A DNA stretch of 64,000 nt from Myxococcota bacterium. Its GTDB lineage: Bacteria > Myxococcota_A > SURF-8. Location of the stretch: contig OZ223209.1 of the NCBI GenBank assembly GCA_965140415.1, positions 1,344,001 to 1,408,000 on the forward strand, in the 5' to 3' direction. The translations under genes and the position numbers were made by a program. Under the pieces are notes generated by a model, which did not search any database, had not been told where the DNA came from, and saw only the letters and a program-made list of their open reading frames with translations. Positions 1-64,000 of the stretch are shown here, piece by piece. Within the stretch, counting starts at the first letter, position 1. Every line of letters begins with the position of its first letter.

Positions 1-435
1 GATATGATCCTGTGGCGCGAGATCATCGGCACGATCACCGACGCCATTTACGTCAAGCCGACCTTGCAGTACAACATTACGCCGTCCATCGGTGCGCGCC
101 TGGACGCCATTTTCTCCTGGGCCTACGAAGCGGACTCCACGCCGTCTTACGATCACAAGAAATACGAAACTTGGTCGGACTTCACCAACAATCCCAACGA
201 GCCGACCAGCCGTCAGACTTCGCGCTGGCTGGGTGTGGAGTTGGATGTGGAAGTCTTCTACAAATCCTTCGACGGCTTCGGCACCGGGTTGGCCTACGGC
301 GTCTTCTTCCCCGGTTCGGGCTTCGGTTACTGGGATCCCAGCTACGTGCAGGACGACGGCACGACGATGCCGACCTGGTTCAATGCTCCCAACGTGGCGC
401 AGACCCTGCAATGGCGGCTGTCCATCGAGTTCTAA
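1..435 (+). CDS. Outer-membrane beta-barrel, TIGR04551-like family (C-terminal part, truncated by window edge)
   Basis: Frame is open from base 1; DMILWREIIGTITDAIYVKP and LGVELD..YGVFFP segments resemble this family; ends in terminal Phe. Confidence 0.65.
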   Translation, partial: DMILWREIIGTITDAIYVKPTLQYNITPSIGARLDAIFSWAYEADSTPSYDHKKYETWSDFTNNPNEPTSRQTSRWLGVELDVEVFYKSFDGFGTGLAYGVFFPGSGFGYWDPSYVQDDGTTMPTWFNAPNVAQTLQWRLSIEF

Positions 436-466
436 GCCGCACTTCTACAATCCGACATGCTTTCCC

Positions 467-493
467 AACGGGCGCAACAAGCGCCCGTTTTTT
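467..493 (+). terminator. Rho-independent terminator
   Basis: AACGGGCGC-aacaa-GCGCCCGTT stem followed by T run, about 30 nt after the stop at 435. Confidence 0.8.
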
Positions 494-717
494 CGTGTGG
501 GGGGAGGGGGTATATTTTAAACGAAAAGGGGTCGGTTGGATGAATTCACCCAACACTATATGATGGTTCAAGGCTCCTGTCTTGAACCATTGGTTTGTCT
601 TGACAAAATGAAGATAAAAGAGAGGACAGGAAGGGAGCCCTGGCCCAACGTTTATGCACTTGCACGTTTACGAGAACAAGTGGCCGATCTAAGAGAGTAA
701 GTTTTCTCTCCCCCCCC

Positions 718-2844
718 TTACACCATTTCTTCCGTGGCGATGGTGGCGATGTCGGTGATACGGCGGTTGACGGTCAGCAGGGCGTCCATGATGCTCAGGT
801 GGCCTTCGCTGGAAGTGACGGTATCGCTTAATCCCATATGCAGCCGTTCCACGTGCGCGGCGCGCAGCTTGCGGGCGTACCATTCTTCCTCTTCCGCGCG
901 CTCAAGCAGTTGCCTGATGCCGTCGAGTTTCATGTCGCGGGCGGAATCGAGCACGATATCCAGGCGCGAGATCACCCGTTCTAAGAAGCGCAGCAATTCT
1001 TCTTCGCCCTCTTCGGAGAAACGCAGTTTCTTGGCCGCCATCTTTTCCAGTGCGTGCAGCATGGATTTGGTGATGATGTCCCCGATGTTCTCCAGCGTAT
1101 CGGCGATATACAAAATAGCCCGCTCGCGCTTGGCCAAGGTTTCGTTCAGGTCCATGCGACCCACCTGCGCCAGAAACGGTCGGATGGCGCGCTCCAGGGT
1201 GTCGATTTCATCATCCTTGGCGGCTGTCATGTAAATGTCGTGTTCCTTCGGGTCCAGAATCAGGTTACCCACACTAACCAACTGACCGCGCACCAATTCG
1301 GCCATGCGCATGGTTTCGCGATAGGCCTGCTCAATTGCGATATCCGGGAAGGAGAGGGAGGACTCTTGCAGGTATTTCGGCTTGAACGGTTCCGGCTTCT
1401 CCAGGCTGGGAACGATTTGGACCGTCAGCCAGCGCAGCACATTGGTAAACGGCAGAAACAATAGCGCTGCAACCAGTGTGTATAGCGAGTAGCCGTTGGC
1501 GATCTGGCGCACGATGTCGGTGTCGCCGGTCCAGTTGCTGAACACGCGTGTAGCCGCGACCAGCGGGTCCAATAGCGGCAGCAGCACCAGCATCGACAAC
1601 ACGGAATAAATCAGGTGTCCCAGCGCAACCTGCTTGCCTTCCCGGTTCGATCCCAAACTGGCCAATACCGCCGTGGCGCAGGTGCCCACCGCACTGCCCA
1701 TTGCCAGCGGAATACAGGCTTCCAGCCCGAGCATCCCCTGTACCGCCAGGGCCATCGCCAAACCGATGGTGGCGCTGGAGCTTTGAATCACCGCCGTAAA
1801 GATGGTGGCAAAGCCGATCGCCAATAGCGGGCTGCCACCCAACTCGATCATCATGGCGGTGAATTCCGGTTCGGCGCGTAGCGGGCTCATGGCGGTGGAC
1901 ATGTAGCCCATTCCGAAAAAGAGGAAGCCGAAGCCGATCACCACCTTGCTGCTGCGCTTGACGAACTTGCTTTTGCTGAGCATTTTCAGCACGAGCCCCA
2001 AGCCGATAATCAATAGCGAATATTGGCTGATATTAAAGGAGATGATCTGCACGGTCAGGATCGTACCGACCTTGGCACCGATAATCACACCCATCGCCTG
2101 GCTTAGCGTCAACAGTGTGGCGCTGACCAGACCGACCAGCATGACGGTGCTGGCGCTGGAACTTTGCAGCAAAAAAGTGGCCAGTGCGCCTAGCAGCGCG
2201 CCGGACCACTGGTTGCGCGTCATGGTGCCCAATAGCTTCCGCATCTTGTCGCCTGCAATGCGTTGCAGGTTGCGTCCGGCAAGCTCCATGCCGAAAAGGA
2301 AAAGAGCCAAACCGCCGATCATGTTGATGATCAGTTTCAACAGCCAGTTGGAGGCCAGCACCTCGGCGTAAATGCTGGTACTGATGGTTTCGCCCTCATT
2401 GGTAGCCGTACAGGCTCGCACCACGCAGGGGCCTTTGCCCTCGATTGCCATCAGCTTGGAGCGCGCCATGCCCTGCTGATCCGTAAGTGCGATCTTCGGG
2501 TTCAGAGTTGCTCCACCACCCGCTTTGCCTGGATCAAGTACGATATCGAAGCTTACTTTCGCCTTGGGGAGAGGTTTGCCGTCTTGCAGCACCTGAACGG
2601 TAAGAAGCTGTGCTTCTTCGCTTCCCTGAACGAGTCGAAGCTGGTCCGTTCCGGGAGCATAGGACAAATTACGGATCTGTACCTTGGCCGGGGGAGCTTG
2701 TTGCGTAATTTCAGGATGATCCTGAACCGGAGCAATGGCCCGACTGCTTGCAATCGGGAATCCCCCCAATATCATCATGCAAGCAATCGCTACGGCGATT
2801 GCCAGTCGATGCGATGCGTTTCGATTGCGATCCGATAGAAACAT
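718..2844 (-). CDS. Na/Pi cotransporter family protein with N-terminal signal peptide/Ig-like domain and C-terminal PhoU-like domain
   Basis: GGLALFLFGM, two QSSSA repeats, DDEIDTLE and ENIGD PhoU-type helices; about 130 aa beta-rich N-terminal extension. Confidence 0.9.
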   Translation of the reverse strand: MFLSDRNRNASHRLAIAVAIACMMILGGFPIASSRAIAPVQDHPEITQQAPPAKVQIRNLSYAPGTDQLRLVQGSEEAQLLTVQVLQDGKPLPKAKVSFDIVLDPGKAGGGATLNPKIALTDQQGMARSKLMAIEGKGPCVVRACTATNEGETISTSIYAEVLASNWLLKLIINMIGGLALFLFGMELAGRNLQRIAGDKMRKLLGTMTRNQWSGALLGALATFLLQSSSASTVMLVGLVSATLLTLSQAMGVIIGAKVGTILTVQIISFNISQYSLLIIGLGLVLKMLSKSKFVKRSSKVVIGFGFLFFGMGYMSTAMSPLRAEPEFTAMMIELGGSPLLAIGFATIFTAVIQSSSATIGLAMALAVQGMLGLEACIPLAMGSAVGTCATAVLASLGSNREGKQVALGHLIYSVLSMLVLLPLLDPLVAATRVFSNWTGDTDIVRQIANGYSLYTLVAALLFLPFTNVLRWLTVQIVPSLEKPEPFKPKYLQESSLSFPDIAIEQAYRETMRMAELVRGQLVSVGNLILDPKEHDIYMTAAKDDEIDTLERAIRPFLAQVGRMDLNETLAKRERAILYIADTLENIGDIITKSMLHALEKMAAKKLRFSEEGEEELLRFLERVISRLDIVLDSARDMKLDGIRQLLERAEEEEWYARKLRAAHVERLHMGLSDTVTSSEGHLSIMDALLTVNRRITDIATIATEEMV

Positions 2845-2913
2845 TATTCTCTGCCTGCCGCCAAACCGCAGCTTTTCGTTACTCGCTAGATGATCGAGTC
2901 GGACTTGCTGCGC

Positions 2914-4164
2914 TTATTGTACGAAGCGTTGTGCCAGGTTGAGCAGCACGCAAACTGCCTGTGCCATTACGCGGGTCGAGACCCACTCGCGGGGACCGTG
3001 GAAGTTTACGCCGCCAGCGAAAATGTTCGGGCAGGGCAGCCCCTTTTCCGTCAGCACGGAACCGTCGGTGCCACCACGAATGGGAACGAGGTTCGGCTCG
3101 ATATCGGCGTCCTTCACCGCCTGAATCAGCCGTTCGGTGACTTTGGGTTTTTCCTGTAGCCACAGACCCATGTTGCGATAGGTTTCCGAAATCGTCACTT
3201 CGGTCTTCAAACGCGGCTCTTCGGCGTTGATCTCGGCGACAAGTTTCTTCAAGCGTTCTCCTCGCTGGGCGAGTTGATCCGGATCGAAGTCGCGCAGGAT
3301 CATCGACACCGTGGCCTCCGATGCGCCACCCTCCACGCCGGTCGGATGGTAAAAGCCTTCTCGCCCTTCGGTGCCTTCCGGGCTCTCCTCGTTCGGCAGC
3401 CGGTCCAGTAGTTTACCTGCATAGCGCAGCGCATTGACTAGTTTCCCTTTGGCGTAGCCGGGATGCACCATGACACCGGTAAAGGACACGCTGGCGGCAT
3501 CGGCGCAGAAGGTCTCGCTATTGACTTCACCACTGAAACTGCCATCCACCGTGTACGCCAGTTCCGCGCCGAAGCGCTTCAAGTCGAACAGGCTGGCACC
3601 TTGCCCGATTTCTTCATCGGGAGTAAATCCGATGCGCAAGGTCGGGCGTTTGATTTCAGGGTTTTGTTGCAAGATGTGAATGGCCGCCAGGATTTCTGCG
3701 ATACCGGCTTTGTCATCCGCACCCAATAACGTGGTGCCGTCCGCCGTGATGATCGTATCGCCTTTGCAGGACAATAATTCCTTGGACTGCTCCGGCGAAA
3801 TCACGACGTCGTTTTTCAGTTCCAGATCCTGTCCCTGGTAATTTTCGTGCAAAATCGGCTGGATGTTTTCACCGCTGAAATCCGGTGCCGTATCGATATG
3901 TGCGAGCAGACCGATTGTGGGAGCCGAATCGACATTACCCGGCAGGCTTGCAAATAAATAGCCGTTTTCATCCAATTCCACATCGGTCAGTCCCATTTCC
4001 AGCAACTTGTCTTTCAGTCGCTTCAGCGCGTCTATCTGACGGCTACTGGAAGGATGCGTTTCCGATTTCGGATCGGAGGTGGTGTGCTGGCGCACCAGCC
4101 ATAAGAAAGTATCCACCAGCGGCGTCTGTTCTAAAATCATAGCAGGGTCGTTGAAAGTCTTCAT
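2914..4164 (-). CDS. pepT: Peptidase T (M20 tripeptidase)
   Basis: AHIDTAPD, GTTLLGADDKAG, FTPDEEIG, PIRGGTDG, NFHGPRE; start moved to ATG 4164 (AAGGAG upstream). Confidence 0.95.
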   Translation of the reverse strand: MKTFNDPAMILEQTPLVDTFLWLVRQHTTSDPKSETHPSSSRQIDALKRLKDKLLEMGLTDVELDENGYLFASLPGNVDSAPTIGLLAHIDTAPDFSGENIQPILHENYQGQDLELKNDVVISPEQSKELLSCKGDTIITADGTTLLGADDKAGIAEILAAIHILQQNPEIKRPTLRIGFTPDEEIGQGASLFDLKRFGAELAYTVDGSFSGEVNSETFCADAASVSFTGVMVHPGYAKGKLVNALRYAGKLLDRLPNEESPEGTEGREGFYHPTGVEGGASEATVSMILRDFDPDQLAQRGERLKKLVAEINAEEPRLKTEVTISETYRNMGLWLQEKPKVTERLIQAVKDADIEPNLVPIRGGTDGSVLTEKGLPCPNIFAGGVNFHGPREWVSTRVMAQAVCVLLNLAQRFVQ

Positions 4165-4235
4165 CCTCGTACACTCCTTACCATCAGGCAATTTGTTCGA
4201 TCGTGTATTTCATCGTTCCCAAATCGCAGTTTGTT

Positions 4236-4538
4236 CTAACTACTGTTTTTAAGAAGCACCTTGACCAAGTTGGTGGCAATGGGATGCGTAACCGTGTAGT
4301 GCATCGTGTTGCCCTTTCGCGAACCGGTTACGACTCCCCGGCTGCGCAGAATACCCAAATGCTGCGAAACCGTCGTCTGTGGAATGCCAAGCGAACTCCA
4401 AAGCTCTTTTACCGTTGCACTCTTCTCCTGTAGCATGACAATCAGTTGCAGCCGCAGAGGATGAGCGAGAACTTTAAGCAGATCCGCTTCCAGGGTGAAA
4501 CGGTTGGTTGCGTTGTATGGTTGGGATTTCGGGGACAC
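4236..4538 (-). CDS. ArsR/SmtB family transcriptional regulator
   Basis: LKVLAHPLRLQL...SQHLGILR...G..MHY winged HTH; GTG start with AGGAGG. Confidence 0.9.
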   Translation of the reverse strand: MSPKSQPYNATNRFTLEADLLKVLAHPLRLQLIVMLQEKSATVKELWSSLGIPQTTVSQHLGILRSRGVVTGSRKGNTMHYTVTHPIATNLVKVLLKNSS

Positions 4539-4656
4539 GAAACCTCCTTGTGATTCCGGCGGGCTGCTTTGATATGTCAAAGCGATGCCCGAGCCTCATC
4601 AGTATACGCAAGGGGCGGTGTTTCTGGCAAATTATTATAGGAGTTTTACAGGCTTT

Positions 4657-7600
4657 TCAATAACTGATCATCGGATCCTGGTTGTCCATGATGTCTTGCA
4701 GGGCGTTGGGAAGAATGTTGCGGATCGCCAGAACCAGTTTCTTTTCAAGCACCGGCTTGGAAAGGAAAGTGTCCGCTCCCATACTCAAGGCGCGTTGACG
4801 ATGCTTGGCTCCACCACGGGACGTGAGTACCACGATGGGCAATTGGGAAAACTCAAGCGAATTACGCACTCGCTCCATCAATTCGAACCCATTGAGATTG
4901 GGCATTTCCAGATCGACGATCATCACGTGCGGGCGGATGCCGTGCAGCTTTTGCCATGCGGCAAGGCCATCTTTGGCGGTATTGGCCTTGAATCCATGCC
5001 GTTCCAGCATGAGTTTGATCGTTTGGCGAACCGACAGGCTGTCATCGGCGATGAGCACCTTGATCTGTTGTTGCTGTTCGCTTGCGCGTTCCGTCGATTC
5101 CGGCAGGTCGAGGCTCTGTTCGAAAATAAAGGGAATGTTCAGCACCAGGCGCACTTCACCTTGCGGCGTAATGGTCGATCCCAGGAAATGAATGCAGGAA
5201 TCCAGAATCGGCGACAAAGGCCGGACGATGACGTCGTCGCGTCCCATGACCGCATCGACCATCAACGCCATGCGCTGATCACCGTTTTTCAGCACCACGA
5301 CCGGCTTTTCCAGGGACTCCACTTCTTGCCCGGTATGGAAAAAGCTTTTCAAGTGGCGCAGCGGTATCGGCTGGTCTTCGTGGATCATCCAGTCGCCAAG
5401 ATCGTTGGTTACGATTTCCGCGCGATCCGTATCGTAAATTTCTTCCACATAGCTCATTGACAGGCAGAGTACGTCCGTATCCGCCATGACCGAAATGATC
5501 GATTGCAGCGCCAGGGTCATCGGCAATTTAACAACATAGCGTGTACCGATTCCCAATTCGCTTTCCACCTGAATACTGCCATAGCTTTCGGAGATCGCGT
5601 GCCTTACGGCATCCATGCCGACACCGCGACCGGAAATGGAATCGACCGAGGAACGCGTGGAGATATTTGGGTGGAAAATCAGATTCAGAATCTCATCGTG
5701 CGTCAAACGATCCAGTTCATCCTCGGGCATCAGGTACTGTTTGCGCGCTTCTTCCAGGATGCGTTTGGTGTCGATGCCGCGTCCATCGTCGTCGATGCGC
5801 AGCACTACATGCTGCTTTTCCGCCATGGCGGAAAAGCGGATGGTGCCAGCCGAATCTTTTTTTTGGGTTTCTCGTTCACCCGGTGGTTCGATGCCGTGAT
5901 CCAGGCAGTTCCGGATAATGTGCACCAGCGAGTCCGCCAGTGTGGTGACAATCGCCTTATCCAGTTCAGTATCGCCACCATAGGTTTTGACTTTGACTTT
6001 CTTGCCCAGCATGCGCGCCAGGTTGTAGGTCTGAAATTCCAGTACGTGAAAGAGGGTGGAAACGGGCACCATGCGTACTTTGACCATCTCATCCTGAATC
6101 GAACTGACGAGTTGGTTGAAAGAGGAGCCTTCTTCGGTAAAACGTCCCAGCATTTCTTCCAGCAACTTGAAAACCGAACTGATTTTAAAGTCCAGTTCTT
6201 CCATGTTGCGAGCGAAAATAGCGAGTTCGTTGTACCGGTCGAATTCCAAATCGCTGAAGCCGCCCATGCTGGGACCAGACGTGTTAGATAACGGCAGATC
6301 CCATTGATGCTTGCGCTGAAATTCGCGAATGACCTTGTTCAGGTTTTTTCGTTCCCACTTGAATTTTTTGCTGACTCCGGCAAACGTTCCCACCAGTTCA
6401 TCCATGCGGGATCGATGGATACGCAACTCGCTCATCAGATTCATCAACAAATCGAGACGTCGCATGGAAACGCGAATCGTTGTAGAGGAACTTAGAGAAT
6501 CCTTCCCCGGTTCGGGGGATGGCATCGGCTCGGTCTGTTTTTCCTGGCTTGGTTCGGATTCCTGTTCCGTTTGCTGGTGTAGACCGATTTGACCGATCGA
6601 TTCTTTCATGGCGCGTTCGATCGAAGTGACCAGTTCCGCTCGTATTGCCGCCGCCTCTTCTTCATCATGTAGTGAGGCATCTAAAAGCAGCCGAAAGCCT
6701 TTGCCTGCTTCATAGAGCAACCCTAGTACCGTTTCATCCGGTCCCAGATTGGCTTGTTTATATTGGTCCAGAAAGTTTTCAAGCTGATGGGCGGAGTCGG
6801 CTAACAGGTGGAAACCCACAGTGGCTGCCGCACCTTTCAGCGTATGTACGACACGGAACAACTGATGAATCAGGTCTGGATTGTCCGGGTTCTTTTCCGC
6901 CTTCATAATCAAGGCGCTCAGATTGGCCAGATGTTCCTCGCCTTCGGTATGAAAAACCTTTTGCAGGTGGCTTTGGATGTCCTGTTGGCTGAGATTTGAA
7001 ATCTCCAGGGTCGGATCATCCATCACCGGTTTCGATTCGGGCGGCGGGCGGCGCCGTCTGAACAACTCCGGCAAACGCGTATCCGCTTCCAAAAAGAAAC
7101 CGCGTACCTGCTCGGAATGATGGGAATTGCCTTTCGATAGCTCCAATAAGGCTTCGGAGATCGAGGAAATACCAAGGCGGAACAGGACGACGGCGTCCTG
7201 ATTGAAATTTAGTTTGCCTTCATCGATCTGATCCAGAATGGTAATCAAAGCATCGATCAGGCGGATGATATCCACCAGTTCGATCATGCCCGCCGAGCCT
7301 TTGAGGTTCATCAGGTAGCGGAACAGGTTGCCGCGTTCGATACCGCTTTCAGGATGCTCGATCAGTCGTTCCAACGCTGCGGTCATTTCCGGTATCAGTT
7401 CCTTGGACTCCTCCAGAAACATGCGCAGCAGTTCGGTATTGAAATTGGATGGCAGCTCGAACGATGGGCTTGAGGCGCTGCGGTCGGCTTTGATATGCTC
7501 CCACAACTCCTCCAACTCATCCCATTGATGCTCTTCGATCAGCACCAGCATTTCATCAAGTACCGCCCGTATCGATGCCGAACGATTCGCGAAATCCTCA

Positions 7601-7851
7601 CCGGTCAAGACCGTGCTGGTAGCGGCCTGCTTGAACATGGTGTGAAACATTTCGCAGGCTTTGGCCATCGGGTCGCAACCGACCATACCGGCAACGCCTT
7701 TGAAATTGTGGATGGTGTCGCTGATAAGGGCGACATCTCCTTCCGCCATGGGACGATCGGCATATTCCTTTAAAAAGGCGTCTACCCGATTCAGGTAGCC
7801 ATTCGCCTCCGAAAGGAACATTTCAACCAGTTCTGGCTTGATTTCGCTCAT
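4657..7851 (-). CDS. cheA: Hybrid chemosensory histidine kinase (CheA/ChpA-like): 3 Hpt-like domains, dimerisation, HATPase, CheW, receiver
   Basis: HNFKG and HTLKG Hpt motifs, HIIRNCLDHGIE, DDGRGID, SGRGVGMDAV, C-terminal receiver (ADDS...DLEMP). Confidence 0.95.
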   Translation of the reverse strand: MSEIKPELVEMFLSEANGYLNRVDAFLKEYADRPMAEGDVALISDTIHNFKGVAGMVGCDPMAKACEMFHTMFKQAATSTVLTGEDFANRSASIRAVLDEMLVLIEEHQWDELEELWEHIKADRSASSPSFELPSNFNTELLRMFLEESKELIPEMTAALERLIEHPESGIERGNLFRYLMNLKGSAGMIELVDIIRLIDALITILDQIDEGKLNFNQDAVVLFRLGISSISEALLELSKGNSHHSEQVRGFFLEADTRLPELFRRRRPPPESKPVMDDPTLEISNLSQQDIQSHLQKVFHTEGEEHLANLSALIMKAEKNPDNPDLIHQLFRVVHTLKGAAATVGFHLLADSAHQLENFLDQYKQANLGPDETVLGLLYEAGKGFRLLLDASLHDEEEAAAIRAELVTSIERAMKESIGQIGLHQQTEQESEPSQEKQTEPMPSPEPGKDSLSSSTTIRVSMRRLDLLMNLMSELRIHRSRMDELVGTFAGVSKKFKWERKNLNKVIREFQRKHQWDLPLSNTSGPSMGGFSDLEFDRYNELAIFARNMEELDFKISSVFKLLEEMLGRFTEEGSSFNQLVSSIQDEMVKVRMVPVSTLFHVLEFQTYNLARMLGKKVKVKTYGGDTELDKAIVTTLADSLVHIIRNCLDHGIEPPGERETQKKDSAGTIRFSAMAEKQHVVLRIDDDGRGIDTKRILEEARKQYLMPEDELDRLTHDEILNLIFHPNISTRSSVDSISGRGVGMDAVRHAISESYGSIQVESELGIGTRYVVKLPMTLALQSIISVMADTDVLCLSMSYVEEIYDTDRAEIVTNDLGDWMIHEDQPIPLRHLKSFFHTGQEVESLEKPVVVLKNGDQRMALMVDAVMGRDDVIVRPLSPILDSCIHFLGSTITPQGEVRLVLNIPFIFEQSLDLPESTERASEQQQQIKVLIADDSLSVRQTIKLMLERHGFKANTAKDGLAAWQKLHGIRPHVMIVDLEMPNLNGFELMERVRNSLEFSQLPIVVLTSRGGAKHRQRALSMGADTFLSKPVLEKKLVLAIRNILPNALQDIMDNQDPMISY

Positions 7852-7857
7852 GCCCGC

Positions 7858-10122
7858 CTATTCATCCGTAGAGGAAGTAGGATCCGTTTCATCATCGTTG
7901 GAAGCGCGCTCTGAATTCGAATCGGATGGTGCGTTTTCGGCGGCAAAATCGGATTGTTCGAAAATACCCACCACGCGATCGCGTTCTTCCATAGACGGAC
8001 CCGGAATCATCCAATCCAGCCCCGAGTTACGTTCCAGTTCGCTGCGCAACCTGAAATTACGAATGACGACGTTCAGCGTATTCAAGGGAGACATCAGGTT
8101 GGTGGTTTCATTGGTGGTGCGATAAATACCCTCAGTCGTTTCCTTGGAAACCTGGTAGATCGATTTGATTTCCTCCACCATTTCGTCCATCTGCGTCACC
8201 ATGGTGCGCGAGACTTTGGAGATTTCCAGAATTTTTTCTGCGGCGGAAAGAATCACGGATTCGATCTGTTTCAGTGTGTTACCGGCTTGATCGGTCTGTG
8301 ACCAGCCCTGTTCGACATCATGCGTAACTTCCTCCATCGACAGCACGGCATCGTTGGTTTCGATCTGGATGTCTTCGATCAACGACGAAATCTCTTTGGT
8401 TGCGTTGGTCGTGCGTTCCGCCAACTTGCGGATTTCATCCGCCACGACGGCAAAACCCTTACCCTGCTCACCGGCCTTGCTGGCTTCGATGGATGCATTT
8501 AACGACAGTATGTTCGTTCGTGCGGAGATGTCGTTGATCAGTTCGACGATGGCGTTGATTTCCAGGCTGCGGTCGCCCAGCATTTTAATGGTCTTGGCGG
8601 TGGACTGCACGTTACTGCGCATGCGCAACATGTTCTGAATGGTGTCGTTCACGCGCGAAGCGCCGTCTTTGGCCGAAACCGTGGCGCGCTGCACTTCCTC
8701 GTTGGCCATATCCGCCGAAATGGATACGCGCTGCATTTGACGAGTGGCCTGTTGCGCCAGACTGGTGATGTGGTGAATTTCCCGGCCTTGTCGTTTGGCA
8801 TCCACCGCGATTTTACGGGAGGCATCCATAATCGAGTTGGAGGCCATCGAAATCTTTCTGCCGGATTCCTTGACCTGGGCGATGACTGTGGACATGCTTT
8901 CCAGAAGCATGTTCAGACCATCTACAACCGCGCCCAACACTCCAACGGTCACCGGGCTGCGTTGCGTCAAATCGCCTTCACTGGCTTTACTGACGATGTT
9001 CAATAACGACATGATGTTTTGTTGCAGCTTTTTGCGGTCTTCTTCGCTCTGGATGAGTACCGTGATGTCTTCGAGCATACGGTTGATTTCGCTTCCGAGT
9101 TCCATGAAATCGTCGCTCATCATCGAAAGTCTCACACGGCGGCTGTAGTCACCGCCGCGAATGGCGTATGCGGTTTTTTTCAGTTCTTTGACCGGAGTTA
9201 AAATGCGACGATTGGTTATTCGGAACAGTAAGTACATGATCATGATGCCGAACAGCGTACTAAAGAGCAGAATCCAGTAGCTGGTATTCGTTACCCGCAG
9301 GGATTCTTCATCGATTTGCAACAATGTCTTATTGATGCCGGCCAGTGAATCTTGAACTTCTTCCAGCACCGATGCCGTCAGTCCACCCATGGAAGAGACA
9401 ACCGACAGCGAGTAGGGGGTGCCCTTTATCGGGGTTACGACGATGAATTTTTCCTCGGACTCTCCAGGAGTTGTTCCCGGACGGGCGTTTGGGGAAGTGT
9501 TTTCGTCAACCGGAATATAGGCGCTTCCGTCTTTCCCCTTCACTTCGCGATAAACTTCCGATACCGTACCGATGTTGCCCTGCACGGAGGGATTCTCCCG
9601 AAGTTGTCCCAGTATACGGAGATAGTCCTTCTGCTGAATGACGCGTACTACCAACGGCAGGCTATGGCTCAGATTTTCACCCGAATCGATAAACTTATCC
9701 AGCAGCACTTTGTCCAGAATCGGATTGATGATGGAAATCTGGCTGTCCTGACCGATGCGTTCCGTTTGCACCATTTCCAGCAGGTGCGGATCGGAAGGGA
9801 TTTCACTTTCGATCAAGTTGCGTAGCGAAACGATCATAGCCGCCTCGCCAGCCAGGGTTTCCGCTTTCTGAATCGCGGAAAGTTTGAACATCTTCTCCGT
9901 GGTGGCCAGTGCGATACTGAGCGAATCGTTGGTGTGGGAATACGTTGCGTTCGTTCTTGTTTTAATGGTCAACAGCCCACCATTGACGATCAGAATCAGA
10001 GAGATCATGCAAAGATAGGGGACGGCAAAAGCCAGCAGAATAACCACGGCCAGACGTTTTCGAAGGCCATGCAGCCAGCCCTGTCGCTGTTCTTGTGATT
10101 TTTCTTGATCCGAATACGTCAT
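7858..10122 (-). CDS. Methyl-accepting chemotaxis protein (PilJ-like)
   Basis: Two TM segments, HAMP domain, signalling tip [34 protein letters not shown]. Confidence 0.95.
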
Positions 10123-10150
10123 GAGTTTCCTCGATTCCTATCGGAGGTGT

Positions 10151-10666
10151 TCATGTTGCAATACCTGATTTCTTGATTTCGCGCCGCGTAATGACTCGTA
10201 TCAGATGTACCAGCTTCTCCGCATCCAACTCTACGCGCGGGATGTCATCGACTACGAATGCATGGCAACTGATTTCGGAATCCATCGTGGTTTTTGATTC
10301 ATCGGCGACAGAGACAATAGCCCCGATTTCGTCGGCCAGAATACAAAAACCGTACTCTTCGGTTTGCACCAGCAAGCTGCGTTTTCCCTTGGCTCTCCAA
10401 ATCACGGTGGGTTTTCCGAATAGCGCACCGATATCGAGCACCGGCAGCGCCACGCCGCGAATATTGGTCAAACCCAAAATAATTGTGGGGGTCAATGGGA
10501 TCGGAGTGATGTTGTCCAGGTAAAACGCCTGTACCAGGATATCGGTCGGAATCGACCAGAACCGTGTTCCCGTGCGGAACAGCAAGTATTCCTTGCGTAC
10601 TTCCGTTTCTCGTCCCATTTCCGACAAGGGCCAGGGGACCGGTTCGGTTTTATCCGCAGCGCTCAT
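10151..10666 (-). CDS. cheW: CheW-like coupling protein (PilI-like)
   Basis: ITPIP..ILGLTNIRG..LPVLD motif; position between receiver and MCP genes. Confidence 0.9.
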   Translation of the reverse strand: MSAADKTEPVPWPLSEMGRETEVRKEYLLFRTGTRFWSIPTDILVQAFYLDNITPIPLTPTIILGLTNIRGVALPVLDIGALFGKPTVIWRAKGKRSLLVQTEEYGFCILADEIGAIVSVADESKTTMDSEISCHAFVVDDIPRVELDAEKLVHLIRVITRREIKKSGIAT

Positions 10667-10808
10667 AATAGCCCTGTTCGTAGTTGGTTGTGTTTCGATC
10701 GGTTAGACTTTGAGAATGCAGTGAATCCGATCGTACCTTTGCCTTGTCCGACAAACTCTGGTTCGGAACGATCGTGACCTGACAGTGTCTTGAAGCGGGA
10801 AGTGGAAC

Positions 10809-11192
10809 TCATGCTTCGGAGCCGGATTGTTTAAGCAGGAAACTTTCCACAGCTCGAACCAGTTTTTCCATGCTGAACGGTTTGGCGATATATTTATCGG
10901 CGCCCTGTTTCAATCCCCAGTAGCGGTCGCTTTCTTCTTTCCGTGCGGAAATCATGATGATCGGGATAACCCGGTAACGATCGTCCGACTTGATTGTTCG
11001 ACAGAGCTGGTAGCCGTCCTTGCCCGGCATGACCACATCCAGAATCAGCAGGTCGGGAGTATCCTCATCCATCAGCCGTTCCACTTCAGGACCGTCGCCG
11101 GCTTCAATCGTTTCGAATCCGGCCTTCTGCAATGCATCGGCCATCATGCGCCTTTCCGTAGGTGAATCGTCGGCAATCAAGATTTTTGCCAT
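10809..11192 (-). CDS. Single-domain response regulator (PilH-like)
   Basis: ILIADDSPTE, LDVVMPGKDGYQLCR, DRYWGLKQGA..YIAKP, typical of PilH-type receivers. Confidence 0.9.
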   Translation of the reverse strand: MAKILIADDSPTERRMMADALQKAGFETIEAGDGPEVERLMDEDTPDLLILDVVMPGKDGYQLCRTIKSDDRYRVIPIIMISARKEESDRYWGLKQGADKYIAKPFSMEKLVRAVESFLLKQSGSEA

Positions 11193-11371
11193 GTTTTCCT
11201 TCCCAACTCGCAGACGGATTGTCCACGCCTTTTAATTGAGTTCACGCCCTTGTAATTACTAGCATATTATTGTTTACGAGTCAACATGGCGAATCTACTT
11301 AAAATACAGCATCTTGCCGCTATGATTGGCTGAAAGAGGGGAGTAGGAAAATGCTCACCCTGGCTTTTACC

Positions 11372-11400
11372 TTGCATTTCCATTGGTTTAACCCTATAAA
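11372..11400 (+). promoter_or_regulatory. Putative sigma70 promoter of the UbiA-family gene
   Basis: TTGCAT-N17-TATAAA. Confidence 0.45.
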
Positions 11401-11440
11401 AGTGACCGAACGATGGACCTACTTTAATTGATGGGGACAT

Positions 11441-12322
11441 GTGGATATGCTAGCTGCTCTGCTCAGTTCCATGAGGCCGAAACATTGGGTGAAAAACTTC
11501 ATTATTTTTGCACCCTTGGTGTTTTCGAACAACCTGTTCGTTTTGCAACCGGCGTTGCGTGCGTTGGCGGCTTTCGGGATTTTCTGTTTGTTGGCGGGTT
11601 CCGTATATCTGCTGAACGATCTGTTCGATATCGAGAAGGATCGCCAGCATCCGGTCAAATGCAAGCGCCCGCTGCCGTCCGGCAAGCTTAAACCGCAGAT
11701 CGCGATTGTCGTGCTGATCGCGATGAGCCTGGGTTCATTGGCTGCGGCCTTTACGATTGACCTGCTGTTTTTCTCGTTTGCGCTGGCCTACTTCGTGAAC
11801 AATCTGGCATATTCGACCTATGTGAAGCACATCGTGATTGTCGATGTCATGTCGATCGCCTTTGGCTTTGTGCTTCGGGTGCTGGCCGGTGCGGCGGCAA
11901 TCGACGTGCCCACCACGCCCTGGTTGTTGATGTGCACCGTATTGCTGGCGTTGTTTTTGGGCTTTGCCAAACGCCGTCACGAACTGGTCCTGCTAAACGA
12001 TCATGCGGACTCGCACCGCAAGGTTCTGGTGCACTACACGCCGTATTTCCTGGATCAGATGATCATGATTGTCGCGGCTTCGACGGTCATGAGCTATGCG
12101 CTCTATACGATCTCTCCCGAGACGGTGGCACACTTCGGTACCAAGAACCTGATCTACACCATTCCCTTTGTCCTTTATGGTCTGTTTCGCTACCTTTATC
12201 TGGCGCACCTGAAAGACGAAGGCGGCAGTCCTACCCGCGTGTTGCTGACCGACAAGCCACTGATGTTCAACATTTTCTTGTGGCTGGCCAGTTGCGTGTT
12301 GATCGTTGAAGGTGTGTTGTAA
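11441..12322 (+). CDS. UbiA-family decaprenyl-phosphate phosphoribosyltransferase-like protein
   Basis: RPKHWVKN, NDLFDIEKDRQHPVKCKRP, GFVLRVLAG, FAKRRHEL, GGSPT; multi-TM. Confidence 0.9.
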   Translation: MDMLAALLSSMRPKHWVKNFIIFAPLVFSNNLFVLQPALRALAAFGIFCLLAGSVYLLNDLFDIEKDRQHPVKCKRPLPSGKLKPQIAIVVLIAMSLGSLAAAFTIDLLFFSFALAYFVNNLAYSTYVKHIVIVDVMSIAFGFVLRVLAGAAAIDVPTTPWLLMCTVLLALFLGFAKRRHELVLLNDHADSHRKVLVHYTPYFLDQMIMIVAASTVMSYALYTISPETVAHFGTKNLIYTIPFVLYGLFRYLYLAHLKDEGGSPTRVLLTDKPLMFNIFLWLASCVLIVEGVL

Positions 12323-12329
12323 CAGGTTG

Positions 12330-13889
12330 CTATTGAATCACCTTGAGCGGGCTGATCGGGTTATTTTCATTTGAATTTGCCTGTTCCGATTCGGAATCGG
12401 ATTTTCGAACGTAGACTTTCTGGCTGTCGATGCGGAAACCGTCCTTTTTCTGCCAGCGGATAACCGACATCTGCTGCTCGCTTTTTTTATAGCGTTGCTC
12501 CACTTCCCCACGGCAGAAATCCGGTAAAGCGTTTAAATCTCCCACAATCGTTGAATATTCTTCGCTCAGGATCGGTTCGAGCAATTTCTTCTTGTGCAGT
12601 TTGGCATTGCGTCGGTCGCGCATGAGATCGTCGATCAGGCTCAGGTGAGCCACGTTGTTCTTGTGTAATCGCGAGGTCAAATTCCCACTTTTCATCACCC
12701 AGACTTTCCCTGGCGTATGCTGCAACAGTTGCAGCGATTCTTCCCCGCTGCGGCGCATCTTCTCTGTTGGAATGAAGTTGCCTGGATTGTAGACGAGCAT
12801 GCCGAGTTGAAAGAGAAAAATGAGCAGCAGAAAATGAAGCGGCTGCCACTTGATCGTGGAATCCTCTATTTGTTCTTTCGCCATTCCGATGGCCAGTCCG
12901 GCTCCAATGGCCAGAGCGGCGTGCAGGGGAATCAAGGTGTTTAGCGCTCCGCCGATTTTAATGCGACCAAGAAAGGCCGCTGCGAGCGAAGCGCCGAACA
13001 GAATGAGATAAAACAGGCGCTCTTTGCACGATCCGTCCTTGTTGCCTGCGCAGAAATAGCTGATCGCCAGTACCGTTGCCAAGCCCATCGGCCATAGCCA
13101 GTCCTGTTGCCAGAAGCTTTCCAAGCGACCATGGATCATCCCGTGCCGAGCAGGGACGGTGACTGTGTAATAGAAAAACAGATCGCCGTACATCAGATAC
13201 ATGGTCAGTAGCGAAAGCGCAGCGAAACCGAAAAAGGAGCCGAGCAGCCAGCTCCAGCCGTTTCTGCGCCGCAATATGGCCCAAAGCAACAGCGCTCCCG
13301 CAAAACCCAGTGCCGTCTGTTTTGCGAGAACGGCAAGAACCAGCAGGCCGCCGGCAACGATCTGATCCAAAGGCCGTTTGGCAAAGCGCACCCATACCGC
13401 TGCCCATAATATCAGTGCCATGCACAGCATGTCTACGCGCGCCAGATCCAGCCAGTAGGCGTTGATCGAGTAGGACGCGGCAAAGAGTCCCGCTCCCAGA
13501 ATCCCGGCTCCGTGCTGCCCGGTTTCCCGTTGGATCAGGCGGTAGATCGCGCCGAAACAGGCCAGTGTGGACAGAATACTGATCAGGCGCAAAGGGAGCA
13601 GGCCGACTCCGAAAATCAGGCTCAATACGCCGGAGAGGTAGTAATACAGCGGAGTGTAAGGGAAGGGGATGTATTCCAGTGAAGGTTCGGCGTAGAGGTT
13701 GCGCCCTTCGAGCAGCCAGCGTACCTGATCGACCATGGCTCCTTCGACCCATTCCAGATCGTACGGAAATCCTGCCCGCCAGAGTGCGAGCAAAACGAAT
13801 GCCAGGATAAACCAAACGGCGGCCAACAGGCTTAAAGCGTATAGGGGGGACCACCACGGAATAGAGATCATGCGATGGGGCATGTACAT
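12330..13889 (-). CDS. Polytopic membrane glycosyltransferase (GT-C fold, ArnT/PMT-like)
   Basis: YDLEWVEG, YTPLYY, LARVDM, AKQT motifs; many TM helices. Confidence 0.7.
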   Translation of the reverse strand: MYMPHRMISIPWWSPLYALSLLAAVWFILAFVLLALWRAGFPYDLEWVEGAMVDQVRWLLEGRNLYAEPSLEYIPFPYTPLYYYLSGVLSLIFGVGLLPLRLISILSTLACFGAIYRLIQRETGQHGAGILGAGLFAASYSINAYWLDLARVDMLCMALILWAAVWVRFAKRPLDQIVAGGLLVLAVLAKQTALGFAGALLLWAILRRRNGWSWLLGSFFGFAALSLLTMYLMYGDLFFYYTVTVPARHGMIHGRLESFWQQDWLWPMGLATVLAISYFCAGNKDGSCKERLFYLILFGASLAAAFLGRIKIGGALNTLIPLHAALAIGAGLAIGMAKEQIEDSTIKWQPLHFLLLIFLFQLGMLVYNPGNFIPTEKMRRSGEESLQLLQHTPGKVWVMKSGNLTSRLHKNNVAHLSLIDDLMRDRRNAKLHKKKLLEPILSEEYSTIVGDLNALPDFCRGEVEQRYKKSEQQMSVIRWQKKDGFRIDSQKVYVRKSDSESEQANSNENNPISPLKVIQ

Positions 13890-14131
13890 AACCCTTTGCG
13901 TTTACGATGATCTTTGTCCGTAGCGTGTTTGTATATTACTCAGGAACTAGTCACATTGCAAGCATAAAATTCACTTAATTGGAGTAAAAAATAGCGATTG
14001 TTTTTTTGTAAGAATTGCTTTCTGTTTTTGCTTGATTGGGCAAAGTCCGAATGTCACGGATGCAAGTGCAAGAGTCGTTGCAGGCAGGTCTATGCAACGT
14101 CTCCTAGAGTTTCATGTTGTCTCACGCTGTT

Positions 14132-14725
14132 TTAGAAGTTGAACTGCAACCCGCCCATGCCATGCACCATGTGGAGGCCGCCGCCCTGATCGCCGTCGAC
14201 CAGATACTTGTATTGTCCCATCAACAGCAGATCCAGGTTGGAGATTACGCGGTAGGAAAACCCGAACGAGCCACCGGCATGAAACTGCACCTGGTCGTCT
14301 TCGATGAAATGACCGTTGGATACGCCCATCAGCGCGGCGATAAAGATTTTCCAGCCCGGCAGCGGAATGACGAACTTGAAGTTGATCGAAATATCGGTGA
14401 TACCCGCATTGTCGGGCGGTTCGGCGTCGCTGTCCCAGGCGGACTTATTATCCCCGCCTTTGTAATCCAGCCGGTAGAGAATTGTCTGGGGCGAGATGTG
14501 AAAAGTGCTGATGACCGGAATGTCCACGTAAAACCCGTAGGATTCCGTGATTTTGTAGTTGTACTTGTTTTTAAAGGGGAACATGGCTCCGGCGATGACG
14601 CCCAAACCCACCTGTCGATTGCCCGGTCCGATGCCGCCGTCTTCTTCCTGTGCCTGAGCCAAAGGCAACGAAAGCATAAACACAAACACTACGATCGCCA
14701 CCCGGATCAGCATGGTCCGCATCAT
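14132..14725 (-). CDS. Outer-membrane beta-barrel protein (about 8 strands)
   Basis: Signal peptide (AQA), amphipathic strands, C-terminal GLQFNF. Confidence 0.7.
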   Translation of the reverse strand: MMRTMLIRVAIVVFVFMLSLPLAQAQEEDGGIGPGNRQVGLGVIAGAMFPFKNKYNYKITESYGFYVDIPVISTFHISPQTILYRLDYKGGDNKSAWDSDAEPPDNAGITDISINFKFVIPLPGWKIFIAALMGVSNGHFIEDDQVQFHAGGSFGFSYRVISNLDLLLMGQYKYLVDGDQGGGLHMVHGMGGLQFNF

Positions 14726-14758
14726 CCACCTCTTCGTTTTGACGCCACCGGTCTAGAA

Positions 14759-16075
14759 CTATTGAAGCTTACAGACTTTTTCGTTAGACAACGATAGCGG
14801 AACGTTGTAGCAGTAATAGCCTGCGGGACATTCACTATCGTCTACACAGTGTATTGTACAATAGCTGACCATATCTGTCAATTCGAGGAAATAGAAGCAG
14901 ACGGCATCGTCGATTATGAGATCGGCTCTGTCCGAGCCGCATTGCGCTTCGTTATCCGGTATGCGCCAGGAGCAGGGGGCGCCCATATCCAGCATACCGC
15001 CGCAGGTGGCATACAATTCCAGGTTGTCGTTGTCCGGATGTCCTTCCGGTTTTTTTCCGTACTTGGGAACGCATTGAAAGCCGGTGGCGTTGTTGCCGAG
15101 GTTGCGCTGCTTGCAGTGATACCCGCGCTCGCAATCCTCATCGGTGGTGCAGTTGGGGGCGCAGGCATACTCGATAACACCCTCCGGTCCCTGGAACTCC
15201 ACGCATCCGGCATCGGGACCGCAGGCGAAGTTGTCCATGGGGTTACAGGACTGGCAGGTGTTGGTGTCCGCCAGGCGCTGAACCGCCACCACGAATTCTC
15301 CCGCGCCTTGGGGAGAGTCCGTCTGGAAAATGGAATCGATCACCAGATAATAGGTCTTTCCGGTATCGGAGTGGAATTGGAACACATCCTGCTCGTTGGC
15401 GCGCCCGCTGTCGTCGCCTGCCAGGCAGTTGGGAAGAGGATCGCTGCAATCCGGCAGCAGATACACCGCCGGGTTGAAGTTCGAAGTGATCGGCACGACC
15501 GTGATTTTGACGTCGTCGCCCGCTTGCAGATCCAGCGAATAGACCACATCCCGGCCTGCGAACGGTGTGCTCATGCAGTCACCGGCGTCGAAATCGTTGC
15601 TGGCGGCGAAGGTGTAGCCGGATGTCGGAATGTCCAGTGGTATCGGAATCACGGTGTCGCAGGCATTTCCAGCGGGGACTTCATACTCGATTTCCGGCTC
15701 GCTTTCGATTTCCGGTTCCGATTCTTCATCAAGGTCGCCATCTGAACTGTCTACTTGTTCCACGGTATCCAGATCGCCGTCCGTGCTTTTGTCGGAGTCT
15801 AAATCGGCAGGGATTACATCGCTTTCCGTCTCATTTTCCTCAGAATCGACAGCATCTTGATCGCCTGTCTGCTCGGAATCGAGATCCGCATCGCCGTCGG
15901 GGATCGTATCCCCCGCGACGCATTCTCCCTGCCAGCATACCTGATTGCTCGTGCAATCCGCATCCTGTTTGCACTCGCCGGAAGAAAGGCTGGAGCTTTC
16001 GCAGCCAAGCAGCAGTCCGAGAACGAAAGACAATGAAATCATTGACAAAAGAAACTGTAAGCGCATCGATTGCAT
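14759..16075 (-). CDS. Cys-rich lipoprotein with acidic DGD linker and PPC-like beta-sandwich domain
   Basis: Lipobox LLGC, CKQDADC..VC..GEC Cys module, DVVY...YYLVID PPC-like motif; start set at ATG 16075. Confidence 0.75.
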   Translation of the reverse strand: MQSMRLQFLLSMISLSFVLGLLLGCESSSLSSGECKQDADCTSNQVCWQGECVAGDTIPDGDADLDSEQTGDQDAVDSEENETESDVIPADLDSDKSTDGDLDTVEQVDSSDGDLDEESEPEIESEPEIEYEVPAGNACDTVIPIPLDIPTSGYTFAASNDFDAGDCMSTPFAGRDVVYSLDLQAGDDVKITVVPITSNFNPAVYLLPDCSDPLPNCLAGDDSGRANEQDVFQFHSDTGKTYYLVIDSIFQTDSPQGAGEFVVAVQRLADTNTCQSCNPMDNFACGPDAGCVEFQGPEGVIEYACAPNCTTDEDCERGYHCKQRNLGNNATGFQCVPKYGKKPEGHPDNDNLELYATCGGMLDMGAPCSWRIPDNEAQCGSDRADLIIDDAVCFYFLELTDMVSYCTIHCVDDSECPAGYYCYNVPLSLSNEKVCKLQ

Positions 16076-16296
16076 GGTACATCCCTTTCCATGTGCCTGT
16101 GTGATCCAAAATATACTCGAATCGGCAACGCGAGTAAAGCTTGAAATGTCAGTGAGATTCATGAATCCGGCCAGATGTGAAGATTTGTCCTGTTCGCACT
16201 CGCTTGAATGGGAGTCGGAAAACCGAATCGAACCCGGAGGCTTTCCAAACGAGGTTCGTTCAGGCTAACTCTTTGAAAAAGCATAGAAAGTGTTAC

Positions 16297-16325
16297 TTGA
16301 CAATCCCCCGTTTTCGCGGTACTGT
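16297..16325 (+). promoter_or_regulatory. Putative sigma70 promoter of the nuo cluster
   Basis: TTGACA-N17-TACTGT. Confidence 0.6.
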
Positions 16326-16430
16326 CGCTATCCAATATGGCTCACTGCGAATGGGTCATCTATCCCAACCCCGCAGAAAAGCGGATGATCAGGCGTCAGG
16401 TATAACCATATCCATAAGGGAGAGTGATAG

Positions 16431-16787
16431 GTGTCTACCGAGTATATGCCCGTTCTCATCATGCTGGTCGTGGCCTTTGGCGTAGGCGGAGCCGCCTGGC
16501 TGGTCGCTACGATCTTCGGTCCCAACCACAAGTCGCCCGTCAAGGATGCGCCGTTCGAATGCGGCAATCCCTCCTACGGAACCCAGGGAAAACGCTTCAG
16601 TATCAAGTTTTTCATCGTGGCGATTCTATTCCTGGTGTTCGATCTGGAGATTGTGTTCATCTACCCCTGGAGCGTATTGATGCGCCAGCTGGGTCTGTAT
16701 GGGCTTCTGATCATGCTGCCATTCATCACGGTGCTGGTTGTCGGCCTGGTGTATGAATGGAAAAAAGGAGCACTCGAATGGGAATAG
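16431..16787 (+). CDS. nuoA: NADH-quinone oxidoreductase subunit A
   Basis: PFECG, FLVFDLEIVFIYPW, YEWKKGALEW. Confidence 0.97.
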   Translation: MSTEYMPVLIMLVVAFGVGGAAWLVATIFGPNHKSPVKDAPFECGNPSYGTQGKRFSIKFFIVAILFLVFDLEIVFIYPWSVLMRQLGLYGLLIMLPFITVLVVGLVYEWKKGALEWE

Positions 16788-17293
16788 AAAAAGCGCTCGC
16801 CGGAAAAGAGGGCTTTGTCACCACCACGGCTGAAGCCGTGCTTGGCTGGTCGCGCAAGTTCTCGCTCTTTCAGTATCCGTTCGTCACGGCCTGCTGTGGC
16901 ATGGAATACATGTCGGTCATGAATTCGCACTATGACCTGGCGCGTTTCGGGGCCGAAATCCCGCGCTTTACGCCGCGTCAGAGCGACGTGCTGTTCGTGG
17001 TCGGCACCGTCAACCACAAAATGGCACCGGTTCTTCGACGGGTCTACGACCAGATGGCCGAGCCGCGCTGGGTGATCGCTTTCGGTGCTTGCGCCTCGAC
17101 CGGCGGTGTGTACGACAACTACGCGGCGGTGCCTGGAATCGATCATATCGTTCCGGTGGATATCTACATCGCCGGTTGCCCTCCGCGTCCCGAGTCGGTG
17201 ATGAAGGGCCTGATGAAGTTGCAGGAAAAAATCGCCAAACGCAAATTGACCGACGACTACCCGGAAGTCCTGTCGGCGTCTACGGAGGAATAG
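16778..17293 (+). CDS. nuoB: NADH-quinone oxidoreductase subunit B
   Basis: TACCGMEY, PRQSD, FGACASTGG, GCPPRPE; start ATG 16778 overlapping nuoA. Confidence 0.97.
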   Translation: MGIEKALAGKEGFVTTTAEAVLGWSRKFSLFQYPFVTACCGMEYMSVMNSHYDLARFGAEIPRFTPRQSDVLFVVGTVNHKMAPVLRRVYDQMAEPRWVIAFGACASTGGVYDNYAAVPGIDHIVPVDIYIAGCPPRPESVMKGLMKLQEKIAKRKLTDDYPEVLSASTEE

Positions 17294-17298
17294 GCCAG

Positions 17299-17850
17299 AT
17301 GCTGGACAAAGTCGTAGCGGCGCTTGAAAAGGCAGCCAAAGACGCGGTGTTGGAGCAGATTCCGGTGGCGGAGGACGATCGCCTGATCGTCGATGCCAAG
17401 CAGATCAAGACAATCTGCAAAGCCTTGAAAACGGACGCCGGGCTTGCTTTCGATTTGTTGGTGGAGTTGACTTGCGTGGATTATCTGGGTGAAGAACCGC
17501 GCTTCGAAATGATCTACCAGCTTTATTCGATGAAGAACAATTACCGCCTGCGCTTGAAGGCGCGTCTGCCTGAAGGCGAGGAAATCGATACGGTCAGCGA
17601 TGTCTGGCGGGTGGCCAATCCGCTGGAGCGCGAAGTCTGGGATATGTTCGGTGTGCGTTTCACGGGCCATCCCAACCTGAAGCGTTTGCTGATGTACGAA
17701 GAATTCGAGGGGCATCCGTTGCGCAAGGATTATCCGCTGAAAAAGCACCAGCCGATCATTCCGCTGATCAAGCCGATCGAAGTGCAGGACGATCCCCCTT
17801 ACATGTGGACAGAGGCGAACCGGCAGAGCCGACTCGCGGATGAGGATTGA
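17299..17850 (+). CDS. nuoC: NADH-quinone oxidoreductase subunit C
   Basis: EREVWDMFGVRFTGHPNLKRLL...GHPLRKDYP; start ATG 17299 after GGAGG. Confidence 0.95.
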   Translation: MLDKVVAALEKAAKDAVLEQIPVAEDDRLIVDAKQIKTICKALKTDAGLAFDLLVELTCVDYLGEEPRFEMIYQLYSMKNNYRLRLKARLPEGEEIDTVSDVWRVANPLEREVWDMFGVRFTGHPNLKRLLMYEEFEGHPLRKDYPLKKHQPIIPLIKPIEVQDDPPYMWTEANRQSRLADED

Positions 17851-17894
17851 TACCCCGTAGACCATCGGGTTCCCTAACAGACTGAGGGTAACAC

Positions 17895-19100
17895 ATGAGC
17901 GATATCAAGAAGGATCCGGAAGTCAAAAAGCTGCCGTTCGATGTCATGGACATCCAGATCGGACCGTCACACCCGGCGATGCATGGAATCGTCAAATTCC
18001 AGACCAAGCTTTCCGGCGAAACGATCCTGGATATGGATGTTGAAATCGGCTATCTGCATCGCGCGTTTGAAAAGATGTGCGAGCATCGCAACTGGAATCA
18101 GAACATCGTGTTCACCGACCGGTTGAATTACTGCTCGGCACCGGCCAATAACGCGGCCTACGTTTCGGCGGTGGAGAAGCTCTGCGATTTCGAAATTCCC
18201 GAGCGCGCCAAGTGGGTCCGGCTGATCGTCACCGAAATCGCGCGCATCACCGACCATCTGGTGTGTACCGGCGCGACCATTATGGAATTGGGCGGTTTCA
18301 GCGCATACATGTATTTGGTGCAGGCTCGTGAAGAATGGTGGTTCATTCTCGACAAGCTCTGCGGGTCGCGTTTGACGACCAGCATGTCGCGCGTCGGCGG
18401 GCAGGCTTACGATTTGTACGATGGCTTCGAAGAAGACGTGGAAAAGGTGATCGCCTTCACACGCGAGAAAATGGACGAAGCCCATGTCATGCTTACGCGC
18501 AACCGGATTTTCTACGACCGCATGCGCGATACCGGCGTGATCACCAAAGAAGACGCCATCGACCTGGGTATTACCGGTCCCTTGTTGCGCAGCACCGGGT
18601 GCGACTATGACGTGCGCAAGGCCAAGCCGCACTGGACCTACGATCAGGTCGAGTTCGACGTGCCCACCGGTACCCATGGCGACAACTACGACCGCTTCCT
18701 GATCCGTTTCGAAGAGGCGGAACAGTCGATGCGGATTCTGGAACAGGCCATGAACAAGATCCCCGAAGGGGAAGTCTTCGTGCAGGACGACAAATTCTTC
18801 CTGCCGCACAAGGCCAAAACCTACAATCACATCGAAGGACTGATTCATCACTTCAAGGTGATCATGAACGGTCCTCCGGTTCCCAAGGGCGAAGCCTACT
18901 TCGCCATCGAATCGCCAAACGGAGAACACGGTTATTACGTCGTATCCGACGGCACCGGCACTCCCTATCGCGTGCGGGCGCGTCCTACCTGCCTGCCAGC
19001 GACCATGGCGATGCCCTTTATCTGCAAAGGCGGCATGGTGGCCGACATCATCCCGACCTTTGGATCCATTAACATGATCGGCGGCGAGTTGGAGCGATAA
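17895..19100 (+). CDS. nuoD: NADH-quinone oxidoreductase subunit D
   Basis: GPSHPAMHG, GYLHRAFEK, DRLNY, ESPNGE, GELER. Confidence 0.97.
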   Translation: MSDIKKDPEVKKLPFDVMDIQIGPSHPAMHGIVKFQTKLSGETILDMDVEIGYLHRAFEKMCEHRNWNQNIVFTDRLNYCSAPANNAAYVSAVEKLCDFEIPERAKWVRLIVTEIARITDHLVCTGATIMELGGFSAYMYLVQAREEWWFILDKLCGSRLTTSMSRVGGQAYDLYDGFEEDVEKVIAFTREKMDEAHVMLTRNRIFYDRMRDTGVITKEDAIDLGITGPLLRSTGCDYDVRKAKPHWTYDQVEFDVPTGTHGDNYDRFLIRFEEAEQSMRILEQAMNKIPEGEVFVQDDKFFLPHKAKTYNHIEGLIHHFKVIMNGPPVPKGEAYFAIESPNGEHGYYVVSDGTGTPYRVRARPTCLPATMAMPFICKGGMVADIIPTFGSINMIGGELER

Positions 19101-19103
19101 GGC

Positions 19104-20201
19104 ATGGAACCTATCTGGCAAGTGGTAGCGGCATTGGTCAAGATCGGCGTGATTTTCGCTTTTGCCATGACGATTGCGGCCATTCTGACCTGGCAGGAAC
19201 GCAAGGAATCGGCGGCCATTCAGGACCGCATCGGTCCCAACCGGGCGCAAATTCCGGGTATCCCCTTTAAATTGTGGGGCTTATTGCACCTGGCGGCGGA
19301 CGGCGTCAAGATGATCTTCAAAGAAGACTTCACTCCGGCCAATGCGAACAAATTCCTGTTCCAGATCGCTCCGGTGATCGCCATCGTCCCGCTGATCTTC
19401 GCCCTGGCGGTGATTCCCTTCGGCGGCACGGTTACGATGTTCGGTTATCCGATCGAAATGCAGATCGCCAACGTCAATGCGGGTATCCTGTTCATCTTCG
19501 CATTCGGAGCGCTTTCCGTATACAGCTCCGTACTGGGCGGCTTCGCTTCGGATAACAAGTTCGGTCTGATCGGCGCGATCCGTACCAGCGCCCAGATGAT
19601 CTCTTACGAAATTACCCAGGGGTTGACCCTGGTCGGTATTTTCATGATCTTCCAAACGGTCATGTTAAACGAAATCGTAGCGTCTCAGGCCGGATCGCTG
19701 CTCCATTGGGGCGTGGTTGTACAGCCGATCGGCTTTTTGCTGTTTTTGGCGGCGGCCATTGCCGAAACCAAGCGGGCTCCCTTCGATCTGCCCGAGGGTG
19801 AAAGCGAGATCATCGGGTATTTCGTGGAGTATTCCGGCTTGAAATTCGGCTTGTTTTTTATTGGCGAATTTATGGAAGTTGTCATCGCGGGCATGCTGAT
19901 CACTGTGTTATTCTTCGGTGGACATCACATCCCGTGGCTGGACTGGGCGGTGGTGGAAAACTGGCTGAATGCCGTAGTCGGCACCAGCTGGCTGCCGGGA
20001 TTGATCGTGGCGTTATTGATGTTCGCGGTTTTCGCGGTCAAGGTGCTCTTTTTCTGCTTCTTCCAATTGCTGGTGCGCTGGACGCTGCCGCGTTTCCGCT
20101 ACGATCAGCTCATGGCGTTCGGCTGGAAGATGCTGCTGCCGCTCTCATTGGCCAACATGGTCGTAACGGCCATCATCCTGGTTATTTACGATCTGGCCTA
20201 A
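19104..20201 (+). CDS. nuoH: NADH-quinone oxidoreductase subunit H
   Basis: QDRIGPNR, AQMISYE, AETKRAPFDLPEGESE, LPRFRYDQL. Confidence 0.97.
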   Translation: MEPIWQVVAALVKIGVIFAFAMTIAAILTWQERKESAAIQDRIGPNRAQIPGIPFKLWGLLHLAADGVKMIFKEDFTPANANKFLFQIAPVIAIVPLIFALAVIPFGGTVTMFGYPIEMQIANVNAGILFIFAFGALSVYSSVLGGFASDNKFGLIGAIRTSAQMISYEITQGLTLVGIFMIFQTVMLNEIVASQAGSLLHWGVVVQPIGFLLFLAAAIAETKRAPFDLPEGESEIIGYFVEYSGLKFGLFFIGEFMEVVIAGMLITVLFFGGHHIPWLDWAVVENWLNAVVGTSWLPGLIVALLMFAVFAVKVLFFCFFQLLVRWTLPRFRYDQLMAFGWKMLLPLSLANMVVTAIILVIYDLA

Positions 20202-20211
20202 GGAGGAATCG

Positions 20212-20814
20212 ATGGCCTTCAAATACATGAATCACAACCACGAGCTGACTTTTTTAGAAAAGATCTATTATCCAGAGATCGCCAAGGGGCTTGCGGTTAC
20301 GTTCAAGCATTTCGTGCGCAACTGGATCGGCAAGCGTGATGTCGTCACGGCGCAATATCCCGAAGAGAGCTTCCCGCTTTCCTATCGGGCGCGCGGGCGT
20401 CATTATCTGACCAAGCGTTCCGACGGGCGACTGGCTTGTGTGGCTTGCATGATGTGCGCCATGGCCTGCCCGGCCAACGTCATCAAAATCGAAATCGGTG
20501 AAATGAAGAAACCCTTCTACACCGACCGTCAGAAGATCGACCGCTATCCCAAGTCCTTTACCATCGATCAACTGACTTGTATTTACTGCGGAATGTGCGT
20601 GGAAGCCTGTCCGGAAGACGCGATTCGCATGGACAGCGGCCAAACGATGATGGCGGTGTACGACCGCAAAGATGCAATGATGACCATCGATTTGCTCTCG
20701 GAGGAGCCCAAGCCGGAAGCGGAGAAAATCTTCAATCCGTTGCCGGGGCAGGAACCCGTCCCCGCTCCGCACGAGATTTTGAATCCCAAACCGTTCAAAG
20801 AACGGGAGTATTAA
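20212..20814 (+). CDS. nuoI: NADH-quinone oxidoreductase subunit I
   Basis: Two CxxCxxCxxxCP motifs; YPEE..RGRH. Confidence 0.95.
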   Translation: MAFKYMNHNHELTFLEKIYYPEIAKGLAVTFKHFVRNWIGKRDVVTAQYPEESFPLSYRARGRHYLTKRSDGRLACVACMMCAMACPANVIKIEIGEMKKPFYTDRQKIDRYPKSFTIDQLTCIYCGMCVEACPEDAIRMDSGQTMMAVYDRKDAMMTIDLLSEEPKPEAEKIFNPLPGQEPVPAPHEILNPKPFKEREY

Positions 20815-20855
20815 GCCGAAATTTCGATCGATTTCGACTCGAAGGGACACCCATT

Positions 20856-20889
20856 CAACGGGTAGGCGCATGGCTTGCCCGTTGTTTTT
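20856..20889 (+). terminator. Probable terminator after nuoI
   Basis: CAACGGG...CCCGTTG stem followed by T-rich tail. Confidence 0.6.
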
Positions 20890-20924
20890 CTTTTATGACG
20901 CGTGGGTTTAACGAGTAAGCAAGC

Positions 20925-21698
20925 ATGAACGAGACCGAAGCGAACATCTGTGAATTGAAAGGCGTGACGAAGCGCTTTTTACGCCGCGAAGGCTGGCGCG
21001 GCTGGCTGCCTGGCAGCGAGGCGGTGGAAGTCGTGGCGCTGGATCGTGTGGATCTGGCGGTTCGCAAGGGGGAAGTTGTGGGGCTCGTCGGCAAAAACGG
21101 CAGCGGAAAAAGCACCCTGCTTCGTTTAATCGCCGGTTTACTCGAATGCGAGGCGGGAACCACACGTGTTTTAGGCGTCGATCCGGTCAAGGAACCGATT
21201 GTTGTAGGCGTCGATGTCTCCTATGTCCTTAGTAACGACCGCAGCTTTTTCTGGCGCTTGAGTCTGCAACGCAACCTGGAGTTTTTCGGCATCCTGAACG
21301 ACATGCCGGGCGATCTGCTCAAACGTCGGGTGCAGGAATGCATCGACCTGTTGGGACTGCGTCAGGCGGCACGGCAGCCGTTTCGCGAATTGTCCGATGG
21401 CATGAAGCAGCGCGCGGCGATTGCACGCGGTTTACTGGCCGAGCCTCGTCTGTTGCTGGTCGATGAAGCGACGCGCAGCCTGGATCATGGACACGCGCAG
21501 AACGTGCGCCGCATTCTGCGAAAGCTGGCGGATGAGCGCAGTGTCGGCATTTTGTGGGCCAGTCACAATCTGGAGGAAGTCGAGGCGGTCTGCGATCGTG
21601 TAATTTTATTGGAAGCGGGTCATGTGGCGCTAGAGGGCGCACCGCTAGAGATTGGCGCGGAGATCCGTCGCCGCCTGGAACTGGAGGCGGCGTCATGA
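20925..21698 (+). CDS. ABC exporter ATP-binding subunit
   Basis: GKNGSGKST Walker A, LSDGMKQR signature, LLVDE, ASH. Confidence 0.93.
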   Translation: MNETEANICELKGVTKRFLRREGWRGWLPGSEAVEVVALDRVDLAVRKGEVVGLVGKNGSGKSTLLRLIAGLLECEAGTTRVLGVDPVKEPIVVGVDVSYVLSNDRSFFWRLSLQRNLEFFGILNDMPGDLLKRRVQECIDLLGLRQAARQPFRELSDGMKQRAAIARGLLAEPRLLLVDEATRSLDHGHAQNVRRILRKLADERSVGILWASHNLEEVEAVCDRVILLEAGHVALEGAPLEIGAEIRRRLELEAAS

Positions 21699-22534
21699 TG
21701 GCTTCTCGGAGCGCGGGTGTCAGCGGATTTCTGCGCAAGGCGTTTGCCTGGATTCGTAAGGACTTTTTAGAGGAGACCTCCTATCGCTTCGCCTTTTTCT
21801 TTTCGTTGTGGGGTATTCTGTTTGCGGTGGTGGTTTTCTTTTTCCTCTCGCGCGTGATGCCCGAGGCCACAAACGAAATGCTTGCCCGCTATGGCGGCGG
21901 CTATTTTCCCTTTGTGCTGGTGGGTTTTTCATTGGCGCATTATGTGGATCTGGCGTTGAACGGCATGTCCCGGCGTATCCGCGAAACGCAGATTCTGGGC
22001 ACCTTGGAAGCCTTACTCGCAACGCGCACCCCGGCCTGGCAGATTCTGTTGCTGTCGATTCTCTATCCGCTGTTGTCGATGGCGTTGATCGGCTTATTGT
22101 ATCTGTTTGTAGCCTGGCTCTTTTTCGGTCTGGACCTGTCGAAAGCGGTGTGGGGCTCGGCCTTCCTGTATCTCATTCTGACGATTTCCTCCCTGCTGCC
22201 TCTGGGCATCGTTTCCGCCTCGATCACCCTCGTTTTCAAGCGCGGCGATCCGGTAGCGTTCGCGTTGACGGGCTTGACCTACCTGCTTAGCGGCGTGTTC
22301 TATCCTGTGGCGGTGATGCCCGCCTGGTTGCAGACACTGGCCCAGTTCTTCCCGCTGACTCACGCACTGGAAGGCATGCGGAGGGCGCTGTCGGTCGGTG
22401 TCGGTGTGTTGCAGGAACCAAAACCGTTTCTGTTTCTTGTAGCGTTTACGGTCGTGCTGCTGCCCTTGTCGATCGTCCTGTTTTCACGCGCGCTGACCTA
22501 TGCTCGCCGCAGCGGTGGGCTACACCATTATTAA
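21695..22534 (+). CDS. ABC-2 type permease
   Basis: About 6 TM, GTLEALL, SGVFYPVAVMP..PLTHALE; ATGA overlap with the ATPase stop. Confidence 0.9.
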   Translation: MMASRSAGVSGFLRKAFAWIRKDFLEETSYRFAFFFSLWGILFAVVVFFFLSRVMPEATNEMLARYGGGYFPFVLVGFSLAHYVDLALNGMSRRIRETQILGTLEALLATRTPAWQILLLSILYPLLSMALIGLLYLFVAWLFFGLDLSKAVWGSAFLYLILTISSLLPLGIVSASITLVFKRGDPVAFALTGLTYLLSGVFYPVAVMPAWLQTLAQFFPLTHALEGMRRALSVGVGVLQEPKPFLFLVAFTVVLLPLSIVLFSRALTYARRSGGLHHY

Positions 22535-22598
22535 ACGTTCAACATTACCGGATAATGGGGCGGGTATTAGATGAAATGCACTGAACATCTTGACAGAT

Positions 22599-22669
22599 GG
22601 GTGGCGCGGGCTAAGCCGCAGGCTTGCCCGTGATCGGCATGGGCAAGCTTCGCTTTGCCCCTGGCACCC
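22599..22669. repeat. Inverted pair of REP-like palindromes
   Basis: GGGTGGCGCGGGCTAAGCCGCAGGCTTGCCCGTG (22599-22632) plus inverted variant CATGGGCAAGCTTCGCTTTGCCCCTGGCACCC (22638-22669); another copy at 51115. Confidence 0.75.
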
Positions 22670-22821
22670 TTTCACAATAGAAGCTTGGAATTGGACATCG
22701 TGACGATAGCTTCAAAACTTCCCCACATTTATTAGGTCTTCTTGACAAGCGCCGAACACTTGCGGTAGAGATGATATGGTATTAATGGCGGGGGTGTGCC
22801 GTCCGCCGAAGGGATGTCCAC

Positions 22822-24954
22822 ATGGATGGCTTTTTCAATAGTGAGTCGATTGTGGTTGTCGGGGTTTCCTCGTCGCCTACCAATCTTGCCAAGCGAATTC
22901 TGTTCAATCTCCAGCGTTTCCGCTACGAGGGGAACGTCTATGCCGTCGGTCCGCGAGAAGAGGAAGTCGAAGGCTACCCGGTCGTTCGCTCGATTCTGGA
23001 TATCGAAGAAGAGATCGACCTGGCGGTGCTGCTGGTTCCGGCCAGCAATATTCCCGAAGTGGTTGAAGACTGCGGAAAGAAAGGCATCAAGCGCCTGATC
23101 ATCGAATCCGGTGGTTTTCGGGAATTTGCCGGAGATGCCTCCGAGCACGAACGCCGCATGCTGGAAATCTGCCGTAAATACGGAATCCGTTTTATCGGTC
23201 CGAACTGCATCGGCGTGATCCATCGTGACAACGGGCTGTGTACCGCCTTTTCCAGCTTTGTGACCCCGTTTAAAAGGGGTGGAATTTCCGTGTTGTCCCA
23301 GTCGGGTGGCGTCGGAATTTCTTATATCGGCGATCTGACCAGCGAAAACGTGGGAATCAACAAGTTCGTCAGCTACGGCAACGGCCTGGATATCGACGAA
23401 GTGGAAGTCATCGAGTACCTGGGGCAGGATGAGAAAACCAGTTTGATTTCCTGTTACCTGGAGGGTATCTCCAATGGTCGGGAGTTCATGCGGGTGGTGT
23501 CGCGACTGGATAAGCCGGTGGTGGTGCTTAAAAGCAACACCCAGCAGATCGCGCATCGTATCGCGACGTCGCATACTGCGGCTGTGGCCGGGGATGAAAC
23601 GGTTATGGACGCCGCCTTCCGGCAGGTGGGCGTGTTGCGGGTAGATAACACCCTGGTATGGACGAACGTTACCAAGGCGTTGACTCTGCCATTGATGCGA
23701 GGCAACCGGATCGCGATCTTGTCACATTCGGGTGGGCATTCGGTCCTGGCGGCGGATGCTGCGGCCAAATGCGGCTTCGAATTGCCACGCTTCCCCGCCA
23801 GTTTCTTCGAAGCCTGCGAACAGTATTTCAGGCAATCGGTGGCGCGCCTGCAAAATCCCTTGGATCTGGGGCAGATTCTATACGACACCGTGTTGTCTCA
23901 CATTCTAGAGGAAACCCTGAAACTCGATGAGTTCGATGGCGTGGTGCTTTTCCATAGCTACGATGCCGAACAGGACAGCGACGAAACGCGCTCGTTCATT
24001 TCGCAGATCCGCCCCCTGATGGAGCGCTATGGCAAACCGGTGCTGGCGGTATTGTCCACCCAGCGCGACGAGCGCCAGTATATTCGCGAAAACTATCAGC
24101 TTCCACTGTTCCGCTCTCCCTATCACGCGGTTCAGGCTTTGGCATACAGCCGCGATGCCTTCCGTGTATCGCAGCAAAGACGCCCCTTCGACCGGGTTCC
24201 GATTCCCAAAGGTGGAGAGAAGGCACGGACTTACCTGACCGAAGCTGTTATACACGGGCGACATCCGCGCTGGGAAGAGGGCTTACAAATGATGGAAGCC
24301 TACGGCTTCCCGATTGCACCCTTTAAAGTTGTACATTCCAGGGAGCAGGCGTTACAGGCCGCCGACGAAATCGGCTATCCCGTGGCCATCAAGATCATTC
24401 ATCCCGATGCCCCGAAAAAGACGGCAGTTGGTGGCGTCGAATTGAATCTGAAAAACGAATACGGCATTGTGACCGGTTGGGACGAAGTCGCTCATGCCGC
24501 CAAGCACGCCAATTTGTGCGACGACATGAATTGCGCCATCGTCCAGCGCATGGCCGATACCGGCTGGGAATTGTTCGTCGGCGCCAAGCGAGATCCGATT
24601 TTCGGACCTGTCGTGATGGCGGGCAGCGGCGGCGTCCTGGCGGAAGTCGTCGAGGATCTGGCGGTGCGTGTTGCGCCTCTTTCGGAAGAAGATGTGCTGG
24701 ATATGCTTTCCGAAACCAAGGCGGCAAGGCTCCTGGAAGGTTTTGCCGGATCGGGTAAAGCCGATACCAAGGCCCTGGTGAATCTGATCATGACGGTGTC
24801 TCAATTGCTGATCGATCTCGATGAGGTTGAAGAGTTGCGCCTGAATCCGGTGGTCGTGCATCCACGCCATCAGGGAATCACGCTGGTCGATACGCGCATC
24901 GTTTTCCGAGAAGATTACCTGGAACAGCAGCGGCAAAAGGCGGAACAGTCGTGA
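22822..24954 (+). CDS. Acetate/acyl-CoA ligase (ADP-forming), fused alpha+beta
   Basis: CoA-binding domain, GPNCIG, SQSGG, phospho-His SHTA, NPLDL, C-terminal ATP-grasp DPIFGPVV. Confidence 0.9.
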   Translation: MDGFFNSESIVVVGVSSSPTNLAKRILFNLQRFRYEGNVYAVGPREEEVEGYPVVRSILDIEEEIDLAVLLVPASNIPEVVEDCGKKGIKRLIIESGGFREFAGDASEHERRMLEICRKYGIRFIGPNCIGVIHRDNGLCTAFSSFVTPFKRGGISVLSQSGGVGISYIGDLTSENVGINKFVSYGNGLDIDEVEVIEYLGQDEKTSLISCYLEGISNGREFMRVVSRLDKPVVVLKSNTQQIAHRIATSHTAAVAGDETVMDAAFRQVGVLRVDNTLVWTNVTKALTLPLMRGNRIAILSHSGGHSVLAADAAAKCGFELPRFPASFFEACEQYFRQSVARLQNPLDLGQILYDTVLSHILEETLKLDEFDGVVLFHSYDAEQDSDETRSFISQIRPLMERYGKPVLAVLSTQRDERQYIRENYQLPLFRSPYHAVQALAYSRDAFRVSQQRRPFDRVPIPKGGEKARTYLTEAVIHGRHPRWEEGLQMMEAYGFPIAPFKVVHSREQALQAADEIGYPVAIKIIHPDAPKKTAVGGVELNLKNEYGIVTGWDEVAHAAKHANLCDDMNCAIVQRMADTGWELFVGAKRDPIFGPVVMAGSGGVLAEVVEDLAVRVAPLSEEDVLDMLSETKAARLLEGFAGSGKADTKALVNLIMTVSQLLIDLDEVEELRLNPVVVHPRHQGITLVDTRIVFREDYLEQQRQKAEQS

Positions 24955-25835
24955 ACAAGCGGATTCTGTTGCGTATTGTACGAAGTACATTGTTGATATT
25001 ACTGATACTTTCGTTCGCAGTACCGGTCGTGTTCTTTTACAAGCTGGCAATCGACATGCATAGCCCGGTCGAGTCGCCGGAACAGTATCTTGGTTGCCGA
25101 GTCACCCCATTTTCTGTAAAAACCCAGGATGAAGTAGAAATCAGTGGCTGGTTCTTACCCGGCAAGCCGGGGCAGGCGGCGGTGGTGCTGTTGCATGGTA
25201 TCGGTGCCAGTCGCTTGCAGATGCTCGAACAGGCGAAGTTCCTGAATCATCATAAATATCCAGTAGTTCTCTTCGATTTCCGAAATCACGGCATTTCCGG
25301 CGGCAGGCGCACCACCTACGGCGCGCGCGAGCAACTGGATGTCGCGGCGGTGGTCGAGAAAACCCGGGAACTGGCTCCCAGTGCCAAGGTTGTATTATGG
25401 GGGCTTTCCATGGGAGCATCTACGGCGCTTTTAGCGGCTAAAGGAGTCGAGGCGGACGGTGTAATCGCCGAAAGTCCGTTCGATTCGTTAGATGGCACCT
25501 TTACTCATCATGCCTGGCTTTATTTCAGGCTTCCACGTCTTCCCGTGGTCCCCTGGACGTTGGCGCTGATCGGCTGGGATGCGGATTTCGACCCGGATCT
25601 GGTCTCACCCATCGAAGCGGTAAAAGCCTCCGGCGCGATTCCGATGCTGTTTGTCACCAGCAGTGAAGACGAGCGCATGACGCCTGCTCTGGTGCGCCAC
25701 ATCGCCAAAGCGCATCCGGGACCGACCCGCCTTTTTCCCGGTAAAGGCGAGCATGCTCTGATTTTCCATGCAACCGGATCACCGTATAAGCAGGAAGTTT
25801 TGCAATTCCTGCAACAGGTCGATTCCCAGAAATAA
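24951..25835 (+). CDS. Membrane-anchored alpha/beta hydrolase
   Basis: LLHG, DFRNHGIS, GLSMG nucleophile elbow, Asp and His; GTGA overlap. Confidence 0.9.
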   Translation: MNKRILLRIVRSTLLILLILSFAVPVVFFYKLAIDMHSPVESPEQYLGCRVTPFSVKTQDEVEISGWFLPGKPGQAAVVLLHGIGASRLQMLEQAKFLNHHKYPVVLFDFRNHGISGGRRTTYGAREQLDVAAVVEKTRELAPSAKVVLWGLSMGASTALLAAKGVEADGVIAESPFDSLDGTFTHHAWLYFRLPRLPVVPWTLALIGWDADFDPDLVSPIEAVKASGAIPMLFVTSSEDERMTPALVRHIAKAHPGPTRLFPGKGEHALIFHATGSPYKQEVLQFLQQVDSQK

Positions 25836-26126
25836 CTGCTCCAGAATGCTTCTTGCGAGCATCGAATTTCTTTCCCCTCGAAAAAAAATACGGAACTTTT
25901 TTTTATTGGAGGATGTTTTCCTATCAATTTTGTGTACGAATCTCATTTTTTTAGAAAAAGCGGCAAAATTTCAAAAAGACTGTCTAACAGTCGTATTCTA
26001 CGAACATGTGGTAGGATTTCATGATTGGCATACAATATCTGGTGTTAGCAAATGCGACAATACATATCGCAATAGGAGACGGTTTTTAAAAAAATAAAAA
26101 AAAGCGTGAAATTGTGAAGGTTTTCC

Positions 26127-26155
26127 TTGCATTTTGTTTCAGCCATCGTTATCAT
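26127..26155 (+). promoter_or_regulatory. Putative sigma70 promoter of the RRM gene
   Basis: TTGCAT-N17-TATCAT downstream of an AT-rich tract. Confidence 0.5.
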
Positions 26156-26306
26156 CCGAGCAGTTACATGGTAAAGGGTCAAGGCTTTGAATACCGGTTA
26201 CGTTAGATTCTGCAAATCACGAATATTTCCCACCGACATTTACTGCTCCTTGCCTGTCCGGGAATGGTCCCGGAACCAAAATTAAGATTCTGAAAGGATA
26301 CGTAGC

Positions 26307-26594
26307 ATGAAGAACAAACTTTACGTTGGTGGCTTGGCTTGGGCGACGGACAATGCAGGGCTGGAAAATGCCTTCTCGTCCTATGGTGACATCGATGAAG
26401 CAAAAGTCATCACGGACCGCGAGACGGGTCGTAGCCGTGGTTTCGGTTTCGTCACGTTCGCCAGTGAAGATGCCGCACAGGCCGCTTTGGCGATGGATGG
26501 CACCGAGCTGGACGGACGCACCGTACGCGTCAACTTCGCCGAAGACAAACCGCGCCGCACGGGTGGTGGCGGTGGTGGCGGTCGCCGCTGGTAA
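26307..26594 (+). CDS. RRM-type RNA-binding protein with Gly-rich tail
   Basis: RNP2 LYVGGL, RNP1 RGFGFVTF, GGGGGGG tail. Confidence 0.96.
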   Translation: MKNKLYVGGLAWATDNAGLENAFSSYGDIDEAKVITDRETGRSRGFGFVTFASEDAAQAALAMDGTELDGRTVRVNFAEDKPRRTGGGGGGGRRW

Positions 26595-26668
26595 GCGACG
26601 ACCCCTTGTTCGATTCTTTTCCTGACGGGGATAAGCCCTCGAGGAAAAGATCGAATCCCCTAGTAAGC

Positions 26669-26704
26669 AAAAGCATGGAAAGCATCTGTTTTCCATGCTT
26701 TTTT
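26669..26704 (+). terminator. Rho-independent terminator
   Basis: AAAAGCATGGAAA...TTTCCATGCTTTT stem with T run. Confidence 0.8.
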
Positions 26705-26907
26705 CGTTTTATGCCTATCTCCTTTTTGGGGGTATCATTAGCTGGGTGCCCGGGTCTTCGATTCGTTACGAATCGATGGCCCGGAATTGTCGTATTTACA
26801 CGGCCATTCCTTAGTTAGGTTGTCCAAAGAGTTTTTCCCGAAACTGTGGAGTTTACCAGGGGATTATGGTATTCTAGCGCGGCATACACACCAGGGAGGA
26901 GCGTACG

Positions 26908-27636
26908 ATGAAAGGGGTAATTCTTGCAGGCGGACTGGGCACCCGGTTGCATCCGTTGACGAAAATCACCAACAAGCATCTGTTGCCTGTATATGACAAG
27001 CCGATGATCCACTATCCGATCCAGGCGCTCATCAACGCCGGAATTCAGGATATCCTCATCGTGACCGGTGGCAAACATGCCGGAGATTTCTTGGAATTAT
27101 TGGGAAACGGACAGGAATTCGGTCTGAAGGATATCAATTATACCTACCAGGAAGGTGAGGGCGGTATTGCCGATGCTCTGCGGCTGGCAGAACATTTCGC
27201 CGAGCGCGAGTTGATCTGTGTCATTCTGGGCGACAATCTGATCGAAGGTAACGTCAAGCAGGCGGCGGCCCGGTTTCGTCAGCAGGGTGATGGAGCCAAG
27301 ATTCTGCTCAAGCAGGTTCCCGACCCGGAACGCTTTGGTGTGCCGCGCATTGAAAATGATCGAATCGTAGAGATTATCGAGAAACCGAAGGAGCCGCCTT
27401 CAGAGTATGCCGTAACCGGTATCTACTTCTACGATCATACGGTCTTCGATTTTATCCGTACGTTAAAGCCTTCCCAGCGGGGCGAACTGGAAATTACCGA
27501 CGTCAACAACATGTACCTGGGGCGTGGCGCGTTGACCTACGAAATTCTCGACGGCTGGTGGACGGACGCCGGTACGTTCCCTTCGTTATTGAGAGCCAGC
27601 AATCTTGTGGCGGAAACCGGCGCAAACAAGCTGTAA
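26908..27636 (+). CDS. rmlA: Glucose-1-phosphate thymidylyltransferase (short form)
   Basis: ILAGGLGTRL.PLT...NKHLLPVYDKP, EKP, RGELEITD, WTDAGT. Confidence 0.92.
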   Translation: MKGVILAGGLGTRLHPLTKITNKHLLPVYDKPMIHYPIQALINAGIQDILIVTGGKHAGDFLELLGNGQEFGLKDINYTYQEGEGGIADALRLAEHFAERELICVILGDNLIEGNVKQAAARFRQQGDGAKILLKQVPDPERFGVPRIENDRIVEIIEKPKEPPSEYAVTGIYFYDHTVFDFIRTLKPSQRGELEITDVNNMYLGRGALTYEILDGWWTDAGTFPSLLRASNLVAETGANKL

Positions 27637-27652
27637 TTGGAAAGGATCAATC

Positions 27653-28144
27653 ATGGAGCGCATAGCAGGCAGCGCGGTTAAATCGCTGCGCGTAATTCCC
27701 GATGAACGCGGACGCTTGATGGAAATCCTACGCAACGACGACGATCTTTTCGAGCAATTCGGCCAGGTGTACATGACCACGGTCAGTCCGGGAGTCGTCA
27801 AGGGCTGGCATTATCACAAGATTCAAAGCGACCATTTCGCCGTGGTGCGCGGTATGCTCAAACTCGCCCTTTACGATGTGCGCGACCCGAAACTGGGATT
27901 TGGATACGAGGGGCCGGTCTCGGAAACGGCAGGTATGGTGAACGAGTATTTTCTCGGCGAGCACAATCCCATTCTGGTTAAAATCCCTCCCTTCGTGTTG
28001 CATGGCTTTAAAGGAATCAGCACACAAGAAACCATCGTGATCAATATCCCGACCGAAGTATATCGCTACGATCAACCCGACGAGCATCGGGTTGAGCCGC
28101 ACAGCGAGCGCGTACCCTACGATTGGGCGCTGAAAGAAATGTAA
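27653..28144 (+). CDS. rmlC: dTDP-4-dehydrorhamnose 3,5-epimerase family protein
   Basis: DERG.LME, GVVKGWHYH, IPP.V.HGF cupin motifs. Confidence 0.88.
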   Translation: MERIAGSAVKSLRVIPDERGRLMEILRNDDDLFEQFGQVYMTTVSPGVVKGWHYHKIQSDHFAVVRGMLKLALYDVRDPKLGFGYEGPVSETAGMVNEYFLGEHNPILVKIPPFVLHGFKGISTQETIVINIPTEVYRYDQPDEHRVEPHSERVPYDWALKEM

Positions 28145-28170
28145 GACTTTTGGATTCGGAGAAAACCGCT

Positions 28171-29415
28171 TCAGAGTGTGTTTGTTTCCGAGAGGATCTT
28201 TTCGTAAAGTTCCAGGTGATGCGCCAGAAAGTGCGGCAGGGTAAAGCGTTCTTCGATACGCTTTCTGGCGTTGGTGCGCCACTGTATCCGCAACTCTTCG
28301 TTTTCAAGTGCATCGCATAACGCTTCTGCCAATACAGAGCGGTCGCCGGTCGGTACCAGCTTTCCTGCCTCGGCCTCTCCCAGAATTTCGGGAACGCCGC
28401 CCGTGGCATAGCCGACGATGGGAACGCCGCAGGCCATGGCTTCCGCCGTGATCAGCGAAAAGGTTTCCGCCAATGGTGTGTTCAGCAGGACATCCGCACA
28501 ACAGAACCACTCGGCGAGTTGTTCGGGTGATTTGATCAGCCCTGCGTGATGGTGAGGGATTCCATCGAGAGCGTTTTCCGGCAGGGATTCGGTTCGGCCT
28601 ACCGTAAGAACGAACATGCGTTTCTCTTTCAGTCGATGTAAAACCTCCAAAGAATCCTGCACGCCTTTATAGGGAATCGTCAAATCCGCTGCGGTCATCA
28701 GCACGATGGGAAGATCCGATGGAAGACCGAGTTTCCGCTTGAGTTCGGATTTGTCCCGCAGTTGGAAGCATTCTGCGTCGATTCCATTTGGGAGCAATGC
28801 GGGAGGAACCTGGCAGAGTCCTGAATCCATGGCGCGCGCCTGCATCCATTCCGATGGAGCCGCTGCATGGATGTTGGGATGAGAAAGCACACGGCGTTTC
28901 ATGTCCTGCATGGCGCCGGTGCGGTCGATGTCGGTTGTCAATGGCCAGCGGCCCAGTTGTGGGCAATCACCGCAGCGCGTTTTGTAGCGCTCGCAGTCCA
29001 GTGGATACAGGCAGCCCCCGGTAAAAGGAGAGGTGTCGTGGAAGGTCCAGACAACCGGTTTTTCTCGTGCGACCAATTTCAGTGTAATCGGTGAAATCGC
29101 CGAAGATAGGTCGTGGAAGTGAACGAGGTCGCATTCCCTGAAAGCGGGGTTGCCAATCAAGCTCAAATATTCCAACGGCAGCAGATCTGGCCAACCCAGA
29201 AAGCGGGTGGCACGGCTTAATACCCGGACCGGAAAGGATGCGACTGGCGGAATCAGCGGTTTCGTCCATGGATGACGATGCTGGCCATAGCGGAACCAAT
29301 GATGAACACCGTGTCCCTGCTCGTGCAGCAGCCGTGCAAGCGTTTCCGCCATGGCTCCTGCTCCGCCGCCTGAACGATCCGATTTGCTTACGATGGCGAT
29401 AGTGAGTTTGCGCAT
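28171..29415 (-). CDS. Glycosyltransferase family 4 (WcaC-like)
   Basis: GGAG, WTFHD..PFTGGC..P..C Cys cluster, ETF....EAMACG.P. Confidence 0.92.
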   Translation of the reverse strand: MRKLTIAIVSKSDRSGGGAGAMAETLARLLHEQGHGVHHWFRYGQHRHPWTKPLIPPVASFPVRVLSRATRFLGWPDLLPLEYLSLIGNPAFRECDLVHFHDLSSAISPITLKLVAREKPVVWTFHDTSPFTGGCLYPLDCERYKTRCGDCPQLGRWPLTTDIDRTGAMQDMKRRVLSHPNIHAAAPSEWMQARAMDSGLCQVPPALLPNGIDAECFQLRDKSELKRKLGLPSDLPIVLMTAADLTIPYKGVQDSLEVLHRLKEKRMFVLTVGRTESLPENALDGIPHHHAGLIKSPEQLAEWFCCADVLLNTPLAETFSLITAEAMACGVPIVGYATGGVPEILGEAEAGKLVPTGDRSVLAEALCDALENEELRIQWRTNARKRIEERFTLPHFLAHHLELYEKILSETNTL

Positions 29416-29418
29416 GAT

Positions 29419-31791
29419 CTATTTGCGTTTGTCGAAGAAAGAGAGACCATCGAAATAAAAGTGGCGATGGTTTCGCCCGACAAGGACGTTGGCTGCCAGT
29501 CTGGCGCTTTCGAGTGCGCGCCAGTCCGAAACGGACAAGGGTAGCGAAAGCGCATCCAGGCTTTGCAATGGTTCATTGCGTTCGTATTGCTCGCAGAGTT
29601 TTATGTGCCGCGTTTCAAGCCGTTTTAACAATGCCTGGCTCCAGCCATCCACTTCGAACTCTTTTGCCACAGAAGAATTCTGTAGCACCACATCGTGCCT
29701 TTCCTGTTCCATAGCGGCGCTATCACTGTTCTGCAATAGTCGTAGCGAACTTCCAAGCGAGTAGGCATAGCCCAAAAGTGGCAACTCGTAGGTGGCCAAT
29801 ACGCCGCGTCCCCAGGAGGCGTTGCGGTAGCCACGCTGCAACAGGTCTGTCAGTCGTTTTGTAAGCGGTGCGCCGCGCAGACTGTGACCGATGCTGTTTG
29901 TCTGGCCTTCACCATAGCTTTCGGAAAACATCAATCGAAGCAGTCTTTCGGCTTCTTCCGCGCTGGGACGCCAGGCCATGCGCGCCAGCAGGCTGCGGGC
30001 CAATGGCAGCGTTTGCTCCGCTTTAAAATGCATAAGCGAGATAGTCGCTGCATAATGCGCTGCATAGGCCAGCACGCCGTTTTGAATTCGGAGAATGCAG
30101 GCTTCATTTTTTCGCTCTGCCAGTCGCAAGGGATCTTTTTCGTCCATCAGTTGCGGATCGCCGTTGTCGGCGAAGGATTGGACCGTGCCGTGCGGAGCAG
30201 GGCTGAAGGCTTCCAGGGCATGCAGGAAAGAGAAGGCCGAAAAACCGTAATATCCCAGGTGGCGGCGGTCGGCCAGAACGCCCGTGCACAGACTTTTCCC
30301 GCCCAGATACTGGTTCCGCTCGCCTTTGAATGCAAGGTACAATCCTTGCAGCGAGGGGAAGTCGGGCTGTTGTCCGAATAGTTCGCCCAACAGGCGTTGT
30401 GTGGTTCCGGCCCAGCCAATGTCCACTAAGCCCACGCGACCACCGGCTAAAAATCCGGTGCGTTTAAGGTATCGTTGCAGGGCGCTACGCCTTGCCGCAG
30501 CAGTCTCGAAAAGTTTCTGTTGCAAGTCCTTGTCGGTCAATAGATCAAGGAATTCCGGGGACTCCAGGTCGTCTTCCGTCAGCGGCTGGCTGGGAGACAA
30601 CTTCACTCGGCGGCAGGCATCGTCGATGACTTCCCCAGGCAGGCCATAGCGGTATAGCGCAGAGCGCAACGTGAGCGGATTGGAAGCGAGCCAGTGCGAG
30701 AAATCTTTTTTCACCAGCCGGTTGCGGGAAGCCGGAAAGACGGCTGCCCGGCTAAGCGCCAGATAGTTGGAGGCCACACAGTCCATTCCGGGCAGCGTCG
30801 GAGCGAGAATATCGTAGATGCGCTGATACAGGTACCCATCGCGCGCCATGAAATATAGCCGGTCCAATCGCTGTTCGCGGCTGATCTCGCAAACGCGATG
30901 CACGAAGGGCAGAAGCACCGGTCCCAGTTGCTCGTAGCCAAAGGCCATGTCGCGACTCATGTTGAGTCGACTATCCTGCTTTGCGGCGACGGCAACGAAA
31001 ACGCCGCTCCAGCGCTCGTTGGTCTGGCTGTGACGGTATTGGCGTTGCAGAAAGTCGCGCCGTTTTATGTCGCGTTTGTCGGACCAGATGAAGGCTCTGA
31101 TTCCCTGCCGTGCCGGAACGCGGCCATCGGAATATACGTTGTCGCCGATGTGCAACAGGTTGGCGGCTTGCAAGCCTTCCGCTTGCAGCAGACGGCGAAA
31201 GAGCTTTCCGCTCCATTTATAGGCTCTCCAGTCGCTGGAGACATATCCGGTCTCGAAGCAATTTCCATAACCGTTTTTAGTCAGCAGTCGTTCGATTGCA
31301 GAGCGTCCCAGGTACATATCGGAGGCGAATAGCAACCTGACTCCGCGTTCGGCCAGCGAGCGAACGAAGTTAAGCATGGGGGTATTGGAGAAAGACGAAT
31401 CATACTCCTGCTGAATTTCGAACTCCACGATCTGCTCGGCGAAAAGGCGGCTGCGCTCGTCGTCTGTGCCAAGGCAGCGTGCCGTCCAGACCGGAGCGAA
31501 TTCGGCCAGGGTGCAGTCGGCATCGCCGTCTGCGGGACGTTTCTGACTGGCAACCTGTTGATACGCCTGCTCTCTGGCTTCGTGAACCGAAAGCAGGGGA
31601 GGGCGTCCGGCTTGCTGGCACAACTCTTCCAACTTCCGACAGGTGCCGTCGATGATGGCTTCCGCCGGGACGCGACGATGAATCAGGGTGTCGAACACGT
31701 CGAACGAAACCGCGCGAATATCTCCCCTGCGCCTGGCGCGATCCACGTGCCTGGCGAGTGAATCCAGGTGGGTGATTTTCTGAGCCATCAT
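29419..31791 (-). CDS. Large HAD-superfamily protein of glycan loci
   Basis: SFDVFDTL, SDMY, HIGDN..SDG, ARDGY, VDIGWAGTTQ. Confidence 0.85.
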   Translation of the reverse strand: MMAQKITHLDSLARHVDRARRRGDIRAVSFDVFDTLIHRRVPAEAIIDGTCRKLEELCQQAGRPPLLSVHEAREQAYQQVASQKRPADGDADCTLAEFAPVWTARCLGTDDERSRLFAEQIVEFEIQQEYDSSFSNTPMLNFVRSLAERGVRLLFASDMYLGRSAIERLLTKNGYGNCFETGYVSSDWRAYKWSGKLFRRLLQAEGLQAANLLHIGDNVYSDGRVPARQGIRAFIWSDKRDIKRRDFLQRQYRHSQTNERWSGVFVAVAAKQDSRLNMSRDMAFGYEQLGPVLLPFVHRVCEISREQRLDRLYFMARDGYLYQRIYDILAPTLPGMDCVASNYLALSRAAVFPASRNRLVKKDFSHWLASNPLTLRSALYRYGLPGEVIDDACRRVKLSPSQPLTEDDLESPEFLDLLTDKDLQQKLFETAAARRSALQRYLKRTGFLAGGRVGLVDIGWAGTTQRLLGELFGQQPDFPSLQGLYLAFKGERNQYLGGKSLCTGVLADRRHLGYYGFSAFSFLHALEAFSPAPHGTVQSFADNGDPQLMDEKDPLRLAERKNEACILRIQNGVLAYAAHYAATISLMHFKAEQTLPLARSLLARMAWRPSAEEAERLLRLMFSESYGEGQTNSIGHSLRGAPLTKRLTDLLQRGYRNASWGRGVLATYELPLLGYAYSLGSSLRLLQNSDSAAMEQERHDVVLQNSSVAKEFEVDGWSQALLKRLETRHIKLCEQYERNEPLQSLDALSLPLSVSDWRALESARLAANVLVGRNHRHFYFDGLSFFDKRK

Positions 31792-31807
31792 GGCGACGCC
31801 TGTTTCG

Positions 31808-32812
31808 TTAGCTCGGGCGTTTGCCCAGTTCCTCCAGTTTCAGTTGCAGTTCCTTGTTTTGCCGTTCGATACGGTACAATTCCCGCCGATTGGTAACAAT
31901 CAGCATGGATAGCAGTCCGAATGCGATCAGTTGCATACCGCCTAAAAAGAGCAGTACCAATAAGGTCATGGCGGGACGGGTCGGGTTGAGTGCGGCCAGT
32001 TGCCACAGGTAGACCAGGTAGCCGCCCAGCAGCAAGCTGCCCAGCATGGCAACGATTCCTAAAAGGCCGAACAACAAGAAAGGCCGCTCCGCGAAAACAA
32101 AGGCAAGATGGCTCATGATGATGGGCTTCATCTTGCTTTTGCTTTTGCCACGCTGGCGGCTGGCGAGTGTCGCAGGAATTTCCATGACCTTGTAACCCAG
32201 CGCCATGATTTTGGCGAGCACTTCCAGGTGGATCTCTTTTCCGTCCGACTCGATATCCAGTCTTTCCAGCACTTCGCGACGATAGGCGCGCACCACACAG
32301 GTGATCGTGTGCACGTCGCCCGGCAGGGTGCTGTTCAATAAACGGTTACCCATTTTCGAAACCAGGATCTTCACGAAATCCTTGCTTTCCACATTGCCGC
32401 CAGGCATGTAGGCGCTGGCCAGCACCACGTCCACATTGGGATGTTCCAATAAGGCGTTGTACATGCGCAGAATGTGGTCGGCGGAATAACTCAGGTCGGC
32501 ATCGATGGCGCAGATGATTTCCCCGCGTGCGGCGGCGAATCCGGTTTTCAAGGCGCGCCCGCGTCCCACGTTGATCGGGTAACCGGCGGGACAGATGCGC
32601 TCGTCCTTGTAGGATAAGGTTTGCAGGATGGCTGCCGTGTCGTCCTTGCTGCCGTCGTTCACGGGCACGAGTTCGAAATCTGTCATTCCTGCCTGTTGCA
32701 GGGTATCTGTCACGACAGAGAGGGTATGCTCCGCATTCTCGGCCTCGTTGTACATCGGAATGACAACGGATAATTTGGGTCTTTCAACGTTCTCGCTCAC
32801 GGTTTTGTCCAT
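31808..32812 (-). CDS. Glycosyltransferase family 2 (polyprenyl-phosphate glycosyltransferase-like)
   Basis: SVVIPMYNE, NDGSKD, DADL, two C-terminal TM helices; start ATG 32812 or GTG 32800. Confidence 0.9.
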   Translation of the reverse strand: MDKTVSENVERPKLSVVIPMYNEAENAEHTLSVVTDTLQQAGMTDFELVPVNDGSKDDTAAILQTLSYKDERICPAGYPINVGRGRALKTGFAAARGEIICAIDADLSYSADHILRMYNALLEHPNVDVVLASAYMPGGNVESKDFVKILVSKMGNRLLNSTLPGDVHTITCVVRAYRREVLERLDIESDGKEIHLEVLAKIMALGYKVMEIPATLASRQRGKSKSKMKPIIMSHLAFVFAERPFLLFGLLGIVAMLGSLLLGGYLVYLWQLAALNPTRPAMTLLVLLFLGGMQLIAFGLLSMLIVTNRRELYRIERQNKELQLKLEELGKRPS

Positions 32813-33927
32813 TCTCGGTCTAGGATTGAAATGATCTTCTCGGCGGCGTGTCCATCGCCGTACTGTTTGCGTGGCCTGACGCGTATTGCAAGCGCCCGGT
32901 TGACTGCCCGTACGATAGCCAGGGGTGTCGGGCCACACAGTCGATTCGCGCCATCTTCAAGTGTTTCGGTCCATTCTGTTTCTGTTCGAATGGTAACACA
33001 TGGTTTGGCCGCAAAGTAAGCCTCTTTTTGCAAACCGCCCGAATCGGTGATCAACAGCGAACTACAGTTGAGTGCCGTTTGCAGTTCGATATAACCCAAT
33101 GGACGAGATACACGCAGGTGCTGCTTCAATTCCTCCAAGGCTCCAATTGCTTGTAGAGCCTGTTCGGTGCGTGGATGCAGCGGCAATAGTAAAGGTAGCT
33201 TGCGGTTTATGCGCAGCAGTCCTTCCGCAATACCCAGCAGGTGTTCAGGAATATCCGTATTCTGCGGGCGGTGGATCGTCACCAGGCCAAAGCGTTCCGG
33301 CAATTTCAAGGCTTTTACCCGGCGTGGGTCGGGTACGCGGAACTGCTCCGATTGATCCAGCATGACGTCTCCGGTAAAAAACACGCCTTTGCGGATCGAG
33401 TCGCTTTTCAACTGGCGCACAGCCTGACGGGTAGGGCAGAAAAGCAGGTTGCTTATGATATCTATCGTGACGCGGTTGACTTCCTCCGGCATAAGCAGGT
33501 TGTGGCTGCGAAGCCCCGCTTCGACATGCGCCAGAGGCAGGTTATAATTGCGGGCGGCTAAGGCTCCCGCTAATGTGGAATTGGTATCGCCGTATACCAG
33601 AACGCCGGTCGGTTTTTCCTTTGCGAACAGTTCGTTTAATGCGTCGAGAATACGCCCGGTCATTTCGCCATGAGAGCCGCCGTTGATACCCATGTGGTGG
33701 TAGGGCTCGGCGATTTTCAGTTCACGAAAAATTTTTGTGGACATTTCGTAATCGAAGTGCTGCCCGGTGTGGATCAGTCGTTCGATGATAGGCGGACCAT
33801 GCTCGGCGCGATGAGCGCGGATCGCGCGTCCAAGTGGTGCGGCCTTGATGAATTGGGGCCGTGCGCCGACAATGGTGAAAATAACTCGTTTCTTGCGAGA
33901 AGTCATTTGAGCGGCTTCAATCTCCAT
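32797..33927 (-). CDS. wecB: UDP-N-acetylglucosamine 2-epimerase (non-hydrolysing)
   Basis: GARPQFIK, HTGQH, GDTNST, HVEAGLRS, TDSGGLQKEA. Confidence 0.95.
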   Translation of the reverse strand: MEIEAAQMTSRKKRVIFTIVGARPQFIKAAPLGRAIRAHRAEHGPPIIERLIHTGQHFDYEMSTKIFRELKIAEPYHHMGINGGSHGEMTGRILDALNELFAKEKPTGVLVYGDTNSTLAGALAARNYNLPLAHVEAGLRSHNLLMPEEVNRVTIDIISNLLFCPTRQAVRQLKSDSIRKGVFFTGDVMLDQSEQFRVPDPRRVKALKLPERFGLVTIHRPQNTDIPEHLLGIAEGLLRINRKLPLLLPLHPRTEQALQAIGALEELKQHLRVSRPLGYIELQTALNCSSLLITDSGGLQKEAYFAAKPCVTIRTETEWTETLEDGANRLCGPTPLAIVRAVNRALAIRVRPRKQYGDGHAAEKIISILDREWTKP

Positions 33928-33977
33928 ATCCGAATTCGAATTGTGTGAAACTGACGACGAGCGGTTAGTCGGTTCTC

Positions 33978-34625
33978 TTAATCCAGCACATTTCGTCGTC
34001 GCAAAAAGAAAAGTCCAGCTAACAGCAGCAGGCAGAACGTACCGCTAAAAGAATTTCCTTCAAAGGCATTGGAACAGCCGCATTCCCGCGTGCAGCGCTC
34101 TTCGTAGATGATTCTTCCCTCATCCTTGTCACCATCAACGGTAATCGCGTCGCCGTCTGTGACCGTATCGCCGTCTGCATCCATGTCACCGTCGATGGCC
34201 GTGTCGCCGTCAGTGGGCGTATCACCGTCAGCAGGCGTATCACCGTCAGCAGGCGTATCACCGTCAGTGGGCGTATCACCGTCAGTTGCCGTGTCACCGT
34301 CAGTTGGTGTGTCGCCGTCAATGGGTGTATCACCGTCAGTGGGAGTATCACCGTCAATGGGTGTATCACCGTCAATGGGTGTATCGCCGTCTGTATCCGT
34401 GTCACCATCAGCAGGCATATCACCGTCTGTGGGTGTGTCGCCGTCAGTGGGCGTGTCACCGTCAGCGGGTGTATCACCGTCAGTGGGCGTGTCACCGTCA
34501 GTGGGTGTATCACCGTCAATGGGTGTATCGCCGTCAGTGGGCAATTCGATATCACCATCAGCCCAGGCCGGAATTGCAAGCAACAACACCACACAACAAA
34601 GCCAGCAGCCCCACATCCGTTTCAT
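33978..34625 (-). CDS. Secreted DGD-repeat protein with C-terminal MYXO-CTERM-like anchor
   Basis: Signal peptide (AWA), 24 DGD units, then GCS..TM helix..RRR; AGGAG upstream of ATG 34625. Confidence 0.8.
   Translation of the reverse strand: MKRMWGCWLCCVVLLLAIPAWADGDIELPTDGDTPIDGDTPTDGDTPTDGDTPADGDTPTDGDTPTDGDMPADGDTDTDGDTPIDGDTPIDGDTPTDGDTPIDGDTPTDGDTATDGDTPTDGDTPADGDTPADGDTPTDGDTAIDGDMDADGDTVTDGDAITVDGDKDEGRIIYEERCTRECGCSNAFEGNSFSGTFCLLLLAGLFFLRRRNVLD
34128..34559. repeat. 18-bp coding tandem repeat (DGDTP[T/I/A])
   Basis: About 22 in-register copies of a GTRTCRCCGTCAGTGGGY-like unit. Confidence 0.95.
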
Positions 34626-34830
34626 ATCCTGAACTCCTGTATAAACGTTTTCGAGGATCAAACCGCATCCGGTTCGAGTGCAACCTGTGACAAATCAATA
34701 TTCAGTATAGCAGAAAACCAGGGAAAAGTCAGGTGTTGATTTAGTCAAGGTGAAATTGAATGCCGGAGACTTTTTGCCTGTGAGGATAAAGGCAAGCAAA
34801 CAGCAAAGGAGAGCAGTGGATTAACGAACG

Positions 34831-35181
34831 TTACTCGGTTTTCTCCGGCACGTATACCACCTCGCCGCTAGGCAGGCGATAAGCTACGCCCAGTCGTTGC
34901 CCGCTGCCGCCGACTTGCTCTTCGGTCATGCGAAAGCGGTCGATCTTGATACCCTTTTTCATGATGATTTCCATGTTGGCCTTGCCGGGATTCTTGACGA
35001 TCGCGACATCGGCATCGGATGAGAGCAGCTCCGGTACGCTTAGCGCCGTAAACATCGCCAGAATCAACGCCACGGCGAAGACCATCGCCACATCGAACAG
35101 GTTGGCGACCGCTCCCAACGGATCGTCGTCCGAAACATCGAGCAGGCGGCGATAACGTCTGCTGGTGGTGTCACGCTCCAT
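34831..35181 (-). CDS. DUF2149-like protein
   Basis: DDPLGAVANLFDVAMVF, KNPG...MEI, RLGVAYRL..G.VVYVPE. Confidence 0.85.
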   Translation of the reverse strand: MERDTTSRRYRRLLDVSDDDPLGAVANLFDVAMVFAVALILAMFTALSVPELLSSDADVAIVKNPGKANMEIIMKKGIKIDRFRMTEEQVGGSGQRLGVAYRLPSGEVVYVPEKTE

Positions 35182-35764
35182 GGCGATCCTCTTTCAGAGT
35201 GCGCGCCAGTCGCTCCAGATCGGCCATGTCCTTGGCATACCAGTATTGCCGGACGATCAGCATCACGTAACAGAGCGCACCAACCAATAGCCCCGCCACC
35301 GTGGTGCTGAACGCAATGATGAGATCGTTGGACATCACTGTGAGATTGCCTTTGGAGATGTTCATCAGCGCCGGTCCCATCGGGATCAGCGTGCCCATTA
35401 AACCGATCACCGGGCCGATTCGCAAACCGATGCGCAGGCGGGTCAGGCGCCTGGCCGCTTCGAATTCAACCGCTTCCAGCCAAACATCCGAAGCCTTGCT
35501 GCTTGCGTCTTTCACCGAAGTGGCGCGCACGAGTTCCGGTGCGAAAGGCAAGGACAGCCGCTCGGCGAGCGTCGCAGGCTTGCCGCTGGTCTCATGCAAC
35601 TGCGCATTCCATTTGGAAGCCTGTTTTCGCCGCTCGATCCATTCGCTTAAAAAGCCACCCGTTGCAAACAGCGACCAAACCAGCGCCGTCAGCACGGCCA
35701 GAACGACCGGCCCCTTCAGCGCCACCGTAATCGTATAGAGAATTGCTACTGCCGCTTCGATCAT
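35171..35764 (-). CDS. MotA/TolQ/ExbB proton-channel family protein
   Basis: GPVIGLMGTLIPMGPAL, AFSTTVAGL. Confidence 0.88.
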   Translation of the reverse strand: MIEAAVAILYTITVALKGPVVLAVLTALVWSLFATGGFLSEWIERRKQASKWNAQLHETSGKPATLAERLSLPFAPELVRATSVKDASSKASDVWLEAVEFEAARRLTRLRIGLRIGPVIGLMGTLIPMGPALMNISKGNLTVMSNDLIIAFSTTVAGLLVGALCYVMLIVRQYWYAKDMADLERLARTLKEDRHGA

Positions 35765-35766
35765 GA

Positions 35767-38700
35767 TTACTCGTTCCGTTTCCCTTTATTACGCGAAGAT
35801 CGCCAGAAAAATCCGGCCAGGACGATCAACAGCGCCATCCCTACCACGCCAAGCAGCATAGCATGATTGTCAAGCAAGGATGCTTTTTGGCGTTCGCTTT
35901 CTTTCTTCTCCAGTTTCTTTCCCTGTACCGGCTCCCGCGACGGGTCGATCGGATGGGCGGGGACGTTCAGTTCGGCGCATCGCTTCTGGTAGGCGTCCAG
36001 CAGGGCGTCCATTTCCGGGGTCTTCGGCGCGGAAAGCGTATCGGCTACAAAGCTTTCCAATTTTTCGTTGCCGCCTTCGCGCGGACCGCCTGCTCTGCCA
36101 TGCTCGGCCACCGAACGGGCATAGGCCGTCGTCACTTCCATGCGGGTTTTCTCATCGGCGTTCCAGAACCCCTTACGCATGGTTTCAAGCAGGGTCACGG
36201 CTACTTTCTGGAAGGCATGGGGATTGTTCTTGTCGAACCAGTCTTTCAGACCAAGCTTGCGGTTGTCGCGCACGTACACGTCGGTCAGGTCGTTCCAGTT
36301 GGAATCGGCCACGCTGCGCTCGCGCATGATTTCCCAGCCCATCAGGTTGTCGACGTTCTTCGCGATGATGTTGCCGCCTGCATAGCCTTCCTTCATCATG
36401 CCTTCGATCCACTTGGGATTGGTCAGCCGGGCGCGGAAATCCCGTTGAACCGCTTCGGTGGAATCCACCAACGACGCTTCCTCCGGGTCGCGCACATCGA
36501 CGAATAGATAATCCGGTTCCTTGCCGGTGATGTGCTTGATGGCCAGTGACAGGGTGCCGTCCACCCACCAGGTGAACTTGTTGGAAAGCACGAAATCGCG
36601 GTTGTCGTACCAGCTTCTAAGAATCAGTTCCGTGTCTTGGATGGCCGAATCGAAAGACAGCGCCGACTTTTCCCCCCAGACGCCATCAGCGTAAACGTAT
36701 TTGGACTCGTCCAGGTATACATCCAGCAGATCCTCGCGGGTTTCCCATTCGCCCGAGCGCTCGGTCAGATAAAAGAACCAGTTGTGGCTGTCGATAATCT
36801 CTTCCGGTTTGGCGCCGTACATACGCGCTTTGGATAGCGCCAGCGCCTTGTCAGTGGCGATGCCCTGTCCCTCCAACTGCGTGCGTATGGCCTCGCTGTT
36901 TCGATAGACCTGGTTGTTCGGCTCCTTTAACGACGCCGCCAGCCGGATCGCCTTGTCCAGCAGGTGCATCATGGAAGGCAGCTCGTCGCGATAGACACTG
37001 CGGGCCGATAAAAAGATGTCGATGCGCGGGCGACCGAGTTCGGCGGCGGGAATCAGTTCGACATCTCGCACGCGATTTTTGGCATCCCATACGGGGCGTA
37101 CGCCGATCAGCCGCAGGATCTGCGATTCGGTAATGCCGAAGTCGCTGTAAGTGGCAAAGGGAACCAGGCTGAACGCAATTTTCTTGGGGTAGCGGCCCTT
37201 GATGGATTTCTGCTCGGCCAGGTAGTCCTCGATCAACTTCGATCCCAGTTCCCAAGAAGCCCGTGTCGGCAGTTCCGCCGGGTTGAGCACGTACATGTTG
37301 CGTCCGGTGGGCAGTACGCCGGGATTGCGCTCCGGGTTGCCGGATGGCCCCGGCGGGATGAATTTGCCGTCCAGCGCAGCCAGGATGTTTTCAACTTCCT
37401 GCGGCGCTTTGTCCAGGTTCGCATTCAGTTCAACAGCGATCGCCAGGCTTTCCGAAACGGCTTTGGGCAGTTGCCCATCAGGCGCAACGCCGCCGCAGGC
37501 TTTAATGGCCTCCATCGAACTGAGCCCCTGCTTCAGCATCATCTGAAGAATCTCTTCTCCCTTTTTCTTCAAGAAGTCATCGTCCTTCTTGTCAGCTTGG
37601 GCGAACAACGTTCTGGAGGCTTTCAGATATCGCTTGCCCATGCAGTGGACGAGATAGGGCAGGCGCAGATTTTCGGCAGGCGCTTCGCCTAAAACGTGCA
37701 TGCTGGCGGGAATGAATTCGTTACTCAAGTCGTGCAGGTATTGCGAAACGACTTGTATATCCGCCTCCGTGAAACTGCCGTCCGCTCCAGCAGTCAAGGC
37801 CAGGTCGCGGTCCAGCTTGCAGGCTTTGATTTGTTTGGCAACGGAGGAGGAGAACTTCTTTTTCAGCGCACCAGCATCCAGCGCTTCGTACTTGTTGATG
37901 GTCGATTCCAGGTTGAGCAGTTCGTCCGACAGTCCCGCCTCCATTAGCGGCGGCGGCATGAAATCGATGGTGACGGCTCTGGCTCGGCGCTTACAGGGCA
38001 GGATCTCGGAAATGTTGCTGGAGAGCCACGGGTTGATGTTGGGCATGTTGCCGATCAGCATGTCGCTCCAGTCCGAGCGCGACATCACCGCCTGTTTGCC
38101 CGGATACAGCCATTCCTGACCGTGCGAGCCGAAATGAATCAGCGCGTCGGCCTTGTATTCCCGCTGCAACCAGAAGTAGGTCGCCAGGAAATGATGTGTC
38201 GGCGGCAATAGACTTTCATTGGGATCTTGCGCTTTCATCGAGGCGGTGATGGTTTCGCCTTTTAGCGGTTGGGTCAACAGGGTCACGTTGCCCAGATCGA
38301 TTTTCGGCAGAACCAGGTATCTCTTCCCTTTGTGCGTCCACACCATGATTTCGCCGGGAACGTCGCCCCATTGCTGGATCACTTCCTCTCGCCGCCATTG
38401 CGGTACGCTTTCTTCGAACCACAGGCGATAGCTATCCTCCGGCACCAGCGCCGCTTTACCGCTGCGGGCCAACTCGTCTATCAATGCCGGTTCCCATGCG
38501 CCCATCTGCCGTCCGTGATCGATGATGCGCGCCAGCAGTTCGTCTTCGTCGGTGGGCAGGTTTTTCACTCCGTATCCCGCCGCTTTCATGGCGGCCAGGA
38601 ACTTCACCAGGCTGCGTGGCGCGTTCAGATTGTGAGCCGGTCCGCTGAGCAGCCCCGCCTTGTCCGCTTCGCGGTCGTAACCGATCACGGCGATTTTCTT

Positions 38701-39801
38701 CTTTTCGTTCGGTTTGCGCGATAAGTCGATCCAGGCTTTGGCGCGGCCGACGATGCGCCGGATGCGATCCGGTATCGGCAGGATTTCCTCGCCGCCGTCG
38801 CCGCCAGATTCCGTGCCCCCGGCGGTCAGGCATTCCGTTGCACCCTTCAATTCGGAAGAAACGATCTGGTGGAAGATCTGACCTTTGGTCATTCCCGGCT
38901 GGTTGCTTTTGCGCCAGACGTCGATGGATTCGTGGGTGAACCACAGCGCATGGATGCGTACCACGCCGAGTTTCTCCCAGAATGCGGGCGGTTCGCGCGT
39001 GTGCGAGGTGAAAATAACCAGATCGGGTTTGTATTCCAACAGGTGTTCGCGGAACTTGGGATCGTCGGCCACCAGATCCAGTGTAAGCAGTCCCTGCTTT
39101 TCCAATGCCTCCACCAGGGCTTCGATTACCTTTGGTTGATGGAACAGAACGTGATGCCGCCAGGACGCGATGGCCACTCGCGGTGCGGCCTTCACATCCC
39201 AACCGTCTTTTTCCTTTCGGCTTAAAAAAACTTCGACGCTATCCAGATCGCCGTATCGGGGATGAAAAAGTTCCACCTGCTTTCCCTGTCCGGGCGGCAC
39301 GATTTCTCCCTTTCGCCCGAAATAGGTGATCAGCGCATAGCGCAGCATTTCCTTCATCGATTCCTTGGAAAGCCCGTAATAAGCCGCCATTTTCGGATCG
39401 ATTAGAAGATGTTGTGAACCGATCCACTCGCCCCAGGCATCGCAGATCGGCTTTGGACCCACACAGAAGATTTTCAATTCCGATTTTTTAGCCAGCGCAT
39501 CCGTTACCGCCTGCTTGTAGCGATCTTTCAAATGAGCGGAGGCAAACGAGGTGATGACGGCGTCGAATTCGGAGAGATCCGGCGGCTGTTCTTCGAAGCG
39601 TCCTGGTTTCAGTTGCGTGACGCCGACATGCAATTCCTGTTCGTAGGATTTCAGCGCATCCACCGCACCGCTTGCCATACCGATGATTCCAAAGGAAACC
39701 GCGTGATCCGATTCTGTGGATTGGCACCACCCGTAACAGGGCAGCAATAGACTGATAAGCACCAGCGCCAACAACCATCGTAACGATACATCCGCTTTCA
39801 T
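35767..39801 (-). CDS. CobN/magnesium chelatase H-family protein, exported and C-terminally anchored
   Basis: PPTHHFLA.Y, HFGSHG, LPTGRNMY, GRPRID, R..NPKWIEGMMKEGYAG; N-terminal signal peptide and C-terminal TM; start set at ATG 39801. Confidence 0.9.
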   Translation of the reverse strand: MKADVSLRWLLALVLISLLLPCYGWCQSTESDHAVSFGIIGMASGAVDALKSYEQELHVGVTQLKPGRFEEQPPDLSEFDAVITSFASAHLKDRYKQAVTDALAKKSELKIFCVGPKPICDAWGEWIGSQHLLIDPKMAAYYGLSKESMKEMLRYALITYFGRKGEIVPPGQGKQVELFHPRYGDLDSVEVFLSRKEKDGWDVKAAPRVAIASWRHHVLFHQPKVIEALVEALEKQGLLTLDLVADDPKFREHLLEYKPDLVIFTSHTREPPAFWEKLGVVRIHALWFTHESIDVWRKSNQPGMTKGQIFHQIVSSELKGATECLTAGGTESGGDGGEEILPIPDRIRRIVGRAKAWIDLSRKPNEKKKIAVIGYDREADKAGLLSGPAHNLNAPRSLVKFLAAMKAAGYGVKNLPTDEDELLARIIDHGRQMGAWEPALIDELARSGKAALVPEDSYRLWFEESVPQWRREEVIQQWGDVPGEIMVWTHKGKRYLVLPKIDLGNVTLLTQPLKGETITASMKAQDPNESLLPPTHHFLATYFWLQREYKADALIHFGSHGQEWLYPGKQAVMSRSDWSDMLIGNMPNINPWLSSNISEILPCKRRARAVTIDFMPPPLMEAGLSDELLNLESTINKYEALDAGALKKKFSSSVAKQIKACKLDRDLALTAGADGSFTEADIQVVSQYLHDLSNEFIPASMHVLGEAPAENLRLPYLVHCMGKRYLKASRTLFAQADKKDDDFLKKKGEEILQMMLKQGLSSMEAIKACGGVAPDGQLPKAVSESLAIAVELNANLDKAPQEVENILAALDGKFIPPGPSGNPERNPGVLPTGRNMYVLNPAELPTRASWELGSKLIEDYLAEQKSIKGRYPKKIAFSLVPFATYSDFGITESQILRLIGVRPVWDAKNRVRDVELIPAAELGRPRIDIFLSARSVYRDELPSMMHLLDKAIRLAASLKEPNNQVYRNSEAIRTQLEGQGIATDKALALSKARMYGAKPEEIIDSHNWFFYLTERSGEWETREDLLDVYLDESKYVYADGVWGEKSALSFDSAIQDTELILRSWYDNRDFVLSNKFTWWVDGTLSLAIKHITGKEPDYLFVDVRDPEEASLVDSTEAVQRDFRARLTNPKWIEGMMKEGYAGGNIIAKNVDNLMGWEIMRERSVADSNWNDLTDVYVRDNRKLGLKDWFDKNNPHAFQKVAVTLLETMRKGFWNADEKTRMEVTTAYARSVAEHGRAGGPREGGNEKLESFVADTLSAPKTPEMDALLDAYQKRCAELNVPAHPIDPSREPVQGKKLEKKESERQKASLLDNHAMLLGVVGMALLIVLAGFFWRSSRNKGKRNE

Positions 39802-39868
39802 ACAACCACCTATCGGCCCGCTCGGGCGCATTTCCATTTTACTCATAACCACCAAAAGACATGGATGC

Positions 39869-39887
39869 CGGATTCATTGAACCCGAC
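39869..39887. repeat. Degenerate copy of the CGGATTCA-N-TGAATCCG palindrome
   Basis: CGGATTCATTGAACCCGAC between the receptor and CobN-like genes. Confidence 0.55.
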
Positions 39888-39899
39888 ACAATCTATCCA

Positions 39900-42218
39900 T
39901 CAGAACGAAAGCGCCAAGGAACCACTGATCAATAGACCCGGTGCTTCGGAAGGTGTGGTCGGTACGCTGTAAACATCGTACTTTTCGTTTAACAGGTTTT
40001 CAATAGCGAGCGACCACTGGATGTAATCCGTAATTCCGCCGGACAACGCCAGATCGAGAGAAATGTAATGATCCAGTTTTTTGGTCTCCGTGTTTTCCAG
40101 ATCGACGTAGCGCTCGCCTTCGTAACGACCGCTCAAATCGATGGCGATCCATTTCAGGTATTTGAAAACGACGCCCAGCCGCGCGCGGTGCAGGGGCTCG
40201 AAGGGCAGGTAGTTATCTTCAATCGTCGCATCGGCATCATCTGAAATGACGGTGGAGTAGTTGAAGTTATATCCGCCGTACAAAGACCACATCTCGTTGA
40301 TATCGAATTGCAGTTCCGCATCCACGCCGATCGCCTGCACTTCGGTGATGTTGTCCACCTGCGACTGATTCTCGCCGATGCTGCGATAACCGATGAAATC
40401 GTAGCCTCGCGTATAGTAAGCGGTTAGGCGGCCAAGGAAGTTTTTCATGAACCACTGATCCAGGCCGATTTCACCCGACCAGGCGCTTTCCGGGTCCAGT
40501 TCCGGGTTTCCGTACAGCAGCAAGGGACCGCGCGTAAAGACGGTGTACAGTTCGAACAGCGTCGGCGCGGCGAAAGAGCGACCCGCCGAAGCACGCACGG
40601 TGGTCATATCATCGTAACGATACACGAACGACAGCTTCGGGTTAACGGCCACCCAGGAACGGTCCTGGTAATCCTCGTCAATCGGGTCGTTGGGACCGGG
40701 TGCCGTATCCACGCTTTTGCCGTCGCCGCTGCGGCTGTAGTCCATGCGCACACCGGGAGTCAGCAGGAATTTGTGTTTGCCGGCTACGAACTTCATTTCA
40801 TCCTGTGCGAACAGTGAGGTCAGTAGCTGGTTGCCTTCGGCGTTTGCCTTGCGTTCCACCAGGGCGTACTTATTATGTTTGTCCATCATGGTGAAACTGG
40901 TGTCGAGTCCGACGGTCATCGTGTTGAAGTCGGCGACTTTGAAATCGGCCTGGAACAGCTCGCCGAACTTCATGGTGTCGTCGAATTCGGAGTGCTCGTG
41001 CTGGGTGTAGTCCGGGCGGGCTCCCAGATCGACTTTCCGCATCAAGAAATGCGCGTAAGCAGAGGCCGATAGGTTGATATCGTTTTTCATCTCCCGTTCG
41101 TAGCTCAAGCTCAGCATGGCGATCTGGTTGTTCTGCTCGTCGGTAAAAATACCCCGGCTGAAATCCTCGTTGACGTAATTGACGTTCAGGGTAAGCTGCG
41201 AGCGGTCGTCCGGCAGCAGGAAGAAACGACCCATCACGCTCATATCGGTGCGGGCGTTTTTAACGTGATAGGCTTCCGGATCTTTGGCTTGAATGTAGCC
41301 GTCGGTTTTGTAAATGCCGCCGCCGATCATGTAGCCGCCTTTTTCGAACATGCCGCCTTGAAGCAGGGTGGCTGTCATTGTATTCAAACTGCCGTATCCA
41401 GCTTTGATTAGCGTTTCATTGTTGTTCTTCGGCTTTTTCGTGATGATGTTGATCACGCCGCCCATCGCGCCCGAGCCATACAGCGCGGACATGGGACCAC
41501 GAACGATCTCGATACGGTTGATGGATTCTTTGGGAATCATCGACCAGTTGACCGCGCCGGTAACGCCGTCGTTCATCGGGACGCCGTCTAAAAGAATCAG
41601 CGTGCGTTTCTGCTCGTGAATCCCGCGCAAGGTGATATCGCGGCCCGGGCCGCATTCGGCGGCGTGAACGCGCGAGAAAGAGACGCTGGGTATGCGCTTT
41701 AAGAAATCATCGACGGTTTTTTCCGGCGCGCGTTCGAGTTCTTCTTTTTCGATGACCGTCACCATGGCGGGCGCGTCTTTCCAGGAAGACTTGCGGCGGG
41801 CCGCCGTGACTACGATTTCGCCAATCGAGGCGGATTCTTCTTCCTCAGCTTTCAATTCCGTTTTATTTGCATTTTGCTCGGAAACGCTTTGAGCCTCTGT
41901 TTCTGCGGTTGGGCGCGTGTTGACCTGCTCGTTTTCATTTACGGATTCATTCGTTTCTGTTTTCTCTGGCTCAACTGCTGCCGTTTCAGCGCTTGCCGGT
42001 TCGACGGCTTTTGGTGGCTCGTTTTCAGTCGCGGCTGTCGCCTGAATTGCTTGCTCCGTTGGGCTAGCTTGTACGGCGTCGGAATCATTTTGAATTAAGG
42101 TGGCCGGCTCGACCTTGTTTTCCGCTTCGGTTTGCGCGAATCCGGATAATGGAATGCTTAGCAAACAAACGAGCATTGCGAAGAAACTGATCCGAAAACG
42201 CGCGGATTGACGTGACAT
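39900..42218 (-). CDS. TonB-dependent receptor (BtuB/CirA-like)
   Basis: EIVVTA TonB-box region, ILLDGVP, RIEIVRGPMSALYGSGAMGGVINIITK plug motif, ENLLN, terminal Phe. Confidence 0.95.
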   Translation of the reverse strand: MSRQSARFRISFFAMLVCLLSIPLSGFAQTEAENKVEPATLIQNDSDAVQASPTEQAIQATAATENEPPKAVEPASAETAAVEPEKTETNESVNENEQVNTRPTAETEAQSVSEQNANKTELKAEEEESASIGEIVVTAARRKSSWKDAPAMVTVIEKEELERAPEKTVDDFLKRIPSVSFSRVHAAECGPGRDITLRGIHEQKRTLILLDGVPMNDGVTGAVNWSMIPKESINRIEIVRGPMSALYGSGAMGGVINIITKKPKNNNETLIKAGYGSLNTMTATLLQGGMFEKGGYMIGGGIYKTDGYIQAKDPEAYHVKNARTDMSVMGRFFLLPDDRSQLTLNVNYVNEDFSRGIFTDEQNNQIAMLSLSYEREMKNDINLSASAYAHFLMRKVDLGARPDYTQHEHSEFDDTMKFGELFQADFKVADFNTMTVGLDTSFTMMDKHNKYALVERKANAEGNQLLTSLFAQDEMKFVAGKHKFLLTPGVRMDYSRSGDGKSVDTAPGPNDPIDEDYQDRSWVAVNPKLSFVYRYDDMTTVRASAGRSFAAPTLFELYTVFTRGPLLLYGNPELDPESAWSGEIGLDQWFMKNFLGRLTAYYTRGYDFIGYRSIGENQSQVDNITEVQAIGVDAELQFDINEMWSLYGGYNFNYSTVISDDADATIEDNYLPFEPLHRARLGVVFKYLKWIAIDLSGRYEGERYVDLENTETKKLDHYISLDLALSGGITDYIQWSLAIENLLNEKYDVYSVPTTPSEAPGLLISGSLALSF

Positions 42219-42468
42219 AACGCGACTTCCTCCATGAATTCCTGTACGATTTCAAAGGTATAACTAAAGAACAACTAGAAATGACCAACGCGATACTATG
42301 ACGCAGCAGGATTTGAGGTCCAATTAAAATTCATTAATGAACCGCGTTTCACTGAATCTTAACAAGCGGGGTCGGGATTTGGCAAAAGCTTGAAAGCGGA
42401 AAGGGGGTAACAGCCTGTAATTATGCGGGTATTATAGATTGTTGTCGCTCGATTGTAGCTATCTTCGG

Positions 42469-42566
42469 GTAGGTCGGATTCAATGAATCCGATAAAGAAT
42501 AAATGAAGTGATAATGAAATAAATGCAGTAGAAAGTAGTAAAACGGATTCAGTGAATCCGACCAAG
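42469..42566. repeat. Inverted pair of palindromes (GTAG-REP-like or operator)
   Basis: GTAGGTCGGATTCAATGAATCCGAT (42469-42493) and CGGATTCAGTGAATCCGACCAAG (42544-42566). Confidence 0.7.
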
Positions 42567-42569
42567 TTT

Positions 42570-43670
42570 CTATTCCAACGTTAGCATGCGTTCAAGCGCG
42601 AGACGCGCTTCGGCGGCGATGGCCGCAGGCACTTCAATTTTTGCGCCACCGCCGTCTTGCATCACATCCAAGGTATAAGCTAAATCGTTTAACGTCGTGC
42701 GATACATATTCACGCACATCGGGCAGATATCTTTGGAAAGAGCCACGATTTTGCGGTCTGGATATTCATCAGCAAGGCGAGAAACGAGATTCAATTCCGT
42801 GCCGATGGCAATCGTCGATCCGGCGGGTTGATCTTGTACGAAAGCGACGATCTGCTTGGTCGAGCCGCTGGCGTCGGCAGCCTGAACGACTTCCTCCCGG
42901 CATTCGGGATGAACGATAATGCGAATATCCGGAGTATCTTCGCGACGTTGCTGAATCTGTTCCAGCGTAAATTCCATGTGAACGTGGCAGTGGCCTTCCC
43001 ACAAAATAACGCGCGAACGGCGAATCGCTTCGGGCGTATGACCTCCCAGCGGCAATAGCGGATTCCATTTGATGACCTGCTCGCGGTCGATCTTTAATTT
43101 GTTGCTGGTATTTCGTCCAAGATGTTGATCGGGAAAGAAAAACACCCGCTCGCCACCTTTGCGATCGAAAACGTAATTGAAGGCTTTATCCGCGTTGGAA
43201 CTGGTGCAGATCAAGCCCTTGTTTCGTCCGCAAAAGGCTTTCAACTCTGCGGTGGAGTTCATGTAAGAGATCGGATAGGTGTTGTCTAACTCTATGATAT
43301 CAGACAGTTCTTCCCAGGCTTGCAGCACTTGCTTGGCCGGGGCCATATCCGCCATGGGACAGCCTGCGAAGGGATTGGCCAAATAAACCGTTTGCTCTGC
43401 TCCGGAAAGAATATCCGCCGATTCGGCCATGAAATGCACGCCGCAAAAAACGATGTAACGCACCTGTTTCTGCGCGGCGGCTTTGGCGGAAAGATCGAAA
43501 CTGTCGCCCAGGAAATCATGAAAGGGAACGATTTCCTTACGTTGATAATGATGGACCAGGATCGCCAATTGCTCTCCCAACTCTTGTTTTCGTTTGAGAA
43601 TGATTTCCTTGCAGGCATTCTCATCGAGTTTGCGATATGCTTCCGGCAATTCAACGATCTGTGGCATCAA
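42570..43670 (-). CDS. nadA: Quinolinate synthase
   Basis: HHYQ, FCGVHFMAE, AGCPMAD, YMNS, CTSSNA, GHCHVH, HPEC, CVNM. Confidence 0.96.
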   Translation of the reverse strand: MMPQIVELPEAYRKLDENACKEIILKRKQELGEQLAILVHHYQRKEIVPFHDFLGDSFDLSAKAAAQKQVRYIVFCGVHFMAESADILSGAEQTVYLANPFAGCPMADMAPAKQVLQAWEELSDIIELDNTYPISYMNSTAELKAFCGRNKGLICTSSNADKAFNYVFDRKGGERVFFFPDQHLGRNTSNKLKIDREQVIKWNPLLPLGGHTPEAIRRSRVILWEGHCHVHMEFTLEQIQQRREDTPDIRIIVHPECREEVVQAADASGSTKQIVAFVQDQPAGSTIAIGTELNLVSRLADEYPDRKIVALSKDICPMCVNMYRTTLNDLAYTLDVMQDGGGAKIEVPAAIAAEARLALERMLTLE

Positions 43671-44137
43671 TTCCTCCGATTGAAATTCAGTACAACGATC
43701 CCCTTTCGATTAGCACAATCAACCGGTGCAGGCAAGTCTTGCGAGCAGCTTCTTTGGAAACAAAACAGGAATAACAGGTTTTATAAGGCAGCATGGGATT
43801 GCATGGTGCAGCATTGTGGATGAAAGCGCGTGATGGGGTTTTGCGAAATGGCAGGATGTTATATAAGCTGACATATGGCAGCGAACTGACAGTAGTGTAA
43901 GCTGTGCCATCTGGTGCGAAACGGGCACTAAACCACACTAAAACGACACTAAAGCGCACAAGGGGACCGTAAACGAGCACTTGGATTTTGCCGGAATGTA
44001 CCAATAAATAGCCAAAGGCTGCCATGTTGCCAAAATGCATGCATGCCCGGTGCGCGTCTTCGGTCAGTTAGTGGGGCTTTGGTGTCGTTTTGCGTGCTTT
44101 TACGGTCGGATTGGGACCGCCGAAATTCTGCGATTTT

Positions 44138-44197
44138 GGCGTTTTCAGACGAGGCTCGCAGCATAAAAAAGATGACCTCATAACGACACACCGCCTC
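44138..44197. repeat. 60-bp direct repeat, copy 1
   Basis: 54/60 identical to 46570-46629; last 32 bp identical. Confidence 0.9.
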
Positions 44198-44495
44198 TGT
44201 CCACCCATCGGATATCGTGAAGAAATAGCTCAAAAATGATATGGTGATGCTTGAATATTGCATAGCGTGGTCGATGTTATTGACTGCAAAGGTCGCCAAA
44301 CTGGATTATTAAATATCATTGGATTCTCCGCCTGCGCAGAGCATGACATCATGATCGACATCGATAAAATCAATTTGCACTGCAATAACCAGTTTATTAG
44401 AATTCAAGAACGCTGTGTTTTTATAGCCGGTTTGTGATATAAGGTTGGAACGGAGATAATTCAATTCTTCCATTCGATGGATTAGGGAGTATTTC

Positions 44496-45962
44496 ATGCA
44501 ACATTTACAGTCGCCGTTTTATCAGGCTGCGACGTATGTCGCCGTGATTGCTTGTTGTGCTCTGATTTTGTTCACGGCCTGTGATGATCAGGACGATACG
44601 GACCCTGGCGATGGTGATATGGAATCCGACTTGGAACAAGAGGCTGGTTTCGAGGATGACGACGCGGAGTCGCTTGCGGACGGCGATATCGAAAAGGATG
44701 GAGATGTTGCCGATGCGGATGGCGATATTGATGAAGAGCCAAAGATTGACGGGGATGAAAAGGAAAATGAACTTGATGCTGACATCGAGAATGAAATAGA
44801 CGGCGACGATCCCGATGGGGATTGGGATGACGAACTCGATGCGGAATCTGAAATTGAAACATGTCCGGTGATGTGGGAAGGCCCCGCTCCGCCCGATTGC
44901 CAAATATGGGATTGTAGCTTGGAACCCTGGCCGGATTGCTGGGTTTGCGATATTGTGGCGGATATCAGTCAAAACGGAATGCCTTGCTCCTATTGTGAAG
45001 GAGAATGCGATTGCACCGAGCAGCCCTGTATCTGTCTCGATGGGGTTTGCATCAACGATCCGAGTGTCGATGGGGATGCGGAAGACAGCGATCGTGAAAT
45101 TGATACGGACAGTGAACTTAATACTGATACAGAAGATGAAGAAGAAATACAGAATGCTACGGAACGTATCGTTGTTGCAGGCGATAGCTGGTCCTGCGGT
45201 ATCGTCGCTCCAACTCGAAACATTCTCGATGAGCGTGGTTTTTCCAGTATTGAGATTACATATTCGACCACCGCAGTTGCTGGTTCCACGGCTGTAGAAT
45301 GGGTGAATAACCATGATAATAAACTGCTAAAACTTTCCGCCGCATTGGACCAGGAGCCTCAAGCCGAGTTGCTTTTATTGGTCATTGGAGGAAACGATGT
45401 GAACGCCGCGATCTACAATGACGATTTCGACGATATGTCGAACGAGCAAAGATCTCAAGTTCTGGATGGTATCCGGGATAACATCAGGGCCATAGTCGAT
45501 TTCGCTCGTCTCAATCGTCCTCATCTGTCAATCGTTCTGGTTGGATACGATTATTTCCACTATCTTTTTCTTCAGCAATTCTATGGGTTAGGGGATATGT
45601 ATCTGGATGAATACAACCAGACATTCGTTAACCTGGGGCTCCGCAAATTGGAAATCGCAAATCAAGTGGATGGCTGCTACTACGCACACAATTTCGGTGT
45701 GTTGCAATACACTTTTGGTGATCGACCTCATCCACCTTATTCCCTGCCGCTTTTTGAATACCCTCCAGGGTATGTGCCCGCTCCGGGAATTGCACCCGAT
45801 TACACTCCTTTTCCTGGTGGGTTATACCAGATCCCTTCTCCGTTAGATCAGATTCCTGATGGAATCCACCCTAATGAAGAAGGGTTCACCGCCATCATGA
45901 ATCACGTGTTTGACCAGGGGATGGAAAACTTATTGTCAGGTTACGACTGGGTCATTCCTTAA
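44496..45962 (+). CDS. Lipoprotein with acidic DGD linkers, Cys-rich module and SGNH/GDSL hydrolase domain
   Basis: Lipobox FTAC, VAGDSW block I, IGGND block III, DGIHP block V. Confidence 0.88.
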   Translation: MQHLQSPFYQAATYVAVIACCALILFTACDDQDDTDPGDGDMESDLEQEAGFEDDDAESLADGDIEKDGDVADADGDIDEEPKIDGDEKENELDADIENEIDGDDPDGDWDDELDAESEIETCPVMWEGPAPPDCQIWDCSLEPWPDCWVCDIVADISQNGMPCSYCEGECDCTEQPCICLDGVCINDPSVDGDAEDSDREIDTDSELNTDTEDEEEIQNATERIVVAGDSWSCGIVAPTRNILDERGFSSIEITYSTTAVAGSTAVEWVNNHDNKLLKLSAALDQEPQAELLLLVIGGNDVNAAIYNDDFDDMSNEQRSQVLDGIRDNIRAIVDFARLNRPHLSIVLVGYDYFHYLFLQQFYGLGDMYLDEYNQTFVNLGLRKLEIANQVDGCYYAHNFGVLQYTFGDRPHPPYSLPLFEYPPGYVPAPGIAPDYTPFPGGLYQIPSPLDQIPDGIHPNEEGFTAIMNHVFDQGMENLLSGYDWVIP

Positions 45963-46559
45963 TGTCAGTCGATGGGTTTAAATCCCTCGCCTTTAGGCGA
46001 AACCTTGAGGTTTTTCAATTGAGCGTGATAATGTCTTTGTCATGGAGAAATATCGCACCAGTTCGCATTCGCGTTTCGACCTGAAGTATCACTTTGTTTG
46101 GATAACGAAGTATCGGAAACCCATTCTTTCCGGCGCGGTAGGCAAGCGACTAAGGGATTTGGTAATTGAAGTTTGCAAGGCGAATGAGATCGAAATACTG
46201 CAAGGGCATGTAGCCAAAGATCACGTTCATCTGTTCGTGTCGTGTCCTCCGAATTTGTCTCCAAGCAAGATCATGCAGAAGATCAAAGGAAAATCGTCAC
46301 GGAAACTGATGATGGAGTTCAAGCACGTGCAAAAAGCTTTCTGGGGTCGTCATTTGTGGGCGCGAGGCTACTTTGTTGCGAGCAGCGGTAATGTGACGGA
46401 TGAGACGATTCAGGAATATATCCGATTGCAGGAAGAAGGGGAACCGCCGGACGGTGGAGCCAATTTCAGAGTTGAGGGCGAAGATGCGTGACGACTTGAG
46501 TCGTCACGCCGTTGAACGACCACCCATAAATCCTTCGCCTTTAGGCGAAGGTAGTTTAA
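45963..46559 (+). mobile_element. IS200-type element (tnpA only)
   Basis: Subterminal hairpins TCGCCTTTAGGCGA at 45987-46000 and within 46532-46551, each preceded by TAAATCC; TTAAT at both inferred ends; boundaries approximate. Confidence 0.85.
46042..46491 (+). CDS. tnpA: IS200/IS605 family Y1 transposase
   Basis: YHFVWITKYR, HUH motif DHVHL, KGKSS, LWARGY, catalytic Tyr in YIRLQ. Confidence 0.97.
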   Translation: MEKYRTSSHSRFDLKYHFVWITKYRKPILSGAVGKRLRDLVIEVCKANEIEILQGHVAKDHVHLFVSCPPNLSPSKIMQKIKGKSSRKLMMEFKHVQKAFWGRHLWARGYFVASSGNVTDETIQEYIRLQEEGEPPDGGANFRVEGEDA

Positions 46560-46569
46560 TCAAGCAGAG

Positions 46570-46629
46570 GGCTTCTTGAGACGAGGATCGCAGCTTTAAA
46601 AAGATGACCTCATAACGACACACCGCCTC
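46570..46629. repeat. 60-bp direct repeat, copy 2
   Basis: 54/60 identical to 44138-44197. Confidence 0.9.
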
Positions 46630-46667
46630 CCACTATCCTGCTGATGTCGTGAGACTATGACTTAATA

Positions 46668-46695
46668 TTGACAGGCCGATGAGAGGTGTTATGAT
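46668..46695 (+). promoter_or_regulatory. Putative sigma70 promoter facing the 3' end of rloB
   Basis: TTGACA-N16-TATGAT with extended TG. Confidence 0.45.
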
Positions 46696-46763
46696 GGCTG
46701 GCCGGACTGTTGATCTGTAAGTTTTGTAAGTGGAGTGGAGGTTTGTGTAAAACAAATAAAATC

Positions 46764-47450
46764 TTATTCGTTGGAAGAGTCGGGAGAATTCGCCTTCTCA
46801 ATTTCCTCGTTCAACTTCTCGACTAATTTATAAACAGTGGTAGATGGATTGGGGAATGGTTCAGACTCACCTAGTTTTTCATAATCGTGATACAGTTTTT
46901 TCGCACGTCGTATAGCGACCTTTTGTCTGCCTAGCAATTTATCATACATACCAGGATCATTCTTTTTGTATTTGTATCCCAGTTTTGTATCCAGTTTATC
47001 GGATAGCTGATCGCGAGTATAGCCTGTAACAGTGTGATCGAAGTGCAGTAAATACCACAACTCGAAAGCTTCATTGGAGAAGGCTATTCGGTAGACGTCC
47101 TTTCCTTTGAACGGCTTATTAAGTTCTTGTATTTTACAGAAAGCTTGATTGATTTGTTTGGGTTTGAAACCATCTCGGTCAAACACGCACCAGACATGAT
47201 CGAAAGGCCCCTCTCTCATTACTATCTTTTCAGCGTATTTGACCAGTGAAATCGTATTTCGGCCTGCTCCTTTGATGGTGATCTGGACGGTGTTTTTATG
47301 CAATTTCTGGCGAAATGAATCAAAATACTGGGGTTCGGTTTTTTCTCCTTCACAAACGATCAGAATCGTTTTAAACGACTTACGTCTCCTTTCAGGTCGC
47401 TTTGGCCGCTGCCTTCGGATACGTCCCGATTTTTTAGCACCTTTACTCAT
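46764..47450 (-). CDS. rloB: RloB-like protein
   Basis: LIVCEGEKTE..YF, VWCVFDRD, SNEAFELWYLLHF, NPST; start overlaps the ATPase stop. Confidence 0.9.
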   Translation of the reverse strand: MSKGAKKSGRIRRQRPKRPERRRKSFKTILIVCEGEKTEPQYFDSFRQKLHKNTVQITIKGAGRNTISLVKYAEKIVMREGPFDHVWCVFDRDGFKPKQINQAFCKIQELNKPFKGKDVYRIAFSNEAFELWYLLHFDHTVTGYTRDQLSDKLDTKLGYKYKKNDPGMYDKLLGRQKVAIRRAKKLYHDYEKLGESEPFPNPSTTVYKLVEKLNEEIEKANSPDSSNE

Positions 47451-48732
47451 TGCATGAGTCTCCACCTGCAAAACCACCTAAAAACGGGATTGCTCCGTAT
47501 TTTCCTCGAAGATAATTCAAGTCTAGAGCCTCATCTTTTCTGGGACTGAATTCAGCCAAGCTATACAAATCGCTGGATTGATCCTGTCGCTTCTCAGTAA
47601 ACAGGATCTGGTCACGCCTGAAGAGGTTTGTGCGCCTATTAAGCAGGTTGGAGTCGTGAGTGGTTACGATGAGTTGCGCGTTGTTTTTATTCATTTTATC
47701 CGTACGAAACAGGCGCAACAACTCCATTGTAATCAGAGGATGTAAACGGGCATCTATCTCATCTATTACCAGCACCCGACCCTCTGCTAAAGTTTTAAGG
47801 ATAGGTCCAGCTAACGCATAGAGCTTCTGTGTGCCATGTGATTCGTGCTTTTCCAGATCGAAATGAACCTGTTTTTGGCCTTCGATCTCATGAACGGTGT
47901 TTATTGATGTCACACCAATTTTTCCAGTTTTTCCGTCATGGGAAAACTCAAGTTTACCCGCCTGCAAGCCTGCCTTGAAAAACTGTTCGAACTGGTTTTC
48001 ATCTAGTAATGTTTTGTTGTAGGTGAGGTTTTTAATACCGAGATCAAGTCCACACAAAAAATTATTTATTTCTTCAGAAAACGTTCCTTTTTGATGAAGG
48101 GAGAATGTAATTCCTTTGAAGGATGCAGGGTTAAAGCCATCAATGATGATCAGTCTTCCGAAATATTTAACAACATCCCCCGCTATTCTTCCATCCATTT
48201 GAGCAACAAGGGAAAGGAAAAGGGCGTTTTCCCGGGTACGTTTCTTAAGACCAAGCCCTTCTTTAAAAGCTGCTTTGTTGATATAGTAAACGCCATCAGC
48301 GTTTCGCTCGAAGAGACGAGTTTGTCGCTTCTTGCGCCTGAACAACCATTCTTCTATTATCGCCTCTTTCGTCACTTTAAATCCATAAGTATATTCGACA
48401 TTGCCTATAAAGAAGATCAACTCAAATAGAGAAGGTTCCTGAGCCGACTTTGGATCAAGTAGAAACGGTTCAACTTCAATGGGCTCACCCTTTTGCGTGT
48501 CTTTCGAGGAGTGCATAACCATATCTTGCATGTACCGAAGTGCCTTTACAAGATTTGATTTTCCGCTGGCGTTGGCTCCATATATAGCGGCTGTGTTTAA
48601 TAGTTTATCACCGTTCGGAGCCGTGAACAAATTTGTGCGTTCCATACCTTTTAGTTTTTCTTCGGCTTCCATAAATAGGGTTGCCTGTTTACGGAAGGAA
48701 CGAAAATTTTCGACGCTAAATTGCCTTAACAT
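47443..48732 (-). CDS. RloA-like AAA/ABC ATPase (AAA_21/AbiEii-type)
   Basis: VENFRSF, GANASGKSN, ESHGTQK, VIDEIDARLHP, TTH, RRDQI.F.EK, YL.GKYGAIP. Confidence 0.92.
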   Translation of the reverse strand: MLRQFSVENFRSFRKQATLFMEAEEKLKGMERTNLFTAPNGDKLLNTAAIYGANASGKSNLVKALRYMQDMVMHSSKDTQKGEPIEVEPFLLDPKSAQEPSLFELIFFIGNVEYTYGFKVTKEAIIEEWLFRRKKRQTRLFERNADGVYYINKAAFKEGLGLKKRTRENALFLSLVAQMDGRIAGDVVKYFGRLIIIDGFNPASFKGITFSLHQKGTFSEEINNFLCGLDLGIKNLTYNKTLLDENQFEQFFKAGLQAGKLEFSHDGKTGKIGVTSINTVHEIEGQKQVHFDLEKHESHGTQKLYALAGPILKTLAEGRVLVIDEIDARLHPLITMELLRLFRTDKMNKNNAQLIVTTHDSNLLNRRTNLFRRDQILFTEKRQDQSSDLYSLAEFSPRKDEALDLNYLRGKYGAIPFLGGFAGGDSCNE

Positions 48733-48979
48733 TTGATATTCCAGTTCTAAGCTTTAAATATTGTGAATTATCTGCACAAAACCCTTATAACATGCTGTTA
48801 TGGGGAGAGTCAATTGTTTTTGATTTATTCCGGATTTTTTATTGACCCATACCCAGTCGCAGGTCATGCAAATTTCTTGCCCGACACATGATAAGCATGT
48901 GGAGCGGGTCCGGAAATTAGGTTCCGACTGAGGAATTCGTAGGCTCCACCTCTCTCACCCTTCATAGCGGAAGTTTCAC

Positions 48980-49008
48980 TTGCCTTTCAAAAAGCCGGGG
49001 GGTAGACT
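48980..49008 (+). promoter_or_regulatory. Putative sigma70 promoter
   Basis: TTGCCT-N17-TAGACT upstream of ORF 49053. Confidence 0.5.
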
Positions 49009-49052
49009 AACATACTGTAAAAGGGAACTATTTTCGGCACAGGAGGGAGAAG

Positions 49053-49508
49053 ATGCAGGAAAGCGGCAAGCGGATCGAAATCTTTTTCCAGGCGCGTCAG
49101 CTACAGGTTCGCGATTTGACGTACATCCTGAACAACCTGACCAGCGCTTTTCGCCACGCGGTGTTTCAACTGAATGACAGCCTGGGCGCTACCCTGAACC
49201 GCGATGAATACGTGCTGCGCCTGTCCGAAATGAATCATGGAAAAACCACTACGCTCTCTTTGCGTGTGGCCGCAACGAAAAAGGGCGTGCAACTGGCTTC
49301 GCCGGAGGCGATCGAGTCGCTGCGCTCGGAGTTGACGGCGGAACTGTTCAAGGTGCTTTCGGTGGGCGACGTGCACAAAAGGCTGCTTTCCTTCCGAAAA
49401 GCCATCGTTAAAAAAGCGCCCCGTATTTCAAAGTTTACTGTTCGTTTGATCAGCACCTCCGCTGCCGGCGAGGAAAAAATCGAAGGCGTGGAAAAGTGGA
49501 TCGATTGA
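49053..49508 (+). CDS. Hypothetical protein
   Basis: 151 aa ORF with AGGAGG RBS, leads the mlaEF genes; no motif recognised. Confidence 0.75.
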   Translation: MQESGKRIEIFFQARQLQVRDLTYILNNLTSAFRHAVFQLNDSLGATLNRDEYVLRLSEMNHGKTTTLSLRVAATKKGVQLASPEAIESLRSELTAELFKVLSVGDVHKRLLSFRKAIVKKAPRISKFTVRLISTSAAGEEKIEGVEKWID

Positions 49509-49542
49509 TGCGTAAGGATTATCTGCAACACCGGGAAAAGCT

Positions 49543-50355
49543 GTGCCAGTCTTGATCACCCTGTTCAACACCATTTTCCAATCCATCAAAGCGCGCCTGG
49601 AAGGCTTCGGCCTGTTCGGCATGATGATCTTCGACACGCTCGCCTGGACTTTCCGTCCGCCGTTTCGTTTCAAGCAACTGTTGCGACAACTGGAGTTTGT
49701 GGGCAGCAATTCGATGTCGATTATTCTACTAACAGGCTTTTTTACCGGTGCGGTGTTTGCCCTGCAATCGGTACTGGCTTTTCGCATCTTTAACGCCGAA
49801 AGCATGGTGGGTTCCACAGTGGCGCTGAGTTTAACGCGGGAACTCGCTCCGGTATTGACCAGCCTGATGGTCACCGGGCGCTGCGGCTCGGCCATGGCTG
49901 CGGAAATCGGCACCATGCGCGTTACCGAACAGATCGACGCGATGACCTCCATGGCGGTCAACCCGGTGCAGTATCTGATCGTCCCGCGTTTATGGGCGGC
50001 GGTGATTATGGTGCCGGTATTGACCATGGTATTCAACGCCATCGGCACGTTCGGAGCCTATGCGGTGGCGGTCTGGATCAACAACATCGATCGAGGCATT
50101 TTAATGGACAACATCTCCTGGTTCGTCGATCCGGCAGATATTTACATCGGATTGACCAAGGCGGTGATTTTCGGATTCATTATCGCCATGGTGGGCTGCT
50201 TTAAAGGATTCACCACCAAAGGCGGCGCACGCGGCGTGGGAATCGCCACGACGCAGGCTGTGGTCGTTGCCAGTGTGACGATTTTAGTGGCCGACTATTT
50301 CCTTTCGCAGTTGATCAACACGCTTTTCGAGCAGAAAACCTGGCTCGTATATTAG
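49543..50355 (+). CDS. mlaE: MlaE-family lipid ABC permease
   Basis: RELAPVLT, GSAMAAEIGTMRVTEQIDA, GARGVG.ATT.AVV. Confidence 0.95.
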   Translation: MPVLITLFNTIFQSIKARLEGFGLFGMMIFDTLAWTFRPPFRFKQLLRQLEFVGSNSMSIILLTGFFTGAVFALQSVLAFRIFNAESMVGSTVALSLTRELAPVLTSLMVTGRCGSAMAAEIGTMRVTEQIDAMTSMAVNPVQYLIVPRLWAAVIMVPVLTMVFNAIGTFGAYAVAVWINNIDRGILMDNISWFVDPADIYIGLTKAVIFGFIIAMVGCFKGFTTKGGARGVGIATTQAVVVASVTILVADYFLSQLINTLFEQKTWLVY

Positions 50356-50366
50356 GATCGTTTGTC

Positions 50367-51101
50367 ATGGATACCGCCGTTCGCTTTGTCAACGTCACCA
50401 AACGTTTCGGTTCCCAGCTCGTGCTGGACGAACTCTGCCTGGACATTCCCAGGGGGCGCATCACGTATATACTGGGTCGCTCCGGTGTGGGAAAAAGCGT
50501 ATTGATCAAACACATCATCGGTTTGCTGAAACCGGATGCAGGGGAAGTCTGGGTAGACGGGCAGGACGTGACCAGGCTTTCCGAGGCGCGTTTGAATGAA
50601 CTGCGCATGAAGTTCGGCATGTTGTTTCAGGATGCCGCCCTGTTCGACAGCATGACGGCATATGAAAATATCGCGTTTCCTTTGCAGGAGCACCGCGCTC
50701 TCTCCGCGAAGGAAGAACGGGAAGTCGTTGCCAGTAAGCTGGCCCAGGTCGGCTTGAGTGGCGTGGAGGAAAAATTCCCTTCGCAACTTTCCGGCGGTAT
50801 GCGCAAACGTGTCGGATTGGCACGGGCCATTGCGCTGGACCCGGAAATCATTTTGTACGATGAACCGACTACCGGGCTGGACCCCTTGATGGTTCAGCAG
50901 GTGGACGAGTTGATCGTGAAAACGCAGGAACAGCAGAAAAGCACCAGTATTGTCATCAGCCACGATATTCCTACGGCGCTGCGCTCTGCCGATCTTATTG
51001 CCGTGTTGGATGCGGGAAAGATCGTAGCGTTGGGAGAACCGGAGGAAATCCGCAAGAGCGAGCATCCCTTCGTTAAGGAGTTTCTACTGGCCGGGAATTG
51101 A
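50367..51101 (+). CDS. mlaF: MlaF-family ABC ATPase
   Basis: GRSGVGKS, FQDAALFDSM, LSGGMRKR, YDEPTTGLDP. Confidence 0.93.
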   Translation: MDTAVRFVNVTKRFGSQLVLDELCLDIPRGRITYILGRSGVGKSVLIKHIIGLLKPDAGEVWVDGQDVTRLSEARLNELRMKFGMLFQDAALFDSMTAYENIAFPLQEHRALSAKEEREVVASKLAQVGLSGVEEKFPSQLSGGMRKRVGLARAIALDPEIILYDEPTTGLDPLMVQQVDELIVKTQEQQKSTSIVISHDIPTALRSADLIAVLDAGKIVALGEPEEIRKSEHPFVKEFLLAGN

Positions 51102-51114
51102 TGCGGCCATCAAA

Positions 51115-51148
51115 CACGGGCAAACCTGCGGTTTAGCCCGCGCCACCC
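51115..51148. repeat. REP-like palindrome (same family as 22599), between convergent genes
   Basis: Reverse complement matches 22599-22632 at 32/34 positions. Confidence 0.8.
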
Positions 51149-51239
51149 TGAAATCAACAAGTGCTTTTCGGCTGGCTTACACCTCGCCGCTACACCTCAA
51201 AATGACGGCGCTAATCGACCGCTAAAATTGGATTCGTTT

Positions 51240-51980
51240 TTACCCTTTGAACATGATGGCGGTTCCGGCAAAGAGCAGCACGGAATAAACGAAGATGCGG
51301 AAGCCCCTTTCGGGGAGCTTGTTGTGTATCCCTTCGCCGATAAAAATGCCCAGCGCCAATGCGGGCGAGAGTTGCAGGCTGATCATTAAGGTCGATGAGT
51401 CGATGCGCCCTGCGGTCAAATGGCCGATAAGCAGGATGAGGTTGAGGATCAACCAGACGGCGCTCAAAGTGCTGCGAAACACCCGTTTGTCCGGTAGCGA
51501 ATAGCTGGCCCAGTACGCGATTAGCGGACCGCCCGAAACCCAGAGTCCTTGAACGACGCCGCCGACCAGCAGCCACAATCCGGATGCTTTCGACTTCGGG
51601 TCGGAAAGATTCTGTGGAGGATTATGGAAGTGTCTATATAGCTCGAAAAGCGCCAGGAAGAGCACGAAGGCGCCGAACAGCGGCTTCATCCATCCCGCTT
51701 CCGCCTGGCCGAACAACCACAAGCCCAGCGGCATTCCGGCGATGGTCAGTGGAAGAATGCGCTTGATCAGCGCCTGCACATCGATGCCGCTGCGATGGCG
51801 TATTGCCAGATAAAGACAGATCACGATGTTCAACGGAACGATCACCGGGACCATCAGCGAAATGGGAAAAAGCAGCACGGAGAAGGTCAGGGAAATAATC
51901 GCGCTGCCGAAACCGACGGCTGCCCCTACCATGTAGCCGATCAAGATAATCGGAAAGAGCGCGGCATATTCAAACGACAT
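51240..51980 (-). CDS. TauE/SafE (sulfite exporter) family membrane protein
   Basis: GAAVGFG, GMPLG, GG..QG...SGGP, FRST duplicated architecture; start set at ATG 51980. Confidence 0.85.
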   Translation of the reverse strand: MSFEYAALFPIILIGYMVGAAVGFGSAIISLTFSVLLFPISLMVPVIVPLNIVICLYLAIRHRSGIDVQALIKRILPLTIAGMPLGLWLFGQAEAGWMKPLFGAFVLFLALFELYRHFHNPPQNLSDPKSKASGLWLLVGGVVQGLWVSGGPLIAYWASYSLPDKRVFRSTLSAVWLILNLILLIGHLTAGRIDSSTLMISLQLSPALALGIFIGEGIHNKLPERGFRIFVYSVLLFAGTAIMFKG

Positions 51981-51996
51981 CGAAAATCCCCTGCAT

Positions 51997-52839
51997 TCAA
52001 GCGGATATACGCGCAGCAACGCCACGCGAGAGGAACATCACTCCGGTTACGACCAGTAACATCAGTAACACCTGCGAAAGCGTGGGAAAGATACCATAAA
52101 TCGCGATTTCCAGAAACAATGGCGTTAGAATCGTGGCGGAATTCACGGCGGATACGACTTCGATGGCCCGGCTTTTTAGAAAACCGAATTGCGTAATGAC
52201 CGTGGCGGAGGCGGCGAACAGCAGTGCGACATAAGGGTAGGGGTTATCCAGTTGGCCGGAAAAAGAGCCGCCCGCTTCCACGAGGGCGATGTCCGCAAGA
52301 AAAATGGCCAAGCCGATACAGGTACCCGCCAGACAACCGAAGGCCAGGCCATGAATGGCGCGGTAAAAGCGTGCGAGAAAGCAGGCGACTGCGCCAGCCG
52401 CAAGCAGGATGCCGATGGAGATGATCAGCCGCCCTAACGAAAAGTGACGCTCCGTGATCTCGTGGTTTCCGCCCAAATAAGCCAGGGCGGAGGTGCCTAC
52501 TACCACGAGAGCGATTCCGATGAAATCGCTTTTACCGAAACGCTCCCCGATGACGTTGACCGCATAGATTCCCAATCCGATCAGACCTACGCCGGTCATA
52601 GCCGAAACGGAAGACGGCGACTGCGAGAGCTTCAGTCCCAGCGAAAAGGGAATGGTTGCGCTGGCGGTCATTGCAAAACCCAGAATCCAGAAAATCAAGT
52701 CGCGCCGATGAGCGGAGGTCAAGATCAAGCGTCCGCTGGTGAACACATGCACGAATTGCTTCTGTACGCCTTTGCCGATGTTCATCAATAAGGCCGCGAC
52801 GATTCCGAGCATAAGCCCGTAAACAAACAGGTCGTTCAT
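51997..52839 (-). CDS. Multi-pass membrane protein (DMT-superfamily-like)
   Basis: About 9 TM segments, N.GK.VQK, GERF....IG..L...G pattern. Confidence 0.65.
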   Translation of the reverse strand: MNDLFVYGLMLGIVAALLMNIGKGVQKQFVHVFTSGRLILTSAHRRDLIFWILGFAMTASATIPFSLGLKLSQSPSSVSAMTGVGLIGLGIYAVNVIGERFGKSDFIGIALVVVGTSALAYLGGNHEITERHFSLGRLIISIGILLAAGAVACFLARFYRAIHGLAFGCLAGTCIGLAIFLADIALVEAGGSFSGQLDNPYPYVALLFAASATVITQFGFLKSRAIEVVSAVNSATILTPLFLEIAIYGIFPTLSQVLLMLLVVTGVMFLSRGVAARISA

Positions 52840-52847
52840 CGACTCTC

Positions 52848-54050
52848 CTATAGCAGCTTGGCCGCTTCGAGCATGAGTGTGTCGTTGGTGCCGTCCATAA
52901 TCGCCAGCAGTGGCGCGTCGCGGGAGTATTTTTCCAGTTTGTAATCCTTCGCGATACCGTAACCGCCAAGAACCTGGACCATTTCGGAGGTATGGCGAAT
53001 CGCGAGATCCGTGGTATGGATTTTACCCGTCACGCTGGTCAGCAGATCGCCGGGGAAGGCGTTCTGGCAATGCCAGCTTCCCTTCCACAACAGCGCTCGG
53101 CAGGATTCGATGGCCGTGCGACATTCGAACAGGCGCTTGGTGACGAGTTGATGTTCGATAATCGGTTTGCCCCACTGAACGCGTTCCTTGGCGTAAGCCA
53201 GCGCTTCTTCATACGCAGCGCGCATCAGGCCGACCGCCAGATAGCCGGTGCCCAGGTTTCCAACGGTCATGATGGAATGATGCAGGAAGGGATAGGCATC
53301 TCCCGGCGGGAAGATCAGGTGATCTTCGGGGACTTCGACATCATCGAAGTAAACCGGGGCCTGATTGAGTGCCCGCAGGCCGATGCGGTCTACGGCTTTG
53401 CCGCGCGTGACACCGTCTGCATCGCCCGGAATGATGAACGCGCCTGAACCCCGTATGCCCAGTTCGGGAGAGATGCAGGCGAAGATGATGTAGTTTTTGG
53501 CGATTCCGCCGTTACTGACGAAGTTCGATTTCACCCCGTTGATGACGTAGCGGTCGCCTTTTTTGACGGCGGTGGTGCGATGGCGCACTTTCGGATCGAA
53601 ATAGTTTTTTCCGTCCGAGCCGATATCGGGTTCGCTGCTGCCCCAGGCGGTGATGGCGTTGCCGGTTTCATCTTCGCAGTAGGGGCGCACGTACCGGTCG
53701 ATCAGGTCTTGATTTGTGGAGGCCAGAAATGCCGTAAGAGCCGGCACGACGGAGGCGGCCATCAGCGATGCGGTGAAGCCCGTTCCGTAGCGGGCAAGCT
53801 CTTCCCAAATCAGCGCGTTCGTTGTGGGTTCAAGCCCCAACCCGCCGAATTCTTCTCGGATGCCCATTTTGTGAAAACCGAGTTGAAAAGCCTGGGCCAT
53901 GGTCTTGCGGAAAAGCTCCGATTCGAACGCGGCTTGCGGGTCGGACATTTTATCCAGTTCGATTTCGGCGGGTTCCAGCATCTCTTTGCCGAAATCCCGA
54001 GCGGTCTTGACGAACTGAGTTTGAGTTTCGGATAGCGTAAAATCGATCAT
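52848..54050 (-). CDS. Acyl-CoA dehydrogenase family protein
   Basis: SEPDIGSD, INGVK.FVSNG, ERVQWGKPI, QVLGGYG, RDA....DGT. Confidence 0.92.
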   Translation of the reverse strand: MIDFTLSETQTQFVKTARDFGKEMLEPAEIELDKMSDPQAAFESELFRKTMAQAFQLGFHKMGIREEFGGLGLEPTTNALIWEELARYGTGFTASLMAASVVPALTAFLASTNQDLIDRYVRPYCEDETGNAITAWGSSEPDIGSDGKNYFDPKVRHRTTAVKKGDRYVINGVKSNFVSNGGIAKNYIIFACISPELGIRGSGAFIIPGDADGVTRGKAVDRIGLRALNQAPVYFDDVEVPEDHLIFPPGDAYPFLHHSIMTVGNLGTGYLAVGLMRAAYEEALAYAKERVQWGKPIIEHQLVTKRLFECRTAIESCRALLWKGSWHCQNAFPGDLLTSVTGKIHTTDLAIRHTSEMVQVLGGYGIAKDYKLEKYSRDAPLLAIMDGTNDTLMLEAAKLL

Positions 54051-54059
54051 CCTATCCTC

Positions 54060-54824
54060 CTATTCGCCGCTGCTGAAGTCGGTCATTTTAAAGTAATGGG
54101 GTAAAAAGCTTTCCTGGTCCACTTCCTGAAGGATCTTGCCCGGCAGCATCGTGTTGTGACTGACGATATGGAAAGCCATGATGACGCTTAGCCCGTCCAG
54201 TTCATGCCAGGGATCGGTTTCGGAAGGTTGGAACGTGACTTGTGCGCTACCGATTTCGAGTTCGACCAGGTCGATCTCGGTTTTCTGCTCGGCCAGGAAC
54301 ACGGGACCGTCGAAGCCGGGCTTCAGATCGATGCGGGGCATCCCCTTGAAAAGATAGGTCGGACCGCTCACCGGAAGTTCCGGTAACGTGCCGGACAACT
54401 CGCCTTTGATCTCCAAGAAGCGCACACCGTTGCGTTCGACCCAGCCGTGGATGCGGTTGCCGTCCTTTTCGTAATGGATATTCGCCATCTTTTTCGGGAA
54501 GCCGAAAATGTCCCGCCCGTTGTAATTGCGCGCTTCATTGTTTATCGGCATGGAAAGACAGTATGCACCCGGTTGTCCCTTGTACTTGCAGCGGATAAAC
54601 AAAGCCGCTTCGTGATAGCCCGGTCCGAGATTGGTTTTAGGATATTCGGCGATGAAGATCAATCCACCGGGCATGTCCGCCTGTTCCAGCGGCGCGGGAA
54701 GCAGGGGCGCGGTCTGTTCGGCTGGCGAGGAAAACATCACGCCCATCATCTTGGCATTCTCGAAGCGCCGCACGCCCAGTGCGTAGTAACGTTCCAACTC
54801 TTCGGTAGTTTTCACAAAGCCCAT
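54060..54824 (-). CDS. Acetoacetate decarboxylase-like (Adc) family protein
   Basis: LLPAPL, GYHEAA, GRDIFGFPKK with Schiff-base Lys. Confidence 0.85.
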   Translation of the reverse strand: MGFVKTTEELERYYALGVRRFENAKMMGVMFSSPAEQTAPLLPAPLEQADMPGGLIFIAEYPKTNLGPGYHEAALFIRCKYKGQPGAYCLSMPINNEARNYNGRDIFGFPKKMANIHYEKDGNRIHGWVERNGVRFLEIKGELSGTLPELPVSGPTYLFKGMPRIDLKPGFDGPVFLAEQKTEIDLVELEIGSAQVTFQPSETDPWHELDGLSVIMAFHIVSHNTMLPGKILQEVDQESFLPHYFKMTDFSSGE

Positions 54825-54858
54825 TGTCTTACCTCCATGATTCTTGTTGGTTGCCGTT

Positions 54859-56697
54859 TCAGGAAAACTTTTTATACATCCCGATTTTCGAGGACTGCGC
54901 CTTCAAGATGGCCCACTCTACGAAACCGGGTGACAAGCGGTAAATCATCCAGCCCAATACGCCCACCTTCGTCATGATCAAGCGGCGTTTCCGTTTTCGG
55001 ATCATGTCGACGATCAGTGAAGCGGCATACGCCTGGGTATGGTGTGCGGGCCGATCCGGAGGCACCGGTGTGCCGTCTGCGGCGAGGATGCGCTTTTCCG
55101 GGTCGTGTTCGGTAAAGCCGAGATACACGACGCCCGAATGTACGCCGTCTTCCGCCAGTTCCAGGCGCAGCGATTCGCTGAATCCAGTTAGAGCGCTTTT
55201 ACTGGCGCAATACGTGGACGCGCCGGGTAAGCCGAACAGGCCTGCGATACTGGAAACGAAAACAACGTTACCCTTGTTCTTTCGCAGGTCGTCGATGGCG
55301 GCAGAGGTGGGATAGATACAGCCCATCAGGTTGGTTTGAATCGTCTGTGCGCAGACCTCCGGGGCAAGTTCGTGAAATCTGCCACGCATGGAAACCCCGG
55401 CATTGTTCACCAGAATGTCCACCGGGCCGAACGCTTCACGCGCTTTGGCGACCATGTTTTGAGCGTCATCCCAGTTGCCGACGTCCCCGGTGACCGCTTC
55501 GACCTGGCCTCCGAGTGTCCTTAATTTGGCGAGAGAATCCATCAGCCGGGTTTCCCCCCGAGCGGAAATGACGACCTTGGCCCCGCGCTTCACGAATTCG
55601 CGCGCCAACGCGTATCCGACCCCGCGACTCGCGCCCGTTACCAACACGACGCGATCCTTGAATTCATCGCGGAGGTTACTGAAAATATGGCCGTATCGCA
55701 TCAGGCTGCGCAAGGTTTCCGCAATGCCCGTTTCGATGGGTGTCTGGGGCAGGTCGAGTTCACGTATGGCTTTTTGTGAACTGTAGTAGGTGCCGCAGAT
55801 GGCAAGCTTTGCCAGAGTGCGGTTCAAACCGATACTTTTACCGGTCAGTGTTGTGATGAAACTGCCCAGCAGGCCGATCAGGAGAATCAAAAAACGCGGC
55901 AGCACGTACTTGGGCGGCGTGACACCGATTTGGCGTGCGACCTGGGTGAAGAAATCCTTATAGGTCAGGTTCGGTCCGCCGAGAATGTAGCATTCTCCGT
56001 TACGACCCTTATGCAATGCCGAGATCATGGCATCGGCGACATCCGGTGCGTAGGCGAAGTTGCGGCCACCCGCCGTGACTGCTTTCATCTGACGCACGAT
56101 GAACTGGCGGATCAATTCGCCTGAACTGGGACGCCAGTCGAGATCGCCAAGCATGAATGTCGGTGAAACGACGACGGCTTCCAGTTTCTTTTCATTGACG
56201 TACTGCAATACGAGATTCATGGCGCTGTGCTTGGATTCCATGTACGCAACGCCGTGGTAGCCTTTGGCCATCGGAGTGGTTTCGTCGCCCGGCTTCTCGA
56301 TAGAGCCGTAGCCGAAGGAACTGGCCGACCCGGTGAAAATCAGGCGGGTAACGTTCTTGGCCACGCAGGCATCCAGCACTTTCCGAGTCCCCTCAAAATT
56401 GACCTTCCACGTCAATTCGGAACTGGCCCACATATCCGTGATCGCCGCCAGGTGAAACACATAGGTGCAGCCGTCCATGCACTCCGCCAGCCCGTCGCCT
56501 TCGTCGAGCAGATCGCCTTCGACTCGCTCGATGTTCAGCCCGTCCAAGGTGGGACTGGTGCTCCCCTTTTGACTGAGAACCCTGACCTGGTACTGTTGTT
56601 CCAACAGTTTGCGGACCAGGTGGCTTCCCAGCAAGCCATCGGCACCGATGACGAGTACCCGTTCTTTCAAGTTGTCCGTTTCTGCAACCATATTCAT
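54859..56697 (-). CDS. Fusion of extended SDR (epimerase/3-beta-HSD/HpnA-like) and classical SDR
   Basis: N-domain GADGLLG, HLAA, YMESK; C-domain TGASRGVG, NNAG, YCASK; ATGA overlap with the activase stop. Confidence 0.88.
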   Translation of the reverse strand: MNMVAETDNLKERVLVIGADGLLGSHLVRKLLEQQYQVRVLSQKGSTSPTLDGLNIERVEGDLLDEGDGLAECMDGCTYVFHLAAITDMWASSELTWKVNFEGTRKVLDACVAKNVTRLIFTGSASSFGYGSIEKPGDETTPMAKGYHGVAYMESKHSAMNLVLQYVNEKKLEAVVVSPTFMLGDLDWRPSSGELIRQFIVRQMKAVTAGGRNFAYAPDVADAMISALHKGRNGECYILGGPNLTYKDFFTQVARQIGVTPPKYVLPRFLILLIGLLGSFITTLTGKSIGLNRTLAKLAICGTYYSSQKAIRELDLPQTPIETGIAETLRSLMRYGHIFSNLRDEFKDRVVLVTGASRGVGYALAREFVKRGAKVVISARGETRLMDSLAKLRTLGGQVEAVTGDVGNWDDAQNMVAKAREAFGPVDILVNNAGVSMRGRFHELAPEVCAQTIQTNLMGCIYPTSAAIDDLRKNKGNVVFVSSIAGLFGLPGASTYCASKSALTGFSESLRLELAEDGVHSGVVYLGFTEHDPEKRILAADGTPVPPDRPAHHTQAYAASLIVDMIRKRKRRLIMTKVGVLGWMIYRLSPGFVEWAILKAQSSKIGMYKKFS

Positions 56698-57602
56698 CCT
56701 CCCCATATCGGCTGGCAGCCTGCCAATTGAAATGCATCCACGATGCGTTGCCTGTCTTTTTCCTGTACGTTCTCGAAAGAACGGTAGTCGTTTATACGTC
56801 CGGTTCGTTCGTATTTTCCTTTGGCCCAGCCGTGGTAAGGCAATAGGTCCACGCGACCCGTATAACCGGCCTTTGCTAGAAAGGCGGACATCGTTTCGAT
56901 GCTGTGGTTATCAGTGTTGAATTCCGGAATGAGCGGAATGCGCATGATCAATTTGTCGGCTGCAGTCGAGATCAACTGCTGAAGATTTGCCATGATGGTG
57001 TCGTTACTGACACCAGTGTAACGGCGATGTGTTTCGGGATCGTGATGTTTGAAATCGAAGAGGAATAGGTCTACAGCGGAGATAAGTTCCGGGAGGAGGT
57101 TCGTGTTGAAATGTCCGCAGGTTTCGATGGCGGTATGTATGCGTTCGCTTTTCAAGCGCGCCAGGATCTCGAGCAGAAACTCGGGTTGGCGCGTCGGTTC
57201 GCCTCCACTGAAGGTCACGCCACCACCGGATGACTCATAGAATGGGCGATCGGCCAGCAAGAGCGGCATGAGATCGTCTGCATCCATGTCATATCCGATG
57301 TATTCCTGCGCCGATTCGGTGCAGGTTTCCACACAGGTTCCGCAGACTGTACAGCAGTTCAAATCCCTGCTGATGCGGCCATCGGTCAAGGATAAGGCTT
57401 GCTCGGGGCAAGTCTTCACGCAGTTGCCGCAGCCGATGCAGGTTCGGCTGCGCCAGCCGATTTCTTTCTTGTCGGATTGCGACTCGGGGTTGTGGCACCA
57501 TGCGCACTGCAAAGGACAGCCCTTTAAAAAGACGCAGGTACGGATTCCGGGGCCGTCGTAGATGGCGTTGTACTGGATGTCGAAAAGAACGCCAGTGGTC
57601 AT
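56694..57602 (-). CDS. Glycyl-radical enzyme activating protein (radical SAM with ferredoxin insert)
   Basis: DGPGIRT.VFLKGCPLQCAWCHNPES, two CxxCxxCxxxC motifs, GGVTFSGGEP. Confidence 0.95.
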   Translation of the reverse strand: MTTGVLFDIQYNAIYDGPGIRTCVFLKGCPLQCAWCHNPESQSDKKEIGWRSRTCIGCGNCVKTCPEQALSLTDGRISRDLNCCTVCGTCVETCTESAQEYIGYDMDADDLMPLLLADRPFYESSGGGVTFSGGEPTRQPEFLLEILARLKSERIHTAIETCGHFNTNLLPELISAVDLFLFDFKHHDPETHRRYTGVSNDTIMANLQQLISTAADKLIMRIPLIPEFNTDNHSIETMSAFLAKAGYTGRVDLLPYHGWAKGKYERTGRINDYRSFENVQEKDRQRIVDAFQLAGCQPIWGG

Positions 57603-60215
57603 TTAGAAAGCTCCATGTTCGGTACGCGCGATAATTTCATCTTGAATTTCGCTTCCCAGATCCACGAAGTAGGTGCTGTATCCGCCGACCTTGACGATCA
57701 GATCCTGGTGCTTTTCGGGATTCGTTTTCGCTTCGCGCAATTGCTCCGTGGAAACGCAGGTAGGCTGTAGCTGTGCGCCTCCCATGTTGAAGTAGGTACG
57801 GATCAGTTGTATCCATTTGCGTTGCGTTTCTTCGGTTTCGCCGATTGCACTGGGGTGGAATTTCATGTTGACGGCGCTGCCCATGACATCGCCAAACGGC
57901 AGGGCAGCGACCGAGCGAAGTGCGGCTGTTGCGCCGAAACGCTCGACGTTATACGGATTGCAACTGGCCGCATAAGGAAGCGCCGCCTTGCGACCGTCCG
58001 GTCCGGCGATGGAAAGCCGCCCGTCGATGGTATGGGTAATCATGCTGATGACGTACACCACGAAAGGCCCGTTCCGGGTGGTGCGATACTTGTAGGTGAT
58101 ATCGAATAGGCGCTTGCATACGGTGGCCGCCAGTTCATCCGATTCCGGGTGCCCGTTTCCCCATTTGCCGGGAAGAGCTTTGATCTTTTTTGCAAGCTCT
58201 TCATAACCGACGAAGGAGTGATCCATGGCTTCTAAAAGTTCGCGCATGCTGCAAGCACTCTCTTCGTAAACCAGCTTTTTGATGGCATAGAGCGAATCGA
58301 CCATGTTGGCGATGGAGTTGATCATCGAAATACCAGCCAGATCGTAGGTCGCACCACCAGTAGTGACATCTTGCTTGGATTGCAGGCAGCCATCCATGAA
58401 AGCCGAGATGTAAGGTGCAGGTAGATAGCGAGAGAATAACGAATCGCGCAGGTTCGATCCATTGACGAGTTTTTCGATGAAAAATTCCGCCTGCTTGTAA
58501 AGTGCTTCCAGGAAGGATTCGAAATCCGGGAAGTCGTCGGGATCGCCCGTGCTGGGGCCTTCCTGCTTGATGATCCCAGCCAAAATCGCCGAGTCCCCGT
58601 TGCGCATGGTGATGTCGAGCAGCCGTGCCAGTTGCAGCGCATTGGCGCTCATGCTACCGGTTTTTCCGGGACAGGTCGCTTCGACACAACCCATGACAGC
58701 GTAGTTTCTCGCATCCTCTTCCAGAAAGCCTCTCTGAAGCATGGATTCGATATGCGTCGTGTCGTTGAACAGGGAATAACTGGACGTACCCTGCTTCAGG
58801 TAGTGGGCCACGGCTTGCAGAAGCTCGCTGGGCGTGTTGTCGTGAATGCGGATGGACACGTTGGTGATGGCCTTGGAATGGTGCGCCGCTTCGATGAAAA
58901 GATAGGTCAGCTCATTGGTTGCGTCCTGGCCGCTTTCGTCCACACCACCTAAGGTGATCGGGGATGATCCCAGAAAGCGGTGATAGAAATTACTTAAAAT
59001 GTTGGATTCGGGACGAATGTTCTGGCTCATGATTTTAAGTAGCAGCTCTTCCAATAACTCCAGGGCGTCCTGTTTCGATATGTCGCCGCTTTCGATGTCG
59101 CGCCGGTAATAGTCGATCAGGCTCTGATCCAAACGACCGAAGCAATGCAGATTGACCGGATGAGCCAGTTCCAGAGCGGTCTTGACCGTCCACAGCGACT
59201 GAACCGCCTGCCGGAAACTGCCGGCGGGTTCGAAGGGAACGTGGCGGCAGATGTTAAGCATGGTTTCAAGTTCGCGCTTGCGTTCGCTGTCGTTTTCCCG
59301 TTCCATTTCGTTCGCAAGCTTTTCTGCCAAGCGCTTGGAAAACACCTCGACGCCTTGCAGCGCAACAAGTTGCGACTCCAGTGCGGCTTTCTGTTCGGCT
59401 GTCAGATTCTTTTGATCCAGGGCCGCACGAAGGTTTTCAATCAATCCCTTTAATCCAAGGCGAAGGACGCTTTCGTAATCCGCAATGACGTGCCCCTGAT
59501 AGGTGGCGATGGTCGTACAGGTGGAAACCATTTGCACCTGCCGCGACGTGTTGCCCGGCAGCGCCACGGCGAAGTCGTGCATGTCCTTGGAGTACAAGCC
59601 GGATTTCAGCGTCTCCCGTTCCAGGTGATCGACCACGGTTTGGCCGTCCCAATACGGGAGAAGCTGGCTCAGTAACTCTTTTCGATCGTCTTTATTGATG
59701 TGATAGGGATTGATGTTTCGCTCGCCCATGGTTTTGAAATCCATGTTCAGCGGTTGCGATCCCGCCATTTTGGCGAGCTTCTGATTGCGCATGAAGTCAC
59801 TAAGGGTTCCCTTTTTCAGCATGTAGGAAAGCCCTTTGGCCATCGAACCGATTCTGAAACGGATCATGGAGGATTTAGTCAATTCAGCCTGAAAGACCTT
59901 GTTGAACACGCCGCGCTCGATGTCGATGGGAACGCCAAGGAAGAATTCGGTCCAGCTACCGGCTATGCGTTCGTCCCGGTCGAGGTAGATCGTCATGTTT
60001 TCGAAAACGTGCTTCATTGCATGGGCCACGCGCAGAGGTAGCGGCATTCCCGAGTTTTCCGTTTGCTGCCAGCTTTGCGTGTAGTAGCGGGCGCGTTCGA
60101 CGGAAATCATGGCGGGTCCGAACTGGTAGCGATGCTTCATCCTGGCGATGCGGCTATCCGGTTCGTTTAGGTAGCGATCCGTTTCTGCTGATAGCTGATG
60201 TGTGGTTTCCAACAC
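57603..60215 (-). CDS. Glycyl radical enzyme (PFL2/dehydratase-eliminase superfamily), substrate unknown
   Basis: Cys loop MGCVE, Gly loop LIVKVGGYSTYF, FGRLDQ, QDEIIART. Confidence 0.93.
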   Translation of the reverse strand: MLETTHQLSAETDRYLNEPDSRIARMKHRYQFGPAMISVERARYYTQSWQQTENSGMPLPLRVAHAMKHVFENMTIYLDRDERIAGSWTEFFLGVPIDIERGVFNKVFQAELTKSSMIRFRIGSMAKGLSYMLKKGTLSDFMRNQKLAKMAGSQPLNMDFKTMGERNINPYHINKDDRKELLSQLLPYWDGQTVVDHLERETLKSGLYSKDMHDFAVALPGNTSRQVQMVSTCTTIATYQGHVIADYESVLRLGLKGLIENLRAALDQKNLTAEQKAALESQLVALQGVEVFSKRLAEKLANEMERENDSERKRELETMLNICRHVPFEPAGSFRQAVQSLWTVKTALELAHPVNLHCFGRLDQSLIDYYRRDIESGDISKQDALELLEELLLKIMSQNIRPESNILSNFYHRFLGSSPITLGGVDESGQDATNELTYLFIEAAHHSKAITNVSIRIHDNTPSELLQAVAHYLKQGTSSYSLFNDTTHIESMLQRGFLEEDARNYAVMGCVEATCPGKTGSMSANALQLARLLDITMRNGDSAILAGIIKQEGPSTGDPDDFPDFESFLEALYKQAEFFIEKLVNGSNLRDSLFSRYLPAPYISAFMDGCLQSKQDVTTGGATYDLAGISMINSIANMVDSLYAIKKLVYEESACSMRELLEAMDHSFVGYEELAKKIKALPGKWGNGHPESDELAATVCKRLFDITYKYRTTRNGPFVVYVISMITHTIDGRLSIAGPDGRKAALPYAASCNPYNVERFGATAALRSVAALPFGDVMGSAVNMKFHPSAIGETEETQRKWIQLIRTYFNMGGAQLQPTCVSTEQLREAKTNPEKHQDLIVKVGGYSTYFVDLGSEIQDEIIARTEHGAF

Positions 60216-60225
60216 GTCCTCGCTT

Positions 60226-60840
60226 TCACTTTTCCGGCGGTCCGTTCTCGACGGAATCGATCAGTACGTTTGCAAGCCAGCTTAAATGCAGCTTGCGCTC
60301 TTTGACCAACGCCTTTGACATCGGGTCTTTATTGAGCAGGCGGCTGAGCAACTCGTCGTAGGTGAAATAGCTGATGATCGCGCCGTAATAGCTGACGAGT
60401 AGATGCTCGGCAGCGGTTTCTCCCTTTTTCGTCTTCGGGTAGACGTCTTTTAGCGCCCGGATTCCGAGATCGAAGAGCGGGGTCATATGCGTGGCGATAC
60501 GATCCAGGTGAGCGCCCCCGGCGGCTTCCCGCTGGACGATGCGCCCGAAATTCCGATTCTCGATTAGGAAATCGACGTACGCATCGATCAGGGTTTGCAG
60601 GCGCTCGCGTAAGGTGACGTCCTGGGAAAGGGTGCTTTGCAACTGTTGACCTAGTTTCACGTAGTATCGGTCCAGTAGTTCGGTTAAAAGCCCCTGCTTG
60701 CTTTGAAAGTGGTAATGGATCAATGCCTTGTTCACGTTCGCACGTTCCGCAATTTCGCGGGTGGTTGTGGCATCGAAACCGATTTCACCGAACAGTTCAT
60801 CCGCTGCTTCAAGAATTTTCTCTTTTGCATTCGTACTCAT
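60226..60840 (-). CDS. TetR/AcrR family regulator
   Basis: ILEAA.ELF...GFDATTTREIAERANVNKALIHYHF.SK. Confidence 0.95.
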   Translation of the reverse strand: MSTNAKEKILEAADELFGEIGFDATTTREIAERANVNKALIHYHFQSKQGLLTELLDRYYVKLGQQLQSTLSQDVTLRERLQTLIDAYVDFLIENRNFGRIVQREAAGGAHLDRIATHMTPLFDLGIRALKDVYPKTKKGETAAEHLLVSYYGAIISYFTYDELLSRLLNKDPMSKALVKERKLHLSWLANVLIDSVENGPPEK

Positions 60841-60898
60841 AATCGACTCGCTCTATGAATGTGTGCGTGAAAATTAACCGGTCGCCCAATTAATTTCA

Positions 60899-60927
60899 AT
60901 TATCAGCATACCGCAGGGAATTGTCAA
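60899..60927 (-). promoter_or_regulatory. Putative sigma70 promoter of the tetR-GRE operon
   Basis: Minus strand TTGACA-N17-GATAAT. Confidence 0.65.
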
Positions 60928-61146
60928 GTCTATTCGTAAAAGGAAAAAATCAGCGAATTTGGCGGCGGTTACAAAGAAGAAATACCCTAGCCTTACGCTA
61001 CTGAAGATTGCGAAAAATCTCGTGTAGTGATGCAGCTACACACGGCCTCCCGGAATTTTCATTCCGTGAGACCATGGCACAGCTCCGATTGTTTGTCACG
61101 CGAGAAAGAAGGCGCTCCGGCAATGATCGATGCCTAAACCGGTTGG

Positions 61147-62571
61147 CTATGGTTCCAATTTTCCCGGATTCAGGATGCGATTCGGATCGAGCAGGTTTTT
61201 TACGCCCTCGATGACGTCGAGCATGGCTGGGTTGATCTTTTCGGCCATGCGCTTCCAGGCCCAGCTTGGCGTTTTGTACATCAGGAAACCCTTTTCGCTG
61301 AGCATGGTAAGCAATTCGCTGTTCAGCGCTTTGATGGCCTCGACTTCCTTTTCGTTCTTCTTGTCGAAAATGGCGATGAAGCGCAGAACGCCGAAGTGAC
61401 CGCCGCGCATGGGGCGGGAAACGATGATCGGTGGGAAACCATGGCGTGTCATGATTTCGATGCCCGCCTCTGCGCCTTCCTGAAATTTGGACAGGGGACC
61501 GTAGGTGCCGATCCAGGTCAAGCCGCCGCCGCCGTGGTCGGTGAGAAAATCCAGGTCCGTCGGGAATTCCGCGAACTTGTTCATCTTCGGGTTCACCTTG
61601 ACCAGCGTTTCGATATCCAGTGGGTCTTCGTAGCGTTCGCCATCTGCCCGTAACTCGTGGATGACGGAAAGCAGAATCTTCTCTTTGACCTTCATTTCTT
61701 CTTCGATCTCCGCCGTCAGATCGATGTAGAGGAAAAACTGCGGTTCGCCTTCGGAGGGGACCGGATGCGGTCGCTTGACGCCCATCATCATCTTGCCCGA
61801 AGGCCAGCTCAGTCCGCCGATGTCATCGCAGATTTCTTTTTTGACAAGTCGCCGCATGGCGCGATAGGTCGCCTGGGGATCGTAGGTCAAAATAAAGAGC
61901 CGCTTATTCAACGGATGGGCGGGCCAGAGCTGGAAGGCCATTTTGACGGCAACGCCCGTGGTGCCCTGCCAGCCGATGAACAAGCCGGTCAGATCTGGAA
62001 AAGGCACGAGTCCGAATGGTGTTGTGTTTTGATGCGCCCAGGCACCGGTTTTTAAGATGTCGCCATTGGGCATAACGACTTCCAGCCCGGAAATCCAGTC
62101 CGACTGATCACCGTATTTCAGCGAGCGGTTGGTCAAGCCGCCCAGCAAAGCATTGGCGAAAATCGAGGTGTTCGGCGGCGCCAGAGAATATCCCAATGTC
62201 AACGGCAGGTCGTGTTCGATGAGATAATCTTTGATGATCTGCTGGGTGACACCGGGCTCGATGATGGCGTACATGTCGTCTACGTTGACTTCCAGCACCC
62301 GATTCATGCGTGTCATGTCGAGCACCACACCGCCGCGCTCGGGGATGGTCAGCCCTCCGACATTGGTGCCGTAGGCACGCGGGGTAAGTGGCATTTTCAA
62401 CTCGTTGGCATGGGCGACGATTTTCCGTACCTGTTCCGCATTATCCACCATGGCCACAAATTGAGGATCGTGGGCGGGGGCCTCGGTAAAGTCCTCGCGA
62501 TATTTCGCGATGTCGTCCGTTTGTGTGAGCACATTTTCAGCGCCGAGCAGATCGATTAAAAATTGTTTCAC
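61147..62571 (-). CDS. FAD-binding oxidoreductase (GlcD/VAO-type, FAD_binding_4)
   Basis: TPRAYGTNVGG, LDMTRMNRVLEV, EPGV, LEVVMPNG, GTTGV, LDPNRILNPG. Confidence 0.9.
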   Translation of the reverse strand: MKQFLIDLLGAENVLTQTDDIAKYREDFTEAPAHDPQFVAMVDNAEQVRKIVAHANELKMPLTPRAYGTNVGGLTIPERGGVVLDMTRMNRVLEVNVDDMYAIIEPGVTQQIIKDYLIEHDLPLTLGYSLAPPNTSIFANALLGGLTNRSLKYGDQSDWISGLEVVMPNGDILKTGAWAHQNTTPFGLVPFPDLTGLFIGWQGTTGVAVKMAFQLWPAHPLNKRLFILTYDPQATYRAMRRLVKKEICDDIGGLSWPSGKMMMGVKRPHPVPSEGEPQFFLYIDLTAEIEEEMKVKEKILLSVIHELRADGERYEDPLDIETLVKVNPKMNKFAEFPTDLDFLTDHGGGGLTWIGTYGPLSKFQEGAEAGIEIMTRHGFPPIIVSRPMRGGHFGVLRFIAIFDKKNEKEVEAIKALNSELLTMLSEKGFLMYKTPSWAWKRMAEKINPAMLDVIEGVKNLLDPNRILNPGKLEP

Positions 62572-62640
62572 GGTATTGCTCTCCTTGATCGTCTGGTAAG
62601 AGATGGAATGCCTTTGTAAATTGAATCGATCGAAGCTGCA

Positions 62641-63012
62641 TCAGGTAGTAATCAAAGGCAGCATTTTCAGCAGGGCAAACGGATTGCCGCCGATCTTCAG
62701 CTTCCCGGCCATAAAGGGTGCGACCATTCCCGCTCCTGTGACTACACCGAGCAGTGAGGTCATGGTGCCGGCTACTCGTGCTTTGGATTGGCCCGTATCG
62801 CCGCGAATGATCGTCAGTTGACCGTCGGCAAAGCGCAGCGTGACCGACATATCCGCTGCCTTTACCAGGATGTCTCCGCTCATCGAGCAGGCGCGCGCGT
62901 ACTTGTGCTCGTCGGCGAGATTGTTGGAGAGCAGCCCGTGCATCAAAAGGCCAAGGATGCTCATTTTTTCCGGTTCCGCAAGGACCACCCGCTCATTGAC
63001 ATCTCGTTGCAT
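62641..63012 (-). CDS. SCP2 sterol/lipid-binding domain protein
   Basis: PFMAGKLKIGGN C-terminal SCP2 signature, 123 aa. Confidence 0.75.
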   Translation of the reverse strand: MQRDVNERVVLAEPEKMSILGLLMHGLLSNNLADEHKYARACSMSGDILVKAADMSVTLRFADGQLTIIRGDTGQSKARVAGTMTSLLGVVTGAGMVAPFMAGKLKIGGNPFALLKMLPLITT

Positions 63013-63035
63013 GTTGTTCCCTCGATTTCATCATG

Positions 63036-63998
63036 TTATCTGGATAGTGACGTTCTACAGTCGATTCCCTCCACAAAACAAGGGCCGTCGTTGCAGTGCA
63101 TCACGATGCGTCCCTCCTCACCCTTGGCGAAATAGTCGGCAACCTGTTGGTATACTTCCTCGTTGCAGCGCAGGGCATGATGCGCGCCGTTATCGAAAGT
63201 ATCTGCGTTACTGTAACTGGGTTCCTCTTTGCCGGCGTCGTAGAGCACCATACCGGAACTTCCTGCTTGCGTTGGAGTTGAGATGGTCGCGGTCGCGCCG
63301 AAGATTTCATGCGTGCTCGGCAATACGAGAGGAATGTCCGCAGAGCGTAAGAGGGCATATGCGCCGAAATCGGGGGCGTTGGCATCGTGATAGGAAACCT
63401 GCCAAAGCAGATTCTTTTCGGATTTTCCGTCTAGACGGGATATTAAGAAACGCTCTCGCCAGTTGATGGGGTCGATGGGGTCCAGTGCTCGCTGGACCAG
63501 GGCGAGAATGATCTGCTGATGAATGGGATTCGGTTGAAAGATTTCCAGCATCGCCTGAAAATCCGTGAATTCGGCGGAATGCTGCAATAACGAGGAAAAC
63601 ATGGCGCTGGGCACGTGCAATACCGCCGTGCCGATATCTTCCGACAATGCAATACCGACTGCACCGGCTATGGCTCCCAGGCTGATTCCGAAGTAATAGG
63701 TTCGATTCGGATCGATCAGGGAATCGCCTGCACTGTTCAAAAGCAAAGGATCTTGCTTCAAGGTGGTATTGACGAAGTCCGCCATGCGGTCGTAATCGAG
63801 CATGCCTTGAATCAGGCTGTCGTGCAGCATCCACATGCGGTCGAAGGTTTGCAGGATCGTGACGATGTCGCCAAGGTCCGCAGTGGCCATGCCTTTGAAG
63901 TCCGCACCAATGGCAAACACGCCCAGCTCATCAGCCATTTCCAAGGTGCCGTTTTCGTCGCGATCCGTCATGATATAGCGCCAGGCGGCGGACATCAG
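63036..63998 (-). CDS. Alpha/beta hydrolase-fold protein (C-terminal part, truncated by window edge)
   Basis: YFGISLGAIAG nucleophile elbow, DPIDPIN, GAH; frame open to the window end. Confidence 0.7.
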   Translation of the reverse strand: MMSAAWRYIMTDRDENGTLEMADELGVFAIGADFKGMATADLGDIVTILQTFDRMWMLHDSLIQGMLDYDRMADFVNTTLKQDPLLLNSAGDSLIDPNRTYYFGISLGAIAGAVGIALSEDIGTAVLHVPSAMFSSLLQHSAEFTDFQAMLEIFQPNPIHQQIILALVQRALDPIDPINWRERFLISRLDGKSEKNLLWQVSYHDANAPDFGAYALLRSADIPLVLPSTHEIFGATATISTPTQAGSSGMVLYDAGKEEPSYSNADTFDNGAHHALRCNEEVYQQVADYFAKGEEGRIVMHCNDGPCFVEGIDCRTSLSR

Positions 63999-64000
63999 CC

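Follow-up and report, generated by a model that had tools for sequence, protein, structure and literature searches.

A glycyl radical enzyme operon with a recurrent partner-gene set and a putative TetR-type operator

The 64-kb window analyzed in this work carries a genuine operon under the control of a repressor, and its central product is an oxygen-sensitive glycyl radical enzyme (GRE) of an uncharacterized branch. The genes beside this enzyme recur in many anaerobic bacteria and in some Asgard archaea. We lean modestly toward reading the operon as a TetR-repressed, substrate-inducible catabolic cassette for the anaerobic use of a hydroxylated compound.

Operon organization and control elements

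The operon comprises eight co-oriented genes on the minus strand (60840-51240), with gaps of 10, 0, -4, 34, 9, 8, and 16 nt between successive genes; the -4 gap assumes that the fused SDR starts at Met4, and the 16-nt gap assumes that the TauE protein starts at Met16. This layout had been proposed in a sequence-only reading of the window, and the ORF coordinates agree with it exactly. The Pfam family assignment was upheld for every gene except that of the 10-TM protein. The features are as follows.

61021..61042, minus strand: terminator-like hairpin after the upstream FAD-oxidase gene
60899..60927, minus strand: sigma-70-like promoter, TTGACA-N17-GATAAT (11/12 matches)
60874..60893, no strand assigned: operator-like palindrome of the TTAAYYGG-N4-CCRRTTAA class, read from the sequence
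60226..60840, minus strand: TetR-family repressor, 204 aa (TetR_N, E 2.7e-19)
57603..60215, minus strand: GRE of an uncharacterized clade, 870 aa (PFL-like, E 7.8e-143; Gly_radical, E 3.3e-20)
56694..57602, minus strand: GRE-activating radical SAM enzyme, 302 aa (Radical_SAM, Fer4_12, and Fer4 matches)
54859..56706 (or from a Met4 start at 56697), minus strand: fused double SDR, 615 aa (Pfam)
54060..54824, minus strand: ADC-fold Schiff-base enzyme, 254 aa (ADC, E 6.9e-44)
52848..54050, minus strand: ACAD-fold flavoprotein, 400 aa (three ACAD domains in Pfam)
51997..52839, minus strand: 10-TM DMT-like permease, 280 aa (multiple hydrophobic segments)
51240..52025, minus strand: TauE/SafE (TSUP) permease, 261 aa, or 246 aa from Met16 at 51980 (TauE, E 9.3e-28)

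The promoter noticed in the earlier reading is present at the place given there, in the 306-nt gap upstream of tetR that is the only long intergenic gap. The region holds five promoter-like sites, which is not above the shuffle mean of 6.1, so the promoter is called from its position rather than from statistics. In several related loci, too, TTGACA-type boxes can be made out ahead of the operator. The hairpin marks the upstream boundary of the operon unit.

The palindrome begins 5 nt downstream of the -10 box (3 nt counting flanking bases) and is unique in the window (one match, 0.02 expected). We scanned 30 loci for this element and found the exact pattern in six, in each case ahead of the leading cassette gene. 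That gene is tetR at three loci (L001, L004, and L006); at the other three (L007, L010, and L012) the cassette begins with the ADC-like gene. Near variants lie upstream of tetR in L003, L005, L009, L011, and L025, and a related palindrome was found in L019-L021 and L024. The operator-like motif travels with the cassette when the gene order is permuted, fronting whichever gene is first. The repressor itself attained no NCBIfam equivalog cut-off.

Given a TetR-type repressor and permeases inside the operon, the cassette is likely catabolic and inducible. A biosynthetic or modifying role, for example in making a membrane lipid or a secondary metabolite, strikes us as highly unlikely. HpnA-like SDRs and ADC-fold enzymes such as MppR are found in biosynthetic clusters, and the distribution of the cassette is patchy, but a repressor with its operator over the promoter and operon-encoded permeases fit catabolism better, as does the lack of synthases, transferases, and carrier proteins in the 24 related loci compared below.

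The glycyl radical enzyme and its activase

The GRE has a GCVE Cys loop (C510-V-E512, read from the translation) and a VKVGGYS glycyl motif with the glycyl residue at G845. Among 27 family members, H242, C510, and G845 are each invariant (27/27), K842 and G844 are each found in 26/27, and the position of E512 holds Glu in 24 and Asp in three. H242, C510, and E512 align with His164, Cys433, and Glu435 of glycerol dehydratase (GD), the roles of which are stated in a 2026 review. R225/Q226 are likewise invariant across the family. A basic helical insertion of 59 residues (about 97-155) has a net charge of +3 to +11 in 28/28 sequences, in a protein that is mostly acidic.

The sequence-only reading recognized no characterized GRE pathway that the operon would fit, and our comparisons agree. 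The GRE falls far below every NCBIfam equivalog cut-off (the best is HpsG, 428 bits against 1000), and it is 24-28% identical to the solved GREs, which all score about equally; HpsG is the best PDB sequence match (337 bits) by a small margin. For these reasons, the GRE belongs to no characterized class. In Foldseek searches with the predicted model (pLDDT 86, pTM 0.89), GD, propanediol dehydratase (PD), HplG, HypD, CutC, and HpsG all gave TM scores of 0.79-0.83. The Cys loop had been taken as the mark of an eliminase. The loop is indeed present, but according to sections 5.6 and 5.7 of the 2026 review, the isomerases HplG, YbiW, and PflD also keep CXE, so we widened the label to eliminase or isomerase. 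As had been noted, the usual GRE partners are missing: a Pfam scan of the 53 window ORFs found no BMC shell, ProC-like, or small-subunit gene.

An ordinary glycerol/1,2-propanediol dehydratase, merely diverged and with its microcompartment lost, would fit the best structural matches (GD and PD) and the conserved His/Cys/Glu triad. We consider this very improbable: identity is 27-28%, the TIGR01774 score is 459 bits against a cut-off of 678, and N355, L356, and A524 (each conserved in 23/27) align with GD positions 281, 282, and 447, which we take to be diol-binding. The locus also has no PduP/L/Q-type or 1,3-propanediol dehydrogenase genes, and its partner set is quite different.

The activase scores 330.6 bits with TIGR02494 (cut-off 174) and has a CX3CX2C motif and two ferredoxin-like Cys motifs.

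Partner enzymes and permeases

The fused SDR matches Epimerase (E 9e-40), 3Beta_HSD (E 2.1e-26), and adh_short (E 1.2e-53) in Pfam. Its N-terminal half is an extended SDR of the HpnA/3beta-HSD/epimerase-like type with GxxGxxG and YxxxK, and its C-terminal half is a classical SDR with TGxxxGxG, NNAG, and YxxxK; the NCBIfam scores are 243 bits for HpnA (cut-off 368) and 229 bits for PRK06181 (cut-off 215). Related loci encode the two halves as one fused gene or as two adjacent genes.

The ADC-like protein scores 59 bits with the NCBIfam model for true ADC (cut-off 150). Its key residues are K111-K112, R19, and E72, of which K111 is invariant and aligned with residue 116 of 3BGT. With its predicted model (pLDDT 82), Foldseek returned ADC (0.73), Swit_4259 (0.70), MppR (0.68), and the Sbi aldolase-dehydratase (0.67). 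The ACAD-like protein attained no NCBIfam equivalog cut-off; its best match is acryloyl-CoA reductase (196 bits against 640), and it scores 152 bits with the 3-sulfinopropionyl-CoA desulfinase model. D386 stands at the catalytic Glu position (aligned with residue 367 of 1BUC), which is Asp in 18/18 orthologues. No ETF genes are linked to the ACAD-like gene among the neighbors scanned.

The ACAD-like gene lies directly downstream of the ADC-like gene in every examined locus that holds both, and the databases contain four natural ADC-ACAD fusion proteins (674-686 aa). On these grounds, the two proteins would be expected to act as one coupled unit. We found no description of this pairing in the literature searched.

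The 10-TM protein has no significant Pfam match. Its EamA match is weak (E 0.029), and its ESM Atlas look-alikes are EamA/NIPA clusters at 0.95, so the earlier label of DMT-like seems reasonable.

Conservation of the cassette and alternative substrates

Gene linkage was counted in 24 related (in-family) loci. The ADC-like and ACAD-like genes were each found in 20/24, the two SDR types (SDR_N and SDR_C) each in 18/24, and a TetR gene next to the GRE in 18/24. The activase gene adjoins the GRE gene in 11/24 and is absent within 10 kb in 13/24; the DMT-like gene was found in 6/24 and TauE in 4/24. This set is retained through at least three different gene orders and is spread, patchily, over many anaerobic bacteria and some Asgard archaea. 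Because it recurs beside an orthologous GRE in most of the 24 loci, the arrangement is more than chance. Homologous GREs do share these neighbors, but the idea of a conserved eight-gene order stands only in part: six to seven genes form a conserved core, and the full order is lineage-specific. Four GRE loci (L013, L014, L015, and L024) lack both the ADC-like and ACAD-like genes at the thresholds used, so this partnership is frequent but not obligatory. At L014 the contig stops roughly 2 kb past the GRE gene, and L015 has only a distant ADC-like gene (34% identical) 5 kb upstream.

The presence of TauE had been read as a hint of sulfite or anion release, possibly from a sulfonated lipid. In a sulfonate pathway, the GRE would act on dihydroxypropanesulfonate or a related C3/C4 hydroxy-sulfonate by C-S cleavage (HpsG-like) or dehydration (HpfG-like); the sulfo-aldehyde would become a CoA ester, the ACAD-like protein would remove sulfite as 3-sulfinopropionyl-CoA desulfinase does, and TauE would export it. 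The slight lead of HpsG among both equivalog and PDB matches, the TauE gene inside the operon, the desulfinase score, and the invariant R225/Q226, which could bind an anion, are consistent with such a route. The neighbors include a GPH transporter and an LsrF-like/DeoC-family aldolase in L017 and a PfkB kinase in L002, families that occur also in sulfoquinovose pathways. We nevertheless give this pathway little credence. Every sulfonate equivalog cut-off was missed by more than 570 bits, the TauE gene is present at so few loci, and neither a sulfite reductase nor a sulfoquinovosidase is conserved in the neighborhood. The sulfonate anchors of HpsG named in the 2026 review (Arg183, Gln187, and Arg672) align with A237, H242, and Y721 of the GRE, the last being Tyr or Phe in 26/27 family members.

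The genes beyond the operon had been taken to point to ether-lipid or sterol-like substrates. This hint was not borne out: the SCP2/orf319/FAD-oxidase trio is cut off from the operon by the terminator-like hairpin and 306 nt, SCP2 and orf319 occur in 0/24 related loci, and the FAD-oxidase occurs in no bacterial locus among them. The FAD-oxidase was also considered as an alkyl-DHAP-synthase-like protein, but this was rejected (E 1e-6, against E 1e-35 to 1e-30 for the VAO/p-cresol methylhydroxylase type). Both the sulfite and the ether-lipid hints are weak.

A wider form of the lipid idea, in which a glyceryl ether (alkylglycerol/archaeol) or a sphingoid base would be attacked by the GRE at the membrane surface, has other evidence. 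The enzyme would cleave C-O or C-N beside a hydroxyl, the SDRs would make acyl-CoA from the fatty alcohol or aldehyde set free, and head-group removal would be completed by the ADC/ACAD pair. The basic insertion in an otherwise mostly acidic GRE would suit this role. The SDR has a weak NAD_binding_4 match in Pfam and a PRK07201 match, and relatives of both SDR types interconvert fatty alcohol, aldehyde, and acyl-CoA. A ceramidase-like gene lies directly upstream of tetR in L025, MMPL and LolA-like genes are found in L005, a GDSL lipase in L024, and alpha/beta-hydrolases in L004, L009, and L017; MlaEF, SCP2, and a GxSxG-motif protein stand beside the window operon. However, these neighbors are sporadic (1/24 loci each) and none is recurrent, the SDR hydrophobic segment is strong in the window protein only (KD 1.95, below 1.6 in most orthologues), thiolase and hydratase genes are not linked, and operon-encoded DMT, TSUP, MFS, and GPH permeases better match a soluble substrate. 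A lipid head-group lyase is therefore unlikely in our view.

The FAD-oxidase also bears on lignin-type arylglycerol beta-aryl ethers, in which abstraction of the benzylic carbinol hydrogen would expel phenolate, the SDRs would turn the hydroxy-ketone into a beta-keto acid, and the ADC-fold enzyme would decarboxylate it. Such chemistry would call on the GRE, on both SDRs, and on a beta-keto-acid decarboxylase. It finds echoes in the VAO-type flavoprotein beside the window operon, the FAD_binding_4 protein after the GRE in Asgard loci L013 and L015, an MtaA/URO-D-like protein that L001 and L006 encode between tetR and the GRE gene, and glyoxalase-fold genes in L015 and L026. Yet the reading is entirely inferential, the window and Asgard flavoproteins share the FAD domain only (33% identity over 258 residues), genes for ring reduction or O-demethylase corrinoid proteins are not linked, and the ACAD-like partner is unexplained; we assign it only a slight chance.

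Other neighbors suggest a sugar-derived substrate (an anhydro-, deoxy-, or phospho-sugar, or a sugar acid) for a YbiW/PflD-like isomerase or eliminase, with the ADC-fold protein as the downstream aldolase. The CXE motif is kept in GRE isomerases, aldolase-dehydratases exist among ADC-fold enzymes, and GPH/MFS transporters lie near the GRE in L017, L013, L027, and L028. In L006 and L017 an LsrF-like thiolase scores above its NCBIfam cut-off, and L017 has a class II aldolase as well. L002 carries a PfkB hexose kinase and TreT, and L027/L028 a xylose-isomerase-like TIM barrel. But YbiW and PflD (274 and 270 bits) stand no nearer than the other GREs (best 337), the sugar genes lack conservation from locus to locus, several of them coming from a more distant 47%-identity subclade, and the ACAD-like flavoprotein would have no obvious role. 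We rate a sugar substrate as improbable. Because the neighbor hints run in different directions (lipid, sugar phosphate, and aromatic), they do not converge.

Proposed pathway

For the favored catabolic cassette, we infer the following steps from the conserved gene set, its operator, and the catalytic motifs observed in its products. The activase would install the glycyl radical at G845, and a thiyl radical at C510 would abstract hydrogen from a hydroxyl-bearing carbon. E512 would accept the hydroxyl proton and H242 would protonate the adjacent leaving group, as proposed for GD. The C-O bond (less likely C-N) beside the radical carbon would then break and free an aldehyde or ketone; a leaving group that is still attached would give a ring-opening isomerization instead. 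An aldehyde product would fit the aldehyde:ferredoxin oxidoreductase genes found near the GRE in L002, L008, and L027.

The later roles are suggested by chemistry. The two SDR domains would alter the product's oxidation state, taking an alcohol to an aldehyde or ketone, and the extended, cinnamoyl-CoA-reductase-like half may turn an aldehyde into an acyl-CoA. No CoA ligase/transferase, thiolase, or hydratase is conserved at the related loci, so the CoA-ester idea draws on family resemblance only. The ADC-fold (Schiff-base Lys111) and ACAD-fold (Asp386 base) proteins may carry out decarboxylation or retro-aldol cleavage and elimination or isomerization as a pair. Because neither ETF nor beta-oxidation genes accompany them, the ACAD-like step is probably not a standard acyl-CoA dehydrogenation. 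In the window lineage, the DMT-like and TSUP permeases would import the substrate or export the product. The route in the earlier reading, from radical elimination to a carbonyl handled by the SDRs, Schiff-base enzyme, and ACAD-like protein, is still the most economical one, with its first step now widened to elimination or isomerization.

Comparison with known systems

GD (1R8W/1R9D) and PD (5I2G and 9RCO) share with the window GRE the PFL-like barrel, the C-terminal glycyl radical domain, the Cys-x-Glu loop, the equivalent of H242 (His164 in GD), and a dedicated activase that carries an additional ferredoxin-like insert, and they are its best Foldseek matches (E 4e-52 to 1e-49, target-normalized TM 0.84-0.90). 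The window GRE differs in its 59-residue basic helical insertion and in KVGGY, which replaces the usual RV(A/S)GY, and its locus has no microcompartment or aldehyde-processing Pdu-type genes. Among the C-S lyases HpsG and IseG-IslA and the DHPS dehydratase HpfG, HpsG has the CXE motif in common with it, and a TauE-type permease is present in the window operon, but the GRE reaches 388-428 bits against a cut-off of 1000. The isomerases YbiW/PflD and HplG resemble it in the CXE motif and in having no microcompartment association. Their phmmer scores are 270-274 bits (YbiW/PflD) and 255 bits (HplG), and the window cassette has no conserved sugar-phosphate aldolase or kinase; as described in the 2026 review, YbiW/PflD (anhydro-sugar phosphates) and HplG pass a ketone product to downstream cleavage enzymes. 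Choline TMA-lyase CutC, for which the same review describes elimination next to a carbinol, shares the CXE motif (phmmer 334 bits), but the GRE scores 377 bits against the membership cut-off of 1050 and has no Cut-type microcompartment genes nearby.

Like the ADC superfamily (3BGT/3BH2, the Sbi_00515 aldolase-dehydratase, MppR, and Swit_4259), the ADC-like protein has the double-barrel fold (TM 0.65-0.73), an invariant Schiff-base Lys in a PKK motif, and the conserved Arg and Glu. It is only 16-22% identical to these enzymes, equally far from the decarboxylase and aldolase-dehydratase branches, and its family is partnered, sometimes fused, with an ACAD-like protein. The latter resembles acyl-CoA dehydrogenases in its three ACAD domains and scores 172 bits against butyryl-CoA dehydrogenase 1BUC, but it has Asp for the catalytic Glu and is fused to an ADC fold in some organisms. 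The ACAD family includes 3-sulfinopropionyl-CoA desulfinase, which is not a dehydrogenase; other such members are nitroalkane oxidase (Asp base), 4-hydroxybutyryl-CoA dehydratase, and BbuA, which eliminates TMA from gamma-butyrobetainyl-CoA. Set against these systems, the best reading is that the window encodes a probable new GRE eliminase or isomerase with a partner-gene set common to many anaerobes.

Operon structure and boundaries

Comparison of the window with related genomes revealed a conserved, putatively TetR-controlled gene cassette whose glycyl radical enzyme (GRE) carries the acid/base/thiyl triad of dehydratase-type eliminases. The cassette comprises the following eight genes in the window.

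Genes of the cassette (window coordinates; assignments by Pfam unless noted)
60840-60226, minus strand: tetR, N-terminal TetR helix-turn-helix domain (PF00440, E 2.7e-19)
60215-57603, minus strand: GRE, 870 aa
57602-56694, minus strand: GRE activase (AE), 0-nt gap to the GRE gene
56706-54859, minus strand: fused double short-chain dehydrogenase (SDR); alternative start at the fourth codon, ATG 56697
54824-54060, minus strand: acetoacetate decarboxylase (ADC)-family gene
54050-52848, minus strand: acyl-CoA dehydrogenase (ACAD)-family gene
52839-51997, minus strand: 10-TM (DMT-like) gene, no Pfam confirmation
52025-51240, minus strand: TauE/SafE gene; alternative start at Met16, ATG 51980

The sequence-only reading had described these genes as co-oriented with gaps of 10, 0, -4, 34, 9, 8, and 16 nt, and the same values were obtained when the SDR gene is read from ATG 56697 and the TauE gene from ATG 51980. 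The TTGACA-N17-GATAAT promoter that it proposed was located at 60927-60899 (11/12 matches) and was placed by position only: promoter-like sites in the region do not exceed the shuffled expectation (five observed vs. a shuffle mean of 6.1), so the call depends on the location of this site in the sole long intergenic gap (306 nt). The same gap contains a terminator-like hairpin at 61042-61021, just 3' of the FAD-oxidase gene; thus, the upstream trio of orf319, SCP2, and FAD-oxidase genes is probably a transcription unit apart from the operon. This trio (61147-63995, minus strand) encodes a VAO/p-cresol-methylhydroxylase-type flavoprotein of 474 aa, an SCP2 protein of 123 aa, and orf319, which has no Pfam or PDB match, contains a G-I-S-L-G (GxSxG-like) motif, and has a reading frame that runs past the window end.

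For the two membrane proteins, the 10-TM product has a weak EamA match under the Pfam cut-off (E 0.029), and among its ESM Atlas look-alikes at 0.95, EamA/NIPA is found in 16-55% of the members, while the TauE/SafE product scores 97.9 bits against PF01925 (gathering score 32.6). The reported absence of BMC shell genes was borne out, as no BMC domain was found by Pfam among the 53 window ORFs scanned and no shell gene among the scanned neighbours in related loci. At the 3' end, genes for an MlaE permease and an MlaF-like ABC ATPase (49543-51101, plus strand) converge on the operon; the stop codons are 138 nt apart, and no terminator-like site was detected between them.

Other features of the window

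An AbiL-like defence module is located at 46764-48732 on the minus strand (AbiLi, E 2.6e-98; AbiLii, E 1.5e-35; named AAA_21 and RloB by Pfam), together with an IS200-type transposase region at 46042-46491 on the plus strand (Y1_Tnp, E 9e-44) and, near the module, a 488-aa ORF without a family match. The GC content falls from about 0.55 to 0.445-0.485 over positions of about 42000-50000. With these features, the region resembles a small mobile or defence island, situated a few kb away from the operon. In two of the related loci, a pair of genes for an AAA_21 ATPase and a DUF4276 protein adjoins the cassette SDR genes (L020, 5105-6939; L021, 5112-6925); the pair echoes the AAA_21/RloB pair of the window, which may be a coincidence. 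Further away, a co-oriented minus-strand block at 34831-42218 encodes a TonB-dependent receptor, a 1362-aa CobN/Mg-chelatase-family protein, a MotA/ExbB-like protein, and a DUF2149 protein, and resembles a locus for the uptake or chelation of a metal or corrinoid.

A GRE outside the characterised classes

The GRE contains a PFL-like domain (PF02901, E 7.8e-143) and a glycine radical domain (PF01228, E 3.3e-20) in Pfam, with a GCVE Cys loop (C510-V511-E512) and a C-terminal VKVGGYS motif (G845). Among the 27 members of a family alignment, composed of the window protein and proteins from related loci, C510, H242, and G845 are each conserved in 27/27, and E512 is kept in 24 members and replaced by Asp in the other three. 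Other motifs conserved in the family are QGH(V/L)I, AHPVNLHCFGR, GCVExTCPGKTGxMSA, and YVISMxTHTIDGR. The canonical GRE glycyl motif is of the RVxG[FWY] type, with Ala or Ser at the position where this family has Gly. The window GRE differs from it in having KVGGY, in which Lys replaces Arg (26/27 members) and Gly replaces Ala/Ser. Judged from these sequences, the window protein reads as a complete, catalytically competent GRE.

In a phmmer alignment, H242, C510, and E512 correspond to residues 164, 433, and 435 of the B12-independent glycerol dehydratase (GD; 1R8W), which section 5.6 of a 2026 GRE review describes as the proton donor to the leaving hydroxyl, the thiyl radical site, and the carbinol-hydroxyl base, respectively. 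The sequence-only reading had taken the GCVE loop as the mark of an eliminase. The Cys-x-Glu element is indeed present, but it is not exclusive to eliminases: according to sections 5.6 and 5.7 of the review, every C-O, C-N, or C-S eliminase retains it, as do the isomerases HplG, YbiW, and PflD. On the account of those sections, the motif therefore means "eliminase or isomerase" and nothing narrower.

The earlier view that the operon fits no characterised GRE pathway was borne out at the level of the GRE, as the protein misses all NCBIfam equivalog cut-offs and is 24-28% identical to solved GREs.

Scores of the window GRE against NCBIfam models (bits; cut-off in parentheses)
HpsG: 428 (1000)
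HypD: 397 (1100)
HpfG: 388 (1000)
CutC: 377 (1050)
PFL2: 350 (1109)
Indoleacetate decarboxylase (IAD): 285 (1100)
HPAD: 219 (1150)
PFL: 96 (994)
TIGR01774, broad PFL2/glycerol-dehydratase subfamily: 458.8 (678.2)

The best matches among PDB sequences are nearly tied, namely, HpsG (337 bits), the GRE 1,2-propanediol dehydratase (PD; 334.5), CutC (334.3), and GD (332). An AlphaFold model built with 28 homologues as input (pLDDT 86, pTM 0.89) gave query-normalised Foldseek TM scores of 0.79-0.83 at 24-28% identity across GD, PD, HplG, HypD, an Archaeoglobus GRE, CutC, HpsG, IslA, and YbiW/PflD. Compared with GD and PD, the window GRE shares the equivalent of His164 (H242) and stays under the TIGR01774 cut-off. 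A 59-residue insertion at about 97-155, missing from the alignments with solved GREs, forms three helices in the model (pLDDT about 80-88). Its net charge is +3 to +11 in 28/28 sequences, in contrast to the protein as a whole, which is mostly acidic.

The public gene model of this GRE (database protein P0001) has 835 aa, 35 residues fewer than our reading. Because the P0001 start would exclude R22 and Q31, two residues that are invariant in 28 homologues, translation more likely begins at the GTG at 60215. A protein collection yielded 478 GRE matches; the best 120 of these, the window's own protein excepted, are 59-73% identical, nearly all 835-890 aa long, and carry generic names only. The clade is large and is environmental rather than gut-associated. 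Longer, fused versions of the GRE were looked for and not found, which is weak evidence. The activase scores 330.6 bits against TIGR02494 (cut-off 174).

Three loci (L026, L027, and L028; GREs 55, 47, and 47% identical) represent a sister subclade with a Cys loop of Cys-Val-Asp instead of Cys-Val-Glu and without the ADC, ACAD, SDR, and TetR partners. In its Asgard members (L027 and L028), the GRE gene adjoins genes for an MFS_2 permease, an aldehyde:ferredoxin oxidoreductase, and a xylose-isomerase-like TIM barrel. The substrate of this subclade probably differs from that of the window family.

Conservation, rearrangement, and spread of the gene set

One scan of species-representative genomes provided 30 related loci with GRE relatives (L001-L030). 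Gene presence was scored by tblastn of the window proteins (coverage of at least 50%, E 1e-8) in a counted set of 24 loci in which the GRE reaches 55% identity across half of its length or more. The loci left out were two fragments (L018 and L029), L026 (54.97%), L027 and L028 (47%), and L030 (32%). Contigs stop near the GRE gene in L007, L014, L016, and L022, so the presence counts are lower bounds.

Genes beside the GRE gene in the 24 counted loci
ADC-like: 20/24
ACAD-like: 20/24
Extended SDR half: 18/24
Classical SDR half: 18/24
TetR: 18/24
Activase: 11/24
DMT-like: 6/24
TauE: 4/24
FAD_binding_4 flavoprotein: 2/24, only in the Asgard loci L013 and L015
SCP2: 0/24
orf319: 0/24

GRE homologues thus share neighbours, most often the ADC-like and ACAD-like genes, followed by the SDR halves and TetR. 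As for conservation of the eight-gene order, a core set is kept but occurs in three arrangements, and the two membrane-protein genes are infrequent. The arrangements are tetR-GRE-AE-SDR-SDR-ADC-ACAD in the window, L001, and L004-L006; ADC-ACAD-tetR-GRE-AE-SDR-SDR in L007, L008, L010, and L012; and a divergent SDR pair followed by tetR-GRE-ADC-ACAD in L019-L022. No other gene family recurs around the GRE gene in more than five loci. L019-L022 and L024, in which the SDR genes diverge from tetR, have no activase gene within 10 kb of the GRE gene; in these, the activase must be encoded elsewhere or shared.

In a quick maximum-likelihood tree (L003 left out of the input; root arbitrary), the window groups with the Myxococcota MAGs L025 and L005 (support 100 and 98). 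Sister pairs include Gemmatimonadota with Myxococcota and Nitrospirota with Hydrogenedentota (support 100 each), and the Asgard L013/L015 are sister to a Syntrophomonadaceae MAG (support 92). Such mixing of phyla in sister pairs fits horizontal spread of the cassette.

A putative TetR operator that follows the cassette

An imperfect palindrome, TTAAYYGG-N4-CCRRTTAA, is located at 60874-60893, 5 nt past the -10 box (3 nt counting its flanking bases). Even with one mismatch allowed, it is the single match in the 64-kb window (chance expectation 0.02; two of 100 shuffles gave one match). The exact pattern occurs in six of the 30 loci: upstream of tetR in L001, L004, and L006, and upstream of the ADC-like gene, which is first in the permuted operon, in L007, L010, and L012. 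Near variants precede tetR in L003, L005, L009, L011, and L025, and a related palindrome (TGACCG-n-TCGGTCA) is present in L019-L021 and L024. Since the putative repressor site tracks the cassette through rearrangement, there is good evidence that TetR is the cognate regulator, presumably acting through the palindrome over its own promoter, and that the genes form one regulon.

Partner enzymes

Both halves of the fused SDR retain the motifs for cofactor binding and catalysis. The N-terminal half is an extended SDR with GxxGxxG and YxxxK, closest to HpnA (243 bits vs. a cut-off of 368) and 3beta-HSD/epimerase families. The C-terminal half has TGxxxGxG, NNAG, and YxxxK and exceeds the cut-off of PRK06181 (229 bits vs. 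215), an uninformative model.

The ADC-like protein matches PF06314 (E 6.9e-44) and reaches 59.1 bits against the true-ADC model NF002614, below its cut-off of 150. The ..PKK motif contains K111, the predicted Schiff-base Lys, which matches residue 116 of 3BGT in the alignment and is found in 15/15 sequences; E72 is likewise invariant, and R19 nearly so. A Foldseek search with the predicted structure (pLDDT 82) did not separate decarboxylase from aldolase-dehydratase relatives, with TM scores of 0.73 for true decarboxylases, 0.67 for a Streptomyces aldolase-dehydratase, 0.68 for MppR, and 0.70 for Swit_4259. The protein likely performs Schiff-base chemistry. A profile search in a representative library of 1.84 billion proteins returned 1871, 897, and 124 matches at E 1e-3, 1e-10, and 1e-30, respectively; the best 150 are nearly all stand-alone or fragmentary (about 90-320 aa) and offered no functional lead.

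The ACAD-like protein has all three ACAD domains (PF02771, PF02770, and PF00441). Its D386, which is Asp in 18/18 orthologues, aligns with residue 367 of butyryl-CoA dehydrogenase 1BUC, the catalytic Glu that acts as the base. The ADC-like and ACAD-like genes adjoin in every related locus of the tblastn set that holds both. In addition, a search for longer relatives found four natural ADC-linker-ACAD fusions in metagenomic data (P0121-P0124; 674-686 aa), which have a Pro/Ala/Glu-rich linker and the same Asp motif and are 62-67% identical to the window ADC-like protein. Adjacency and natural fusion are classical evidence that the two proteins act together. Three runs of complex prediction for the pair disagreed (0.55, 0.00, and 0.00) and so speak in neither direction on binding.

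In the window and related loci, the scanned neighbours of the cassette include no conserved gene for an ETF, a thiolase, a hydratase, or a CoA ligase. This absence and the Glu-to-Asp change make a role of the ACAD-like protein in standard beta-oxidation unlikely. The two observations suggest a non-canonical ACAD reaction, for example, an elimination, an isomerisation, or a desulfination-like step.

Substrate hints

The presence of TauE had suggested sulfite release. In HpsG, according to the 2026 GRE review, the sulfonate is anchored by Arg183, Gln187, and Arg672; in an alignment with 6LON, these fall on A237, H242, and Y721 of the window GRE, where the alignment is of low confidence near 237, and residues 232-242 include no Arg or Lys. 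With the anchors, as that review describes them, unmatched and TauE in only 4/24 loci, sulfite release is unlikely as a general function of the cassette.

An ether-lipid or sterol-like substrate had been proposed from the SCP2 and FAD-oxidase genes. This suggestion lost its basis, as no member of the upstream trio is conserved beside the GRE gene in bacterial related loci. We also rejected the FAD-oxidase as an alkyl-DHAP-synthase-like ether-lipid enzyme: its best matches are p-cresol methylhydroxylase and vanillyl-alcohol oxidases (E 1e-35 to 1e-30), while alkyl-DHAP synthase reached merely 1e-6. A tie between the window and the Asgard flavoproteins was likewise set aside as weak, with the FAD domain alone in common.

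Various other genes were observed near the GRE gene. Those of lipid type each occur in one locus, namely, a ceramidase-like gene (L025), MMPL and LolA-like genes (L005), hydrolases and lipases (L004, L009, L017, and L024), and MlaEF, which adjoins the window operon. Those of sugar type comprise GPH or MFS permeases (L013, L017, L027, and L028), LsrF-like thiolases that pass their cut-off (L006 and L017), and a PfkB kinase (L002). Aldehyde:ferredoxin oxidoreductase genes are present in L002, L008 (by family grouping), and L027. A protein of ~507 aa with HMG-CoA_red_N and URO-D/MtaA-like domains is encoded between tetR and GRE in L001 (8352-9875) and L006 (8429-9955), with a partial copy at the locus edge in L017 (17890-18360). 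These neighbour-based hints fail to converge.

In the SDR, a strong hydrophobic segment is confined to the window protein (KD 1.95), most orthologues having a weaker one, so membrane anchoring through the SDR was dropped as family-level evidence. This leaves the basic GRE insertion as the only family-wide feature that might indicate membrane association, with other roles possible. Any single substrate class is, in our estimate, a long shot at best.

Proposed pathway

Under a general scheme towards which we lean slightly, the activase would form the glycyl radical on G845, and C510 would then take a hydrogen from a carbinol carbon. E512 and H242 would help to expel a neighbouring oxygen-linked (or nitrogen-linked) group, yielding an aldehyde or ketone; alternatively, the GRE could give a ring-opened keto isomer. 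The two SDR activities would tune the oxidation state, possibly converting the aldehyde to an acyl-CoA by the extended, cinnamoyl-CoA-reductase-like half. The coupled ADC/ACAD-like pair may combine Schiff-base decarboxylation or retro-aldol cleavage with flavin-assisted elimination or isomerisation, and the products would feed central metabolism. Lineage-specific permeases would serve uptake or export.

A bolder version, which we consider rather improbable, holds that the cassette is the first GRE-based route for a bond class without a known anaerobic enzyme, such as the ether bond of bacterial or archaeal glyceryl ether lipids, the beta-aryl ether of lignin fragments, or the C-N bond of sphingoid bases. 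The route would be completed by a new two-protein ADC/ACAD-like "finishing" enzyme, and the cassette would have moved by horizontal transfer through sediment bacteria from at least six phyla and through Asgard archaea.

Comparison with known systems

GREs give anaerobes a means to chemistry that otherwise needs oxygen, and the clade described here brings a conserved, self-contained partner set. Should the substrate be a compound that abounds in sediments, the cassette would represent an unrecognised route of anaerobic carbon turnover. The recognisable pair of TetR and putative operator offers a clean experimental handle, as the compound bound by TetR is expected to be the substrate itself or something closely derived from it.

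A full-text literature search returned no description of this gene set, and the consulted sections of the 2026 GRE review list no comparable enzyme. According to these sections, gut bacteria account for nearly all of the roughly dozen known eliminase/isomerase GRE functions, and entire GRE clades, archaeal above all, are still unassigned (section 7). Of two further papers, the limonene GRE paper (PMC12583861) concerns a fumarate-adding enzyme, and PMC12747264 has GREs in its reference list only. The pairing of an ADC fold with an ACAD fold, sometimes as a fusion, and the switch of the flavoprotein base from Glu to Asp would widen the known uses of old folds. The kind of enzyme, a GRE eliminase/isomerase with its activase, is already known; as far as we have checked, novelty lies in the GRE clade and its partner set, in the coupling of ADC and ACAD, and in the putative operator.
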